Shown here piece after piece: positions 1-52,937 of a stretch of DNA of 52,937 nt. Positions within the stretch are counted from its first letter, which is position 1; the number at the start of each line of letters is the position of its first letter. The translations under genes and the position numbers were made by a program. Source of the stretch: a virus (Duplodnaviria; Caudoviricetes); IMG/VR virus record IMGVR_UViG_3300044840_000023, positions 1 to 52,937 of that record; one strand, written 5' to 3'. Below the pieces are notes generated by a model, which did no database searches, had not been told where the DNA came from, and worked only from the letters and a program-made list of their open reading frames with translations.

Positions 1-127
1 GATTGGTGCCTCAAACAATCGGACAAGATGCCATGAAAGAAGGGCTACTCGAAAAGCCCTGTGCCAACTGCGGAAAGCCGTTCAAATTGCGCGTGCGGCC
101 GGCAACCGGCGAGGTAGAGACACGCAA
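1..127. repeat. Terminal direct repeat (1-127 = 52811-52937); circular contig overlap
   Basis: First 127 nt are identical to the last 127 nt. ORF 52553-52846 runs across the junction and overlaps the ATG at 33 (ATGA). Confidence 0.95.
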
Positions 128-197
128 GGCTTTCGAAAAGCGCCGGTTTTGCAGTCGAAAATGTGCGGCAATCAAGACAGCGCGAGAGCGGAGGTAG
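33..197 (+). CDS. Small zinc-finger protein
   Basis: CANC...FCSRKC motif; ATGA coupling with the upstream gene. Confidence 0.7.
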   Translation: MKEGLLEKPCANCGKPFKLRVRPATGEVETRKAFEKRRFCSRKCAAIKTARERR

Positions 198-205
198 ATC
201 GCACC

Positions 206-502
206 ATGATCGTCGTTCGCGTGGAGTTACACAGCGCAATCACTGGACAGGTAACAGAGCTGGCGCGCATGCACATTTCCAACGAAGGCGGCACCGCGAC
301 CAAAGGCGACTACGGCGTGGAAACGTTGCGCGGTCGCGATAAGGCGGCGCTGGACAAACGCAGAGTACAGCGTTCAGGCAAGGTGACGAACTACCCGCGC
401 CTTTCCATCCATGTATGGCACCTAGTCGCGCGGGCGCTGATCGCTACGGGCTACGCCGGTAAGGAAACGACGCTAGAACAGAACTCAATGGAGCCCGTAT
501 GA
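206..502 (+). CDS. Hypothetical phage protein
   Basis: GGAGGT RBS at 190-195 before ATG 206; stop overlaps the next start. Confidence 0.7.
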   Translation: MIVVRVELHSAITGQVTELARMHISNEGGTATKGDYGVETLRGRDKAALDKRRVQRSGKVTNYPRLSIHVWHLVARALIATGYAGKETTLEQNSMEPV

Positions 503-711
503 AAGAGCTGGTTTCGGTTATCGCCATGCTGTGCAAGGCGTACGGCGGGGAGTGCACGGAGGTCGTTGTCACCGATCAAGCCACCATGGCAGAGTGCAGC
601 GGCAACGTCGCCATGGAAGCCATCCCGGCGTGGTTATCATTGAGCCCGTACATGGAGCTCGGCTATCACCTCGCCGGCTGGCGCTGCCAGGTCAAGCGGA
701 CCCCGGCATGA
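499..711 (+). CDS. Small four-cysteine hypothetical protein
   Basis: ATGA overlaps at both ends; hydrophobic N-terminus, 4 Cys, W-x-C near the C-terminus. Confidence 0.65.
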   Translation: MKELVSVIAMLCKAYGGECTEVVVTDQATMAECSGNVAMEAIPAWLSLSPYMELGYHLAGWRCQVKRTPA

Positions 712-863
712 CGTGGATTTTAGTGCAGCATCGCGGCTGGCAGTCGTGGCATAAAATAGATGGCAGTTACCTTGTGCAAGATATTGACCTGATTAAACGC
801 GTGCGGCGACAAATGGGCGAGCCGGTCATTGCGGTGGTGCGCCTGAAGCGTTTTATTCCCTAA
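708..863 (+). CDS. Hypothetical protein (51 aa)
   Basis: ATGA-coupled start at 708 (MTWILVQH...). Confidence 0.5.
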   Translation: MTWILVQHRGWQSWHKIDGSYLVQDIDLIKRVRRQMGEPVIAVVRLKRFIP

Positions 864-919
864 GGACGCAAATAAATCTGGCAGGTGACAGGTTCCCGCG
901 GTCGTGGTATTCGTCGCCC

Positions 920-1459
920 ATGGCATACGAGCATTTCGGAAGCGGGTTGACCCTCAACAAAGACGTGCCGCTCGGCACCCCCCGCGACCGATCGACCTTT
1001 GCCTACATGGAACCACACCCCAAGGTCGCTAATCACGCGCAATGCGGTTCGTGCCACAATTGGGGCAAGGGCAATAAGCGCTGTTATTACCTGCAGGCTG
1101 ACGACAAGGTGGACGCCGACGACAGTTGCGTACTGTACGGCCAGGGCAAGCCGCAAGCCACCATTGAGCCCTCGGGCCAGTACCGAAAGGTTGAGCTAGG
1201 CTTTGTGGACGAGCAAGTCCGCTGCGAAAACTGCCGCGAATTTGACGACCGTGACCCCAAGCACTTGCATTGCGATTTTTACGCGCAGCTAACCCGTATC
1301 CTGCCGCTGCAATTCCAGCTCGATAAGAACGTCAACCCGAAAGGGTGCTGCAACGCCATGATGCCGGGACCGCGCAACCCGAAGAACTATGGTCCGTACG
1401 GCCCAATCCCCGACGCGGACGACCCCGGCGCCAAAGGCGGCCTCATAACCAAAATATAG
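920..1459 (+). CDS. Cys-rich protein with two HiPIP-like (4Fe-4S) motifs
   Basis: CGSC..C..VDADDSCVLY and CENC..C..VNPKGCCNAM match the CxxC-Xn-C-Xn-VxxxGxC layout of HiPIPs. Confidence 0.55.
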   Translation: MAYEHFGSGLTLNKDVPLGTPRDRSTFAYMEPHPKVANHAQCGSCHNWGKGNKRCYYLQADDKVDADDSCVLYGQGKPQATIEPSGQYRKVELGFVDEQVRCENCREFDDRDPKHLHCDFYAQLTRILPLQFQLDKNVNPKGCCNAMMPGPRNPKNYGPYGPIPDADDPGAKGGLITKI

Positions 1460-1522
1460 GGAAGCGGAACATTCGCGTCGCCACCTAGTTGCCATGTTTC
1501 ATTCGCACCCGGAGGACTGCCC

Positions 1523-1747
1523 ATGGGCATCATAGAAGCCATCATTCGCGCGCTGCTTTACTTGTGTTGCGTTGCGCTGGCGTTTTTTCTCTGCATTTGG
1601 GTTCTAGCTGAGTTGGGCGTTGCGTTGCCGCTAATGGTCATCACAATCCTAAAGGTGATGTTCGTTTTGATCGCAATCCTAATTCTTGTGCGGATTTTCT
1701 GGCCCGTGCTCGGCAGTCAGAACTGGTTTCCGCCCCGGGGGCCGTAG
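1523..1747 (+). CDS. Small two-TM membrane protein (possibly holin-like)
   Basis: GGAGGA RBS; two long hydrophobic segments. Confidence 0.7.
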   Translation: MGIIEAIIRALLYLCCVALAFFLCIWVLAELGVALPLMVITILKVMFVLIAILILVRIFWPVLGSQNWFPPRGP

Positions 1748-1834
1748 TCTGATAAGTCTCTAAGGATTGTCATACATTCGACAATCTGGCCGCGACCGTG
1801 TTAGCGTCGGAACCAAATCGACGGAGCGCGCATT

Positions 1835-4800
1835 ATGTCCGATACCAGCACATTCGGCGGCAGTTTTGGGCCAACCTCGGTTGGTGGTGCTCCGCTATCG
1901 GGGCCTGGGGGCGGCGCGGACGTACCGCCGAACCCCAGCGCACCCGCTCCGCAGGCGCCCCAAGGCATGTTTGGTTCGGGGTTGAGCGTAGGGCCTTTTG
2001 GTCGGCCCACGTACGCGCCGCCCGACCCTAACGCATCGCCGATCGCCAACGCGACCAGCCAGCTACAGCAGGATATCAGTCGCCTCGGGTCCGCCGGAGC
2101 GAGCCCGATCGCCAATTTCTTTGACCCGGACGGGGCGAAGAAAGCGCGCGACGAAGCGCTACAGAAAACACAGCAATTACAGCAACTGAAAGAGAAGCAA
2201 CAGCAACAGACGGATATCCAAAAGCAGGCGACCAACTTCGGCGTGCCGTCCAGTCAGATCAACCCGAATATGACGGGCGACACGATCGATAACTATTTGC
2301 TGGAACAGTACAAACAAGGCGACCCGAACGCGTTCAAAGCGCTGCAGGCGCGCGGCAAAACCGAGTGGCTGCAGGACTACTCGGGCGATTTCATTCAAGG
2401 CCAGGCTACCAACCTTTCCACGGCAAACAACGCCGTGACTGCGCTAAATGCCGCAGGCGACAATCAAGCGGCGTACAAAAGCGCGTTGAAAAGCCTAAAC
2501 CCCAAAGACCGGGACGCGCTCGAAAGGACTTTGCGGCAAGAGGGCGTGCAAGGCGGCATTCCGGACACTGCGGCGAAGTGGACTGCCGCGTCGGCCAAGC
2601 ACGGCGCGGCCTTCGCGCAGATGCGTCAATTCGTTGACCAGCATTTGCGCCAATACCAGAACATGACCAATTTTGACCAGGGCATGCCGAAAGAAGCGGC
2701 TGACAGCATCGCGGCCGGTATCACGCTCGGAAGCACAAGCGAGCCGGCTTTCGACGGCAAAAACGCCAAAATACGCGGCCAGGACGGGCAGCCCGGCGTC
2801 GTCGGCCCCAACGGCTCCGTACGTACGGACAAATTCGGCCTGTCGCCCTCGCAAGGCGGTTGGAACGCGTCGTCGGCCGAACGTCTCGAAAAAAGCGATA
2901 AGATGTTTGCCGGCGAAGACGTGAAAGGCGCGGTTAATCAGTACAACATCGCCAACAAGTTCCTGCATGAGGCGACGAACGACGCCAATTACACGTCGGC
3001 GGCCGGCATTGCGCTGTTGAAAGACACGCTTGGCGGCGTCGGCCGTGACGTGGCGGAAAAGTCGGCCGCGGCGGGCACTACGGGTTTGTCTAAGATGTTT
3101 AGCGACCAGCAAGGCAGTTTCGAAGGGTGGCTGAACAAGGCGCAAGGCGAGCTGGGCGCATACCAAAATTGGAAGAACAAAGGCGGCGTAGGACAACCGC
3201 CCCCCTCGGCGCGCATTTCCGACGAAACGAAGGCGGGTCTGAAAGCAATCGCGCAGGAAAACTATAAATTTGCGAAAGAGCAAGGCGCGGGCCGCTTGAC
3301 TGGCGCCATGCGATACGCCGGACAGATCGGCCGCCCGCTTGAAGACATTCCGCTCGATAAGGACTTGAAAGCGGAGGTTTCGCGCTACCACGAAGAGGGC
3401 CGGATTGACGCCGTTAACGGTTTCAATTCGTACCCGAGCCTCGTACGCGGTAACCAACGGATTTATTTTCAGCAGGGATCGAACGTCAACGGCGCCCAAG
3501 GTCCGCGCGCCCCGATGGCCTTCCCGCAGCCGGGCCAGGACAACACCGATAAACCAATTGCCAGCGCACCTGCCGGCGCGAGTGGCAATCCGCCCGCGGG
3601 GTCACCCCCGCCCTCCTCGGGTCCCGCGGGCGGTCCTAATTCTCCCGTTGCGACACCGGCCGGCGGACCAACGCCAGGCCGCTACGGCGTGCCCCCGGGC
3701 ATGCAGTTGAATACGCCGCAAGCGTTGGACGCCGCGGCTAACCGTACAATTCAAATTGAAAGCGGTTTTAGACCCGGCCAGCAAACGGGTTCGTACAAAG
3801 GTTATGGGCAGTGGTCGGACGATGAAATGCGCCGCCACGGGATTACGGACCCTGACGACTTGGGCCAGACGCAAGCGGCGCTGAAGGCCGATATCCAGAC
3901 GCGCGCTGCGAAGCTGCAGAAAGACGGCCTGCCCGTCACGGCGTCAAACGTCTACTTGATGCACCAGCAAGGCGAAGCCGGGTTAGAGGCGCATTTGCGC
4001 AATCCGGAAGGCAAGGCATGGGAGAACATTTCGCAGTATTACAAATCGCCTGCGATCGCCAAGCAAGCGGTTTGGGGCAACATGACGCCCGAAATGAAAA
4101 AGCAGTTCCCCGGCGGCGTTGATAGCGTCACCTCGGGCGATTTCACGCGTCTATGGCAAGCGCGGTACGACGGGACGGATGGCGTGAAGCACGGTGACGT
4201 GGCGGACGCTGTTAGCGGCCGTCGTTTGGGACTGGCCGCAACCGGACGGACAGCGATGCGCCCAACTAGCATTTTTGACGGCGCGCCGTCTGTGCCGATA
4301 TCGCAGGCCGACGTAAACCCGAACGTGCCGGGGGTCAACCCGGGTTTCGAGCAAGAGGAAGAAAACAAGAAACGCGGCGAAATCAACCCCGGCATGGTCG
4401 GCGGCATGGCGGGCTCGCTCGTTGGCGGACCCGCAGGCGGCGCGGCCGGCGGCGGTGCCGGCCAGATGCTCGAAAACTACATGCGCGGCGACAAGGTATT
4501 GCAGCCGAACGTCGTGGGCAGCGCTGCGTTTGGCGCGGCCGGCGGCATTCCGACTGCGGGCCTGAAGGGCGCAGCGTTGCGCGCGGGCACGGCAGCCGCG
4601 GGAGGCGGCGCACAAGGCGGGCTAGAAAACGGCGTGCCCGGCGCGGTCGCTGGCGCTGTAGAGGGCGGCGTGGGCGCTGCCGTGGGCGAAGGCGTTGGCC
4701 GCGGGGGTGCGGGCGCCGCCAATGCGCTAGACCGCTTCGGGGGCTTCCTTGGCATGGGCGGCCATCAAACCTTCTCACGGCTCACGGGCGAGGCGCAGAA

Positions 4801-5923
4801 GTCCTATTTGGACGCGGCCAATACCGTCGCCAAGGGCAAGCCGGAAAAGCCCGCTTCCCTGCCCGGCGGCGGCCCGAACCAGGTTGCAGAAAAGGCGTTT
4901 GAAGAAAAGCTGGCGAATTACGAAGACGCGGAAAAGCATCTTAAATCGGTGCTCCCGCACGTCAAGCCGGACGAAGCCGCGTACGCTGCACAGCAAGTCG
5001 GCGCGAGCAAAGGCGAAGGTGTAATCGGCCGCCCGGTCGCCGCGGAGATAGCTAGCGCGCAACGGGGCTACGGTGAGCTGCGAAGCGATACCGCCGTTTC
5101 CGGTAAAGCAAGAGGATTAGGTGCCCCCTTGTCGGCAGCGGGCGCAATACCAGACGGCCCGGTATCCCAACTTCGCACGGCTGACAACCCTTCGGGGAAG
5201 GTGCCGTACAGCCCGGAGGTGGAAAAGGCGTTCCACAACGCGGAAATGCTCGCTACCGCTCCCGCACACGGCGGCATCGCGGAGGTAGCGGACAACATCC
5301 TGAAGGCGCGTTCCGAGCTACTGGAACAGGAACGCACGGCGTTGGGAGGGGCGTCGCCGGACACGACCAAGGCCAAGGCTTTGCGCGCCGGAGCGGCTGC
5401 GTTGCGGCCGGAAATAGAACGCACTTTCGTGGCAGCGTTTGGCAAAGACGGCGCTAAAGTTGCGATGCAACGCCTGGACGCGCTGGATGTTCGGTACGCA
5501 CGCGCGATGAAATTGAGCGGTGACGGCGATATTGTCGGCACCATCGTCAAAGGCGGCAAGGCGGGCCGCGAAACCAGTCAAGCCTTCAAGGCGCTGACGA
5601 TGGGCGACGTACAGGCGCAACGTATGATGGACGCACTAGTGTCGTACCGAAAGGGCTACGGCACGAAAGAGCTAGTCACGTACGGCGCTCTGATTGCGGG
5701 CGAGTTACACTTGACGGGTTCGGCGATCGTATCGGTGCCGCTAATCGCTGCCAAGCTGGCGAGCATGCTACGCGACTACACGGTGCAAAAAGGAGCTGGT
5801 CGTCCCATAAAGATGGACACGCTGCTAAACAAGGGGCGCGAGCCCGCGCTAAACTCAGCGGTAGCCGGCCGTGCCGGTGCGGTTGCGGGAGGGCGCGAGG
5901 GCGCGTCACTAGGCATCCCGTAG
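1835..5923 (+). CDS. Large internal virion/DNA-ejection protein with lytic transglycosylase-like domain
   Basis: 1362 aa, Gln/Gly/Ala-rich; IQIESG...GYGQW...YLMHQQG resembles lysozyme-like/SLT motifs; Gly-rich putative membrane segments. Confidence 0.75.
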   Translation: MSDTSTFGGSFGPTSVGGAPLSGPGGGADVPPNPSAPAPQAPQGMFGSGLSVGPFGRPTYAPPDPNASPIANATSQLQQDISRLGSAGASPIANFFDPDGAKKARDEALQKTQQLQQLKEKQQQQTDIQKQATNFGVPSSQINPNMTGDTIDNYLLEQYKQGDPNAFKALQARGKTEWLQDYSGDFIQGQATNLSTANNAVTALNAAGDNQAAYKSALKSLNPKDRDALERTLRQEGVQGGIPDTAAKWTAASAKHGAAFAQMRQFVDQHLRQYQNMTNFDQGMPKEAADSIAAGITLGSTSEPAFDGKNAKIRGQDGQPGVVGPNGSVRTDKFGLSPSQGGWNASSAERLEKSDKMFAGEDVKGAVNQYNIANKFLHEATNDANYTSAAGIALLKDTLGGVGRDVAEKSAAAGTTGLSKMFSDQQGSFEGWLNKAQGELGAYQNWKNKGGVGQPPPSARISDETKAGLKAIAQENYKFAKEQGAGRLTGAMRYAGQIGRPLEDIPLDKDLKAEVSRYHEEGRIDAVNGFNSYPSLVRGNQRIYFQQGSNVNGAQGPRAPMAFPQPGQDNTDKPIASAPAGASGNPPAGSPPPSSGPAGGPNSPVATPAGGPTPGRYGVPPGMQLNTPQALDAAANRTIQIESGFRPGQQTGSYKGYGQWSDDEMRRHGITDPDDLGQTQAALKADIQTRAAKLQKDGLPVTASNVYLMHQQGEAGLEAHLRNPEGKAWENISQYYKSPAIAKQAVWGNMTPEMKKQFPGGVDSVTSGDFTRLWQARYDGTDGVKHGDVADAVSGRRLGLAATGRTAMRPTSIFDGAPSVPISQADVNPNVPGVNPGFEQEEENKKRGEINPGMVGGMAGSLVGGPAGGAAGGGAGQMLENYMRGDKVLQPNVVGSAAFGAAGGIPTAGLKGAALRAGTAAAGGGAQGGLENGVPGAVAGAVEGGVGAAVGEGVGRGGAGAANALDRFGGFLGMGGHQTFSRLTGEAQKSYLDAANTVAKGKPEKPASLPGGGPNQVAEKAFEEKLANYEDAEKHLKSVLPHVKPDEAAYAAQQVGASKGEGVIGRPVAAEIASAQRGYGELRSDTAVSGKARGLGAPLSAAGAIPDGPVSQLRTADNPSGKVPYSPEVEKAFHNAEMLATAPAHGGIAEVADNILKARSELLEQERTALGGASPDTTKAKALRAGAAALRPEIERTFVAAFGKDGAKVAMQRLDALDVRYARAMKLSGDGDIVGTIVKGGKAGRETSQAFKALTMGDVQAQRMMDALVSYRKGYGTKELVTYGALIAGELHLTGSAIVSVPLIAAKLASMLRDYTVQKGAGRPIKMDTLLNKGREPALNSAVAGRAGAVAGGREGASLGIP

Positions 5924-5924
5924 C

Positions 5925-6242
5925 ATGTTCCCTTGGGGCTTCGGCCAAGCACCGCAGAAGCAACTCGCCGAGACGCCGCGAGAAACACTCTTGCGGCGTC
6001 TCGGCGAAGGCGTGCCGGCGGAACTCGCGACCAGAGCTGCGGGCATTGCGTGGGACGAAATCAAAGACGACCCGGACGTAGACCGCGCACTAGCCGAGGG
6101 CGAGATACTGCTTTTCGAACGAACACGAGACAGCGGCGTTACCGGCGCGATACGCGCGGCGATGCGGCAGGAAGCTAAGACTTGGCAGGCGAAGGCGGAC
6201 ATTCCCACGGGAACGACACTTGAGGACTTGCTGCGCGGTTGA
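5925..6242 (+). CDS. Putative terminase small subunit
   Basis: 105 aa; HTH-like LGEGVPAELATRAAGI followed by helical DPDVDRALAEGE, typical of TerS; starts MFPW like TerL. Not adjacent to TerL. Confidence 0.45.
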   Translation: MFPWGFGQAPQKQLAETPRETLLRRLGEGVPAELATRAAGIAWDEIKDDPDVDRALAEGEILLFERTRDSGVTGAIRAAMRQEAKTWQAKADIPTGTTLEDLLRG

Positions 6243-6330
6243 GCATGAACGGCGCCTTGTTGTTCGCATCACGTCGAAGCACTGCCGGCAATTCGTCAAC
6301 GCCGTCCCGTTTTTCCCAAGGCATCGTCAT
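6175..6330 (-). CDS. 51-aa peptide with FtsZ-tail-like motif and two PW motifs (not in the ORF track)
   Basis: Manual translation MTMPWEKRDGVDELPAVLRRDANNKAPFMLNRAASPQVSFPWECPPSPAKS; ATGA-coupled to the upstream gene. Confidence 0.55.
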   Translation of the reverse strand: MTMPWEKRDGVDELPAVLRRDANNKAPFMLNRAASPQVSFPWECPPSPAKS

Positions 6331-6518
6331 TGAAGGTGCCCTTTTTCTCTCAACACGGCGAACGCCGCTTCTAGCTCGGCAACTTCTACGGCGTCTAACA
6401 TGACAACTTGGCCTAAATCGCCCTGAATTATTATCGTGCCATCATGGGCCACCACCGTCAGTTCGTCATTTACTTTTATTTTAGTCATCAGGTCGCGCGC
6501 TGCAGATACCATCGTCAT
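6327..6518 (-). CDS. Hypothetical protein
   Basis: MTMVSAARD... start is ATGA-coupled to a 29-aa hydrophobic ORF at 6515-6604. Confidence 0.55.
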   Translation of the reverse strand: MTMVSAARDLMTKIKVNDELTVVAHDGTIIIQGDLGQVVMLDAVEVAELEAAFAVLREKGHLQ

Positions 6519-6616
6519 TGAGCTACCCATGTGCAGTGCAGACCGTACAGCAGCATTAGCGACAGGGCTGCGAACGTGGCCCAAAACTTAACTTCTAGTG
6601 TCATAACCAACCTCCC

Positions 6617-6895
6617 CTAATCAACAAGCCACCCGGCGGCAACGACTTCTTCAGCACTCTTAAAATCGATGGTTTCGCCATCGCTAGATAGCGTAAAGTA
6701 GCCACCGGGAAGCTTGTGGAGCACGCCGTAGCTGCCTCTCGTGGCGGTGCCCTCAGCGCAGCGACGTATTTCCGCCGTCGTTGCCAGCCCGGTTCGGTTG
6801 TAAATCCGCTCATGTTTCATCGAACACGGCCACAGAACGTTGGTCTCGACGCCCTTTAAGCAGTCCATCGTTATTTGCCGGGCATCCCGTGCCAC
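6617..6895 (-). CDS. Hypothetical protein
   Basis: AAGGAGG RBS before GTG at 6895. Confidence 0.6.
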   Translation of the reverse strand: MARDARQITMDCLKGVETNVLWPCSMKHERIYNRTGLATTAEIRRCAEGTATRGSYGVLHKLPGGYFTLSSDGETIDFKSAEEVVAAGWLVD

Positions 6896-6922
6896 TTGCC
6901 AGCCCTCCTTAATCAATGCGTA

Positions 6923-7030
6923 CGCGTAGTTCCGTACGCTCGATTTGTCAAGCCCCAATATATTGTATGACATAATTGTCACACACACCCCTTGTTGTAT
7001 GACATTTTGTCATCTATACGTGCATTCGAT
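6923..7030. promoter_or_regulatory. Divergent control region: minus-strand TTGACA-17-TACGCG promoter and two TGTATGACA..TGTCA boxes
   Basis: tgtcaa at 6946-6951; TGTATGACATAATTGTCA and TGTATGACATTTTGTCA inverted-repeat boxes. Confidence 0.6.
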
Positions 7031-7066
7031 CGAATTTCACCAAACCCGCCATTAGGAGGTTATTCC

Positions 7067-7813
7067 GTGGTCCAGATCATCAATCAGCCGCTTAACCCCA
7101 ACCTTGGCGGTTTTCGACACTATTCGGGGCTCCTCCCGGTTTCCCCCATGGACGGCGGCCCGCAGGCGCAGGCGTCCGTGCGCGTGTTCCATGTCCCTTC
7201 CGCGAATGCTGCGGCGATCTTCCGCGGTGATATCGCCGTTCTGGCGTCGTCCGCCATTGGTACGCAGGGCGCAGGCGACTTGCCGGCAAACATTTCGGGA
7301 CCGTCCACGTCGGTTGTGATCGGCAACGGCGGCGGCTCGGGGCTGGGCAATCAGTCCATGGCGCCGAACATCACGCGTTGGGTACCCGGCGACACGGCCA
7401 CCACCACCTCGATTATCGCGGGCGTTATCGTCGGCTTTGGCCCGATCACGCTGTACATGGCGAAGAACGGTTTCCAGTTCATCCCCGCTTCGACCGAAGC
7501 TTGGGTTTTCGTCGAAACGGACCCGCAGGTCGAAATGGCCATCACGGTTCCGACCGTGCCTGGCACCGCGTTCAATCTGCTTTTGAACGACGGCGCCGAC
7601 GTACAGGCGAACGCCGGTTTCCAATCGACCCGCTTTGGTATCTCGGGCGTGTCGCTCAACCCGGCCGCCGCGGGTACGGCCACGCTGCCGCTCCGCGTGC
7701 TCTCCAGCGGCATGCAGATAGGCAATGACCCGACTTCGGCGGGCTTCGTCGCAAACGTCATGTTCAACCAAGCGCGGCATTTCCGTGGCGGCGCCGGCTT
7801 CAGCGCCGATTAA
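7067..7813 (+). CDS. Putative capsid cement/decoration protein
   Basis: AGGAGG RBS before GTG 7067; N-terminal NQP..GF..GL.P and AIFRGDIAVL pattern resemble the beta-rich protein usually found just before this MCP type. Confidence 0.6.
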   Translation: MVQIINQPLNPNLGGFRHYSGLLPVSPMDGGPQAQASVRVFHVPSANAAAIFRGDIAVLASSAIGTQGAGDLPANISGPSTSVVIGNGGGSGLGNQSMAPNITRWVPGDTATTTSIIAGVIVGFGPITLYMAKNGFQFIPASTEAWVFVETDPQVEMAITVPTVPGTAFNLLLNDGADVQANAGFQSTRFGISGVSLNPAAAGTATLPLRVLSSGMQIGNDPTSAGFVANVMFNQARHFRGGAGFSAD

Positions 7814-7851
7814 CCCGTAGCGCAACCGCAGCAACGCAAAGGATCACGACC

Positions 7852-8400
7852 ATGAAGAAAATTTTACTGGCCCTCCTCGCGCTGGCCGCAATGCCGGGCG
7901 TCGTGTCGGCGCAAGTCGTCACGAAGCTGCCCGTTGTCCTGCAAAACAACATCGGGCAGGTAGCGGACCTTGGCAACGGCCCGCTGGAAATACGCGTTCT
8001 GCAGGGAGCCGCGCAGCTCTTTACGTCGCAGGGCTCGGGCGTGGGCAGCGTCGCTGCCGGCACTGCGCTGGTCTTGACTGCCACGCCGGCAACCCCGCCG
8101 ATCGTTGGCGGCTTCATTACCTGCAACACGCCGACGAGCTGCACCATCCCGGCAAATACGACCGTGACCGCGTACAACGGCACCACGGGCGTCACCTTGT
8201 CGGCGTCGTCCACCGTGACCGCCGTACAAGTCAATTGGGGCGCAGCGTGCCCGACCACCGAAGGCGGTTTTGCTCCGGTCATGAACGTACAGGCCAATGT
8301 CGGCGCCGACGTGCCGTTGTTCACGCAAGCTCGCATTTGCGGCGCTTCGCAGTACGCGGCCGGCGCTTCAATCCTGCCCTTCGCGATCGGCGCGCACTAA
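7852..8400 (+). CDS. Secreted beta-rich virion-like protein (Sec signal)
   Basis: MKKILLALLALAAMPGVVSA|Q; Thr/Ala-rich; 4 Cys. Confidence 0.75.
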   Translation: MKKILLALLALAAMPGVVSAQVVTKLPVVLQNNIGQVADLGNGPLEIRVLQGAAQLFTSQGSGVGSVAAGTALVLTATPATPPIVGGFITCNTPTSCTIPANTTVTAYNGTTGVTLSASSTVTAVQVNWGAACPTTEGGFAPVMNVQANVGADVPLFTQARICGASQYAAGASILPFAIGAH

Positions 8401-8473
8401 CGAGAACAGTTCCCGGCCCCTCTGCGCGCTTGCGTACGGGCCGGGCTTCCTCTCTTGATCGAAAGGCGCAGCC

Positions 8474-8830
8474 ATGGCCGGCGTGGATATTGCAAATCAG
8501 TTTCCAAACAGCTTCATGGCCCTCGCTGTGAGGCTTGGGCAGTCGCGGTTCATATCGGTGGACGTGCCTGCCACGCCGCAGGGCGGCCAAGTCAATACCA
8601 ACATTTCGGCCACGGGCGGCACGCTTTTGACCGTACCCGCGCTCGCAACCTATGCGGTTATTACCGCGGTTGCCGGGGCGCTATTCGCGACGTACGACGG
8701 TTCGGCGCCAAGCGCGACAAACTTCGACGTACAGGTCGCGCAAGGCGCGCAGCTCCCCGTACAGGGCGCGCGGGCGCTCGCCGCAATCAAGGTGTTTGGC
8801 ACCGAAATGAGCGTCAGCTATTGGAGTTGA
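8474..8830 (+). CDS. Small beta-sandwich virion/adaptor protein without signal peptide
   Basis: C-terminal ~65 aa paralogous to the C-terminus of 16929-17618 (TVPA.ATYAV.TAV.G.LFATYDGS.PS...MSVSYW). Confidence 0.7.
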   Translation: MAGVDIANQFPNSFMALAVRLGQSRFISVDVPATPQGGQVNTNISATGGTLLTVPALATYAVITAVAGALFATYDGSAPSATNFDVQVAQGAQLPVQGARALAAIKVFGTEMSVSYWS

Positions 8831-8831
8831 C

Positions 8832-10403
8832 ATGCGCAGACTTATCGCGGCGCTCGCTTTCGTACTGACATTTGCGCCCGCGCTCGCCCAAAACGGCCTG
8901 CCCGGCGCTCCAGGCGCGCAGGTGCCGAACAGCCCGGGCGGCAGCGGCGGCAGCACCAATCTTGCAGGCCTCGGTTCGGGAGTATGGGGCGTTTCGACCA
9001 CGGCAAACGGGAATGGTTATGCGCCGGGCGATAGCTACACACCCTCCATTCCCGGAGCGACCGCCAATTCTATTCTAAGTGGCGCATATAACAATGCCGT
9101 GCTATATGTTGCGACTACTCAGGTTGTTTCGGCGACAGTCGCGGCGGGAGGATCAGCCTGCACGGGGACGACCGCGACATTAACCGGAACGACTGGAACT
9201 GGCGGCAGTGGAGCCTTCTTCACGGCCACAGCCCCGGTTTCCGGTGGTGCAATTCAAAGCCCTGTCACGATTACGTCGGGCGGCAGTTATCGAACCAACC
9301 CAACTTCAATTTCGGCCGAGCCAGTTACGGGCAGTTCATGCAGCGGTGCGCAGCTCACACTGGTCATGGGCGTGCAATTTGCAAACGTTCAAAACCCCGG
9401 AAGTTATTCGGCGATCGCAGGGGCGTCTGCCTCGGTCACTCAATCTGCAACCAGCGGTGCGGGAGCTGGTGCAACTTTCACACTGACCTTCGCTCCATAC
9501 GGGCTTCTTATTCCTCCAACAAACTCACCCAATTTCGGCGCGCAGAACGTCAATCAGGCCGCCTACAATTTTTGCGCAGGCTATCTTTGTTTGAATGCAA
9601 ATACGTCAGGGGTAGAGAATACGGCGTTCGGATGGTCGGCATTAGCGTTCGATACGACCGGATCGTACAACACCGGCTTTGGTGTTCATGCGCTGGGCGC
9701 GGCCCTGACGACCGGGAGTAATAATACAGGTGTAGGCGTTGATGCTGGTCGAAACCTCACGACGGGAAATTCGAATACGTTCGTCGGTCTTAGTGCGGGG
9801 CTAAATTCCGCCGCTGCGTTCAGCAATACGGTTGTCGGCTCGGGAGCCATGACCGCCGCGACGACTTCAATTCAGAACACTGTTGTTGGCACTTCTGCCG
9901 GTAACAATCTTACCGGATCAAACAATACTGTTGTCGGCTTTAATTCCGGTGGAAAAATCTCGTCGGGGGCCAGCAATATCGCCATAGGTCCGACTGTCGC
10001 CACTGTAACACTGACTACAGGAAATCACAATGTCCTCATTGGAACGTCTAGCGCCGTAGATACAGTCGCGTCGAACACATCTAACGAAATAAATATTGAA
10101 AATCTGCTGTTCTTCAATAGCGCAAGCACCGCCGCGCCCGCGCTATCAGCCTGCGGGACAGGCTCCCCCACGGTCGATACGCATGGCAATAACCGCTCTG
10201 GCACTATCACGGCGGGCGCCGGGACGCTTGCTTCTTGCCTGATGACCTTTGCTGGTTCCGGCTATGCGACATGGAACCACTGTCGCGTGACATCGCAGTC
10301 GGCTGTTGCATCGTTTGCCTATAGCTACACGCTGACGACGCTGACCGTGACTGGCACGTCGATCACATCAGATAAATTCGATTATGACTGCGACGGATTA
10401 TGA
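8832..10403 (+). CDS. Secreted fibre/adhesin-like protein with NTxxG repeats
   Basis: Signal MRRLIAALAFVLTFAPALA|QNGLPG; NTAFG/NTGFG/NTFVG/NTVVG repeats as in tail fibres and autotransporter heads; 8 Cys. Confidence 0.75.
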   Translation: MRRLIAALAFVLTFAPALAQNGLPGAPGAQVPNSPGGSGGSTNLAGLGSGVWGVSTTANGNGYAPGDSYTPSIPGATANSILSGAYNNAVLYVATTQVVSATVAAGGSACTGTTATLTGTTGTGGSGAFFTATAPVSGGAIQSPVTITSGGSYRTNPTSISAEPVTGSSCSGAQLTLVMGVQFANVQNPGSYSAIAGASASVTQSATSGAGAGATFTLTFAPYGLLIPPTNSPNFGAQNVNQAAYNFCAGYLCLNANTSGVENTAFGWSALAFDTTGSYNTGFGVHALGAALTTGSNNTGVGVDAGRNLTTGNSNTFVGLSAGLNSAAAFSNTVVGSGAMTAATTSIQNTVVGTSAGNNLTGSNNTVVGFNSGGKISSGASNIAIGPTVATVTLTTGNHNVLIGTSSAVDTVASNTSNEINIENLLFFNSASTAAPALSACGTGSPTVDTHGNNRSGTITAGAGTLASCLMTFAGSGYATWNHCRVTSQSAVASFAYSYTLTTLTVTGTSITSDKFDYDCDGL

Positions 10404-10458
10404 TCGAAATCCGCTTCTACGATAACCGCCCTCCGCTCGTGATCTATACGGGGAAGAA

Positions 10459-10755
10459 ATGAAAAAGCTTTTTGCGCTAATGAAGACCGGGCTCATTTTA
10501 GCGCTTATCGCACTGGTCGCGGCAGTCACGCTAGCGTCGGCGCAGAACGGGCTGCCCGGTGTCGGTACGCAAATGCCGGGCGTCGGGAACCAGATACCAA
10601 ACGGCGTATGCGACGAAATATCGAGCCCCAACTGTACGCAATTCTCGGGCGGCCAGACCGTTGCGCCGCCGCCCGCCACCAACTGCCCGTCAACCGGCGT
10701 CTTCAATCTCGGAAACGTCTGCAATGACATTTACTTCATAGGAGCGATGCGGTGA
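10459..10755 (+). CDS. Small secreted protein sharing the mature N-terminus QNGLPG with 8832
   Basis: Hydrophobic signal ending ASA|QNGLPG; 4 Cys. Confidence 0.7.
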   Translation: MKKLFALMKTGLILALIALVAAVTLASAQNGLPGVGTQMPGVGNQIPNGVCDEISSPNCTQFSGGQTVAPPPATNCPSTGVFNLGNVCNDIYFIGAMR

Positions 10756-11732
10756 AAAAACTCGCCCTCATTATTGCTTTCCTAATCGGAAGCGTCGGCA
10801 GCGCCGCGGCGATCTGTGCGGGTCCGGCCGTGATGCACGATTTCCCGGGCGGCACATTCAACATGAGCCTCGCAACGAACGCGGGCGACGGCAACTGCGC
10901 ATCGAATATCGGGATTATCGGAACACTGCCACCGTTCGCCGCCCCGCCGACTGTCAATCTAGGGACGATCGGCGGCGCAGCGACGGCCGCGAACCAGGCC
11001 ACGGCGCAAACTTCGCTTGGTACGATTGCCACCAACTCGGGCACGCAAGCGACGGCGGCGGGCCAAGCCACGGGGAATGCGTCCCTCGCGACAATCGCCA
11101 CCAACTCGGCAGCGCAGGCGACCGCGGCCAACCAGGCCACGGCAAACACGTCGCTTGGTACTATCGCCACCAACTCGGCAACGCAGGCGACCGCCGCTAA
11201 CCAGACGATCATACATAATGATCTCGTCACGTTAAATGCCACGGCGGGGGGCCCGGTCCCCGCAGGAACTAACAACATCGGCAAGTTCGATATCGACGCT
11301 GCCAGCCCCGGGCTTAATCCCTTGGGGCCTGCGGCGGTTTCTAATTCAGTACCGCACATAAACAGTTCTCAGTATCCCGCCAATAATGTCACGACGACGC
11401 CAACGCCGCTCGGGGCACATGGCGCGGGTTCAACTGCCGCAGTCACCGGCACGTTAACCCCGGCCTCGACAGCGACCGCCTATGTCTGCGGTTTTAGCTT
11501 CTCGGCCATAGGCGGCACGGCGAACCCGGGGCCTCTAGTTCTCTCGGGCGTGTTGGGCGGTCCTTTCACCTACCAGCTCGCGCCGAACTCGGCGACCATC
11601 GGGCAGAACTTCTTTCAGCCGTTTAGCCCTTGCTTGCCAGCGTCCGCCGTTAACACCCCGATCGTCGTCACAACGACGGCAGCCGCCGGCGCGACGGCAA
11701 CCGATGTCAATATGTGGGGCTACGGCCTATGA
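10752..11732 (+). CDS. Secreted fibre-like protein with 23-aa repeats
   Basis: Signal MKKLALIIAFLIGSVGSAAA; ATAANQATAQTSLGTIATNS repeats; 4 Cys. Confidence 0.75.
   Translation: MKKLALIIAFLIGSVGSAAAICAGPAVMHDFPGGTFNMSLATNAGDGNCASNIGIIGTLPPFAAPPTVNLGTIGGAATAANQATAQTSLGTIATNSGTQATAAGQATGNASLATIATNSAAQATAANQATANTSLGTIATNSATQATAANQTIIHNDLVTLNATAGGPVPAGTNNIGKFDIDAASPGLNPLGPAAVSNSVPHINSSQYPANNVTTTPTPLGAHGAGSTAAVTGTLTPASTATAYVCGFSFSAIGGTANPGPLVLSGVLGGPFTYQLAPNSATIGQNFFQPFSPCLPASAVNTPIVVTTTAAAGATATDVNMWGYGL
10980..11207 (+). repeat. Intragenic tandem repeat, 69-bp unit, about 3.3 copies
   Basis: ATAANQATAQTSLGTIATNSGTQ / ATAAGQATGNASLATIATNSAAQ / ATAANQATANTSLGTIATNSATQ / ATAANQT. Confidence 0.85.
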
Positions 11733-12640
11733 TGAAGTTGCTTCGGATTTTGCTGCTTTCTGCGCTGTGCTGTTTTCAGGGGTATCCTGTATTCGCAGGG
11801 CAGTTTTTCGGCTGGCTTGCGCCCGGCGCGACTTGCACGGGCGGCACGAGAACAACTGCCGGCGGCAATACGATCATCACGTTCACGGCGAGCGGGACGT
11901 TGACATGCAGCGGGTCAGTCAGTGCGCAAGTGTTGGTAGTTGCCGGCGGCGGTGGTGGAAACGAGGGCGGCGGCGGCGCGGGCGGTTATTGCACAACTGT
12001 CGGAACACCAACTTGCGGCTTGGGCTCCAGCTTCACAGTCCCGCCAGGCTCGACATCGATCACGGTTGGCGGGGGCGGTGCGGGGGTTGTTTCAAATAAC
12101 GGCATCAATACGGCTTCGAACGGTTCCAATTCCGTCCTCTCAACTATCACCGCCAACGGCGGCGGCGCGGGCGGCATTGTCAATGGCACGCCCGCGGCCG
12201 GCGGGTCAGGCGGCGGTTGCGGAGGGCAAGGCGGCTCCGGGTGCCCCGTTGGCGGCACCGGAAGCCAAGGTCAGAACGGCGGCGCAACGACAGCGTTTGC
12301 GTTTCCGTTCCCCGCAGCGGGCGGCGGTGGTGCTGGTGTCGTCGGTTCGGCGGGCGCAGGATCGGCGGGCGGCGCGGGAGGCAACGGCGTAAGTAATTCG
12401 ATCACCGGCTCCGCTGTCACCTACGCGGGCGGCGGCGGTGGTGCCGTTGACAGCGGCGGAGCCGGTACTGGTGGTGCGGGGGGTACGGGCGGCGGTGGCG
12501 CTGGGGGCGCCTCGGCAGCCGGGGTCAACGGAACCGCCAATACCGGGGGCGGTGGCGGCGGCACCGACAATTTCGGATTTTCGGGCGGCACGGGTGGCAG
12601 TGGCATCGTGATCATCAGCTGCATCACGGGGCTATGCTAA
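11729..12640 (+). CDS. Secreted glycine-rich adhesin-like protein
   Basis: Signal ending PVFA; VLVVAGGGGG...ITVGGGG...NTGGGGGG...GGSGIVII is the phage glycine-rich domain; 8 Cys in the mature part. Confidence 0.8.
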   Translation: MMKLLRILLLSALCCFQGYPVFAGQFFGWLAPGATCTGGTRTTAGGNTIITFTASGTLTCSGSVSAQVLVVAGGGGGNEGGGGAGGYCTTVGTPTCGLGSSFTVPPGSTSITVGGGGAGVVSNNGINTASNGSNSVLSTITANGGGAGGIVNGTPAAGGSGGGCGGQGGSGCPVGGTGSQGQNGGATTAFAFPFPAAGGGGAGVVGSAGAGSAGGAGGNGVSNSITGSAVTYAGGGGGAVDSGGAGTGGAGGTGGGGAGGASAAGVNGTANTGGGGGGTDNFGFSGGTGGSGIVIISCITGLC

Positions 12641-15051
12641 TGATGAAACGTCGCGATTTCCTGACAGGCGCATCAGCGGCAGCCATCGCTTCCCTGGCCA
12701 AAGAAGCAAAGAGCGGCATGGCTCTTCATGGCGGTGGTGGCGGAGGCGGCGGAAATTGGGTTCCGGGCGACCGTCCGTTCGCGGCATCGTCTCCCATCAA
12801 TCAGCCGCTGCCTGCCAATTCCATCCTGACACCTCTCCCTTGGCCCGCATACGACGGCTCAAACAGGTGGGTCAGCGCCAAGATTGTTTTCGATATTCCT
12901 AACCTGGCTACTGCGCCGTTCCGTGTCATTGATTTGCTTAATTTCTCTTGGAATCTCCCTCCCGGAAACTTAGCCCCGCGCCAGATGACGTCGGGGTTCA
13001 CTTATACTACGATAAGCGGCGATACCGATCACGAAGTCTGCTCCATTATCGGGAATGATTGCGCCAGTTATTGGCTTTTTGACAGCGGCGGTATTCCTAC
13101 CAGTGACACAGTAGGGGATTGCGAAGCGGTCGGATTTTCTGACCTTGTGGTGGATTCAGGTTTTGGCACACCGCCCGTCGGATCAACGCTGAATGCCGGT
13201 GTCTATGGCAGCGGCCAGAGCTGTTTTGCCGGACTTCAACTTAAGGAAGAGTATGTAAAGCAGGGAGCTATCAACCATGTCGTTGCCATAAGCTGTCAAA
13301 ATTTTCTGGTTAATGCGAACCCCGGTCTTTTTCCAGCCATCGCCAATGATGGCAGCAGCACCAATGGGTTCTTTGTCGAATGTCAACTCCTGGCTATTCC
13401 TGCTGGCACAACAATGCCTAGCGGACTTACATCTTTTGGCCAGATACTCTTCACGACCTTGCAGAATTACGGGGCCATGGTTTCCGATTTCGGCCCGACT
13501 ACAGCGTTTTATTACGGGCTTAGTTATAACGCCCCGTCAGGAAGTTTTAACGGCGATGACCTGTATGGCGTCCCTCAGTTTTCATCGAATCCGAGTTTAC
13601 TGAATGATGCTATTGCTCTTATCCCTCTGCTCCAGAAGGTGGGCTACGTCTTTGACGGCTTCCAGGATGTGTTCACTTATGTAGGAACCTTCTCGCCGCA
13701 ATTATCGCTGCTTGCCTATACGGGCGCAGCAATGCATGTCACGCGGGACAGCGGCGGATCGCAGGACATCAACTTCACCTCTGCGCCTCAGTCACTTCTC
13801 GATACCGCGTCAATCGCATCGTTCGGGTCTGGAACGACCGTCAGAGTAGCGACCTACTACAACCCGATGAAAGCTGACCCTTTCAATGCAGGCGCTATCG
13901 ATTTTGTTTCGGCTGGATCATTGGCGCCGATCATCTATCAGTCTGGGGCGCTCGTCACCGCCAATAGCCGTCCAGCCATGCTGTTCGATGGCGCCACCAA
14001 TTACCTGAAGATGGCCGCCACGTCGGCATTCTATCCTTTTACCGGCACTGCGTATCTGCACGCGGTGGTGCAACTGACCGATTATCTCGCCAACTACACC
14101 CTCGACAGCGGCGATACGGCGGGGTGTCTTGAACTTCGGATCGACCAGACAACCGGATTCGTTCGGCTGCTGGCAAACGGCGGGACTACCATCGGTGTCA
14201 GCACTGGTTTTCAGGTGCCAACGTCAGGCCCGGTATTGATCAGCGCAACTTACGATCCATCCGGCGCCTACGCTATTTTCATCAATGGCATCGTTGTGGT
14301 GCAATCGCCTACGGCTTCTCATGTCGCGATCACTTCGGCCAACGTCCAGATTGGAGCAGGACCCGGTCCTGCCGGGTTCTTCAAGGGAAAAATACTAGCG
14401 GCGGGCGTCATGTTTGTTGCGCCTCCTTTCAACAATGTTCAGACCATCATCGAGACATACCTGGCTAACTTCTTCGGGCCACTGGCTGCGGTTACCGCCA
14501 ATACGACCACGTTCGATCCTACCAGGAGCACGCCACAGCTCTCCTACTTCAATAACAACCTGACCGTTTTCGAAAACTTCGGTTTTTCCGCTATCGCATA
14601 TGGGACAGTCTCCAAGACTGCGGGCATCTGGTACAACGAGTTTACCTGCAACGTCGCCAACGGCAATGATTCCATTGGAATAGCGAACACAAGCGCATCC
14701 AGCATTCTTCAGTGGTCGTCCAACGGCCAAATCTTTATCAACGGCACATTCAGCGGCATCACCATCGGAACATGGGGCACAGGAAGCTTCCTCGCGCAAG
14801 TGGTCAATTTCACCACACAGAAGGTATGGTTCGGGGTCATTGTCGCGGGCGCCGTTCTTTGGAACAACGATGTTCTCGCCAATCAAAATCCGGCAACGGG
14901 AGTTGGCGGTATCAGCTTCTCGGCATTGACCGGCGCTCTTTTCCCGATTGCCGTCCCCGGCGCTTTCGGCTCTGAGTTAACCGCGAATTTCGGCGCAATG
15001 GCTTATCGGAATGCCGCCATCGTTCCTTCAAATGCGGTAAACTGGCAATGA
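12640..15051 (+). CDS. Tat-signal multidomain protein with LamG/ConA-like and C-terminal SPRY-like domains
   Basis: KRRDFLTG twin-arginine motif; FDGATNYL...FKGKI LamG-like segment; GIWYNEFT..IGIA..LFPIA..TANFG SPRY-like segment; 8 Cys. Confidence 0.7.
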   Translation: MMKRRDFLTGASAAAIASLAKEAKSGMALHGGGGGGGGNWVPGDRPFAASSPINQPLPANSILTPLPWPAYDGSNRWVSAKIVFDIPNLATAPFRVIDLLNFSWNLPPGNLAPRQMTSGFTYTTISGDTDHEVCSIIGNDCASYWLFDSGGIPTSDTVGDCEAVGFSDLVVDSGFGTPPVGSTLNAGVYGSGQSCFAGLQLKEEYVKQGAINHVVAISCQNFLVNANPGLFPAIANDGSSTNGFFVECQLLAIPAGTTMPSGLTSFGQILFTTLQNYGAMVSDFGPTTAFYYGLSYNAPSGSFNGDDLYGVPQFSSNPSLLNDAIALIPLLQKVGYVFDGFQDVFTYVGTFSPQLSLLAYTGAAMHVTRDSGGSQDINFTSAPQSLLDTASIASFGSGTTVRVATYYNPMKADPFNAGAIDFVSAGSLAPIIYQSGALVTANSRPAMLFDGATNYLKMAATSAFYPFTGTAYLHAVVQLTDYLANYTLDSGDTAGCLELRIDQTTGFVRLLANGGTTIGVSTGFQVPTSGPVLISATYDPSGAYAIFINGIVVVQSPTASHVAITSANVQIGAGPGPAGFFKGKILAAGVMFVAPPFNNVQTIIETYLANFFGPLAAVTANTTTFDPTRSTPQLSYFNNNLTVFENFGFSAIAYGTVSKTAGIWYNEFTCNVANGNDSIGIANTSASSILQWSSNGQIFINGTFSGITIGTWGTGSFLAQVVNFTTQKVWFGVIVAGAVLWNNDVLANQNPATGVGGISFSALTGALFPIAVPGAFGSELTANFGAMAYRNAAIVPSNAVNWQ

Positions 15052-15473
15052 CTGACGGTATGCTGCTATATGTGCCGATTTTCGTTAGCGGCATCACGCT
15101 TTTAGTCATGGTCGCGGAAAAGATTTTCGGCGGTGGCAACGCGCTCGCGGCCAAATTTCACAAACTGGACAAAGACACGACCGAAGCCATTGCGCAGGTT
15201 GAACGTTCGCTGCGTACCAAAATTGATGAGTACGAGGACAACTACACCGTGGGCGCCGACGCCGTACGTTCTAACATCCACGCCCTTCAAATGGGGTTGC
15301 TGGAGTTTCGCGCCAAAATGGCCGAGGAGTACGTTGCCAAAGGCGGCTTGGACGACATCAAGCAAGACATGCGCCGGGGCTTCGAAGCCGTAGACAAGCG
15401 AATGGGCGAGCTTCAGGACATGATAATGTGGGCAAGGCCGGACGGCGACCGCACGCACCAGAAACCGCGCTAG
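15048..15473 (+). CDS. Membrane-anchored coiled-coil protein (possible lysis accessory)
   Basis: N-terminal TM helix followed by coiled coil. Confidence 0.65.
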   Translation: MTDGMLLYVPIFVSGITLLVMVAEKIFGGGNALAAKFHKLDKDTTEAIAQVERSLRTKIDEYEDNYTVGADAVRSNIHALQMGLLEFRAKMAEEYVAKGGLDDIKQDMRRGFEAVDKRMGELQDMIMWARPDGDRTHQKPR

Positions 15474-15538
15474 GAACTGCCGCGAATGCATGGTAAAGAG
15501 GGAAAGCATCACGAATACGAGACCGGAGACGGGACCCC

Positions 15539-15883
15539 ATGGAAAACCAGACGGAACACCAAGACAAGCGCGTCCACTTCAAAGATCGCATTTCCAAGAT
15601 GAAAAGCGAGCTGGGAAGCCTCGCCAAAGACGCGGGCAAGCTGAAGAACAAGCACCTCGCCGACCTCATGCTAGCCGGCATCGGGCGCCTTTCCGACGCG
15701 CTCGACCACCCCGACATGGACTTGCTTTCCGACGACGCGGCCCGCGAAGAAGTTGAGAAATCGCAGGCGCGGCGGGATTGGGAAGCGGCAGAACGTGACA
15801 AACGCCCGGAACCGCTGCCATTCGACCCGGCCGCCGGCAAGCCGCTCGATACCTCGGGCGTCGCCTTCGGGCAGACGGGCTAA
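15539..15883 (+). CDS. Hypothetical protein
   Basis: 114-aa ORF in a plus-strand gene run. Confidence 0.6.
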   Translation: MENQTEHQDKRVHFKDRISKMKSELGSLAKDAGKLKNKHLADLMLAGIGRLSDALDHPDMDLLSDDAAREEVEKSQARRDWEAAERDKRPEPLPFDPAAGKPLDTSGVAFGQTG

Positions 15884-15889
15884 CCTCGA

Positions 15890-16072
15890 ATGGCGAGTGG
15901 CCTGCCCAGCAAAGCAAAGGTTGGCATCCCCGGCAAGTCCGTGGGTATCGACCCGGCGACCTACTTCATAGCAAAACGCATGGAGCGCGTCGGCATGCTT
16001 CGACCAGGGCAGGCCCTTTGCCTCGCCGCAACGTTACCGACCAAGGCACCGAAGAAAGGAAAACGCAAGTGA
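15890..16072 (+). CDS. Small basic protein
   Basis: Lys-rich C-terminus; GTGA overlap with the next gene. Confidence 0.55.
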   Translation: MASGLPSKAKVGIPGKSVGIDPATYFIAKRMERVGMLRPGQALCLAATLPTKAPKKGKRK

Positions 16073-16335
16073 GCGAAACCAAGTTCAAAGGACACAAAAC
16101 CGGGTTCAACCCCAAGGGCTCCAACGACACCACGCCGAACGACATGGGACCGCCCGCGACGAAGTTCATGGGGCGCGGCGGCCTGCCAGAAGGCCCGCTG
16201 AAGCGCTACCCCGGTGCCGTCGCGGATATCAGCAACGGCAACCGCCGGCTTTCCAAGTCCGGCCACGGCGACGGCGGGGGCAGCGGGACCAGCTTCGGAG
16301 GCTCCCCGAGCGGCTTCAACCGGGGCCGCAAGTAA
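16069..16335 (+). CDS. Small Gly/Lys-rich disordered protein (possible virion core peptide)
   Basis: AAGGA RBS; GTG at 16069. Confidence 0.55.
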   Translation: MSETKFKGHKTGFNPKGSNDTTPNDMGPPATKFMGRGGLPEGPLKRYPGAVADISNGNRRLSKSGHGDGGGSGTSFGGSPSGFNRGRK

Positions 16336-16344
16336 GGGGCTGAA

Positions 16345-16761
16345 ATGTTCTATCGTCCAGGCGGCAGCGGCAAGCGCATCAACGCGCAGCAAGATACGGT
16401 TTACGTCGATTTCATCGGCGGCGCGACCGGCTGGATGCCCATAAATAAGGGCGATAACATCTCCGTGAACATCGCTCGGGCGTCGCTCACGTTCCAGACG
16501 CCCGCGCAAAGCCTAATTACGCCCTCCCCGGTGGCGCCCGAGGCTAGCGTATTGATGGAACTGAAGGTGTTCGGCGGTGACAAAGACAGCGCCGCGCGGC
16601 CTATCGACCAGTGGCAAAACCTGGTCGTCGCCACGTCGCGGGGCGCGCACCGCGCCGGGTGGGTACGGCTGCGCGTGCTCAACATCAACAACGGCGACGG
16701 AACGGGCGTTGTGATGGACCTGCAGATTAGTCGTACGGGTGAAAGTGGCAAGGTGCTGTAA
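16345..16761 (+). CDS. Putative beta-sandwich virion protein
   Basis: AAGGGG RBS; alternating beta-strand pattern (GWVRLRV). Confidence 0.6.
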   Translation: MFYRPGGSGKRINAQQDTVYVDFIGGATGWMPINKGDNISVNIARASLTFQTPAQSLITPSPVAPEASVLMELKVFGGDKDSAARPIDQWQNLVVATSRGAHRAGWVRLRVLNINNGDGTGVVMDLQISRTGESGKVL

Positions 16762-16925
16762 TGACGGAACAAGAAATTCGCGCGCAGGTAATGCATCTTT
16801 TCGGTGCCCTCGCAAATAACGACGAGCGCGGTTCGCTAGACGCGGCGCGAAATTTGGCGACACAGGTATCAGTCGATATGAACCGCATCGCAAACGCACT
16901 CGAAAAGATCGCAGCGAAAGGGTAG
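16761..16925 (+). CDS. Hypothetical 54-aa protein (not in the ORF track)
   Basis: TAATG coupling; MTEQEIRAQV...RIANALEKIAAKG. Confidence 0.6.
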   Translation: MTEQEIRAQVMHLFGALANNDERGSLDAARNLATQVSVDMNRIANALEKIAAKG

Positions 16926-16928
16926 TTC

Positions 16929-17618
16929 GTGGCCGGCTTCGATAACGGAACATTGCAGGGCGGGGTCTTTTTCCAGGCGAAGCAATTCGGTTCGGTTTTG
17001 CGCGGCTTCGGCCCCCCGGTGCCGCAAGCTGGTGTTGTTGGTGATTTGTACATCGACGTACAGACGTTCAATCTCTACGAAAAGCGGTCAACCGACGCAA
17101 CCGACCCGTGGGGCAACTTCATTTTCGTGGTGCCGAGCGCGCAACAGGCGCAGCTCAAATGGTTCGTGCCGTCCGCTCCGACGAACGACATCGGTGTGAA
17201 CGGCGACTATGCCCTGCTTTGGGCCGGCTTCCCGAACTACGGCCTGCAACCCTTGATCTTTGGACCGAAGGCGGCCGGCGCATGGCCGACAAGCCCGGCA
17301 GCCGTCGCCGTCTCGCTTAACCCCCTCTATACCGCGGAGAACTCAGTCAACGTGGGCGCAACAAACATAGTTTCGGGCGAGCAGAACAACGTTTCGATTG
17401 CAGCGGCCACCGGGCTCACGGTCCCAGCAACCGCAACCTACGCCGTAGTTACGGCAGTCGGCGGGCCGCTGTTCGCCACGTACGACGGCAGCACGCCAAG
17501 TTCCACAAATTTCGCGATGCAGGTCGCGCAAGGCGGGTCGCTGCCCGTACAAGGCGGGGCCACGCTGCTAGCCATCAAGGTTATCGGCACGCAAATGAGC
17601 GTGAGCTATTGGAACTAG
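16929..17618 (+). CDS. Tail fibre/spike-associated protein, paralog A
   Basis: GFGPP..AGVVGDLYID motif; N-terminal half duplicated in 17620; C-terminal domain shared with 8474. Confidence 0.7.
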   Translation: MAGFDNGTLQGGVFFQAKQFGSVLRGFGPPVPQAGVVGDLYIDVQTFNLYEKRSTDATDPWGNFIFVVPSAQQAQLKWFVPSAPTNDIGVNGDYALLWAGFPNYGLQPLIFGPKAAGAWPTSPAAVAVSLNPLYTAENSVNVGATNIVSGEQNNVSIAAATGLTVPATATYAVVTAVGGPLFATYDGSTPSSTNFAMQVAQGGSLPVQGGATLLAIKVIGTQMSVSYWN

Positions 17619-17619
17619 G

Positions 17620-18246
17620 ATGTTCGATAACGGGACATTGCAGGGCGGGGTTTTCTTCCAAGCAAAGCAGTTTGGATCAATCCTGCGCGGCTTTGGGCCG
17701 CCTGTACCGCAGGCGGGCGTTGTCGGCGATTTGTACATGGATGCACAGACTTTCAAGCTTTTCGAGAAACGCGCGACCAGCGGCACGGACCCGTGGGGTC
17801 ACTCCCTTTTCGTGGTGCCGGCGCTGTATCAAAGTTCGCTGAAGTGGTTCACCGCGTCGCAGATTACAGACGATATCGGGGTGCCCGGCGACTACGCGCT
17901 GCTTTGGGCGGGGTTCGGAAACTACGGAGTGCAGCCGTCGATTTTTGGGCCGAAGACGAACGGTGCGTGGCCCGAAAACGGCAACGGCCCCGGCACCGTG
18001 ATCGATCCGACCTTTGCGGGCGCAGCGTTGCCGGCCGGCCTGGTGGACGAAGGCCCGCCGATTGCTTTCAGCACGTCAACGCAGCTCGTTGTCGCCGGCC
18101 TGGTGGACGAGTTCATTCTTGCTGTTCCGTCACCACTACCGATCGCGGGCAGCCCCGTTCTGCAGCAAGGGCTGCGGAGCCTACCGCTTAACGTGACCGT
18201 GACGCTTAACTCGCTATTGCTAGTCGAGGCTGTAAATGAGCTATAA
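17620..18246 (+). CDS. Tail fibre/spike-associated protein, paralog B
   Basis: Near-identical N-terminus FDNGTLQGGVFFQAKQFGS to 16929. Confidence 0.7.
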   Translation: MFDNGTLQGGVFFQAKQFGSILRGFGPPVPQAGVVGDLYMDAQTFKLFEKRATSGTDPWGHSLFVVPALYQSSLKWFTASQITDDIGVPGDYALLWAGFGNYGVQPSIFGPKTNGAWPENGNGPGTVIDPTFAGAALPAGLVDEGPPIAFSTSTQLVVAGLVDEFILAVPSPLPIAGSPVLQQGLRSLPLNVTVTLNSLLLVEAVNEL

Positions 18247-19342
18247 TCCGACGACCGATTTTCTCGCGCTGTTGCGATCGACAAGCGGCGGCGTGCGAAC
18301 GGAGCAAATGCCTGGACTGGATTACACGATAGCCGCGCTCGCGCGTGCGGGGCTTATCACGCTGTTCGTCGGGCAGACGGCGCCAACCGTGAACCCGGCG
18401 ACTACGGTGTGGTTTAAGCCGGCCATGCCGTCATCGTCTGCGGAAGGTGCCATTTTCCTATTCAACTCCACAACGTCGTCGTTCCAGACGGCGACACCTA
18501 CGCTTTGGTCAAACCTGATAGCGGGGCCGATCGTAAGCCTCATTCCGCCCGCGGGCACCGCTGCGCCGCTGATGGATGCTGCCGCCGCTGTCGGCACGTC
18601 AGCCGCCTACTCGCGCGAAGATCACGTACACCCTACCGACACGACCCGCGCGCCTCTTGCGTCTCCAGTGTTCACCGGCAACCCGCAGGCGCCCACGGCC
18701 ACGCTTGGCGACAACGATACCAGCATCGCCACGACGGCCTTCGTTATCGCGAACGGCGGCCTACCTCCACCGATCGGTTCAATCTTGCCGTACGCCGGAA
18801 CGGCGGCGCCTAGTTCAAGTTGGGCGATTGCCAACGGCTCCGCATTCTCCCGCACGGGCGCGACGGCCGCCTTGTTTGCTGTCTTGGGCATAACGTTCGG
18901 CGCTGGCGACGGCGTAACGACGGCCAACCTTCCCGACTTGCGCGGCCGTGTCGTGGCCGGCGTGGACGCGGGCGCCAACCGATTGTCTACGGCCACCATG
19001 TCGTCGCAAGCGCTAGCGGGCGTCGGCGGGTTGGAAGCGAAAGCGCTGGTTACCAGCAATATCCCGGCCGGCGTCCCGGCTACCGGAAGCAACGTAATCA
19101 ACGTCAACCCGAACAACAGCACGTCGGTCTTTGTGCCGTTCGTCAACGCGGTAGCGTGGCAGACGCTCGGCACGACTACGGGCGGCAACGACGCAGCCGG
19201 GTCTAACGGTACGTCCGTGGGCACCACAGCCACCATGACCGGCACTAACACGATCAACGTTGCTTCGACCAATGGCGCGCAGACAGCGACGGCGCTAGTG
19301 CAGCCGACCATTGAACTCAACTATATCATTCGCATAAGCTAA
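18236..19342 (+). CDS. Tail fibre protein with tail-collar domain
   Basis: PIGSILPYAG..W..ANG...LFAVLG.TFGAGDG.TT.NLPDLRGRV collar motif; APLASPVFTGNPQAPT fibre repeat. Confidence 0.85.
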   Translation: MSYNPTTDFLALLRSTSGGVRTEQMPGLDYTIAALARAGLITLFVGQTAPTVNPATTVWFKPAMPSSSAEGAIFLFNSTTSSFQTATPTLWSNLIAGPIVSLIPPAGTAAPLMDAAAAVGTSAAYSREDHVHPTDTTRAPLASPVFTGNPQAPTATLGDNDTSIATTAFVIANGGLPPPIGSILPYAGTAAPSSSWAIANGSAFSRTGATAALFAVLGITFGAGDGVTTANLPDLRGRVVAGVDAGANRLSTATMSSQALAGVGGLEAKALVTSNIPAGVPATGSNVINVNPNNSTSVFVPFVNAVAWQTLGTTTGGNDAAGSNGTSVGTTATMTGTNTINVASTNGAQTATALVQPTIELNYIIRIS

Positions 19343-19352
19343 GGGGCGAGCA

Positions 19353-19883
19353 ATGACGTTCAAAATTCCGCTTTCGCAAATCAAGTCGGCCGACGAGTTC
19401 GCCGCAGATGTTGCGGCCTATATCAAGGCCAAGAAAGACCATCAAAAGACGACCGGCGAGCCCGCGCCAACTGCGGCCCCGATGGTCGAAGCTGCCGTAC
19501 GCGTCGTTCCGGGTTCGATCGAGGAACAGCGCGCCGACGATTACGTGGCCGATTACAGCGTGGAAGACGACACGCCCCCGCCCCCGTCGTTTGAGGATCG
19601 CAAGGCCGCGCTCGTCCTGTCGATACGTGACGAAGGCGAGGCACGCATTGCGAAGTTCTTTCCGCCGCTGAAGCGCAATCACATGCACATGCTGGTGTCG
19701 CGTGCGTCCCGCGTCGAAGAAGACAAACGCACGAACGAGCAAAAGGCGGTCCTCGCGCATATGCAAGACATCGCGGAGCGTGCGGACGCGATACAGTTTC
19801 ACGTCGCGGAACAGCAAGCCGCGGTCCACGACTTGACCGCCGAAACCATTGACGATTGGGCCCCGGAGCCGTTCCCGTCATGA
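19353..19883 (+). CDS. Putative tail fibre assembly chaperone
   Basis: Directly follows the fibre gene; helical with a Trp-Pro-containing C-terminal end. Confidence 0.5.
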   Translation: MTFKIPLSQIKSADEFAADVAAYIKAKKDHQKTTGEPAPTAAPMVEAAVRVVPGSIEEQRADDYVADYSVEDDTPPPPSFEDRKAALVLSIRDEGEARIAKFFPPLKRNHMHMLVSRASRVEEDKRTNEQKAVLAHMQDIAERADAIQFHVAEQQAAVHDLTAETIDDWAPEPFPS

Positions 19884-20407
19884 CGAACTTTTATAACACG
19901 GTCGTCCGCAATTCGCGGTACTTCGGATCAGACGTCGTTTGCAAAGACCTTGCCATGCTGGAGCCCGGCACGCGCGCCGCGGTGCTCGCCATGGTCGCCG
20001 ACGCCAAGGCCGAAGGTATCGACTTGCGCGTGCTCGAAACCTACCGCTCACAGACGCGACAAAGCGCCCTATTCATGAAGCACTTTACGCAGCTCCGCGT
20101 CGTCGGCTGCCACGGCTACGGCATAGCCGCGGACTTCGGTGTCTTCGTCAAAGGCGTCTATCAGGAAAATAACAAGCCGTACGTTTTCCTGCGCCAGCTC
20201 GCTCGCAAGCACGGCATGATCTCGGGCCAGGATTGGGGTCACGCAAAAGAAGGCAGCTTCGTCGATAGCGGCCACGTCCAGCGCTGTCCGGTGTGGCGTC
20301 AAAGTGCGCTGTTCGGCGGTTCCTGGTATCCGGCTGAAACGGGATACGACCCCTATGCCGACAGCGTTGCGAACCACCACGCGGACGTTGTTGCCAAGGT
20401 CGCCTAA
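19880..20407 (+). CDS. Endolysin, peptidase M15 family
   Basis: ETYRSQTRQ, GCHGYGIAADF and DSGHVQ zinc-ligand motifs. Confidence 0.85.
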   Translation: MTNFYNTVVRNSRYFGSDVVCKDLAMLEPGTRAAVLAMVADAKAEGIDLRVLETYRSQTRQSALFMKHFTQLRVVGCHGYGIAADFGVFVKGVYQENNKPYVFLRQLARKHGMISGQDWGHAKEGSFVDSGHVQRCPVWRQSALFGGSWYPAETGYDPYADSVANHHADVVAKVA

Positions 20408-20820
20408 GGCTTAATCTCGCCATGGGTGCCCACGTAGGCGTCACCCTTCGCCAGCGCTTCGGCGGCCAGTCCGTTCGTGGCCGGCTTCACGGGGTTCGGC
20501 TGCGCGGCGTTAAGAGCCGCCAGAGCTGGCGAAGCGGCCCCTACTCCCGCTCCAATAGGCGCGGGCTTGGCGGTAACGGTGGAAGCCGGCGCGGCTGCGT
20601 TTCCCATGTCGGTGAACTCGTCGGCCATCTCGTTAAGGTCCGCCACCTGCGCGTCAATGGCGCCCATGTGTGCGGTTTCGGCGGCCGTGCGGGCGTCCGT
20701 CACCTTCTGGCCGGCGGCTATCAGGCGGTCAAACATGGCCGCGCTGGCGTCCATCTGCGAGCCCACCACGGCCATAGCCTTCAGCCGCTTTGCCTTCAGG
20801 TCGTCTCGGGAAATCGCCAT
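20404..20820 (-). CDS. Hypothetical Ala-rich protein inside the lysis region
   Basis: MAISRDDLK...; stop overlaps the endolysin stop. Confidence 0.6.
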   Translation of the reverse strand: MAISRDDLKAKRLKAMAVVGSQMDASAAMFDRLIAAGQKVTDARTAAETAHMGAIDAQVADLNEMADEFTDMGNAAAPASTVTAKPAPIGAGVGAASPALAALNAAQPNPVKPATNGLAAEALAKGDAYVGTHGEIKP

Positions 20821-20947
20821 GTGATGCCTTTGAAGCCGGACGCGTTCGGTTAAGCCATTGAGGGCTAGACGGAACCGGAAGTCTGCCGGGGATAAGGGCA
20901 TCCGGTCCCGTCGTTGCTGGCCCTGAGCGCCACATTTATGGCCGAAA

Positions 20948-20981
20948 TTGACGAAATTCGCAAGGGATGGTATGACATTCG
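20948..20981 (+). promoter_or_regulatory. Sigma70-type promoter for holin-TerL
   Basis: TTGACG-17nt-TATGAC followed by ATTCG. Confidence 0.55.
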
Positions 20982-21008
20982 CGACACAAAACCCGAGGAG
21001 CTTCACGA

Positions 21009-21323
21009 ATGTTGCCGAACAAAACGCAGTTACAGACGACCATGGCGGCGGTCATCGCCGGGGCCGCGGGCTACGCCGCCGGGCACGGATGGCTTGGGCT
21101 GGGCATTGATAGCTGGACAACCATTCTCGGCAGCGTGGCGGCCGTTGGTGCCGTTCTATGGCCGGTCATCGTGACCCGGGCGCAGTCGCTCAAAGACACC
21201 GTGGGCAACATGAAAAACACAACGGTCGTCACCGACGCCGCGAGCGCAAACGCGCTGCCCAACAACAAAGACGTTGTTGCCGTCACGCCGGCAATTGCCG
21301 CTGCGATCGAGAAATCAAAATGA
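21009..21323 (+). CDS. Putative holin
   Basis: GAGGAG RBS; two TM segments; near the endolysin. Confidence 0.6.
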   Translation: MLPNKTQLQTTMAAVIAGAAGYAAGHGWLGLGIDSWTTILGSVAAVGAVLWPVIVTRAQSLKDTVGNMKNTTVVTDAASANALPNNKDVVAVTPAIAAAIEKSK

Positions 21324-21535
21324 TTTTATGGGCCCTTTGGTTACTCGCAATCGCGGCGAGCTTCGCAGCGTTTGAAACGCAAGCGCTGCTCCGAGGCACG
21401 CCAACGCTTTCGCGATGGACCTGGACCGTGAGCAAGGCGTGGCCGCCGTTTCCGTTCGTCTGCGGCTTTCTGGTCGGTTTTCTCGCCTGCCATTTTTGGT
21501 GGGGCGGAATTGTCAGTTTCGCGCCGGTAAACTAA
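21320..21535 (+). CDS. Small Trp-rich membrane protein
   Basis: ATGA and TAATG couplings; two hydrophobic helices. Confidence 0.65.
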   Translation: MILWALWLLAIAASFAAFETQALLRGTPTLSRWTWTVSKAWPPFPFVCGFLVGFLACHFWWGGIVSFAPVN

Positions 21536-23064
21536 TGTTTCCGTGGGAGGCTTCGCCCGTACTGAGTAAAGACGACGTACGGGCGAAACTGCGAGACTTC
21601 GATTACTACCGCAAGTTTTTGATGATACGGCCTCGCGAGGGCGGCGAGCGCTTCCCGTTCGCCTTGAACAACGCACAGAAGCACTTGCATGCCCGCATAG
21701 AAGCCGAGCGCGAAACGTTTGGCGTAGTGCGCGCTCTTATCCCCAAAGCCCGCCGCATGGGCGTATCGACGTACATCGGCGCCCGCTACTTCCACCGTAC
21801 CGCAACGGAGTTTGGCCGGCGGGCGCAAGTCGTGGCGCACAGCACGGCCAGCGCGACCAACCTGCATCGCGAGGTTAAAGAGTTTGCCGCCGGCCTGCCA
21901 TCGGCGCTGCGCCCCTCGATCGGCGCGACCAACTCCCGCGAGCTGATCTTTGACAAACTGAAATCGCTGTACAAGGTCGCGTCGTCGGAAGGCGGCGACA
22001 TCGGCCGGTCGGATGATTTTCATTTGCTGCATATGTCCGAAGTGGCGTTCATGGACAATACCGAAGACTTGTCGTCGGGCTTGTTGAAAACCGTGCTCGG
22101 GCTGCCGGGTACTGAAATCGGAATGGAGAGCACCGGCAACGGCCAGTCGGGCATGTTTTATAATATGTGCGAGCAAGCCAATCGCGACAACAACAAGGGC
22201 GAGTGGCGCATACACTTCCTGCCGTGGCACCTCATGCCCGAGTACCGTACGGAAGTGCCTTTCGCGTGGAAAGCGCCGAAAGAGTTTGAGGACTACGCCA
22301 AGCTGCACGGCCTGGACCGTGAGCAGCTTTATTGGTTCTGGAAAGAGAACTACACGGCCGCAGTCATGAACGGCGGCCAGCCCGAGGCTATCCACCGGCT
22401 GACAAGGCAAGAGTTTCCGGCCATCTATTCCGAGTGCTTCATGGCCGACAGCACGCTAGACTTTTATGCGGCGTCGCTGGTCGCCGCGGCAATGGTACGC
22501 AGGCCGACGCCCTCCGCTGGCGCTCTGAAGCTGCTTTGTGTGGACCCTGCCGGCGACGGCCAGGATAAGCCCTTCGTCTGCGATCGTCAGGGCTCCGCGA
22601 TCGGCGCCCGAGTTTGGGGAGAACTGACAAACCGCGACTATAACGTACAGGCGGATTGGCTGGTCCAGACGTACGAACGCTTTGATATGGACGCAATCCT
22701 TATCGACGTGACCGGCATAGGCAAGGGCCTGGTCGATGCTACCCGGCTCCGCATGCGCAAGTACGGACCCGAAAAGGTTGTGGCGGTCAATTTCGCGTAC
22801 GGAGCCATGAACGATACCCTGTACGGGAACCGTCGCGCGGAGTTGCACGATAAGCTGCAACGATGGCTTACGGGAGACGTGTCCGTGCCGAACGACAAGC
22901 TGGCGCAGGAAGAGGGCGCCGCGTACAAATGGGGGATGGCCGGCTGCCGGCGGGACGAAAAGGCCCGGCTGTTCATGACGCCGAAAGAGAAGATCAAAAA
23001 GGAAATCGGCCGCTCCCCCGACCGTTGGGACGCTATGGCCGTGTCTATGGCTGTGGATGGCTAG
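21535..23064 (+). CDS. terL: Terminase large subunit
   Basis: KARRMGVST Walker A, LLHMSEVAF Walker B, ESTGNG coupling motif, CVDPA and PDRWDA nuclease motifs. Confidence 0.95.
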   Translation: MFPWEASPVLSKDDVRAKLRDFDYYRKFLMIRPREGGERFPFALNNAQKHLHARIEAERETFGVVRALIPKARRMGVSTYIGARYFHRTATEFGRRAQVVAHSTASATNLHREVKEFAAGLPSALRPSIGATNSRELIFDKLKSLYKVASSEGGDIGRSDDFHLLHMSEVAFMDNTEDLSSGLLKTVLGLPGTEIGMESTGNGQSGMFYNMCEQANRDNNKGEWRIHFLPWHLMPEYRTEVPFAWKAPKEFEDYAKLHGLDREQLYWFWKENYTAAVMNGGQPEAIHRLTRQEFPAIYSECFMADSTLDFYAASLVAAAMVRRPTPSAGALKLLCVDPAGDGQDKPFVCDRQGSAIGARVWGELTNRDYNVQADWLVQTYERFDMDAILIDVTGIGKGLVDATRLRMRKYGPEKVVAVNFAYGAMNDTLYGNRRAELHDKLQRWLTGDVSVPNDKLAQEEGAAYKWGMAGCRRDEKARLFMTPKEKIKKEIGRSPDRWDAMAVSMAVDG

Positions 23065-23297
23065 CCGGCGTTGGAATAGTCGTTCTTAGATAGTTCTAAC
23101 ATGCCGATGATTTCGAGCACGTTAGCGTTGTGCTTGTGAGAACGTAACCGCATCATGCCGTCACCGTCGTACGTGACAATGACGACACAAAGCTTTGTCG
23201 TCGGGTCGCTCTCGGGCCGCAGTTCTTCCGCCAGCTCGGTAAGCCAATCTGCGGCGCTGCCGGCGTTCCGGACGATAGAAACTACTTTATCCGTCAT
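23061..23297 (-). CDS. Hypothetical protein
   Basis: 78 aa; shares a CTAG stop with TerL. Confidence 0.6.
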   Translation of the reverse strand: MTDKVVSIVRNAGSAADWLTELAEELRPESDPTTKLCVVIVTYDGDGMMRLRSHKHNANVLEIIGMLELSKNDYSNAG

Positions 23298-23443
23298 CGG
23301 GCGGTTATCACTACTTCGACCCCACCAACGCGCAACATGGTCTTGTCCTTAAGCAGCCGTTCGATGGCTTTCGCCCTCTGTTCGTCGGTAATCGGTTTTG
23401 TCGACCGAATGTGAATTTCCCCGATTTTAACAGCGTAACGCAT
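23294..23443 (-). CDS. Hypothetical protein
   Basis: MRYAVKIG...; ATGA coupling. Confidence 0.55.
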   Translation of the reverse strand: MRYAVKIGEIHIRSTKPITDEQRAKAIERLLKDKTMLRVGGVEVVITAR

Positions 23444-23464
23444 GTGTTCGCTTCCGTGCGTGTG

Positions 23465-23510
23465 TTGACTTGTCAGCATTCGTACAGTATTACATTCGCG
23501 ATAGTCAACA
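23465..23510. promoter_or_regulatory. Overlapping divergent promoters
   Basis: Plus strand TTGACT-17-TATTAC; minus strand TTGACT-18-TACGAA. Confidence 0.55.
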
Positions 23511-23536
23511 GCCAACATTCGAATTTAGGAGCACAC

Positions 23537-23818
23537 ATGGACACCATAGACGGTCTTAACGCGGACATTGCGGAGACCTTGAAGTCGAAGGCCAAAATCG
23601 AGCGCGCACGGCTGAAGCGCGTGGCCGCGCGCGGAGCGGCAAAGCCGGTCAAAAAGGCAAAGAAAGCCGCCAAGCCCAAATCGGCGGCGTGTGCTCGCTC
23701 CGAACGTCTCGATATGCGGCTGACCAAAGCCGAAAAGGCCCGGGTCCAAGGGAAGGCGAAGAAGCTGCGGCGGACCATCACAAGCGTCGTTTTGGAAGCG
23801 GTCGAGAAGATCAAGTAA
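23537..23818 (+). CDS. Basic protein with C-terminal ribbon-helix-helix (DUF1778/MobC-like)
   Basis: AGGAG RBS; RSERLDMRLTKAEKARV...TITSVV; Lys/Ala-rich linker. Confidence 0.7.
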   Translation: MDTIDGLNADIAETLKSKAKIERARLKRVAARGAAKPVKKAKKAAKPKSAACARSERLDMRLTKAEKARVQGKAKKLRRTITSVVLEAVEKIK

Positions 23819-23820
23819 CG

Positions 23821-23846
23821 AAAAAAGGGGGCCATCTGGCCCCCTT
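23821..23846 (-). terminator. Intrinsic terminator between convergent genes
   Basis: aagggggcc-atct-ggccccctt hairpin with an A-run (U-tail on the minus strand). Confidence 0.75.
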
Positions 23847-23866
23847 CGCACGTCGTACGCCTGCTA

Positions 23867-24613
23867 TTAGAATACTACGGCAATGCCGGCGAGTGTCTTA
23901 GTTCCAAGCACCGCCCGAGACTGCGCTGCACCTAGAACGGCGCCGTTCCCTTGGAACACCACGTCAATGTACTCGCGAACTGCGAGCCCGTTGCTAAGTT
24001 GTTCCATCAAGTCAAACTCAATCTTTGGCGAGAATAAAAACACCTTGTTTGACCCTGCCCCGAGAAAGTTTATGGACACGTCGTCTGCACGCACGCCAGC
24101 GCCGAACCCGGCTTGTACGTTGCTAGCGGTGACGGTGGCCGGCAGGAGCGGAAACGGCGCGATAGTGCTAAACGGATTTGGCAGGTTCAAAAGCCCTAAC
24201 GTGGTTTGTATCAGCGAAACGGGCATCCAAACAAAGGCGGTCGTCTCTGCCGAAACAGGACCGGAAACCGCAAAGCCCTGGTTGGCGCCGTTGAAGTTAG
24301 TCGCGGATACCTTGCCTTCGACGGAGTAGGCAAACTGACTTGACTTGCTGCCCCACGCGTAGCCGACGAGGGCGCCGACGCCCGCGGTTGTCGTGGTAAG
24401 GCTTGCGGAGTTGACGCCCGGAACGCTGGCGTTCACGGGGCCGCCCCCGGCTTCAGTGAACAGCCCGACGTACAAGCCGGAACTGCCGTACGGGTAGCCG
24501 TTTAGCCAAGTGTTGGCTGGCACGGTGGCTTTGACGGGGAGGACATCGGCCGCGCGTGCCGGCGACAGTAGCGCAGCGGCGATCGCGGCTGCGGCGAAGA
24601 CTTTCTTTAACAT
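23867..24613 (-). CDS. Outer-membrane beta-barrel protein (Omp25/RopB-like)
   Basis: Signal ending ARA|ADVLPVKA, SGLYVG and VGYAW strands, terminal Phe. Confidence 0.75.
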   Translation of the reverse strand: MLKKVFAAAAIAAALLSPARAADVLPVKATVPANTWLNGYPYGSSGLYVGLFTEAGGGPVNASVPGVNSASLTTTTAGVGALVGYAWGSKSSQFAYSVEGKVSATNFNGANQGFAVSGPVSAETTAFVWMPVSLIQTTLGLLNLPNPFSTIAPFPLLPATVTASNVQAGFGAGVRADDVSINFLGAGSNKVFLFSPKIEFDLMEQLSNGLAVREYIDVVFQGNGAVLGAAQSRAVLGTKTLAGIAVVF

Positions 24614-24693
24614 GGTTTCTCCTTAAGGGTTGGGGTGCTAGCCCGCCATGCCTAGCACCTTTACCCGTTGCATTCGCGCAACAGTACGGAAAA

Positions 24694-25239
24694 TTAAACG
24701 CGAATGCGGAACGCCGGGCCGCTGAATTGACCCTTGGAAGCGTCTTGTCCGGTCGTGACGTTTTCCGTGTACTTGCCCGCAAGTTCCTTGTTCTTCGGGT
24801 CCATGCCGGCGTAGAGGCTGGCAAGCTCTTTGCGGTGCCGCTTGCGGACGTGTTCGCCGATCTTTTTGGAACGGGCCATAAGCATAGGGCGAAACGCCTT
24901 GCCGTCTTTGTCCGTACCGGCCACAAGGTCGCGGAACAGCTCAACCATTTCGGGCGAAGTGACCTCTTTGAAACCCTTGTTATGGGCGGCCGCAATCTCG
25001 CTCGGAATGCTGTTGATAATCCGGAACTCATGATCCGGGTATCGTTCACGGTTCGGGATGTACAGCTTAAGCGGACGGTCAAGCACCAGGTTTTTAATGA
25101 TCTGGTCCACGTCCTGCGCTTCCGCGAACGGCGACATGGCGGCCATGCCGTCGCCGGGGCCTTGCGCCTCGGGGATTTCGCCGGGCGGGTTCGGAACGAG
25201 GTTCGGCGCAAGGCCGGACTGAAACGGATTATCGACCAT
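24694..25239 (-). CDS. Head-module protein
   Basis: Follows the scaffold; FRIIN...GFKEV...LMAR pattern typical of this position. Confidence 0.6.
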   Translation of the reverse strand: MVDNPFQSGLAPNLVPNPPGEIPEAQGPGDGMAAMSPFAEAQDVDQIIKNLVLDRPLKLYIPNRERYPDHEFRIINSIPSEIAAAHNKGFKEVTSPEMVELFRDLVAGTDKDGKAFRPMLMARSKKIGEHVRKRHRKELASLYAGMDPKNKELAGKYTENVTTGQDASKGQFSGPAFRIRV

Positions 25240-25242
25240 GGC

Positions 25243-25920
25243 CTACTTCTTTCCTTTCGATCGCTGGTGCGTCGCGTAGTGGCTTTCGAGCGCTTTGCTA
25301 ATGAATTTTTCGCGCTGTTCTTTCGGAGCGTTGGCGGACACAAACTTGTCAGCCGAGCGCTTGATTTCCTTTTGTACGTCGCCGGGGGCGTCCGTAAGCT
25401 TGGTCCACGGGCCGCTTGTGCGACGTGCGGCGGCGCGTCCGCCCGCGTCACCTTCGCCCGGGCCGTCCGTCTTGCGCTTCGCCTTGGCCGCCGCTGTGGC
25501 TTCGGCCGCCTCCGCTTCTTCAGCTTCGCGCTCCTCGCGTTCTTCGTCGGTTTCGTTGTCGTCGTCGGCCTTGGCCTTGACGGCAGTGACGGGCTTGCCT
25601 TCCGCTTCAACCGCCTTGACCAGCGCAGCGGCGAACTCCACTGCGCTTGCGAACTTGTGGATGTTCATATCCTTGCCCAACGCGATCGCCAGGCCGGACT
25701 TCTTCGGGTCCACGCCGAACCAGTCCAGCTTGTTCAGCTCCGTGCGGATTTCCGCGTCACCGTACGGCGGGGCCTTGGGCGCGTTGGTAACGGCCAGCTT
25801 GGCAATGTCGGCCGTGATCTTGCGCGCGGCTTCCGTGTCGCCGTTGGTTACGGCGGCGTCCAGTTGCGTGTTCAAACCCGCTAGCGCGTGTTCGCGCATC
25901 ATTACGTTAAGGTCAGACAT
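25243..25920 (-). CDS. Putative capsid scaffolding protein
   Basis: Helical with an acidic linker; WFG motif; downstream of portal and GroES. Confidence 0.6.
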   Translation of the reverse strand: MSDLNVMMREHALAGLNTQLDAAVTNGDTEAARKITADIAKLAVTNAPKAPPYGDAEIRTELNKLDWFGVDPKKSGLAIALGKDMNIHKFASAVEFAAALVKAVEAEGKPVTAVKAKADDDNETDEEREEREAEEAEAAEATAAAKAKRKTDGPGEGDAGGRAAARRTSGPWTKLTDAPGDVQKEIKRSADKFVSANAPKEQREKFISKALESHYATHQRSKGKK

Positions 25921-26383
25921 ACGAGACTACTTTCTTCGCGTTGAAATCAAAGCCGGGTTGCGCGGCCGGCGCGTTGGCGTTCACCGCGTCCCACGACAGC
26001 GTTGACGGGTCCGGCATCTTGTCGCGCGGAATAATGCCGATCACGTCGTTAAAGCTGGACACGTAGCGCCAGCCGCTCGTCACCATGATCTGACCGCCCT
26101 GCACCATCGTTCCGGCGAACGGGCGGATTAGAACCCAATCCCCGATATCGGCGTCTTGCCGGGTCAAACCGCCCTCGCCGTTTTTCATCTGGAACGCCAG
26201 CGGCCCCATAGCAACGATACGGCCGGCCATGACGTTGTGCGCCAGTAGGTCGCGCGTCGTCTGCGGCGTGATGATGCTGCCAACCTTTTCAGGCGGAAAC
26301 GGAATGCGGATTATAACCATGTCCCGCGTGGGCAAAACAAAGTCGTGCGGAATTTCGAAGCCGTACAGTCCTACGTCGCTCAT
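25913..26383 (-). CDS. GroES-like co-chaperonin
   Basis: LPTRDMVII..GSII.P..GRIVAMGPLAF..GDWVLI..FAGT..NDVIGII. Confidence 0.85.
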   Translation of the reverse strand: MSDVGLYGFEIPHDFVLPTRDMVIIRIPFPPEKVGSIITPQTTRDLLAHNVMAGRIVAMGPLAFQMKNGEGGLTRQDADIGDWVLIRPFAGTMVQGGQIMVTSGWRYVSSFNDVIGIIPRDKMPDPSTLSWDAVNANAPAAQPGFDFNAKKVVSYV

Positions 26384-26616
26384 GTTGCCTTTTGCTCCCT
26401 TAAGGCGGTTTCCAAAGTTTCGGCCAGCTTGTCGGCGTGGCCGGTTAAAAGCGTTTCAAGTTCATGGAGGGCCGCCGCCTTACCCTGCCGCACCAGGTCC
26501 ACCGGCTCCCCCGCCAGAAAGGTCTGGACCGTTCCCGCCTTGCGGCGGCGCACCAGCGCCAGGAGGGCCACCGTTCCCCGGCTGTTGCGCCATTCCGTCA
26601 AGTCCAGTGCCGACAT
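26380..26616 (-). CDS. Hypothetical head-module protein
   Basis: 78 aa; overlaps the portal's Gly/Pro-rich tail; ATGA-coupled to GroES. Confidence 0.6.
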   Translation of the reverse strand: MSALDLTEWRNSRGTVALLALVRRRKAGTVQTFLAGEPVDLVRQGKAAALHELETLLTGHADKLAETLETALREQKAT

Positions 26617-28414
26617 TGCCCGCGCCTTCCGTTAGCTGTTGTACGGCGTGTTCAAGCTGCGCCATTTGCAGCAACGCCATTTGGTTATTTTGCATCCCGC
26701 CTGCGGCTTCGACCATATTCTTAAGCGCTTGCGTGAGCTGCACGGCGACGGCACCCGTAACTTTGATTTTTTCCGTTTGTTGTTTCATCAAGTGAACGGC
26801 ACCCTGCATCTTCTCCCACGGGCTCGCCTGCGGGGCCTGCGGCTGCGCTACCAGCTTTTCGGGGTCCGGCAGCCGCATGATTTGGGCGAAGCGCAGACAA
26901 GCCTCTTGCACGTTGAACGTCGGGGCCTTGCTGCCGAGTTCAACCATTTGCAGATACAGGCCGGCCAGGGCGCTGCGCTGCATTTCGGTTGCTAGTTCCG
27001 GGTCCGCGGTCACGGCAATGCCGCTACCATCGGACGCCGTCAGCCCCTCGGGCAGCATGTCGTAAGCATCCGCCATCGCAACGAACATGCGAAATTCTTG
27101 CGTCATGGACGCGACAAGGCGGCGGTGTACGGCCGATTGAACCTGCGAGCCGGTATCGATGATGCCCTTTGCCAGCGTCGCCGTCATGGACGCGGGCGCG
27201 TTCTCCATAAGGTTCAACGTGCCGGCCAGGCGGTCGCCTAGCGTCATTAGCTGTGTGAGGACTTGGACGGAGCCCGACGAAACCGACTTGGCCGGGAACG
27301 GCTGGAAATGATCGGACAGCTTCGCGCCGTCCGTTGGGATGGTCGTGATCCGGTTGCCCTTCAGCTCGATCTTGTCGGGCAGGCCAAAGCCGCCACCGGA
27401 CAGGATACCGCCGTTCTGCGCTTCGCTCTTTGCGGTGTCTACAATTGAGCCTAGCAGGTTGTCGGCCGCGTCTTCCATGCGGTCAAGCAACTTACCAAAG
27501 CCGATCGGGAAGAAGCCGCCCTTGGGGTCCGGTAGCATGCGGTAGGGGTAGAAACGGCGTATCGGGTTGAAAAACAGTTCGCTGTCGTTATCCACAACAG
27601 TTTTCTTCGACCAACGCGGCCGTATCCGGACGACTTCGGCATGGTCGTCCAGCGATATAACTAGGGTCCACGGTTCATCTATCGTGTCGCCGTCAAGGTC
27701 CAGCCACGCGTCACATTCATAAAATTTCTTGGGGGCCTGCGGGTCCGCGTCGTCGTACCGCGGATCGTAATCAATCCACTTGCCGCGGGAAATGGTGCGG
27801 TCGATTTCGTACGGGTAGCGTTCAAACTCATGCGTAATGCGGGGCGCACGCTCAACTGACCGTACGTTGGCGTTGATGATAACCTTGTTGCCGCCCACGC
27901 TCGGAACGAAAGACGAGTGGAACACACGTTCATCGTCGTCAAAGTCTCGCTTGCGCCATGCCAGGCCGGTTACGGCCATGTGCATAACCATCGGGTCGGT
28001 GTCCAACGTCCAATGGGGATCTTTCGTACGGAGCTGACTGGATACCCAAGACGCCAGCGGCTCGCCGCCGGGCTCGCTGGCGCGGGCCAAGTCCGGCTCG
28101 CCTAGCAGGGCATCGGTAGCGCGGGCGGAAAACTGGATAACGGCCGAAAGCGTCATTTCGGTCGCGGGCGGTGCTTCTTCGTCGGCGCCCTCTTGTTCGC
28201 GGTCCTGCGGGTGCGGGTTGCCTTCCTTTTCGGCCTTGTCGAGATAGCCCTCGGCCCTCCCCGCCCATTCGCTCATTGAATTTTCATCAATGCGAATAAG
28301 CTCCGTTAAGTCGCTTGCGAGCGTGCGGCGTTCCGATTGGTCCAGCTTTTCGGCAAGGTTGCCGAAGCTTTCGGGCTTCTTCAAGTCGATTTTGAGTACC
28401 GGAAGTTCGCGCAT
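26480..28414 (-). CDS. Portal protein
   Basis: About 645 aa; P22-like portal features (YECDAWLDLDGD, GGFFPIGFG, Gln-rich tail); AAGGGG RBS. Confidence 0.85.
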   Translation of the reverse strand: MRELPVLKIDLKKPESFGNLAEKLDQSERRTLASDLTELIRIDENSMSEWAGRAEGYLDKAEKEGNPHPQDREQEGADEEAPPATEMTLSAVIQFSARATDALLGEPDLARASEPGGEPLASWVSSQLRTKDPHWTLDTDPMVMHMAVTGLAWRKRDFDDDERVFHSSFVPSVGGNKVIINANVRSVERAPRITHEFERYPYEIDRTISRGKWIDYDPRYDDADPQAPKKFYECDAWLDLDGDTIDEPWTLVISLDDHAEVVRIRPRWSKKTVVDNDSELFFNPIRRFYPYRMLPDPKGGFFPIGFGKLLDRMEDAADNLLGSIVDTAKSEAQNGGILSGGGFGLPDKIELKGNRITTIPTDGAKLSDHFQPFPAKSVSSGSVQVLTQLMTLGDRLAGTLNLMENAPASMTATLAKGIIDTGSQVQSAVHRRLVASMTQEFRMFVAMADAYDMLPEGLTASDGSGIAVTADPELATEMQRSALAGLYLQMVELGSKAPTFNVQEACLRFAQIMRLPDPEKLVAQPQAPQASPWEKMQGAVHLMKQQTEKIKVTGAVAVQLTQALKNMVEAAGGMQNNQMALLQMAQLEHAVQQLTEGAGNVGTGLDGMAQQPGNGGPPGAGAPPQGGNGPDLSGGGAGGPGAAG

Positions 28415-28419
28415 GGTGC

Positions 28420-28515
28420 CCCTTGTATGACATTCCCTAGTGTATGACAAGAGGCTATCGTACCATGAATTGACGGTTGTCGCGAATTTGTGCTATTTGT
28501 GACGACATTCGAATA
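28420..28515. promoter_or_regulatory. Divergent portal/MCP control region with two TGTATGACA boxes
   Basis: ttgtatgacattccctagtgtatgacaag; TTGACG at 28470; CATTCG. Confidence 0.6.
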
Positions 28516-28550
28516 GCCGGCTTGTGCCGGGAAATCAGAAAGGGCTACCC

Positions 28551-29483
28551 GTGCAAGTCATCGACCGCAGCTTACAGCCTTCGCAGTACTGGCCGGGGTT
28601 GTACGCCCTGTTCGGTATGGACTATGAACGGCTCGCGCCGATCTATACGCAGTTCTTTGACAGCAAGCCGTCAGAGAAGGCGTTTGAGGAGTTCATGACG
28701 GAACGCGCCGGCCTCGGGCTCGCCGTTCAACAGCCGGAACTTGAGCCGGTCCAGTTCGATATCCCGAACGAAGGCTATCGCACGCAAGTCACTCATGCGT
28801 CGTACGGGCTCGCCGTCGCGATATCCCGCGAAGCCAAAGACGACAATCTGTATGAAGACGTTGGCTCGCGCATGATGAAAGAGCTGGCGTTTTCGGCTCG
28901 GCAGACGGAGGAGTACATTGCGCACGCTCCGCTACAGGTTGCCACCGATGCCGTCAACGGCCTCCGCGCAGATGGCGTGCCGCTGATTTCTCCGAACCAC
29001 CCGACCGCAACCGGCGTGCAGTCAAACCAGCTCATTGCCGCCAACGTGTCGGAGTTGGCCTTTGAAAACGCGGTTATTCAGATTTCGTACACCCGCAACG
29101 GCCGCGGCTTCATTATCAACATGCTGCCGAAGCGCGTCATCCTATCCCCGGAAAGCGGCCCGGAAACCCGTCGTATCCTCGGGTCGCCGCTGCAGTGGAA
29201 TGCGCAGACGAACAACATCAACGTGCTGCGATCAACCGGCGCCCTGCCGGAAGTGGTCGAAACTCCGTACCTGGTCGATAAGGATAACTATTTCATCCAG
29301 ACGACCGAGCAGGACAAAGACAACGGCCAAGGCTTCACGTTTTGGGAGCGCTCGCAGCTCGAAACCCGCGAGGATAGCAACTGGAGCAACCAGGCCAGCT
29401 TGATCGCAATTTGGATGCGTTGCGCGGCTTCAATCGTGGATTTCCGCGTCACGTACGGCTCGCCCGGCGCAGACGGCTCATAG
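28551..29483 (+). CDS. Major capsid protein (Mu gpT-like HK97 fold)
   Basis: PGLYALFGMDY..SEKAFEE..ISREAKDDNLY..DGVPLISPNHP..NNINVL..YGSPG; GAAAGGG RBS before GTG 28551. Confidence 0.9.
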   Translation: MQVIDRSLQPSQYWPGLYALFGMDYERLAPIYTQFFDSKPSEKAFEEFMTERAGLGLAVQQPELEPVQFDIPNEGYRTQVTHASYGLAVAISREAKDDNLYEDVGSRMMKELAFSARQTEEYIAHAPLQVATDAVNGLRADGVPLISPNHPTATGVQSNQLIAANVSELAFENAVIQISYTRNGRGFIINMLPKRVILSPESGPETRRILGSPLQWNAQTNNINVLRSTGALPEVVETPYLVDKDNYFIQTTEQDKDNGQGFTFWERSQLETREDSNWSNQASLIAIWMRCAASIVDFRVTYGSPGADGS

Positions 29484-29512
29484 TAGACAGCCCCGCGGGG
29501 CTGTGCTACGCA

Positions 29513-29579
29513 TTCGTTACTGCCGTAGTTTCCTCCCTAGACTTAACGGCCCCCGGGTTCACGCTCGGGGCCGTTTTTT
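29513..29579 (+). ncRNA. Candidate small RNA with an anti-Shine-Dalgarno stretch
   Basis: TAGACA-17-TACGCA promoter (29484-29512), then TTTCCTCCCT, a GC hairpin and a T-run. Confidence 0.4.
29545..29579 (+). terminator. Intrinsic terminator after MCP
   Basis: aacggcccccggg-ttcacg-ctcggggccgtt followed by tttt. Confidence 0.8.
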
Positions 29580-30480
29580 ATGCCGCCACTTTCGCCATCG
29601 GGGGCAGATGGTCCGGCGGCGCTGGCAGTTCAAGCCCGGGTGCAAGGCGGGCATTGCTCGGGCGTCGGAAATCAATCACCGACAGCAACGCCCTCCCCGC
29701 GTCTTCTGCTTTCGGTCGCGGTCCCACGGCTCGGGCCGCCATGTCTATGCGCGGCCAGCCCAATTCAACTAGCCGCTTTGTGTGCTTGCGCAGCTCCGGG
29801 TAGTTGTGAAGAAGCCACACAAAGCCGAGCGTCACATGCTCAGTCACCAGGGCGTTAGGCGGCGCCAGCTCGGAAATTATCCCGAGTGCTTCGCTCAACT
29901 GTTCCGGCGGTACGGGTGTGGCGCGTTTGGCGTAGCTCGGGCTGCCGTGCCCGAACAAAGATTTCAGCGCGGCGATGCAAGCAATCTTCGGAACGCTAAA
30001 TTCCTGCCGCGACGTGTTGGCGTCTACGATGGCGAGCCCCGCGTCTTGCACCAGTTGATTTAGCGCCTTTGCTTGCTCGTCGCCGGCCGCGACTTCCGCC
30101 ATAAATAGCATGCCCTGCGGAACTTTTCGGATGCGAGTATTGCACGCAAGAAAAATTTCAATCTCTCGTTTGCGGTCGTGAACGTTGTAAATATCACACG
30201 GCACCAACATTTGTTGGGCTCGCTTTGCGCCTTCTAAACGGTGGCGACCGTCCACAACATACAGGGTTCCGTTTTCTCTCCGTACGACGCGGAGCCTTCC
30301 GAAAACTGTCAAATCAAAAGCTTTTCCGATTTCCCTTATTAAACGCGGGTTGCGCGGCACTGTTGCCTGGTACGTCGCGTCAACATTTAGTAGGTCCACC
30401 GGAACGTCGGCGGGTTCGGGCCTACCGTCCATCACAGTTATTTTATTTGTCTCCCATGGAAATTGGATAGCGGTACGCAT
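29578..30480 (-). CDS. ParB-N-like (DUF6551-type) protein
   Basis: LNVDATYQ..FGRLRVVRR.NG.LYVVDGRHR motif. Confidence 0.75.
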   Translation of the reverse strand: MRTAIQFPWETNKITVMDGRPEPADVPVDLLNVDATYQATVPRNPRLIREIGKAFDLTVFGRLRVVRRENGTLYVVDGRHRLEGAKRAQQMLVPCDIYNVHDRKREIEIFLACNTRIRKVPQGMLFMAEVAAGDEQAKALNQLVQDAGLAIVDANTSRQEFSVPKIACIAALKSLFGHGSPSYAKRATPVPPEQLSEALGIISELAPPNALVTEHVTLGFVWLLHNYPELRKHTKRLVELGWPRIDMAARAVGPRPKAEDAGRALLSVIDFRRPSNARLAPGLELPAPPDHLPPMAKVAA

Positions 30481-30524
30481 GTGTACACCTCCTTAAATTC
30501 TATTTTAGTTGCCCCGTGTACATA

Positions 30525-30625
30525 CAATTACGCATCAATGTTAAATGAGTCAACGTTTTATGTGTGGACAATACCGCACACCCTTGACTTGCATAATTTT
30601 GCCGCATACTGGTATGCATTCGCGT
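30525..30625. promoter_or_regulatory. Divergent promoters
   Basis: Plus strand TTGACT-17-TACTGG (30584); minus strand TTGACT-17-TAATTG (30553); AT-rich. Confidence 0.55.
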
Positions 30626-30648
30626 CGTGCGGCGACCGGGAGAGCAGA

Positions 30649-30903
30649 ATGCAAGGATATCTTTGGGCTAAAACGCCCCAACAAGAGCTATTCATCGTTC
30701 TAGTGGTGGACGGAAAGGGCTATGTTCCGGGGGTCGAGAATGCTATAGACTTGTTCCAAATCGAATTTTTGGAACCCGTCCAGTGGCCCAGCACACTCCA
30801 AAACCGAAATTCGGTCCCGCCGAAACCTGGGGCGCTTGCTCCAGGTGCAATGCACGTGTGCGGTACACCACCCTACGTCGCGAACGTCTTACTGGCCTTC
30901 TAG
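30649..30903 (+). CDS. Hypothetical protein overlapping the next gene
   Basis: GGGAGAG RBS before ATG 30649. Confidence 0.45.
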   Translation: MQGYLWAKTPQQELFIVLVVDGKGYVPGVENAIDLFQIEFLEPVQWPSTLQNRNSVPPKPGALAPGAMHVCGTPPYVANVLLAF

Positions 30904-31367
30904 TCTGTAGCGACGCCTCGGGGCGCTCTGTCCGGCCTTGCTTTGACCCGTGGCCGGAAGTGTACGACTTTCAAGCCTTTACGGACAAATCGATTGAGCC
31001 GCCGCCGGAACCTCTCCCGCTGCGCTACAATCTCGACAATATATGGGGCAACGGGCCAGCGCACGGCACGACGACCACCTTTGCCAACGCCCCCGCGCCT
31101 GCGCCGGACGACGCAACCCGGCTGCAAAACCTGCTTACATCGGTTCCGTATTACGCCCAACTAGGCAGGACGGCCGCATTTGTCGGGCCGCGCGCCACGC
31201 TGTCGGCCGAAGTTTTCAACCTGACAACCATCGTCCCGCAGAACTACGACGGGACTTTCTTGCCGTCCAATTCCGTGCGGACGGTCCTGCCGCCCGACGA
31301 AGGCGCGGAGCTGGCGGGCGTCGAAACTGTCTCGGGCTATCCGTGGTCCGTGGTCAAGGGGGTCTAA
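30783..31367 (+). CDS. Cys-motif head-completion-region protein
   Basis: ACSRC...RERLTGLLVC...CFDP motif; directly upstream of the gp4-like gene. Confidence 0.65.
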   Translation: MAQHTPKPKFGPAETWGACSRCNARVRYTTLRRERLTGLLVCSDASGRSVRPCFDPWPEVYDFQAFTDKSIEPPPEPLPLRYNLDNIWGNGPAHGTTTTFANAPAPAPDDATRLQNLLTSVPYYAQLGRTAAFVGPRATLSAEVFNLTTIVPQNYDGTFLPSNSVRTVLPPDEGAELAGVETVSGYPWSVVKGV

Positions 31368-32051
31368 GTGACGACAGCGGCAACCATTATTACGAATGCC
31401 ATGCGTCTGTTCAAAATCATTGACCAGACGGAAAGCCCACAGCCCGCCGACATCACGAACAACGTTCCGATATTGAACGACTTGCTGCGCCAGGAGCAAG
31501 CGGACGGCGCAGTCCAGTACCTCATGAACCAAGTTTCGGTGACACTACCGCCGGGCGTCACGGGAAACTTTTACACGTTCATGATCGGCAATGCGTCGCC
31601 GTCGTACCTGGTGCAACTGGACGCGGTTGCGGTCAAACAAATTTGGATGAACGATATAAATCTGACCGTCAACCGCGAAACCCGCGCAGCTCCGAAAGCC
31701 GATGTTGTACGAACGACGTATCCGGGCATCATTACGAAATGGCATCAAGAGCGCCAGGTTGACGGCTCGATAAAGGTCTACGCGTGGCAGCCGCCGCGTG
31801 CGCCGTCGCTAGCCTTGATTGAGTACGGCGGACGCTTGCCGCTTATCAGCAACCCCGCCGGCACGGATGTCGTCGCCCTGCCCCCGGAAGGTATACACGA
31901 CGCCACGCTGCTACTCGGGCGGCGCATCTATAGTTCGTACGGCGTCACGCTGCAGCCTACTGACGTAATCGTGCAAGACAGCGAACGCGTCAACGCGAGA
32001 TGGCGGGAGTGGGCGCGCGGGCAGCAATGGTTGCGGATGGTGCGGTCATGA
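31368..32051 (+). CDS. Head-tail adaptor (P22 gp4-like)
   Basis: TAATIITNAMRLFKII..ESP....LNDLL N-terminus. Confidence 0.7.
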   Translation: MTTAATIITNAMRLFKIIDQTESPQPADITNNVPILNDLLRQEQADGAVQYLMNQVSVTLPPGVTGNFYTFMIGNASPSYLVQLDAVAVKQIWMNDINLTVNRETRAAPKADVVRTTYPGIITKWHQERQVDGSIKVYAWQPPRAPSLALIEYGGRLPLISNPAGTDVVALPPEGIHDATLLLGRRIYSSYGVTLQPTDVIVQDSERVNARWREWARGQQWLRMVRS

Positions 32052-32191
32052 AGCCACCAAAGAAGCGCCCGGGGTTTCGGTGGGAGCGTCGCGAAGGTTG
32101 CGAATGCAAGTCTTGCCCGTGGAAGGGTAATTGCTTGGGCGAGACGCGGCACCACTGGCGCGAGGTGAAAGAAGACAATGCCGAACATTGA
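32048..32191 (+). CDS. Small Cys-rich basic peptide
   Basis: ATGA-coupled MKPPKKR..CECKSCPWKGNC; fills the gap between gp4-like and gp10-like genes. Confidence 0.35.
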   Translation: MKPPKKRPGFRWERREGCECKSCPWKGNCLGETRHHWREVKEDNAEH

Positions 32192-33698
32192 TATCCTCGG
32201 CACGTATCAAGACCCGCTCAATCTGGACCAAGGCGCCGGGAAGCTAGTCAATGTGCGGATTGTGCCGCGCGAAGCGAAGGAAGGCAAGCCGTCCAAGGTC
32301 CGCTTCGTCGGCGCCCCCGGGCTCACGCAAGTTTGCAAGCCGGCTTCGTCGCCGTGCATCGCCATCCTACACGCGCAGGAAACCATATGGAGCGCGCACG
32401 CCAACGGCCAGATATATTCAGGCGTCGAAACTGCCACGCCAACGCTACGGGGCTCGGTTGCCGTCAATCCGACACAGCCGGTAATCCGGCTCGCCGAAGA
32501 CCGTACCGCGCTTTGCATCGCATCCAACGGTAACACGCTTAACCCTACGGTCCCGCCCCTAGCCGGAACGGGATACACGGCCACGCTGGCCGCGGGCGTC
32601 GTCAACGCGGGCTTTGACGCGTCGATCAACTTCGATCCGTCCGCCGTCGCGGAATTGAACAACATTACGGTTTGGTCCGCGTCGTCTAACTTCTATGCAA
32701 GCCAAGACGCCAAGATGTACAGCTCTAACCCGCTGGCGCCCGCGACCGTGCTTGCGAACAGCTTTGCAACGAAAGAAGCGCGGGCGGACAAGGTTGTCGA
32801 TCTGGCGGTGTCCGGCCTGGTCTTGTGGCCGCTCGGGTCGCGGTCGCTGGAACAGTGGTACGCGCCTAGCGGCGGGAGTACCGATTTCGCGTTCACCGCC
32901 TACCCGAACTCGCTCTATTCCGTGGGGCTCGCCGCGCGGCTGTCGCTGGCCGTGCTCCGCGATATAATCATGTTCGTTGCCACCGATCGCCGCATATGGC
33001 TTTGCATGGGGCAGAGCGGGCAAGCGATATCACCGGCATGGGTTGACTTGCTGTTGCAACAGCTCACGGCCGCGCAGCTCGCAACGCTCACGGCGTACGC
33101 CTACGGCCAGGGCGGCAGCGATTTTTATGTGCTCACGATGCCCGGCCTTTGGACCATTGAATTTGCAGGTTCAACGGGGAGCTGGTCCTATCGTCAGTCA
33201 CCAGGCGGCCGTCTGGACCACGCCGGGCGCTGCGCTACGGAGCATGACGGCGGCGTTACCTTCGTTGGGCTCGATACCGGCGAAGTCTGTACGCTCAACA
33301 TCAACAGCGCAACGGAGCCCGCCGGCACGCTGTCCCGCACGATGATAACGCCTTGGGTTGGCGGTGCCGCGGGCTCGCTCTTGAGCGCAGGAACGAACGG
33401 CGAAGAAACCCGGCAGACGTTTAATGCCCTCGATATCACGTCATCCATGGGACCGCAGGCGGGGAATTTCCAACTCGATTGGAGCGAAACAACCGACGTG
33501 ACCGTTAGCGGCGTCGTGGTGTCAAACCGCGTGTGGCGGGGCGCCCGTCAAATCCAAATGCCGCAGCCGGGGGCGCATCGTGCGATCGGCCGCCAGTTTG
33601 GCACGGGGCGCCGTCGTCAATTCCGCTTGCAGTACGGCGGCTCGCAATCGCCGTTCGCGATAGACGAGTTTTTCGCGAACATCACACCCGGGTCGTGA
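32178..33698 (+). CDS. Packaged-DNA stabilisation/tail hub protein (P22 gp10-like)
   Basis: PGL..., SFATKEARAD.VV, GSRSLEQW, YGQGGSDFYVL and C-terminal RQFG..RRRQFRL motifs. Confidence 0.8.
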   Translation: MPNIDILGTYQDPLNLDQGAGKLVNVRIVPREAKEGKPSKVRFVGAPGLTQVCKPASSPCIAILHAQETIWSAHANGQIYSGVETATPTLRGSVAVNPTQPVIRLAEDRTALCIASNGNTLNPTVPPLAGTGYTATLAAGVVNAGFDASINFDPSAVAELNNITVWSASSNFYASQDAKMYSSNPLAPATVLANSFATKEARADKVVDLAVSGLVLWPLGSRSLEQWYAPSGGSTDFAFTAYPNSLYSVGLAARLSLAVLRDIIMFVATDRRIWLCMGQSGQAISPAWVDLLLQQLTAAQLATLTAYAYGQGGSDFYVLTMPGLWTIEFAGSTGSWSYRQSPGGRLDHAGRCATEHDGGVTFVGLDTGEVCTLNINSATEPAGTLSRTMITPWVGGAAGSLLSAGTNGEETRQTFNALDITSSMGPQAGNFQLDWSETTDVTVSGVVVSNRVWRGARQIQMPQPGAHRAIGRQFGTGRRRQFRLQYGGSQSPFAIDEFFANITPGS

Positions 33699-33924
33699 AA
33701 ATGAAATCCCGCGCGTTTCGGTTGATTGAGCCCTTCCACGTCCGAAGGTCTTCTTTGGCTCGCTTCGTTATCGGGGTGCCTTGTTCGTACACCGCCATGA
33801 TAGGGCGGTCGAAATGCGCCAAATGGGCGATTAGCTTTGTGCGGCTGTTGCTGTCGAAAGTCTGCAACTTATGGGAACCGTCAACCGCTTCGTATTGTAT
33901 GGTATACATGATGCGAATGCCCAT
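33682..33924 (-). CDS. Hypothetical protein with its own promoter, within the tail genes
   Basis: Preceded by TTGACT-17-TACTTA containing an ATCCCTAGAGAC operator variant. Confidence 0.6.
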   Translation of the reverse strand: MGIRIMYTIQYEAVDGSHKLQTFDSNSRTKLIAHLAHFDRPIMAVYEQGTPITKRAKEDLRTWKGSINRNARDFIFTTRV

Positions 33925-33940
33925 GGTTAATTCGTACGGT

Positions 33941-33969
33941 TAAGTACAACGTCTCTAGGGATAAGTCAA
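33941..33969 (-). promoter_or_regulatory. Promoter/operator copy
   Basis: TTGACT tatccctagagacgttg TACTTA. Confidence 0.6.
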
Positions 33970-33973
33970 CACC

Positions 33974-34720
33974 ATGGCCGTAAAATTCCCGCCGCCGCCG
34001 TACCTGACGACGCAAAACCCCGATACACAACGGCTAAATCGGTGGCTGCTGGAAATTCAGTCAATTCTTAACTCGGATGGCACCGTTGACATAGGCATCA
34101 GCCCGACTTTGCTAGGCGTCCCCACGGCGTCCACGGCCGCCCCCGGCACCAATACGGCGCAGCTCGCCACAACGGCCTTTGTGCTTGCCAACTCGGGCGG
34201 CGTGCCGTCTACCACCGTGCCCCTTGTGGACGCCACCCCGGGGCTGGTCGGAACGTCCACGCATTTCGCCAGGGCCGACCATGTTCACCCCACCGATACC
34301 AGCCGGGCGCCGCTGGCCTCGCCAGTGCTAACCGGCACGCCGAAGGCCCCCACGCCTACGCTCGGGGATAACAGCACAGACATTGCCACGACGGCGTTTG
34401 TGCAATCCGCGGTTGGCAGCGCCGGCGGTCACGGCGTCGCCGTGGCGTGGGCGTATCTCACTCAAACCGGCGGCACCTACACGCTGGCGGCGTCGTTCGC
34501 AGTCTCGGGCTTCACGAAGACATCAACGGGCATCGTCAACGTCACGCTTTCGGTCCCGATGGCTTCGACTAACTTCGCCGCTGTCGCGATGCCGAACCAA
34601 GCGCCACTATCCATTTCCGAAGTTTTGGGAAGCCGGACGACCACAAACGTTCGCCTCGAAATAGTCAACTCGGCGGGCACGCCTACGGACGGCGGATTTA
34701 GCGTCGTGTTGTTCGCCTAG
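33974..34720 (+). CDS. Tail needle/fibre protein
   Basis: Position after the gp10-like gene; shares DHVHPTD..RAPLASP..TG.P.APT..GDN.T.IATTAFV with 18236. Confidence 0.7.
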   Translation: MAVKFPPPPYLTTQNPDTQRLNRWLLEIQSILNSDGTVDIGISPTLLGVPTASTAAPGTNTAQLATTAFVLANSGGVPSTTVPLVDATPGLVGTSTHFARADHVHPTDTSRAPLASPVLTGTPKAPTPTLGDNSTDIATTAFVQSAVGSAGGHGVAVAWAYLTQTGGTYTLAASFAVSGFTKTSTGIVNVTLSVPMASTNFAAVAMPNQAPLSISEVLGSRTTTNVRLEIVNSAGTPTDGGFSVVLFA

Positions 34721-35103
34721 AACAACACCAGCGCGTTGACAATGCTTTGGAACTCCGCGAGCGTGCGTACGACGTGGTACGCATTGCCGGCGGCTTCCCA
34801 CTGCCGTTGGAATTTTTCCTGGTCCGCGCGTTGCTTGCCCTTGTCGTCTTTGTTTTCAATGGCGATCGACCGGCCGGGCCGGAACACCAGCCAATCGGCC
34901 ACGCCGGGGCGCACCCCCATGCGCTTGAAGTGCATCGCGGCGCCGATACTGCCCTTGCGCTCGTTGGCGACGTGGAAAATCAGCAACCGGGACCAAAGCC
35001 CCGTTTTGTCTAGCCACTGTTTTTGGTGCATCTGCAGGCAAGTCTCGTCGTTTTCGACGGTCTTGCGAGGCTTTCTAGCGGGCTTTTTTCGGGAGGACGC
35101 CAA
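34717..35103 (-). CDS. VRR-NUC domain nuclease
   Basis: FHVANE..GVRPGVADW..IENK..G.Q...Q..F. Confidence 0.85.
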   Translation of the reverse strand: MASSRKKPARKPRKTVENDETCLQMHQKQWLDKTGLWSRLLIFHVANERKGSIGAAMHFKRMGVRPGVADWLVFRPGRSIAIENKDDKGKQRADQEKFQRQWEAAGNAYHVVRTLAEFQSIVNALVLF

Positions 35104-35278
35104 GTTCTCGCAACCTGTCTTCCTGCGCTGTGAGCCACGTTTCTATGGCCTGCAGCATGGCTGTGGAGCGGTTCTTTACCGCCGTGTTTTCGGTGTTTCG
35201 AGCGACAAAATCCAGCCGTTCAACAGTCGCGGCCGGAACCCGGGCTGAAATCATCGTGGCTTTGCGTTCTGACGCCAT
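35075..35278 (-). CDS. Ribbon-helix-helix (Arc/CopG-like) regulator
   Basis: MISARVPAATVERLD..NRSTAMLQAIETWL; upstream TTGACA immediately followed by TTGTATGACA. Confidence 0.75.
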   Translation of the reverse strand: MASERKATMISARVPAATVERLDFVARNTENTAVKNRSTAMLQAIETWLTAQEDRLRELGVLPKKAR

Positions 35279-35327
35279 AGGTGGTATGCTTGCGCGAATT
35301 GTCATACAATGTCAAGGGGTCTAGCGA

Positions 35328-35948
35328 ATGTCAGGGTTTGGCGCCGGCCTCGGGCAAGTCATCGGCAGCGGCATGGCGTCCGGCGCCATTACGGCCGGCC
35401 AAGGTGCAGTCAACAACAACGTTGGCGGTGTCGAGCAACAGACGGCGCCGTTTGTCGGCTTCGGGCAAGGCCAAATCCCTAACGCGGGCCAGGCCATCAC
35501 TAACATAGCGGGCACCGCCGGCACCGCGGAGGGCTACAATCAATTTATTAGCAGCTATCAGAACACGCCGGCCGCCAAGTATCAGATGCAGCAAGCGGAC
35601 GCTGTACAGAATAGCAGCGCCGCAGCCAAAGGCGATGTACTCTCGGGCGCCAACGAGCGAGCCCTTGGAACCATCAACGAAGGCATTGGGGCGCAGAACG
35701 CAAACACGGCGTATGACGAGTATCTGAAGGGCAATAACCAGAACTTCGGCCAGCTCGAAAGCTCGCTCGGCAACATGTTCAACGCGATCGGCGTCGGCAC
35801 CACGGGCACCGGCCAGGACGTGAGCGCCGTCAACGGCCAGAACACAGCAACGGCCGCGTTGACCGGGCAGCAAGCGCAGGCGCAAACCGCCAAGGGCAAC
35901 GGCATCGGGTCCATATTTGGCAGCCTCATGCCAAAAGTATCGGTCTAA
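35328..35948 (+). CDS. DNA ejection/transfer protein (P22 gp7-like)
   Basis: APFVGFG, NTPAAKYQMQQ and QNSSAAAKG.LSGA motifs; Gly/Gln/Asn-rich. Confidence 0.75.
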   Translation: MSGFGAGLGQVIGSGMASGAITAGQGAVNNNVGGVEQQTAPFVGFGQGQIPNAGQAITNIAGTAGTAEGYNQFISSYQNTPAAKYQMQQADAVQNSSAAAKGDVLSGANERALGTINEGIGAQNANTAYDEYLKGNNQNFGQLESSLGNMFNAIGVGTTGTGQDVSAVNGQNTATAALTGQQAQAQTAKGNGIGSIFGSLMPKVSV

Positions 35949-36469
35949 TCGCGAACGATCGAATAAATAAACACGTCTTGGGGCAGCTCGCTAACGTTCG
36001 GGAAGTACCCAAACCGGCGCAGCCTTCCCTCTTTCGTGGCCCCTAGCCGTTCCGTTACGTGCTGCCCGCCTTTGTTGTCAACGTGCACGTACGACCACAC
36101 GCGCCAGATATTCTTGTGCGTGAAAATCCACGTTATGAAGGGTCTCGAAAACTCGCGGCCGGCGCCGCGGGCTTTCCAGTCCCGGCGGAACATCAACGTT
36201 ATGCTAGCCGTGTAACCTGCGACCTCCAGCCCGACAATCCCGAGAATATCGGACGGGTCGCCGTCCAGCACAATCGCTTGCCACTTTGACGGGCTGGCGC
36301 GGTATGTCTGAATTAGCGCCGTGGCCTGGTCAACTGTGTCGTGGACCTTGAAACCCATGTAGCGCATCACAAGATGGTCGCCGGTCATGGCGAACACCCG
36401 CGGACCTTCCCATGCGTAAATATCGCGTATCAGGAATCGGCCTAGACCTTGCGTGCCGTTTTCAGACAT
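35945..36469 (-). CDS. GNAT acetyltransferase, RimJ/RimL-like
   Basis: WKARGAG, HVDNKGGQHVTERLG and EGRLRR motifs. Confidence 0.8.
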   Translation of the reverse strand: MSENGTQGLGRFLIRDIYAWEGPRVFAMTGDHLVMRYMGFKVHDTVDQATALIQTYRASPSKWQAIVLDGDPSDILGIVGLEVAGYTASITLMFRRDWKARGAGREFSRPFITWIFTHKNIWRVWSYVHVDNKGGQHVTERLGATKEGRLRRFGYFPNVSELPQDVFIYSIVRD

Positions 36470-36638
36470 GCTGCGACCAAATTATCCGGCGAGGCGGCAG
36501 CCCTAGTCTGCGAGCGCGACGGTGCAGCACTCCGCGGTGGTGCCCCATTCGTGCGGCCATTTCTTTGTCGGGCAGCCGCGAAAACCATAGCTTGCGCAAC
36601 GCCTCGTCATTTATTTTTCTTGGCAGTCTCGCTTTCAC
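36462..36638 (-). CDS. GcrA-like helix-turn-helix protein (58 aa, not in the ORF track)
   Basis: DEALRKLWFSRLPDKEMAARMG...RARRLGLPPR; GTGA-coupled to the polymerase. Confidence 0.65.
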   Translation of the reverse strand: MKARLPRKINDEALRKLWFSRLPDKEMAARMGHHRGVLHRRARRLGLPPRRIIWSQHV

Positions 36639-38599
36639 TTACGCATCCTTTCACTTTCGTAACCTTCGCAATCGAGTGGCAGTCCCGCCGTCCAGTGTCG
36701 CGGCCGTCGCATAATCGCGCGTATCTGTTCCGATCGTTCTTTCGCCACGGCAGCGGGAGCCCATGCTAAAATGCTGTCGTACACGTCCAAGCCCACGTAC
36801 ACGTCTGTTAGCTCGCGCTCGATATCGGCTTCGGCCGCCGTCACCAGGTCGCGCGTCATGGACTGGCAAGCGATTTCGAGCAGAGACCCGCCGAAAGCTT
36901 TCTGGCGAAGCATCGCGCCAAACTTGCCGCGGAAAAAAGCCATGTCGCCGCCGTGCGCAATGTGCGCGGAGTAGTGCGGGACCGCGCGGCCCGAGGGCAG
37001 AAGCATCCACACCGTCGCGTGCTGGTCTTTCTGAAACGCGACCTTGCCGGCGGGGAAAATGCGGCCCGGCTGTTCATAGATTGCAAAGCGAAAAGCATCG
37101 TCTAGCTGCGCCAGCAAACCGTCACGCGCGAAAATCTTGGGGTTAGCTTCGCGGTAGCCGTAAATGTCCGACGTGGCTTCGTCCAGGTCGATGCGACGCC
37201 CTTCCCTACGCTGGTGCGCCATGTACGTCTTAGGCCCCAGCGCATAGTTGCCGCCCAACGTCACGGACTTGAAAACCTGCCGCTGCTTTGGGTATTCCTT
37301 TTTTGTGGCGTTCGCCGGCAACTTCAAAACGCGGATCGCGTTTGCCATGTATAGGTCGCCGCCCTCCTCCATGATCTTCAAGCGTTCTTCGTCGCCGGCC
37401 ATCCACAACGCGAAACGCAACTCCGCTTGTGCCGCGTCATTGTCCATCAACAGCCAGCCCGGGGGCGAGGTAACGCAGCCGCGGAGGCAGTCGGTTAGTG
37501 CAGTGTTGTCGTGCTTGAAACCTTGTTTCAGTTGGCTGATTATTTGGTCGATCGTCGGGCGGCCGTCTTGGCCGTCGTACTTGCCGGACGGCCGCGCAAT
37601 GTTGTACGTGTTGACGCCCTCGGACGTGCCGCGCCCCGATCGAGCTCCGAAATATCGCGTGGCGTCTTTGTAGTAGCCGCCGACGTGCCGGTCTAAAAGG
37701 GCCTGCGCTTTGAGCGGCGCCGAACCGCCCTCCGCTTGCAACAGCTCCAGCACTAGCCGCACGTCGGGGTGCAAGTTTTCGTCGGCCAGCTTTTCCGCGA
37801 TGATATGCTTTTGCGTGCTCTCCAGCCCTGCAGCTCGGTTGCCGCCGTTCGCCCAATCAATAATGCGCTGGCGCTGTGACAGCTTCATAACCGCAGGTAT
37901 CTTTGAAACCGGGTCCCGAGTGAGCTCCATTAATTTTGCGGTCGTCTCCCGTTCGATTTCTTCCCGGCGCATGGCGATGGCGGTCGCCAGTTCAATGTCG
38001 ATCGGCAGCCCGGTTTCGTTCTTCCGCCATGTGCGCTCAAAGATCAGGCGTTCGTCGGCCGACAGGGGGGGCAAGCGGCTGTCCAACTCAATCAAACATT
38101 CCGTGTCCTGGTCGTTGTAATCCAGTAAGTCGCGAAACGTCCGTACGTCTTCGTTAAAGGTGCCGTCGCGTTGCGGCTTGCATGTCGCCATCACTAGCGC
38201 CCTGCCCCGCGGGTCTTTGCCCTTGATGCCCAGCGCTGTGCAGACTTGATCCAAGCCGCCGGGCAGCGCGAGCGATTGCGCCCTCGACATTGTGCAGTCA
38301 ATTTTTGACAGCGGGATTTCGAGGAAAGGGTTTTGTCGGCGCAGCACGTTCACGTCAAAATTTGCGTGGTGCGCAATGAAGCGCCGCGATTGCCTGATAT
38401 CAAAGTAAAGCTCGTCCATGGAATGCGTGCCGATATGCGGATGCACCGTGCACGCGCGTTTCTTGATCCCGCGAAAACGCCATACCGCCGTTGTGATCTG
38501 TGTTGAAGGGTCTGAGGAGTAGCGACGCGCACCGGCTTTTTTCAAGTCGGTGCGCGATCGCGTTTCAAGGTCGCAAGGTAGGTCGTCAGGGTGCAGCAC
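36635..38599 (-). CDS. DNA polymerase family A with 3'-5' exonuclease
   Basis: DLETRS / HHANFD / YNDQD exonuclease motifs; DAAQAELR, RQVFKSVTLGGNY and VYDS polymerase motifs. Confidence 0.92.
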   Translation of the reverse strand: MLHPDDLPCDLETRSRTDLKKAGARRYSSDPSTQITTAVWRFRGIKKRACTVHPHIGTHSMDELYFDIRQSRRFIAHHANFDVNVLRRQNPFLEIPLSKIDCTMSRAQSLALPGGLDQVCTALGIKGKDPRGRALVMATCKPQRDGTFNEDVRTFRDLLDYNDQDTECLIELDSRLPPLSADERLIFERTWRKNETGLPIDIELATAIAMRREEIERETTAKLMELTRDPVSKIPAVMKLSQRQRIIDWANGGNRAAGLESTQKHIIAEKLADENLHPDVRLVLELLQAEGGSAPLKAQALLDRHVGGYYKDATRYFGARSGRGTSEGVNTYNIARPSGKYDGQDGRPTIDQIISQLKQGFKHDNTALTDCLRGCVTSPPGWLLMDNDAAQAELRFALWMAGDEERLKIMEEGGDLYMANAIRVLKLPANATKKEYPKQRQVFKSVTLGGNYALGPKTYMAHQRREGRRIDLDEATSDIYGYREANPKIFARDGLLAQLDDAFRFAIYEQPGRIFPAGKVAFQKDQHATVWMLLPSGRAVPHYSAHIAHGGDMAFFRGKFGAMLRQKAFGGSLLEIACQSMTRDLVTAAEADIERELTDVYVGLDVYDSILAWAPAAVAKERSEQIRAIMRRPRHWTAGLPLDCEGYESERMRK

Positions 38600-38602
38600 G
38601 AC

Positions 38603-39346
38603 CTAGCCGAACGGCCCGCGGGGCGCCGCGTTAGAAGGGAATGCCGCACCGCCACCGAAAGCCGGCCCACCAGGGGCCGGGGCACCGAAGGCCGGGGTTG
38701 CAGGGTTTGCCGTCGTCGGGGCAAACCCGGCTCCCGGTTGCGTAAAACCCCCAGCACCGCCGGGCGAAAAGCCGGCAACCTGCAGCCCTTGGCGCTGCGC
38801 TTGCTGCATCAACTCCGCACCGCTGACCGAATTGGCGAAAACTATTTCTTCGCCCGGTGCGGTGAACACGACGGCGTTAAGGTACAGCTTCACGGCTCGG
38901 TTGTTCTGCCCGCTAACGGCTGCCGTCCCGCCGACCATGCAGTAATCGCCGGATTTCACGCCAATTTTATTCTGCAGCTTGACCAGCGCGCCGCCGGCTT
39001 GCACCAGTTCTACGTTCGGCGGGTTGCCTGACGAAGCGTTGAACAGCCAATGCCCCTTGGCAAACTCGGAAGACTTGCCCTCCGCGTTCGGCGTGTCGCC
39101 GTCCTCAATTCGCCAGTCAACGAGCTGCGGATTATTGGTGTGCAGCTTGCCCATGGCCTGCACCAGCCCGGCCAGCGCCGGTTCCTCGTGCCACGCCGCT
39201 TTTGTCTTAGGGACAATGAAGCCGGCGAAATAGTTCGGGCTCTTTGTCGGCTGCCCCTTGTATTCCGTGCTCGGGTTCCAAAGGTGCCGCATATCCACAA
39301 TGCGGGCGTCAAACAAGGTGAACGGTTCGTACTGTCTTTGTGCCAT
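38603..39346 (-). CDS. Single-stranded DNA-binding protein (DUF2815-like)
   Basis: EDGD..., SGDYC.V, N.AVKLYLNAV..GEEI; own promoter TTGACA-17-TACAAC at 39410-39382. Confidence 0.8.
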   Translation of the reverse strand: MAQRQYEPFTLFDARIVDMRHLWNPSTEYKGQPTKSPNYFAGFIVPKTKAAWHEEPALAGLVQAMGKLHTNNPQLVDWRIEDGDTPNAEGKSSEFAKGHWLFNASSGNPPNVELVQAGGALVKLQNKIGVKSGDYCMVGGTAAVSGQNNRAVKLYLNAVVFTAPGEEIVFANSVSGAELMQQAQRQGLQVAGFSPGGAGGFTQPGAGFAPTTANPATPAFGAPAPGGPAFGGGAAFPSNAAPRGPFG

Positions 39347-39431
39347 GTTCAATTCTCCATTTTCAAGTTTACAGTTCGAATGTTGTACGGTTAAGCGCCA
39401 CGAATGTCAATTTGAAATTCGGTTTTTCAGG

Positions 39432-40364
39432 TCAATAAGAAACCTTTAACGGCGCCTCGGGCTTGTGCGCCCCGACGACGGCATACTGCTTACCGGCAAC
39501 GCCAAGCTTTTCGGCCTGCGCTGGCGAGACTGGTTTGACCCCCGCCGGGCCGAAATGCTGGTGCAAGTATTCCGCCGCCTGCCGGTCGTCGTTCCAGCTC
39601 CGAAAGCTTCGGCCGGGCTTCAAGGTAGCGCCGTCCGCCGTGTGGCCTAACTTCAATTTCACTTCCAGCGCTTCTTCATAGACCGGCTTCACGTCGCCAA
39701 GGGCGCGCACCAGGCGCAACAGCCGCACCAAGTCCGGCGCCGTCAGGTCTTCAATCCGGCGTGACATGGCGCCCATAACAAAGCCGGCGTCTGTCGTCAT
39801 GGCCGGGCAGGCTTGGAACGCCTTGCACCAGCGGCAATGCGGGCCGGGCTTCGGCGGGCTGCGATCGCTTATCGCCCGCATGACGCGCGCTCTGTGCGCC
39901 TCCACTTCGGCGCGCGAGGCAACCCATTGTTTCCACGGGTCATCATCTAAGCCGTGCGGCTGATAGATCACAAGCCGGAACCACGGCGCGCCGTCGCGGG
40001 GAAGTAGCGCGGCGCTGTACGTCAAAAGCTGCATGTTGTGGAACGCGGGAACGTCCCATTTGCCAAATTTGCCGTCTAGGATAGTCGCTAAATCGCCATT
40101 GTGATATAAGTCTACAGTACCGCCGCAGTCATCCGTTACTTTAACGCGCAGCTCCCGGTATAAATAACCCTCGCCTAGCTGCGCTATGAAGGCTTCCACG
40201 TCGGGGTTGCCGCCTTCTTCCATGACCGTGTGCGCTTCCGTGCCGGCGTCCGCAGCCTCCGCGGTGCTCGCCTTTTTCAGCGGCTCGGGTACGGCGTTCA
40301 AAGCACTCCACGAACATTCGATCCAGGTCGCCGTTGACGAAGCGTTGAAAACATCGTGTGACAT
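39432..40364 (-). CDS. DUF2800/Cas4-like PD-(D/E)XK nuclease
   Basis: GTEAH, GGTVD, DGKFG, QLLTY, CRWC..CP. Confidence 0.85.
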   Translation of the reverse strand: MSHDVFNASSTATWIECSWSALNAVPEPLKKASTAEAADAGTEAHTVMEEGGNPDVEAFIAQLGEGYLYRELRVKVTDDCGGTVDLYHNGDLATILDGKFGKWDVPAFHNMQLLTYSAALLPRDGAPWFRLVIYQPHGLDDDPWKQWVASRAEVEAHRARVMRAISDRSPPKPGPHCRWCKAFQACPAMTTDAGFVMGAMSRRIEDLTAPDLVRLLRLVRALGDVKPVYEEALEVKLKLGHTADGATLKPGRSFRSWNDDRQAAEYLHQHFGPAGVKPVSPAQAEKLGVAGKQYAVVGAHKPEAPLKVSY

Positions 40365-40445
40365 GTGCCGATCCTTAAGAACGGGCGGGTTTTGCTCTCG
40401 TTGGGAACCCGCCCCAAACCAACCTCGGTTGCACCAGCCGAGAAG

Positions 40446-40901
40446 TTAAGCGTTCATCAACTTCGCAATGCCCTCAAGCGCCGGCACGGGCATCTTGGGC
40501 AGCGCCACGGCCTTGATCTGGTCCATGGTGTAGCTGTTGGCATCGACGCCGGCCTTGGCACACTCGCCGCGGAACCAGGCAATCATCTGTTCCATGGGCT
40601 GGCCGGACGCCACGGCGCCGTCAATCCGGGTATTGATCCGGGTAACGAGCGCTAGGACTTCGGGCGCCACGACGGGCGCAGCGGCAGCAAACGGCCCCGC
40701 GACCCCCGGTGTTGCACCAGCCGCCGGGGGAGCAAATCCAGCTCCGGGGGCGAACTGCCCGCCAGCCGGCGGTGCCAAAGGGGCCGGCGCGTTGCCCGCG
40801 CCCGCGGCTTCGTCTTCCTTATCGGCCTTGCCGCCGCGAGTGCCCTTCAGCTTGGTCACAAATTCCTTAACTTCTTCGATGCTTTCAAATTCGAGTTTCA
40901 T
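40446..40901 (-). CDS. Hypothetical replication-module protein
   Basis: Pro/Ala linker; promoter TTGACG-17-TATGAC at 40962-40934. Confidence 0.65.
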   Translation of the reverse strand: MKLEFESIEEVKEFVTKLKGTRGGKADKEDEAAGAGNAPAPLAPPAGGQFAPGAGFAPPAAGATPGVAGPFAAAAPVVAPEVLALVTRINTRIDGAVASGQPMEQMIAWFRGECAKAGVDANSYTMDQIKAVALPKMPVPALEGIAKLMNA

Positions 40902-40975
40902 AGTCTTTTGCTCCGTTGGGTTTAAGACGCCTTGTCATACATTTTAGCGCTTTAGGCGTCAATAGCGCTGTACGG

Positions 40976-42604
40976 TTAGCGTTGGTGGATTTGCCGGTTA
41001 ACGTCGTAAATTCCCGAAACCATATATCGGCCGTTCTGCGCTCTCTTTAGGAACACATGCACGGGCTCGGGGAGCTGTTCGTACGGCCAGAGGGCCGTGG
41101 TGTACTTCGTTGTGAGTAACCAGCCGCCGCTTTCATTCTTGACCGGCGCCGAAATGACGGCTTGCCACGGTTCCGCGTCAATAATTTTCTTGATGCTAAC
41201 GGCTTCGTACGCCCCGCCTCGCGTCTGTAGGTCTTTGCCTGGTGACATGACCGCGGTGTTATCAAACGCGCAAAACGGGCAGATTGGATGCAGGAACGCC
41301 GCATAGGTCTCGTCACACGCCGCGCACTTCTTAATCTCGCTCTGTTGCTGTCCGCAGTGCGGGCAAGTCATGCCGTGGAAATGCGGGTCGAAACGCTCAA
41401 AGCATGCTTTGCACTTCGGCGCCGATTTATGGACTTCCTCGCATTTCGGGCAGGTTTTGCCGTGTTCCCACGTCTCCCACTCGGTTTCGCACGCTTCACA
41501 TTCCAGCATGCGGCCAGGCGCAGCCATCACGGCGTCTAGGGTGCCATGCCTCGGAATGTTGCCTCCGAAGTCTGAAACGAGACAGTTAGCCGCGTACGGC
41601 GTTATCCGCGCCCCTCGTCCCAATCCTTGCGCATAATAGACAGCGCTCTTCGTTGCGCGACAAAAAGCCATATAATCGATATCAGGGACATCAAAACCAG
41701 TGTTGAACATATTGCAAGAAACAAGAATAGGAGCCACGCCATGACGGAAAGCCTCCACTGATTTGTCGCGTTTGCCCGTGATAGATTGCGAGTGTATGCC
41801 AACCGCCGGCACGCCTAGCCGCTTAAACTCGGCTTCCATCTTATCGACGTGTTCGATGTTGCAGCAAAAGACCAGCGCGCGGCGCCTGTTGAACTTCTGC
41901 ATTACCTCGATAACGGTCTTGGCATGGCTCGGGGTTAGCTTCATAGCCCGCGGCGCTTGTTCCTCAAGATCGAAATCGCCGGCCGTCGTCTTCAGCCCTT
42001 CAACGTCGATCGTCTCTTCCTCGCCCGCGTCCACTGGCACCAGGGGCTTAACGTAGCCGTCGCGGAGCGCGTCTAGAAAGGTGTATCGATAGACGATCGG
42101 CCCAAAGGTCTTCGCCAGGTCTCCCGTACCGTCAGCTCGGAACGGCGTGCCAGTCAGTCCGTGGACTTTGGCGTGCGCCAGCTTATCGAATAGCCGCCTA
42201 TACTGTGACGACTTGGCGGGAGGGACCATGTGAACCTCATCAACAAGGATAGCGGCGACATCCCGGAATAGGTGCATTCTGTTGACGATGGTTCCGATGG
42301 TTCCAACGGTGACGCGTCCGAAGGCGTTGACGCTGATAGATGATGAACAAATACCGGGGGCAACCCCGAGTTGCTTGCACGCGGCGGCATTGTGTTTCAC
42401 CAGTTCTTTGTTGTGTGCAACTATCAGTACGCGGCCAAATTGGCTGTAGTGGTGCGCCAGCATGCCAAGCATTGCCGACTTGCCCGACGCAACGCAAGCC
42501 TCCGCGACGCTAAAACGGCCTTCGTTATGGCTGGCAAGCGCCTGTACGGCGTCAAGCTGGTGTTGCCGTGGAACGAAGGGCGCGGGGGCTAGGGAACCGT
42601 GCAT
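40976..42604 (-). CDS. SF2 helicase (RadD/YejH-like) with C-terminal zinc ribbons
   Basis: ASGKS, DEVH, TGT, TGFDVP, QGLGRGAR; multiple CxxC. Confidence 0.9.
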   Translation of the reverse strand: MHGSLAPAPFVPRQHQLDAVQALASHNEGRFSVAEACVASGKSAMLGMLAHHYSQFGRVLIVAHNKELVKHNAAACKQLGVAPGICSSSISVNAFGRVTVGTIGTIVNRMHLFRDVAAILVDEVHMVPPAKSSQYRRLFDKLAHAKVHGLTGTPFRADGTGDLAKTFGPIVYRYTFLDALRDGYVKPLVPVDAGEEETIDVEGLKTTAGDFDLEEQAPRAMKLTPSHAKTVIEVMQKFNRRRALVFCCNIEHVDKMEAEFKRLGVPAVGIHSQSITGKRDKSVEAFRHGVAPILVSCNMFNTGFDVPDIDYMAFCRATKSAVYYAQGLGRGARITPYAANCLVSDFGGNIPRHGTLDAVMAAPGRMLECEACETEWETWEHGKTCPKCEEVHKSAPKCKACFERFDPHFHGMTCPHCGQQQSEIKKCAACDETYAAFLHPICPFCAFDNTAVMSPGKDLQTRGGAYEAVSIKKIIDAEPWQAVISAPVKNESGGWLLTTKYTTALWPYEQLPEPVHVFLKRAQNGRYMVSGIYDVNRQIHQR

Positions 42605-42605
42605 T

Positions 42606-42890
42606 TCAGCCCCGGCGCAAATGCTGCAAGTCGCGGTCAATGCACTCACGCAAGCGATGAATTACGCCTTCCGTGACGCTTTCCTTGCTCTCTATGCCGC
42701 CCGCTATAATCAGCGCCACAACGCCGGCCAGGCCGTCGATGTATGCCGCAACTGTTGACTGGCCGGCTGCTTTATCTTTCCGGATGGCGTGCATAAACAC
42801 GCCAATGTGCTTGGTTATCATGTCGCGCGCCGTGACGCTGGCCGCGCTCTCGATACGCAATCCGGGCTTGCCGTCTGTGTCGGTTTTCAT
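42606..42890 (-). CDS. Hypothetical protein
   Basis: ORF directly upstream of the helicase. Confidence 0.55.
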   Translation of the reverse strand: MKTDTDGKPGLRIESAASVTARDMITKHIGVFMHAIRKDKAAGQSTVAAYIDGLAGVVALIIAGGIESKESVTEGVIHRLRECIDRDLQHLRRG

Positions 42891-42951
42891 AGTAAACACC
42901 CCAATATGAAAGCGCCAATGCAGGCGACAGTGCAGAATACCACGAAATCAA

Positions 42952-43158
42952 TCATCGGCTTCTAGCCCGCAGGATAGCAACCGCTTTTTCTTGGGCCTGC
43001 GCCGCGTCCATGTCACCCCCGTCAACGGTTACGGCGTGGTCTTCGCGCCCTTCATAATAGGCTTCGGCGCAGGCCCAAGCCATTTGGCCCGAACCGCCGT
43101 GGTGCGCGGTTATGTAGGTTGAGGGGTAATACCGGCTGATGATTTTGTTCGGTTTCAT
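42952..43158 (-). CDS. Hypothetical protein
   Basis: GGAGGA RBS. Confidence 0.55.
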   Translation of the reverse strand: MKPNKIISRYYPSTYITAHHGGSGQMAWACAEAYYEGREDHAVTVDGGDMDAAQAQEKAVAILRARSR

Positions 43159-43161
43159 CGC

Positions 43162-43314
43162 TCAATCCTCCCCCTGCCAAGTCTGGTAATTTTTGAAGCC
43201 AAGGCGGCGGGCGTCCGCGTTCCGGCGCCGCATGACGCGAATGCGTTGCGCACGAGCCAACCGAGCGTAGTAAATCCAGACGTGGGTTGCGTTGGGGTCC
43301 ATTGAGGTATTCAT
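43162..43314 (-). CDS. Hypothetical 50-aa early protein (not in the ORF track)
   Basis: First gene after a repeated promoter and CCGCTGGAGAGCA leader. Confidence 0.55.
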   Translation of the reverse strand: MNTSMDPNATHVWIYYARLARAQRIRVMRRRNADARRLGFKNYQTWQGED

Positions 43315-43342
43315 TTTGCTCTCCAGCGGTTAACGTGCATTG

Positions 43343-43371
43343 TGTGTACACGCGTCCCTAGAGACTGTCAA
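43343..43371 (-). promoter_or_regulatory. Repeated promoter/operator
   Basis: TTGACA gtctctagggacgcgtg TACACA. Confidence 0.75.
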
Positions 43372-43390
43372 CGGTCTTCGTGCGAATTTT

Positions 43391-43714
43391 CTAAATTAAT
43401 TCCAGCCCCAATTCCCGCGCCACTTCCCAAACCCGCGCCATCAACTCGGGCACGGTCATTTCCGGCGCCCCTACCTGCGGCATGCCGATATCCTGCAATT
43501 CCAGCGTACTGCCATCGTTAAACTTGCACTCGCCCCGAGGGATGATTTGCCCCCGCTTCGTGTTCACCAGGATTTGCAACGCTTCGTGCCTTGAGTGGAC
43601 GAGCACGGCGGTATGCCGTACCACGTACTGCATGTCCCGCTGCAACAGCGCTACAGTGTCCGCCAGTGGTGCCGGCTCCCATGGGTAGCGTACGGTTAGG
43701 TCTCCCACGGCCAC
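43391..43714 (-). CDS. Hypothetical protein
   Basis: 107 aa; YPWE near the N-terminus. Confidence 0.55.
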   Translation of the reverse strand: MAVGDLTVRYPWEPAPLADTVALLQRDMQYVVRHTAVLVHSRHEALQILVNTKRGQIIPRGECKFNDGSTLELQDIGMPQVGAPEMTVPELMARVWEVARELGLELI

Positions 43715-43905
43715 GCCTTCCGAACCATTATGGTTTCCACGGGATAGACCACGGGAAAGTTTTTATCGGCCCAGTAGACACTGAAGGTTCCGCGCTCTGC
43801 GTCCACGGAAACGATGGTTCCGGGCATGCTGTCGATCGCGCCGTAGACACGCTGTGCGACGCTCCAAGGCGACACTTCACTCCGTCCATCGCTACTTTTC
43901 CGCAT
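43696..43905 (-). CDS. Small SH3-like hypothetical protein
   Basis: GTIVSVD...FSVYW; ends WPWET. Confidence 0.5.
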   Translation of the reverse strand: MRKSSDGRSEVSPWSVAQRVYGAIDSMPGTIVSVDAERGTFSVYWADKNFPVVYPVETIMVRKAWPWET

Positions 43906-44010
43906 TTACAAACCCCGTTCCAGTCTTCAGTCATCGGGCAGTGTAGTGAATAATAAGGACCGTAATGCAAAGTATCGTAACGCAGATAACAACCGCTTCG
44001 GGCCAGTTTA

Positions 44011-46077
44011 TTAGTTCCACGGCATTTTCTCCACTGTTGGCGTTGCGAATGCAAACGGCATCACAAGCGCTTGTTGCTGTACGCCTTGCGGCGCGAACAC
44101 GCCATAAAACGGCTGCCCGACTAACGTACGGAAGTAGCCCGAATTGAGCAATCCCTTTAATTCGCCGTTAAACATCTTTTCCGCGGCGTCTTTGTTGACG
44201 ACGTAGCCGGGCACCTCGCCCCGAACCGCCTGCCCTAGCTCGGTTGCCACGCTCTCGAATGTCACCATGTTGCCGGCGCGTAGCGCGTCCATCCCGCCCA
44301 TGACAACCCCGGGCAGCATGGCGGCCAGGCGCATTACGGCCGTCTGTTCCCGTTCCTGCGGACTGGCGACCAGCTCCCGCTTGAACACGTTGACGGTCGT
44401 CGTACGGCCTTTTGCATCCTTGCCGTAGTTTTCCGAAACCACTTTGCCGATATAGCTTTTCGCTTTCGGAGCGCCGCGGGCTTTGCCGCAGTCGATCGAA
44501 ACCTGATCCTGCCGGCCGGCGGTGACGCGATACATAAACCCTGCGTTGCCCGACTTGGCGCCGTTGCCCTTTTGCCAGGCGTCTTCATTGCCTAGAGGCA
44601 AATGGTCCGTGACGATCGTTGCCGCCGCTGTGCGTCGGGCAACTGATTTCAAGATGAACATGGCTTTTAGGACGGCTTCAGTATCGTTGTCCGCAAAGCA
44701 TAGCCCCGAGGCGCCCCAGGTATCGACAACGATCATATCCACCCGCATGCCCATTGCGGCCATGGCTTGCACTTGCGCGATGCACTGTGCTTCAAACGAC
44801 AGCGGCTCAATGTTGCGGATTAGGTGGAAACGAGCCGCAAGCTCCCGCGCGTTCGGTTCCTGTTTTAGTAAGTGTCGAACACGTCTCTCGGTCCCGTAAT
44901 CGTCTTCGGCTGCGATCCATAGCACGTGCCCATCAATTCTTTCCGCATCCGCGTCAAGCCACGGGCGCCCGGCGAGGTATTGCACAACCATATCGGAGAC
45001 CACGGTGGACTTCCCCGCTCCAGAGTGCCCCGTGAAAAAATGCACTTCAGCGCACAAAATTCGCTGGTAAAGCAACCATGGTAATTCCGCATTGTCGTCC
45101 TCCAATGAAATCTCAAAGCCCGTGCGGGCGATCAGTGCCGGCGCCGTCTGCGCGTCGTGCAAGCCTTGCAGCATGGTTCGCCGGCTGACGATCGCCTGCA
45201 TAATCAGGTTGCCGCGCAAGACTGGCAATTGGTCGTGGCGTTCTATCTCTTGCCCGAGCGTACGGCCGCCGATGCCTTGCTCTAGCGTGCCCTGCGCCTC
45301 GATTACCGCGCCTTCAATTTCCTGCCGCGTGCAAATGCCGTGCAGCTCGGCAAACTTCAGGACGCCGACCAGGCTGAAGATTGTGGACCCCCTGCCCTCG
45401 GTCTTGCCCATCAACTCTTGTTTGAGTAGTCCAAGGTAACGCATGGTGGCGTCGCGTCCGGCTTGCCACTCGTCCTGCGTGACGGGCTTGGCTTCGCGCA
45501 GCTCGTCGTCGCTTGCTGTCTCATGATCCGCACTAAATCGAAGTGACGTTCCAGCTTGAGCAGGAACAAGCGATAGAACTCGCTGTAAGTCAGCGGTGGT
45601 AAGTCGGGGCCATTCTGCATCGAAGTTTTCCCATTCATAATTTTCTCCTGTGTCCTTATGCGGACCAAAGGCGACAAACTGTCCACCCATTAGCTGGAGC
45701 TGTCCGCCGTCGGGAAAAGCGAACGTGCGTCCCGTTACCGGGGCGTCTGTCAAATAGAACGGTATTAGGAACCGCGGCCTGCGCCCCCAACGCACCGGAA
45801 TGCCGGGCCCGAGCACTTCGCGGAATGCCGCCAGGAGACGTTGCGCGCGGTCAGGGTCGTCTTTGTCAACGTCGAAGCCTGTTAACCCCCCGTCGCCGCA
45901 ACGAAGCCCTATGGAGCCCGCACCGGGGTGCGGAATTGGGGCCGTCCAGGTGTTCCAGCCGGCGCCTATGGGCGCTTTGCTGCCCCGGCCGATCGCCAAA
46001 GGGAACAAACCGCGGGCGATTGCCTTATTCCAGAACCCTTGCAGGTCAAGTGTCGGGGGTGTAAATGTGCCGTGCAT
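44011..46077 (-). CDS. Primase-helicase: N-terminal prim-pol domain plus AAA_25/RepA-like ATPase
   Basis: SKAP..GW..IGLRCG..FDVD; GHSGAGKS; MIVVDT. Confidence 0.88.
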   Translation of the reverse strand: MHGTFTPPTLDLQGFWNKAIARGLFPLAIGRGSKAPIGAGWNTWTAPIPHPGAGSIGLRCGDGGLTGFDVDKDDPDRAQRLLAAFREVLGPGIPVRWGRRPRFLIPFYLTDAPVTGRTFAFPDGGQLQLMGGQFVAFGPHKDTGENYEWENFDAEWPRLTTADLQRVLSLVPAQAGTSLRFSADHETASDDELREAKPVTQDEWQAGRDATMRYLGLLKQELMGKTEGRGSTIFSLVGVLKFAELHGICTRQEIEGAVIEAQGTLEQGIGGRTLGQEIERHDQLPVLRGNLIMQAIVSRRTMLQGLHDAQTAPALIARTGFEISLEDDNAELPWLLYQRILCAEVHFFTGHSGAGKSTVVSDMVVQYLAGRPWLDADAERIDGHVLWIAAEDDYGTERRVRHLLKQEPNARELAARFHLIRNIEPLSFEAQCIAQVQAMAAMGMRVDMIVVDTWGASGLCFADNDTEAVLKAMFILKSVARRTAAATIVTDHLPLGNEDAWQKGNGAKSGNAGFMYRVTAGRQDQVSIDCGKARGAPKAKSYIGKVVSENYGKDAKGRTTTVNVFKRELVASPQEREQTAVMRLAAMLPGVVMGGMDALRAGNMVTFESVATELGQAVRGEVPGYVVNKDAAEKMFNGELKGLLNSGYFRTLVGQPFYGVFAPQGVQQQALVMPFAFATPTVEKMPWN

Positions 46078-46106
46078 TTCGCAATCTGACTGCGGGTGTA
46101 AAATTC

Positions 46107-46146
46107 AACCCCGGGGGCGTTTGCGGCGTCGCCGGGGTTTTTGTTT
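46107..46146 (+). terminator. GC hairpin with T-run upstream of the primase
   Basis: aaccccgg...ccggggtt followed by tttgttt. Confidence 0.5.
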
Positions 46147-46215
46147 CTAAGGACATTACGCGAATTTTACAATGCACTAGGGGTGGTGGTATCAAAAAGA
46201 AACCGGCACTAGCGC

Positions 46216-46359
46216 TCAGTTGCGGGGGCGGAATAGGGTTAGTTCGCCAACGGGGCGAACGGTGTTGTCATCAAGTTTGACAACGCAGCCGTTGCAGTAA
46301 ATGACGGTGAAAGCTTCGCCAGTGAAGCGGCAGTAAACGGTGTCGTTTGCGTGAAACAT
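46216..46359 (-). CDS. Hypothetical 47-aa early protein (not in the ORF track)
   Basis: Follows the repeated promoter/leader; MFHANDTVYCRFTGE... Confidence 0.55.
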   Translation of the reverse strand: MFHANDTVYCRFTGEAFTVIYCNGCVVKLDDNTVRPVGELTLFRPRN

Positions 46360-46394
46360 GGTGCTCTCCAGCGGTTCGTTGTTTCGATAATGTG

Positions 46395-46423
46395 TTTGTA
46401 CACACGTCCCTAGGGACTGTCAA
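46395..46423 (-). promoter_or_regulatory. Repeated promoter/operator
   Basis: TTGACA GTCCCTAGGGAC gtgtg TACAAA. Confidence 0.8.
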
Positions 46424-46748
46424 CAGCCCATGGGAAATTATTTTCGAGCGCTGCGATTTTGGCTTTGAGCGCCTGGTTTTCCGCAAACAGTTCCTTGTCG
46501 CGCTGTTTCAGTACCGCGAGTTCGGCGCGCATGGTTTCCAGATCGCTTGCCGGCTTCGTGCCCCGGCGGTGCTCCTCGCAGTTCTTCAAACCGAACGAGT
46601 TGCTATCGGCTTTCCCATCCGCAATCTTTTTCGTGACGACGATCGAAAACGAATTGCCACACGTCGCGCACGGCCGCGAGAATTGGACGAGGTTCTTTTT
46701 CCTGCCCAGGCCCTCGGCTGTACGCGTCCAGTCTGTACGGTCACGCAT
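46410..46748 (-). CDS. Zinc-finger/coiled-coil protein, paralog of 47771-48406
   Basis: RPCATC..VTKK..GKA..C; ends FPWAVDSP. Confidence 0.65.
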   Translation of the reverse strand: MRDRTDWTRTAEGLGRKKNLVQFSRPCATCGNSFSIVVTKKIADGKADSNSFGLKNCEEHRRGTKPASDLETMRAELAVLKQRDKELFAENQALKAKIAALENNFPWAVDSP

Positions 46749-46871
46749 TATCGTTGCTCGCTTTCGGTAGCTTTATCGGAAACGGCCCCTGCCATATTTG
46801 CATGGCGAAAGCTGCAAATTTTTCGTACGCGTAACTGATATGCTCGCGCGTGCAAGTGGCAACGAGTACTT

Positions 46872-47027
46872 TCATTGCATAACCCCCACCACGATCGCAG
46901 CCACGAAAGCCGCGGCGCCCAAGGCCATGAGGCCCAAGACAATTTGCACGATTGTCACCGCCGCGCGCTCGCCAAACGCAAAGGCGATTAGGCCAACCAA
47001 CGCGGCGAGACCTATCAGGAAGTGCAT
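46872..47027 (-). CDS. Small two-TM membrane protein
   Basis: GGAGGG RBS; MHFLIGLAALVGL... Confidence 0.55.
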   Translation of the reverse strand: MHFLIGLAALVGLIAFAFGERAAVTIVQIVLGLMALGAAAFVAAIVVGVMQ

Positions 47028-47030
47028 TTT

Positions 47031-47246
47031 CTAGCCCTCCTCTTTCTGGTCCAGCAAATCAATGATCGCATCAAGCGGCGTCTTGCCGTTACCCATCACG
47101 GCGCTGCGGCTGTCGGGGGCGCCGTCGTACGTGTTGCGGTCGATCGCTTCCCACTCGCCGATATAGTTCTGCGAAACTTGGATATCCATGTCAGGTAGTC
47201 CGCCCATGGCCTGCAGTTGCGCGATGGCTTGAATATGTCCGATCAT
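47031..47246 (-). CDS. Hypothetical protein
   Basis: W.AID..TYDGAPDS...G.G.T...AI.DL pattern. Confidence 0.6.
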   Translation of the reverse strand: MIGHIQAIAQLQAMGGLPDMDIQVSQNYIGEWEAIDRNTYDGAPDSRSAVMGNGKTPLDAIIDLLDQKEEG

Positions 47247-47407
47247 GATTGCGCATCCTTCGCCAGGACTGCGGTCATTTGCGCAATTGCTTCCTTGACG
47301 GGGATTGCCTTATGTCCGCTAAGGCTAACCAGCTTTTTGCGCGGGTAGTACCATGCGCAGCGGCCCGAGGCGTTGTAAGCTTCAATGAGTTTTTCAAGTT
47401 TCGTCAT
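47243..47407 (-). CDS. Hypothetical 54-aa early protein (not in the ORF track)
   Basis: Follows the repeated promoter/leader; ATGA coupling. Confidence 0.55.
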   Translation of the reverse strand: MTKLEKLIEAYNASGRCAWYYPRKKLVSLSGHKAIPVKEAIAQMTAVLAKDAQS

Positions 47408-47446
47408 TTTTCTGCTCTCCAGCGGTTCGTCGTTTCGATGTACGTA

Positions 47447-47475
47447 TGTGTACGCCTATCCTTAGGGACTATCAA
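47447..47475 (-). promoter_or_regulatory. Repeated promoter/operator
   Basis: TTGATA gtccctaaggataggcg TACACA. Confidence 0.7.
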
Positions 47476-47729
47476 GCCACTTTGTAGCCGGCGGCCGTTG
47501 CGGCTTCGATCGCTTCGTCGCGGGTTGCCCAAGTGCGGGTTTGAAAAATCTTGCCCTCTTTCTTGGCAATGCCCCGCGCCAAGCCCGAACCGTGCTGCAA
47601 AGCGATCTGGAGCAATTCCGGGTCGTTGCAGATATAGGCGAGTTCCGAGGGTACGCGGCCGACAAAGCCGAAGGTTCCGACCGGGTACTGAATTACGGCG
47701 AGGGGCAGGTTTGCGAGGGGGTTGGTCAT
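47472..47729 (-). CDS. Hypothetical early protein
   Basis: GGAG RBS after the promoter repeat. Confidence 0.65.
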   Translation of the reverse strand: MTNPLANLPLAVIQYPVGTFGFVGRVPSELAYICNDPELLQIALQHGSGLARGIAKKEGKIFQTRTWATRDEAIEAATAAGYKVA

Positions 47730-47755
47730 TTGCTTGCTCCGTTTCGATGTACGTA

Positions 47756-47784
47756 TCTGTACACGCGTCCCTAGGGACTGTCAA
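47756..47784 (-). promoter_or_regulatory. Repeated promoter/operator
   Basis: TTGACA GTCCCTAGGGAC gcgtg TACAGA. Confidence 0.8.
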
Positions 47785-48406
47785 CACCCCAGGGAAATAT
47801 TTTTGAATTATTTTTTGCCGTCACTTTCGCCAGCTCGGCATGAGGGTCGAATTTAGGCTTGGCCGCTTCCATGGCCGGTCCCAGCTTATACTTTGCCAGC
47901 TCGGCTTTGAGCGGCTGCACTTCGGCGAACACTCTTGCGTAGTCGGCTTTGAGCCTCACGTTTTCCGCCTGTAGGACAAGCACCGATTGCGTCAGCATGG
48001 CATTTTGTATCTGGTCTGATGTAGCGTCGCCGCTAGGCGCCGGCTTTGTTTTCAGCTCGGCATTTTCTTTGCGCAGCCGCTCCAGCTCTTTAACCTCCTC
48101 GGGCTCCGCAGCACGCTTCTCCGCGCCTAGCGCTTTGCGCTCGCTATATTCTGCCGGCCCGGTTTTCAACGCGCCGCGGCATGCCTTGCAGCGCCGCAGC
48201 GCAAGGCCGTGGTTCGTTGCTTTGCCCTCCAGCGCCTTGGTTGTCACGTCTAGAACGATAGTCTCCGAACACGTCGGGCACGGCCGCGTGATGCGGTGCG
48301 CCGCGCGAAACTGTCCCTGAAACCATTTGTTCACCGGCTTGTCATAGGTCCAGCCGGCGAGCATGCCGACAGTCCAGCTTAGGCTTGCGGGGTCGAAAGT
48401 GGTCAT
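47771..48406 (-). CDS. Zinc-finger/coiled-coil protein
   Basis: RPCPTC..VTTK..GKA..CKAC; ends FPWGVDSP. Confidence 0.7.
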   Translation of the reverse strand: MTTFDPASLSWTVGMLAGWTYDKPVNKWFQGQFRAAHRITRPCPTCSETIVLDVTTKALEGKATNHGLALRRCKACRGALKTGPAEYSERKALGAEKRAAEPEEVKELERLRKENAELKTKPAPSGDATSDQIQNAMLTQSVLVLQAENVRLKADYARVFAEVQPLKAELAKYKLGPAMEAAKPKFDPHAELAKVTAKNNSKIFPWGVDSP

Positions 48407-48630
48407 AATGGATTGGTCCTTTGGGATAGATGGATTGCAAACGTGGGTTATATGGGTTGCGAATGTGGATTGTCAATGTGGAAGTAATAGATTGTCCACA
48501 TGGGCAAGTCGTTCCGTAATACACACCCCCAACGATGGGTCGTGGTGCGCGGAGAGGGCTTGACGCCCCGCGCCGACCGAGGGCAGAAGGAAGAAGATAA
48601 GAACCTCGATTGGACCGAAACGGACCTATT

Positions 48631-49080
48631 ATGGCTTATAACCAATTGCCGGCTATTCGGCTTTCACAGTACGCAGTTGAAACGGCTTGCCTGCATGCGG
48701 ATGCCATTCGTGGGTTAGTACGGATAGCTAGCCCGACGTTAACGACGGCCTGCAGGCAAGCGGGCTTGCCGCTCGATATGGCAGAGCTGTGCGGCGGGCT
48801 GCTCGCAAGCGTATTGGAAGACCTGCAGGCAATCGGACGGCTGCGGCGATCGGACATTGAGCGCTCGATACGCATGGAAGCCGTTCTGGCGGCCACAGAA
48901 GAGCCGGCTTGTTCTGCCCTGCGCATTGCTATGGCAGCGTCGCCAATCAACGGGCGGGCGGTTTCCAGGCATTGGGATGCCATCTGCGAGAAACACGAAC
49001 GCGGCAAGCTGGCCTGGTTGCTCGGCATGGATACGGAAACCGCGCGAATGTATTCACGAAAGCGTGAGAAGCAAAAATAG
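48631..49080 (+). CDS. Hypothetical helical protein with a possible C-terminal HTH
   Basis: KLAWLLGMDTETARMYSRK. Confidence 0.55.
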   Translation: MAYNQLPAIRLSQYAVETACLHADAIRGLVRIASPTLTTACRQAGLPLDMAELCGGLLASVLEDLQAIGRLRRSDIERSIRMEAVLAATEEPACSALRIAMAASPINGRAVSRHWDAICEKHERGKLAWLLGMDTETARMYSRKREKQK

Positions 49081-49083
49081 ATG

Positions 49084-49143
49084 TTGCAAATCCCTAGGGA
49101 CACGCTATGTTGAGTACATCGAAACGCCAACCGCTGGAGAGCA
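49084..49143 (+). promoter_or_regulatory. Repeated promoter/operator and leader
   Basis: TTGCAA aTCCCTAGGGAcacgc TATGTT...catcgaaac..ccgctggagagca. Confidence 0.7.
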
Positions 49144-49148
49144 AACAA

Positions 49149-49418
49149 ATGACCGACCTTTCGAAATTGTCCGCCGCGAAAATCGAAGCCCTTTACAACA
49201 AGCGCCAGGCCGCTTGCAGCGTGAACTGCACCGCGTTGATTAACGCAGGCCGCGGCATGGAGCGCGGAAACGAAATACGCGCTAAGGGCATTGCTGGCGC
49301 CGACGCGCTTTCGGTCGAATACGTTGCGCTGTCAAATGCGGTGCAGCTCGTCGTTGCCGAGATGGAAAGCCGCAAGCGCTGGCACGGTTCATTGAAGCCC
49401 ATCAAAATTCGGGCTTGA
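49149..49418 (+). CDS. Hypothetical early protein
   Basis: GGAG leader. Confidence 0.65.
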   Translation: MTDLSKLSAAKIEALYNKRQAACSVNCTALINAGRGMERGNEIRAKGIAGADALSVEYVALSNAVQLVVAEMESRKRWHGSLKPIKIRA

Positions 49419-49472
49419 CAGTCCCAACATTCGCCCGTACAAACGCAACATTCGATTAACCGCTGGAGAGCA
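49415..49472 (+). promoter_or_regulatory. Promoter with half operator and leader
   Basis: TTGACA gtcccaacattcgcccg TACAAA...ccgctggagagca. Confidence 0.7.
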
Positions 49473-49475
49473 AAA

Positions 49476-49796
49476 ATGTCATTCCACACCGATACCACCC
49501 CGCTCGTCGCACACGCCCTTTTCAACGTCGCCGAAATGGTCGACGCCTACGGCGCCCTGAAGGCCGAAGCCGCTGCGATCGAGGCAAAGCTAGACGCCAT
49601 CAAGAAAGCGCTGCAGGCAACCGGCCGTGACGAGTTTCGCGAAGGCGCGTTATTTGACTGCACCATGTCGATTAGCGAGCGCGAAAGCCTCTCAATCAAA
49701 AAGTTGCGCGACGCCGGCCACGGTGATTTGATTGCGCCTTACATTGCGCGCAGCGACGTCTACACGCTGCGTTGCACAGCGAAGAAGGCGAAATAG
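49476..49796 (+). CDS. Hypothetical coiled-coil early protein
   Basis: VDAYGALKAEAAAIEAKLDAIKKAL. Confidence 0.7.
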   Translation: MSFHTDTTPLVAHALFNVAEMVDAYGALKAEAAAIEAKLDAIKKALQATGRDEFREGALFDCTMSISERESLSIKKLRDAGHGDLIAPYIARSDVYTLRCTAKKAK

Positions 49797-49797
49797 G

Positions 49798-49941
49798 ATG
49801 GCTGAACGAAGCGACCATAGCGACCGCGACAAGCGCGACCGTATCGACCGACTACGCAAGCGGCTTAAGGAAGCAACCGTAGTCGCGGACCTGCAAGCCG
49901 TGCTTCGCGGCATTCTCGACTTGCTGGCAGACGAGCTGTGA
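49798..49941 (+). CDS. Hypothetical protein
   Basis: Abuts the previous gene. Confidence 0.5.
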   Translation: MAERSDHSDRDKRDRIDRLRKRLKEATVVADLQAVLRGILDLLADEL

Positions 49942-50088
49942 TAACTGCGTTGGCAATCGTCCTGGTCGTCAACATGACCGTGCTGGCGATCATGATTGTC
50001 TGGAAGGCGTACGAATGACCGTGCTGCATGCATTCGAGTTGTGGATACTGTTCAACATGGCCGTGGCTGTCGGCTTGGGAGTTTTGAC

Positions 50089-50403
50089 GTGAACCTGCAG
50101 GAATTTAACGCGCTGAAGCCCGGCGACAAGATCGAAAACGTAATGAGCAACAGCTCGGGCGAAGTGACCGAAGTTAACCAGGGCATCGTCAAGGTCCGGT
50201 GGGACGGCGTATCGAATGGCATAACCGCTGCCGGCGCGTTGCGAATGTACAGCGTGCATTCGACGATCTGGTTTCACTGGAGCAAGCCCGAGGAAGCGCA
50301 TTGCCCCGGCTTGGAAAAGTGCGAGCGCGAGGATTGCCAGCGCAGCGAGCAATGCCTGGGCGGGTCGATCGACGACTATAACCGTTGGGCAGGCGCAACG
50401 TGA
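50089..50403 (+). CDS. SH3-like hypothetical protein
   Basis: LKPGDKI..GEVTEV..VKVRWD; GGGAG RBS. Confidence 0.55.
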   Translation: MNLQEFNALKPGDKIENVMSNSSGEVTEVNQGIVKVRWDGVSNGITAAGALRMYSVHSTIWFHWSKPEEAHCPGLEKCEREDCQRSEQCLGGSIDDYNRWAGAT

Positions 50404-50591
50404 CCGTAACCATTGAGCGTCTAGAACGGGCGCTTGCAATTGCCGCGTACGTGGTCGTACTAGACGGCCCCGTAGCGGCGCCGCTGTTCAACCGGCTGGA
50501 GCGCGAACTCGCAACGGCCCGCGCAGCCGGAGATACCGTGGCGCGTGCCATGGCGTTGCTCGATAGTTATAAACAAAGGTTGATAGCATGA
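50400..50591 (+). CDS. Hypothetical protein
   Basis: IERLERAL...PLFNRLEREL; GTGA coupling. Confidence 0.65.
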   Translation: MTVTIERLERALAIAAYVVVLDGPVAAPLFNRLERELATARAAGDTVARAMALLDSYKQRLIA

Positions 50592-50779
50592 TGGACATTG
50601 ACGCTTTAGCGAAGGTAATCGCCGAGAATTTACCCGGTCCTTATGAGCAGTCCGATACTAACAACGGTCCGGGTGGGACATTTGATCTTAATGCAGCACA
50701 CGGAACGGACACCGCGGAGCAATGGCGAGCCATGGCTAGAGCCGTGCTTGACGCTATTACAAAACCGCGGGCGCCTTGA
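50588..50779 (+). CDS. Hypothetical protein
   Basis: WRAMARAVLDAI pattern; ATGA coupling. Confidence 0.6.
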   Translation: MMDIDALAKVIAENLPGPYEQSDTNNGPGGTFDLNAAHGTDTAEQWRAMARAVLDAITKPRAP

Positions 50780-51029
50780 AGGCAATCGCATGAAAGCCTT
50801 TTTACCATGCCCGTTCTGCGGGGGCGAGATCAAGCACATTGAAAGCTGGGCGAAGTCGTTCCAGCCAAACTGGCTTTATCACGAATGGCACCATCCAGAG
50901 ATCAGGTGTCGGATTTCTGGCATCGTTGAATCAGCGGATAGTCAGGTCGCAAACCAGGAAGAAGCCGCGCGGCGCTGGAACACTCGCGCCCCTACAACTC
51001 CGCGGGCGCCTTGAAGGCGATAGCGTGAA
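50758..51029. repeat. 37-bp imperfect direct repeat (50758-50794 and 50993-51029) flanking the Lar-like gene
   Basis: tacaaaaccgcgggcgccttgaaggcaatcgcatgaa vs tacaactccgcgggcgccttgaaggcgatagcgtgaa. Confidence 0.85.
50790..51014 (+). CDS. Lar-family restriction alleviation-like protein
   Basis: LPCPFCGG...EEAARRWNTRA. Confidence 0.75.
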   Translation: MKAFLPCPFCGGEIKHIESWAKSFQPNWLYHEWHHPEIRCRISGIVESADSQVANQEEAARRWNTRAPTTPRAP

Positions 51030-52296
51030 GCACTTCGGCTTTCAGGTCCAGCGCCGGCCCGCTGCCATACTTCGGATGGTCGTCAGCATGGCCCATAAGC
51101 GCCTCTATCAAGCTATCCTCGCAACGTGCGGCAACAAGGCGGTCTTTGAACGTATGCCGCAGGCTGTACAGCGTATGCTTAGGCGTCGGCCGCAAGCCAT
51201 GCGCCGACATATACCGATTTACTTCAAACGAGAATTGTGCGGATCGATCGACGTACTTGGGAAAGCCTCCCGGCTGCAGGCGCATTGCTGCGAGCGCAAC
51301 CCCGACAAGGGGAATGCTGCGAATGCTGTCCGAAGTCTTCACATGACGACCGTCCGGCTTCACTTCGACGTACGGGATGCTACAATCAAGGTGCACGCTC
51401 CTCGCATTGAGGTTTATTGCTTCGGACAGCCGCAAGCCCGTGTCCGCTATCAGCATGATCGTGCGCCGCGCCTCGGGATTGAGTCCCATCAATCCGACGA
51501 GTATCCTATCCTGTACCCATGCCGGATCGAACGGCGGCCGCGTGACCTTCTTCTCGCCGCGTAACGCCATGTCGGCAAATAGATTGGACAGCCCCAGCCG
51601 CATGTTGCGGTTTAGCTCTTTTATCATTCTGTTGACGTGCGTGATTTGCTTGTTAGCCGTACGCGCGACGATATCGCCTTCCGACATGCGATCGGCCAGC
51701 CATTCCGTGTAATCGAGGATATCGGCATGCGTCAGCTCGTGCAGCGTCTTGTCGCCAACCACGCTAATGAAGTCCGTCACGGCCAGCTTGTAACCATTGC
51801 GCCATACGCGGAGCTGGTTCGGCGATTTGTCTTTGACGTAGTTGCGAGACAGCCGCTCAAATTGCGGGAACACCTCGGAGAGCTTTATGGACGGCTTTGC
51901 TTCGAAGCCTAGCACCGCGGCGCGGGCGCCCGCGTCTTCCACCATCTTGCCGGTTAGCAGCTTTTCGTACCGTTCCAGTATCTCCAGCACGGGCCTGTCG
52001 GCGAGCTGCGGGGATTCGACGTAATCGAAACCAAGCACGCGCGCACGGGCACGCGCTGCGTTGTACCTGTCGGCCGCCTCTTGCGCCTTGCCTTCGACCA
52101 GGCCGCGCCAGTACGCCTCCAGCTCACGATTGAACAGGTCCGCGACCTTGCCGGCCTTGTCGCCGCGACGATCACGCGCAACCGCGATCTTAGTCGAGTG
52201 ACGGACGAACACGCGGCGATCAAGCACTGCGAACTCGCTAGGCACGCGGCGCACGAACTGCCAATAGCCCGCGCGGTTCGTCAGGTATTCGGGCAA
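50992..52296 (-). CDS. int: Tyrosine integrase with DUF6538-like N-terminus
   Basis: YL..R.G.W.F.RRVP; TGLRLSE, VKT, YSLRH, LMGH, KYG. Confidence 0.93.
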   Translation of the reverse strand: MPEYLTNRAGYWQFVRRVPSEFAVLDRRVFVRHSTKIAVARDRRGDKAGKVADLFNRELEAYWRGLVEGKAQEAADRYNAARARARVLGFDYVESPQLADRPVLEILERYEKLLTGKMVEDAGARAAVLGFEAKPSIKLSEVFPQFERLSRNYVKDKSPNQLRVWRNGYKLAVTDFISVVGDKTLHELTHADILDYTEWLADRMSEGDIVARTANKQITHVNRMIKELNRNMRLGLSNLFADMALRGEKKVTRPPFDPAWVQDRILVGLMGLNPEARRTIMLIADTGLRLSEAINLNARSVHLDCSIPYVEVKPDGRHVKTSDSIRSIPLVGVALAAMRLQPGGFPKYVDRSAQFSFEVNRYMSAHGLRPTPKHTLYSLRHTFKDRLVAARCEDSLIEALMGHADDHPKYGSGPALDLKAEVLHAIAFKAPAEL

Positions 52297-52312
52297 TGTT
52301 TTCCCCTCACTA

Positions 52313-52512
52313 TGTTACGCGCCTTGTTACACGCAAACGTACAACATTCAAGGGTAAATGTACAGACAAATCAGGCAATTGACTGATTAGACACGGTTTT
52401 GCGCATTCGCGGTTGCCGCTATCAGCCAGCGCTAGCATTCGACAAAATGTGCAAATAACTCAATAAAATCAGCAACGGCCTATTGCCGTGTTACACGTTC
52501 TGTTGTACGTTT
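52313..52512. other. Candidate attP region with arm-type repeats
   Basis: TGTTACACG at 52325 and 52489 (variant at 52313); AAACGTACAACA 52335-52346 inverted at 52501-52512; AT-rich, beside the integrase. Confidence 0.6.
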
Positions 52513-52552
52513 CCGGCGACATTCGCAAGGCGGGAAGCTGGAACATGCGTTT

Positions 52553-52846
52553 TTGGAAACGGCTTATGGGTTGGCTGTTGCCGCCCGGCTGTCTCGACCC
52601 CGAGGAAGTATAGCCGTGACAGGTCATTGGCCCCTGCCCCTCGTGTTTTGGCTGAAGATGGTAGGGTCGTTCGCGATCGGCGCAGCCCTCGCGCTGTTGC
52701 TCGCCGCCCTCCTAATCGCGGCAGTTAACGCCAAGCCGTCGAAGGCCCGCGACCGCGCGCTGATACGGTGCATGGTCCCGTTCGAAACCATCAAAAGCCG
52801 CGCGTTGCGCGATTGGTGCCTCAAACAATCGGACAAGATGCCATGA
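52553..52846 (+). CDS. Membrane-anchored hypothetical protein
   Basis: Hydrophobic segment; start uncertain; ATGA-coupled to the gene at 33 across the circular junction. Confidence 0.5.
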   Translation: METAYGLAVAARLSRPRGSIAVTGHWPLPLVFWLKMVGSFAIGAALALLLAALLIAAVNAKPSKARDRALIRCMVPFETIKSRALRDWCLKQSDKMP

Positions 52847-52937
52847 AAGAAGGGCTACTCGAAAAGCCCTGTGCCAACTGCGGAAAGCCGTTCAAATTGC
52901 GCGTGCGGCCGGCAACCGGCGAGGTAGAGACACGCAA

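Follow-up and report, generated by a model that had tools for sequence, protein, structure and literature searches.

Six fibre-, spike- and decoration-like late proteins, encoded side by side in the genome of a short-tailed phage, very probably fold outside the cytoplasm. It is highly likely that the six are exported and that the five with Sec leaders are oxidatively folded. As to their fate, we tentatively propose that they become outer parts of the phage particle.

The cassette and its genomic setting

The window, that is the whole stretch of 52,937 bp analysed, is a complete phage genome with terminal repeats. The phage is predicted to be temperate on the basis of an integrase gene at 50992-52296 (profile matches in Pfam and PHROGs). 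Capsid, portal-region, terminase and endolysin genes were all detected (Pfam, PHROGs); these mark a tailed phage, and the particle is thus built in the cytoplasm. The endolysin (19856-20407) carries neither a leader nor a membrane helix. A second exported, outer-membrane-type protein is encoded elsewhere in the genome, at 23867-24613. The features discussed below are the following.

7067..7813, + strand: conserved leaderless protein with 0 Cys, tentatively cement-like; upstream flank of the cassette
7852..8400, + strand: predicted exported protein of 182 aa; Sec leader MKKILLALLALAAMPGVVSA followed by Q; 4 mature Cys
8474..8830, + strand: leaderless, Cys-free protein of 118 aa inside the cassette
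8832..10403, + strand: predicted exported fibre/spike-like protein of 523 aa; Sec leader ending in APALA, followed by QNGLPG; 8 Cys; NTxxG repeat region
10459..10755, + strand: predicted exported protein of 98 aa; Sec leader ending in TLASA, followed by QNGLPG; 4 Cys
10752..11732, + strand: predicted exported protein of 326 aa; Sec leader ending in GSAAA, followed by IC; 4 Cys
11729..12640, + strand: predicted exported glycine-rich protein of 303 aa; Sec leader MMKLLRILLLSALCCFQGYPVFAG followed by Q; 8 mature Cys
12640..15051, + strand: protein of 803 aa with the twin-arginine leader MMKRRDFLTGASAAAIASLA; 8 Cys
15048..15473, + strand: Cys-free protein of 141 aa; one N-terminal membrane helix, coiled-coil remainder
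16929-17618, 17620-18246 and 18236-19342, + strand: three conventional fibres, leaderless and Cys-free; downstream flank of the cassette

The cluster ORFs were confirmed at all six starts (7852, 8832, 10459, 10752, 11729 and 12640); that of 10752 is a GTG codon, those of 11729 and 12640 are internal ATGs within slightly longer ORFs, and a Shine-Dalgarno-like stretch precedes most of them. A preliminary description of this DNA had the genes mostly abutting or overlapping, which five stop/start junctions confirm (8830/8832, 10755/10752, 11732/11729, 12640/12640 and 15051/15048): the stop of 8474 ends 1 nt ahead of the start of 8832, and the start of 15048 overlaps the stop of 12640. Neither promoter-like sites (6 vs 6.0 expected) nor terminator-like sites (27 vs 25.9 expected) exceeded chance. 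The six exported proteins are in all likelihood late products of a tightly packed operon common to leaderless structural proteins.

In all 15 related loci, which are uncultured viral contigs, a leaderless 7067 homologue (70-77% identity) lies directly upstream of a leader-bearing 7852 homologue, and a hypervariable cassette of leader-bearing, Cys-paired proteins comes next. The true start of 7067 is probably the GTG at 7067, inside ORF 6992-7813, and its homologues start at the equivalent residue. The cluster had been placed directly behind a capsid cement gene; 7067 does adjoin 7852, but the cement label is a lead from the ESM-Atlas, where phage cement clusters are the nearest named ones (0.82-0.84), and PDB sequence searches gave nothing usable. 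In 13 distinct loci the flanks are conserved and the genes between them hypervariable, and the downstream-flank fibres of L009-L014 combine conserved N-terminal modules with swapped C-termini. L009 encodes one leaderless fibre (18323-20305, 660 aa) that contains 16 Cys. Homologues of 8474 (57% identity) occur in 3 of the 15 loci, and the C-terminal half of 8474 copies the C-terminus of fibre 16929 (8644-8825 vs 17432-17613, 75% DNA identity). Clusters resembling the 10752 neighbourhood were found in L006, L007 and L008, the first with an 86-aa gene (9020-9280) built like 15048. The latter, weakly matched by phrog_7885 and phrog_462, may be a membrane-anchored partner or a lysis accessory.

No relatives of 7852, 10752, 11729 or 12640 were found among 50,697 GenBank phage records. 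A search of 185,579 species-representative genomes likewise gave no member of the 10752 or 12640 family, and both are thus uncommon among the prophages of sequenced bacteria. In the literature, no paper describing exported, Cys-paired fibre-like proteins of tailed phages was found.

Leaders, cysteines and protein families

All leader calls are based on our own crude heuristic rather than SignalP; the Sec rule demands an AxA-type site, a hydrophobic window scoring 2.0 or more (Kyte-Doolittle) and a K/R n-region, and allows no D/E. By this rule 5/6 cluster genes were positive vs 2/51 other called ORFs (Fisher p=2.9e-5). The five, with AxA cleavage motifs, are the adjacent late genes 7852, 8832, 10459, 10752 and 11729, the same for which Sec-type signals had been noted before. 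The twin-arginine motif reported for 12640 is present (KRRDFL, then a mild h-region), but the Pfam TAT_signal match to residues 1-18 is weak and below the cut-off (E 0.037, 14.4 bits vs 22.7). We consider it very likely that the five are genuine Sec substrates and 12640 a Tat substrate. Total Cys numbers are 4, 8, 4, 4, 10 and 8 from 7852 to 12640; the leader of 11729 holds 2 of its 10, and the recount after leader removal (4, 8, 4, 4, 8, 8) agrees with the even series given previously. Cys are present in 6/6 leader proteins vs 0/12 leaderless operon proteins (Fisher p=5.4e-5), the latter being every leaderless protein encoded on the + strand from 1835 to 19883. The seven leaderless proteins named as Cys-free in the preliminary description (7067, 8474, 16345, 16929, 17620, 18236 and 33974) all have 0 Cys.

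It had also been suggested that related phages be surveyed for conserved signals. Leaders were kept in 64/79 homologues of 7852 (strict rule), 88/119 of 10752, 13/31 of the 8832 N-region and 2 of about 10 of 12640, and leaderless relatives were Cys-poor in three of the four families examined. These large homologue counts partly reflect shared ancestry, since a rough tree holds only 4 independent leader contrasts on supported branches; Cys changed in the same direction in about 2.7 of these and in the opposite direction in none (median p 0.25, not significant).

The 7852 family is the most informative at residue level. A20, Q21, C133 and C163 are invariant, the AxA-Q site (A20/Q21) in 24/24 aligned sequences. 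Cys 84/87 are both present in 19/24 and both absent in 5/24, Cys 91/97 both present in 5/24 and both absent in 19/24, and neither pair is ever reduced to a single Cys. In relatives, long variable proteins have this domain as their N-terminal module, often as residues 1-160 of 400-1100 aa; in L015 (9956-12400) it precedes a pectate-lyase-like/NosD part, matched below Pfam cut-offs. The AF2 model of 7852 (pLDDT 86.4) shows an all-beta jelly-roll into which a decoration-like domain is inserted. Its best fold match is to the "Decoration protein" of Arthrobacter phage Bridgette (8eci), on which residues 60-130 superpose with 32% identity and an rmsd of 1.5 A across 63 residues; a profile match has E 0.19. 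The fold match reaches Z 7.9 and, like all others, stays below Z 8, where chance arrangements still occur.

The NTxxG region of 8832, previously described as appendage-like, does match tail-spike PHROGs (phrog_4636, E 5.4e-16) and, by tblastn, annotated tail fibres in 39 phage records, at residues ~220-460 only. Pfam PF13884 is found in the close homologues P0217, P0218 and P0219, of which the first two pass the leader rule and P0219 is leader-positive by eye only. Leaderless homologues of the N-region include tail-sheath proteins with PF04984. Median Cys in this family is 10 in 13 leader-positive vs 2 in 17 leaderless members (p=2.3e-5). The mature N-terminal motif QNGLPG is common to 8832 and 10459; for the latter, Pfam, NCBIfam and PHROG searches gave no family match.

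In 10752, the leader is followed by a conserved Cys22-Cys49 loop (PAVMHDF...FNMSLAT...GNC), by the 23-aa repeats seen earlier, found here as a 69-bp unit in 3.3 copies at 10979-11204, and by a variable C-terminus. C22 and C49 are invariant (20/20 aligned), Cys numbers are even in 81/88 leader-positive mature parts, and 13/28 clearly leaderless members have zero Cys (Cys vs leader, MWU p=7.8e-13). The glycine-rich character noted earlier is borne out for 11729 by Pfam PF21722 Gly_rich_2 (54.1 bits vs cut-off 24.3); phrog_2295 also matches (E 3.8e-40), in the mid-part of a 1183-position profile.

The 12640 protein comprises a conserved N-domain (~45-335), a concanavalin-like lectin domain (335-615) and a beta-rich C-terminal domain. 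Its AF2 model (pLDDT 65.4) matches 1wd3_A (Z 22.7) and the Cyanopodophage Pan3 tailspike 9vyh_q (Z 18.7). Of the LamG/SPRY assignment made earlier, the concanavalin-like domain stands, while SPRY derives solely from PF00622 in homologue P0002. Among 13 homologues (40-50% identity), the RR leader is kept in P0004 and P0007, whereas 7 complete sequences have no leader; an RR leader recurs in L011 (13622-14749). Since leaderless relatives carry 5-15 Cys, the even Cys count of 12640 is not evidence of periplasmic folding.

The leaders would be cleaved at the AxA sites, leaving an N-terminal Gln on four of the five Sec proteins. That these five would acquire their fold in the infected cell's periplasm, with their Cys pairs closed by host Dsb, is well supported. 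The earlier proposal of exported, disulfide-folded subunits thus gains support from conserved leaders, the invariant AxA-Q site, paired gain and loss of Cys, and Cys-poor leaderless relatives. Its premise that a disulfide implies periplasmic folding needs softening: the available part of one report describes disulfides in leaderless tailed-phage parts, namely a siphovirus tail tube and the sheath and baseplate of Milano, and leaderless virion proteins can gain them after release (PMC13576161).

Proposed fate and alternative explanations

The cluster domains are of virion-surface types, i.e. tailspike repeats, a concanavalin-like lectin, a decoration-like fold and a glycine-rich domain. We put forward, with reserve, that the exported proteins may be outer add-ons of the particle, namely glycan-binding or -cutting spikes, fibres and a decoration-like protein, each pairing a conserved docking module at the N-terminus with an exchangeable distal portion. 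Given an endolysin without leader, lysis needs a holin opening the inner membrane. This opening would let cytoplasm-built particles mix with periplasmic proteins before the outer membrane breaks, and in that interval the exported parts could dock, with the conserved leaderless neighbours 7067 and 8474 as candidate partners; docking at lysis seems to us conceivable rather than probable. The 7067-7852 pairing in 15/15 loci, the modular 7852 domain, the tail-spike PHROGs, the decoration-protein and Pan3 tailspike fold matches, and the leaderless copies in a structural module (L003 5200-7602, cluster-type domains just 3' of the capsid gene) and in tail-sheath proteins point to a virion role. Against it stand the Wzy_C-like membrane proteins of two related cassettes (L009 and L022; E 3.8e-4 and 2.9e-6, neither reaching the Pfam cut-off), a type of protein that does not belong to virions, and the phage's own leaderless fibres 16929, 17620, 18236 (matched by Pfam Collar and 13 tail PHROGs) and 33974; with these, adsorption does not depend on the exported set. 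We know of no described route by which periplasmic parts join a tailed-phage particle.

An explanation that seems to us nearly as conceivable is that the proteins never enter the particle and act, in the periplasm or released, as glycan-binding or -cutting proteins on the envelope polysaccharides of the infected or lysogenic cell. Capsule, EPS or O-antigen might be trimmed, with progeny escaping without re-adsorbing to debris, or rival phages being blocked. By analogy, the set might be a phage-borne counterpart of the tailspike-like WceF of Pantoea stewartii, which is Tat-exported and, in the available part of its description, shortens the bacterium's own exopolysaccharide (PMC7949094). Related cassettes hold carbohydrate-active hints behind leaders, with GH26 behind an RR leader above cut-off (23.6 bits vs 20.2) and GDSL/SGNH, GH43, BNR/sortilin and pectate-lyase-like matches all below cut-offs; the Wzy_C-like proteins, of O-antigen ligase/polymerase type, fit as well, as do the integrase, the other exported outer-membrane-type protein and the complete leaderless fibre set. 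However, the cluster is part of the late structural operon, its stops and starts overlap, promoter- and terminator-like sites are at chance level, a soluble enzyme would not obviously need an N-terminal module conserved across many variable proteins, and 7852 and 10459 are small non-enzymatic beta proteins. Moreover, Sec/Tat export reaches the periplasm only, while receptors lie at the cell surface.

The same integrase and outer-membrane-type protein, together with hypervariable content between conserved flanks as at moron hot spots, would also suit lysogenic-conversion cargo, i.e. prophage-expressed morons giving the lysogen new adhesins or surface structures. We consider this unlikely, as separate promoters and terminators are not above chance, translation of the genes is coupled to that of late genes, searches of Pfam, NCBIfam and PHROGs gave no further component for secretion or anchoring and no usher, and the 10752/12640 families are missing from the species-representative genomes searched. 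It is highly unlikely that the hydrophobic N-termini are uncleaved membrane anchors or chance, with Cys oxidised only after release: K/R n-region, h-region and AxA-Q site are conserved over hundreds of divergent homologues, leader and Cys co-occur in three families, and five such N-termini stand in a row. The crudeness of the leader rule, the 16-Cys leaderless fibre of L009 and the disulfides of leaderless siphovirus and Milano parts (PMC13576161, available part) speak for it.

Comparison with known systems

The proposed particle parts resemble modular tailspikes and fibres of short-tailed phages, such as P22 gp9 and T7 gp17: late-operon genes encode proteins whose N-terminal module is conserved and whose distal part, which binds or cuts glycans, can be swapped. 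The known ones are leaderless and fold in the cytoplasm, whereas five Sec leaders, one Tat leader and paired Cys are found here. Virion proteins with Sec leaders exist in filamentous phages (pIII, pVIII), and pIII needs periplasmic disulfide formation; for the cluster proteins virion membership is only proposed, and filamentous phages assemble at the membrane and are extruded, whereas the particle of this tailed phage is built in the cytoplasm. Other phage-encoded proteins sent through host export machinery are those of lysis and exclusion (Sec or SAR endolysins, spanins, Llp/Cor-type lipoproteins), which are small, functionally uniform and encoded by one or two genes. Here, in contrast, the exported set is a hypervariable series of large proteins of fibre, spike and lectin type, and the endolysin is leaderless; a Sec-leader endolysin is exemplified in the available part of PMC8951688.

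The Pan3 tailspike (PDB 9vyh) has a lectin domain in common with 12640 (Z 18.7), and tail-spike PHROGs also match the cluster, while the likeness to the Bridgette decoration protein (8eci, a chain of 126 aa) spans one inserted domain of 7852 only. Finally, WceF is, as far as its available description goes, a trimeric tailspike-fold enzyme that a Tat leader exports to act on glycans. It differs in being encoded by one chromosomal gene of an EPS synthesis cluster, as opposed to six genes in a phage late operon, and in its beta-helix fold: 12640 is concanavalin-like with no beta-helix detected, and five of the six proteins here use Sec (PMC7949094).

Predicted export leaders and cysteines of the cluster

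The 52,937-bp virus record carries direct terminal repeats and is rated 100% complete. It encodes a family-A DNA polymerase, a primase-helicase, a gp2.5-type SSB, an exonuclease and an integrase, together with the genes listed here. The nearest deposited relatives of its capsid protein share 28-36% identity and belong to Pelagibacter and Roseobacter short-tailed phages, Caulobacter phages and uncultured records.

Genes of the window with assigned functions
18236-19342, tail-fibre protein with a Collar domain
19856-20407, endolysin, M15-type
21415-23064, large terminase
28524-29483, major capsid protein (Pfam Phage_capsid_4)
33974-34720, tail-fibre protein

Genes are named below by their start coordinates. 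All six ORFs of the cluster (7852, 8832, 10459, 10752, 11729 and 12640) were found as the preliminary description had them, and the genes do abut or overlap, at 8830/8832, 10755/10752, 11732/11729 and 15051/15048. Scans gave no excess of promoter-like sites (6 versus 6.0 in shuffles) or terminator-like sites (27 versus 25.9). For the leaderless neighbour 7067, which lies within the longer ORF 6992, the proposed gene start holds, since homologues begin at that residue; its label as capsid cement is weak, the sole support being an ESM-Atlas lead (0.82-0.84), and PDB sequence searches gave no match.

As criteria for a Sec leader cleaved by signal peptidase I we used a positive n-region, an h-region of at least 10 hydrophobic residues, small residues at -3/-1 and conservation among homologues. 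Our own heuristic rule asked for a best 10-residue Kyte-Doolittle window of at least 2.0, with K/R before it, no D/E and an AxA-type site after it. The Sec-type leaders previously read on 7852, 8832, 10459, 10752 and 11729 were all recovered by this rule, which was positive for 5/6 cluster genes versus 2/51 other called ORFs (Fisher p=2.9e-5), namely 20404-21006 (-) and 23867-24613 (-). The 248-aa product of 23867-24613 (-) starts with a Sec-type leader (MLKKVFAAAAIAAALLSPARA/AD), lacks cysteine and ends in ...IAVVF; no match was found in Pfam, PHROG or NCBIfam, and it looks like a phage-carried outer-membrane beta-barrel protein, i.e., Lom-like cargo.

The sixth protein, 12640, begins with MMKRRDFLTGASAAAIASLAKEAK, a textbook-looking twin-arginine leader in which KRRDFL is followed by TGASAAAIASLA and KEAK. 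A Tat leader was taken to consist of an S/T-R-R-x-F-L-K-type motif, a mild h-region and a basic c-region. The motif that had been reported is present, and twin-arginine leaders are kept in two of 13 homologues (P0004 and P0007). On the other hand, the match to Pfam TAT_signal (PF10518) was weak (E 0.037, 14.4 bits, below the 22.7 cut-off), NCBIfam gave no match to the leader, and the motif is missing from seven complete homologues, which are leaderless and bear other N-terminal domains instead; the remaining homologues are the ambiguous P0011 and three fragments. A lipoprotein leader (signal peptidase II, lipobox L-[AS]-[GA]-C with Cys at +1) was considered for 10752 and rejected, as the sequence reads SAAA-I-C. 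Relatives of 10752 mostly have A-T-C or A-A-C after the AxA site, and since -1 is I or T in many of them, only some could fit a lipobox.

Cleavage at the likeliest sites leaves mature proteins with 4, 8, 4, 4, 8 and 8 cysteines, even throughout as had been counted, and with Gln at the mature start of four of the six. The complementary observation, that leaderless neighbours lack cysteine, was likewise confirmed and extends to 12/12 leaderless plus-strand proteins in 1835-19883 (Fisher p=5.4e-5). An exception to the restriction of cysteines to leader-bearing proteins was seen in a related locus, where L009 18323-20305 encodes a leaderless 660-aa fibre with an N-terminus of the 18236 type and 16 cysteines.

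Conservation in related phages

The preliminary description had made its reading depend on leaders being kept in relatives, and the outcome was favourable in four families. An exhaustive HMMER search gave 79 representatives of the 7852 family, 64 of which pass the strict leader rule; in most of the others a leader is visible and fails the rule through D/E or a non-Met start. Among 24 aligned sequences A20 and Q21, at the cleavage site, as well as C133 and C163 are invariant, while two further cysteine pairs come and go, 84/87 being present in 19/24 and 91/97 in 5/24, neither ever as a single residue. In most homologues 7852 (182 aa) aligns from residue 1 onward with the N-terminal ~160 residues of chains that are 400-1100 aa long, so that it represents a free-standing copy of a conserved N-terminal module, which elsewhere bears long, variable, cysteine-rich distal parts.

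A leader was found in 88/119 homologues of 10752, where it is followed by a near-invariant loop, C-x-x-PAVMHDF...FNMSLAT...GNC, and then by highly variable sequence. Cysteines are even in 81 of the 88 leader-bearing mature parts (median 4), whereas 13 of 28 clearly leaderless members have none (median 1; Mann-Whitney U p=7.8e-13). Such counts have to be read with caution, as labels are shared among relatives through kinship. A rough FastTree of the mature parts of this family shows at least 12 changes of leader state, and four independent leader contrasts lie on supported branches, in which cysteines change in the same direction in ~2.7 and in the opposite direction in 0; with only four contrasts this tree-based test could not reach significance. 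For the N-terminal region of 8832, a leader is present in 13/31 homologues (2-16 cysteines, median 10) and absent from 17/31 (0-6, median 2; p=2.3e-5), and in one further member, P0219, a leader is visible by eye after a later start. The leaderless homologues of this region include tail-sheath proteins (PF04984). Pfam PF13884, which we take to be the intramolecular chaperone found at the C-terminus of phage fibres and endosialidases, was detected on the close homologues P0217, P0218 and P0219, the former two passing the leader rule and P0219 being recognised by eye only. The leaderless relatives of 12640 hold 5-15 cysteines, which makes its even count uninformative about the periplasm; this agrees with a Tat substrate folding ahead of its export.

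A locus search with the smaller 7852-family alignment (A4) returned 15 viral contigs, ranging in size from 5 to 98 kb and mostly 38-58 kb, which represent 13 distinct loci given the near-duplicates L011/L012 and L017/L018. In 15/15 a leader-bearing, free-standing 7852 homologue (41-52% identity) comes immediately after a 7067 homologue (70-77%) that has no leader. The conserved flanks consist of homologues of 1835 (1362 aa, Cys-free) and 5925 upstream and of 15539, 16345, 17620/16929 and 18236 downstream, and the content between them, hereafter the cassette, varies from phage to phage. A crude ORF caller applied to the 13 distinct loci gave 30 leader-bearing ORFs, whose mature cysteine number is even and non-zero in 26 and zero in none, two twin-arginine-type N-termini and 57 other ORFs (many probably spurious), 21 of which lack cysteine. 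Runs of 4-5 leader-bearing, cysteine-rich genes were also reached through the 10752 family in L006, L007 and L008; in L006 and L007 they come after three large Cys-poor proteins.

The upstream gene 1835-5923 has a Gly/Pro-rich N-terminus and no PHROG or Pfam match; its homologues (29-47% identity) lie upstream of the cassette in L009, L010, L011, L013 and L014, and the putative product is probably an internal or ejection protein. Ahead of it, the product of 920-1459 has 179 aa and 9 cysteines and matches no family; it is followed at 1523-1747 by a 74-aa protein made up almost entirely of three hydrophobic helices.

Pfam searches of 32 cassette proteins from related loci gave sparse hints, mostly below curated cut-offs. 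GH26 behind a twin-arginine leader and Big_7 (42.2 bits versus 24.1) exceeded theirs; further hints were to GDSL/SGNH, GH43, BNR/sortilin and collagen. L015 9956-12400, which starts with a Sec leader and the 7852 module, gave a pectate-lyase-like/NosD hint below the cut-offs. Polytopic membrane proteins resembling Wzy_C (O-antigen ligase/polymerase) are encoded directly after the 7852 homologue at L009 10616-11599 and L022 2205-3266 (E 3.8e-4 and 2.9e-6, below cut-off). A leaderless, Cys-free protein of ~103 aa (MVANPIKTIPRSYQSW...) is conserved in six related loci.

Genes of the ~103-aa protein
L010 10564-10866
L013 10516-10827
L015 7754-8065
L017 10456-10767
L021 3795-4106
L022 3311-3622

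The end of its gene overlaps the beginning of another, whose leader-bearing product has a conserved mature start, ...LIVSACGTLP, and the two form a recurrent coupled pair of a cytoplasmic and an exported protein, like 8474/8832 in the window. At the DNA level the C-terminal half of leaderless 8474 and the C-terminus of fibre 16929 share 75% identity (8644-8825 versus 17432-17613), and the first ~45 residues are common to 16929 (16929-17618) and 17620 (17620-18246); there is shuffling of modules between cassette and conventional fibres.

No relative of 7852, 10752, 11729 or 12640 was found by tblastn in 50,697 GenBank phage records, nor did blastn of the whole cluster match GenBank phages. The 12640 and 10752 families were absent from 185,579 representative genomes searched, and locus searches with 12640 or 8832 as single proteins returned nothing.

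Every comparative test run favours export and periplasmic disulfide formation of the five Sec proteins, which we consider highly probable as a prediction from sequence. That the cluster proteins are not exported at all is very unlikely.

Domains and folds

The domain types proposed for the cluster were largely borne out. The 23-aa repeat of 10752 corresponds to a 69-bp unit in 3.3 copies, and the glycine-rich character of 11729 to Pfam PF21722 (Gly_rich_2, residues 56-297, 54.1 bits versus a 24.3 cut-off). The fibre-like repeat region of 8832 matches tail-spike PHROGs, with phrog_4636 at E 5.4e-16, and annotated tail fibres in 39 records. A YadA-type trimeric autotransporter adhesin, which should end in a YadA-type membrane anchor behind its repeat head, was rejected for 8832, which has no Pfam family at E up to 1.

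The model of 7852 (pLDDT 86.4) consists of beta structure throughout, forming a jelly-roll- or cupin-like sandwich into which a small domain is inserted at residues 60-130. Among 48,161 PDB representatives it matches best with 8eci, the decoration protein of Arthrobacter phage Bridgette (32% identity, Z 7.9 and rmsd 1.5 A over 63 residues only), and weaker matches place the inserted domain in chains of tail tubes, tail tips and tailspikes as well; as all Z values are below 8, these matches are a lead rather than a family assignment. For this model Foldseek gave no PDB match at E <= 0.001 and a single weak one in BFVD. Sequence searches of the PDB found nothing for alignment A1 and for 6992 and returned chance-level rows for 8832, A3 and the 7067 alignment (A5); NCBIfam matches were at chance level only.

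The LamG-like domain of 12640 was recovered as a concanavalin-like sandwich, which is clear at residues 335-615 (Foldseek E 2.1e-11) within a model of mediocre quality (pLDDT 65.4). It resembles the catalytic domain of the GH54 arabinofuranosidase 1wd3_A (Z 22.7, rmsd 3.0 A, 263 residues), the tailspike of Cyanopodophage Pan3 (Z 18.7), sialidase CBM40 domains (about Z 15) and CBA120 TSP2 (Z 13.6). The conserved N-domain (about 45-335) contains invariant D130, E204, H213, D237 and D283 and has no match in either fold-search list, both being filled by matches of the lectin domain. Overlapping the stop of 12640, 15048-15473 encodes a protein without cysteine that has a single membrane helix at its N-terminus and is otherwise a coiled coil; it may be a partner anchored in the membrane or, like a spanin, belong to the lysis system; a small, similarly built gene lies within the L006 cluster (9020-9280). 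In the unrelated 58.9-kb viral contig L003 (861-7602), a leaderless 800-aa homologue of 12640 belongs to a run after the capsid gene that includes three small beta proteins, a large LamG/SGNH-like ORF and a small SPRY-like protein (likeness judged by eye), a position that suggests head fibres or decoration.

Possible fate of the exported proteins and known systems

Lysis is expected to begin with a holin, because the endolysin has neither a leader nor a membrane helix. By established lysis biology the holin would open the inner membrane, and the particles would then meet the periplasmic proteins before the outer membrane breaks. Docking of the exported proteins onto the particle at this moment is a plausible but tentative reading. 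A virion role is favoured by the position of the genes within the structural late operon and their translational coupling to Cys-free structural-type proteins, by the invariance of the 7067-7852 pair, and by the combination of a conserved N-module with swappable distal parts, which is the design of receptor-binding proteins. It is also favoured by domain types of the virion surface that occur without leaders in structural modules of other phages (e.g., L003), and by the leaderless endolysin, hence holin-first mixing. Proteins that act on the envelope and never join the virion are a possible alternative of only slightly lower probability, and surface cargo expressed from a prophage seems unlikely. 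However, the phage already has conventional leaderless fibres, and Wzy_C-like membrane proteins are present in two related cassettes, both of which speak against a virion role. So does the precedent of WceF, a Tat-exported bacterial enzyme of tailspike fold whose target is the exopolysaccharide of the cell itself and which does not belong to a virion (PMC7949094), as does the fact that disulfides can also form after release in leaderless virion proteins (PMC13576161). A protein of the WceF type should combine a Tat leader with a right-handed beta-helix catalytic domain; 12640 has a Tat-like leader, and fold searches detected no beta-helix in it.

Tailed phages of this lineage might run a second, periplasmic assembly line for spikes, fibres and decoration proteins, a proposal we regard as rather speculative. 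These parts would be exported through Sec or Tat, locked by disulfides made by host Dsb and stored in the periplasm, and would snap onto the cytoplasm-built particle only between holin opening and outer-membrane rupture, so that the recognition gear would depend on host export and disulfide machinery.

Whether tailed phages have a periplasmic assembly step is a testable question. Should appendages routinely be made in the periplasm, there would be an unrecognised last step of virion maturation at lysis, and the infectivity and host range of a phage would depend on host factors such as Sec, Tat, signal peptidase and DsbA. Such receptor-binding proteins would then need periplasmic expression when produced heterologously, and pipelines that read a signal peptide as anti-structural would misjudge a large group of soil phages. 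Should the proteins never reach the particle, they would constitute a large, diversifying arsenal of phage-encoded, exported, glycan-active proteins for envelope remodelling during infection, a route barely described so far.

To our knowledge, textbook assembly of tailed phages is always cytoplasmic, and the open full-text literature searched yielded no paper on Sec-/Tat-routed, periplasm-routed appendages of tailed phages. Filamentous phages do export their coat proteins, but assemble at the membrane, while exported endolysins, spanins and exclusion lipoproteins are small and uniform. The cluster proteins would work like the modular spikes, fibres and decoration proteins of phages, and differ, as far as is known, from all described ones by their Sec/Tat leaders and paired cysteines.
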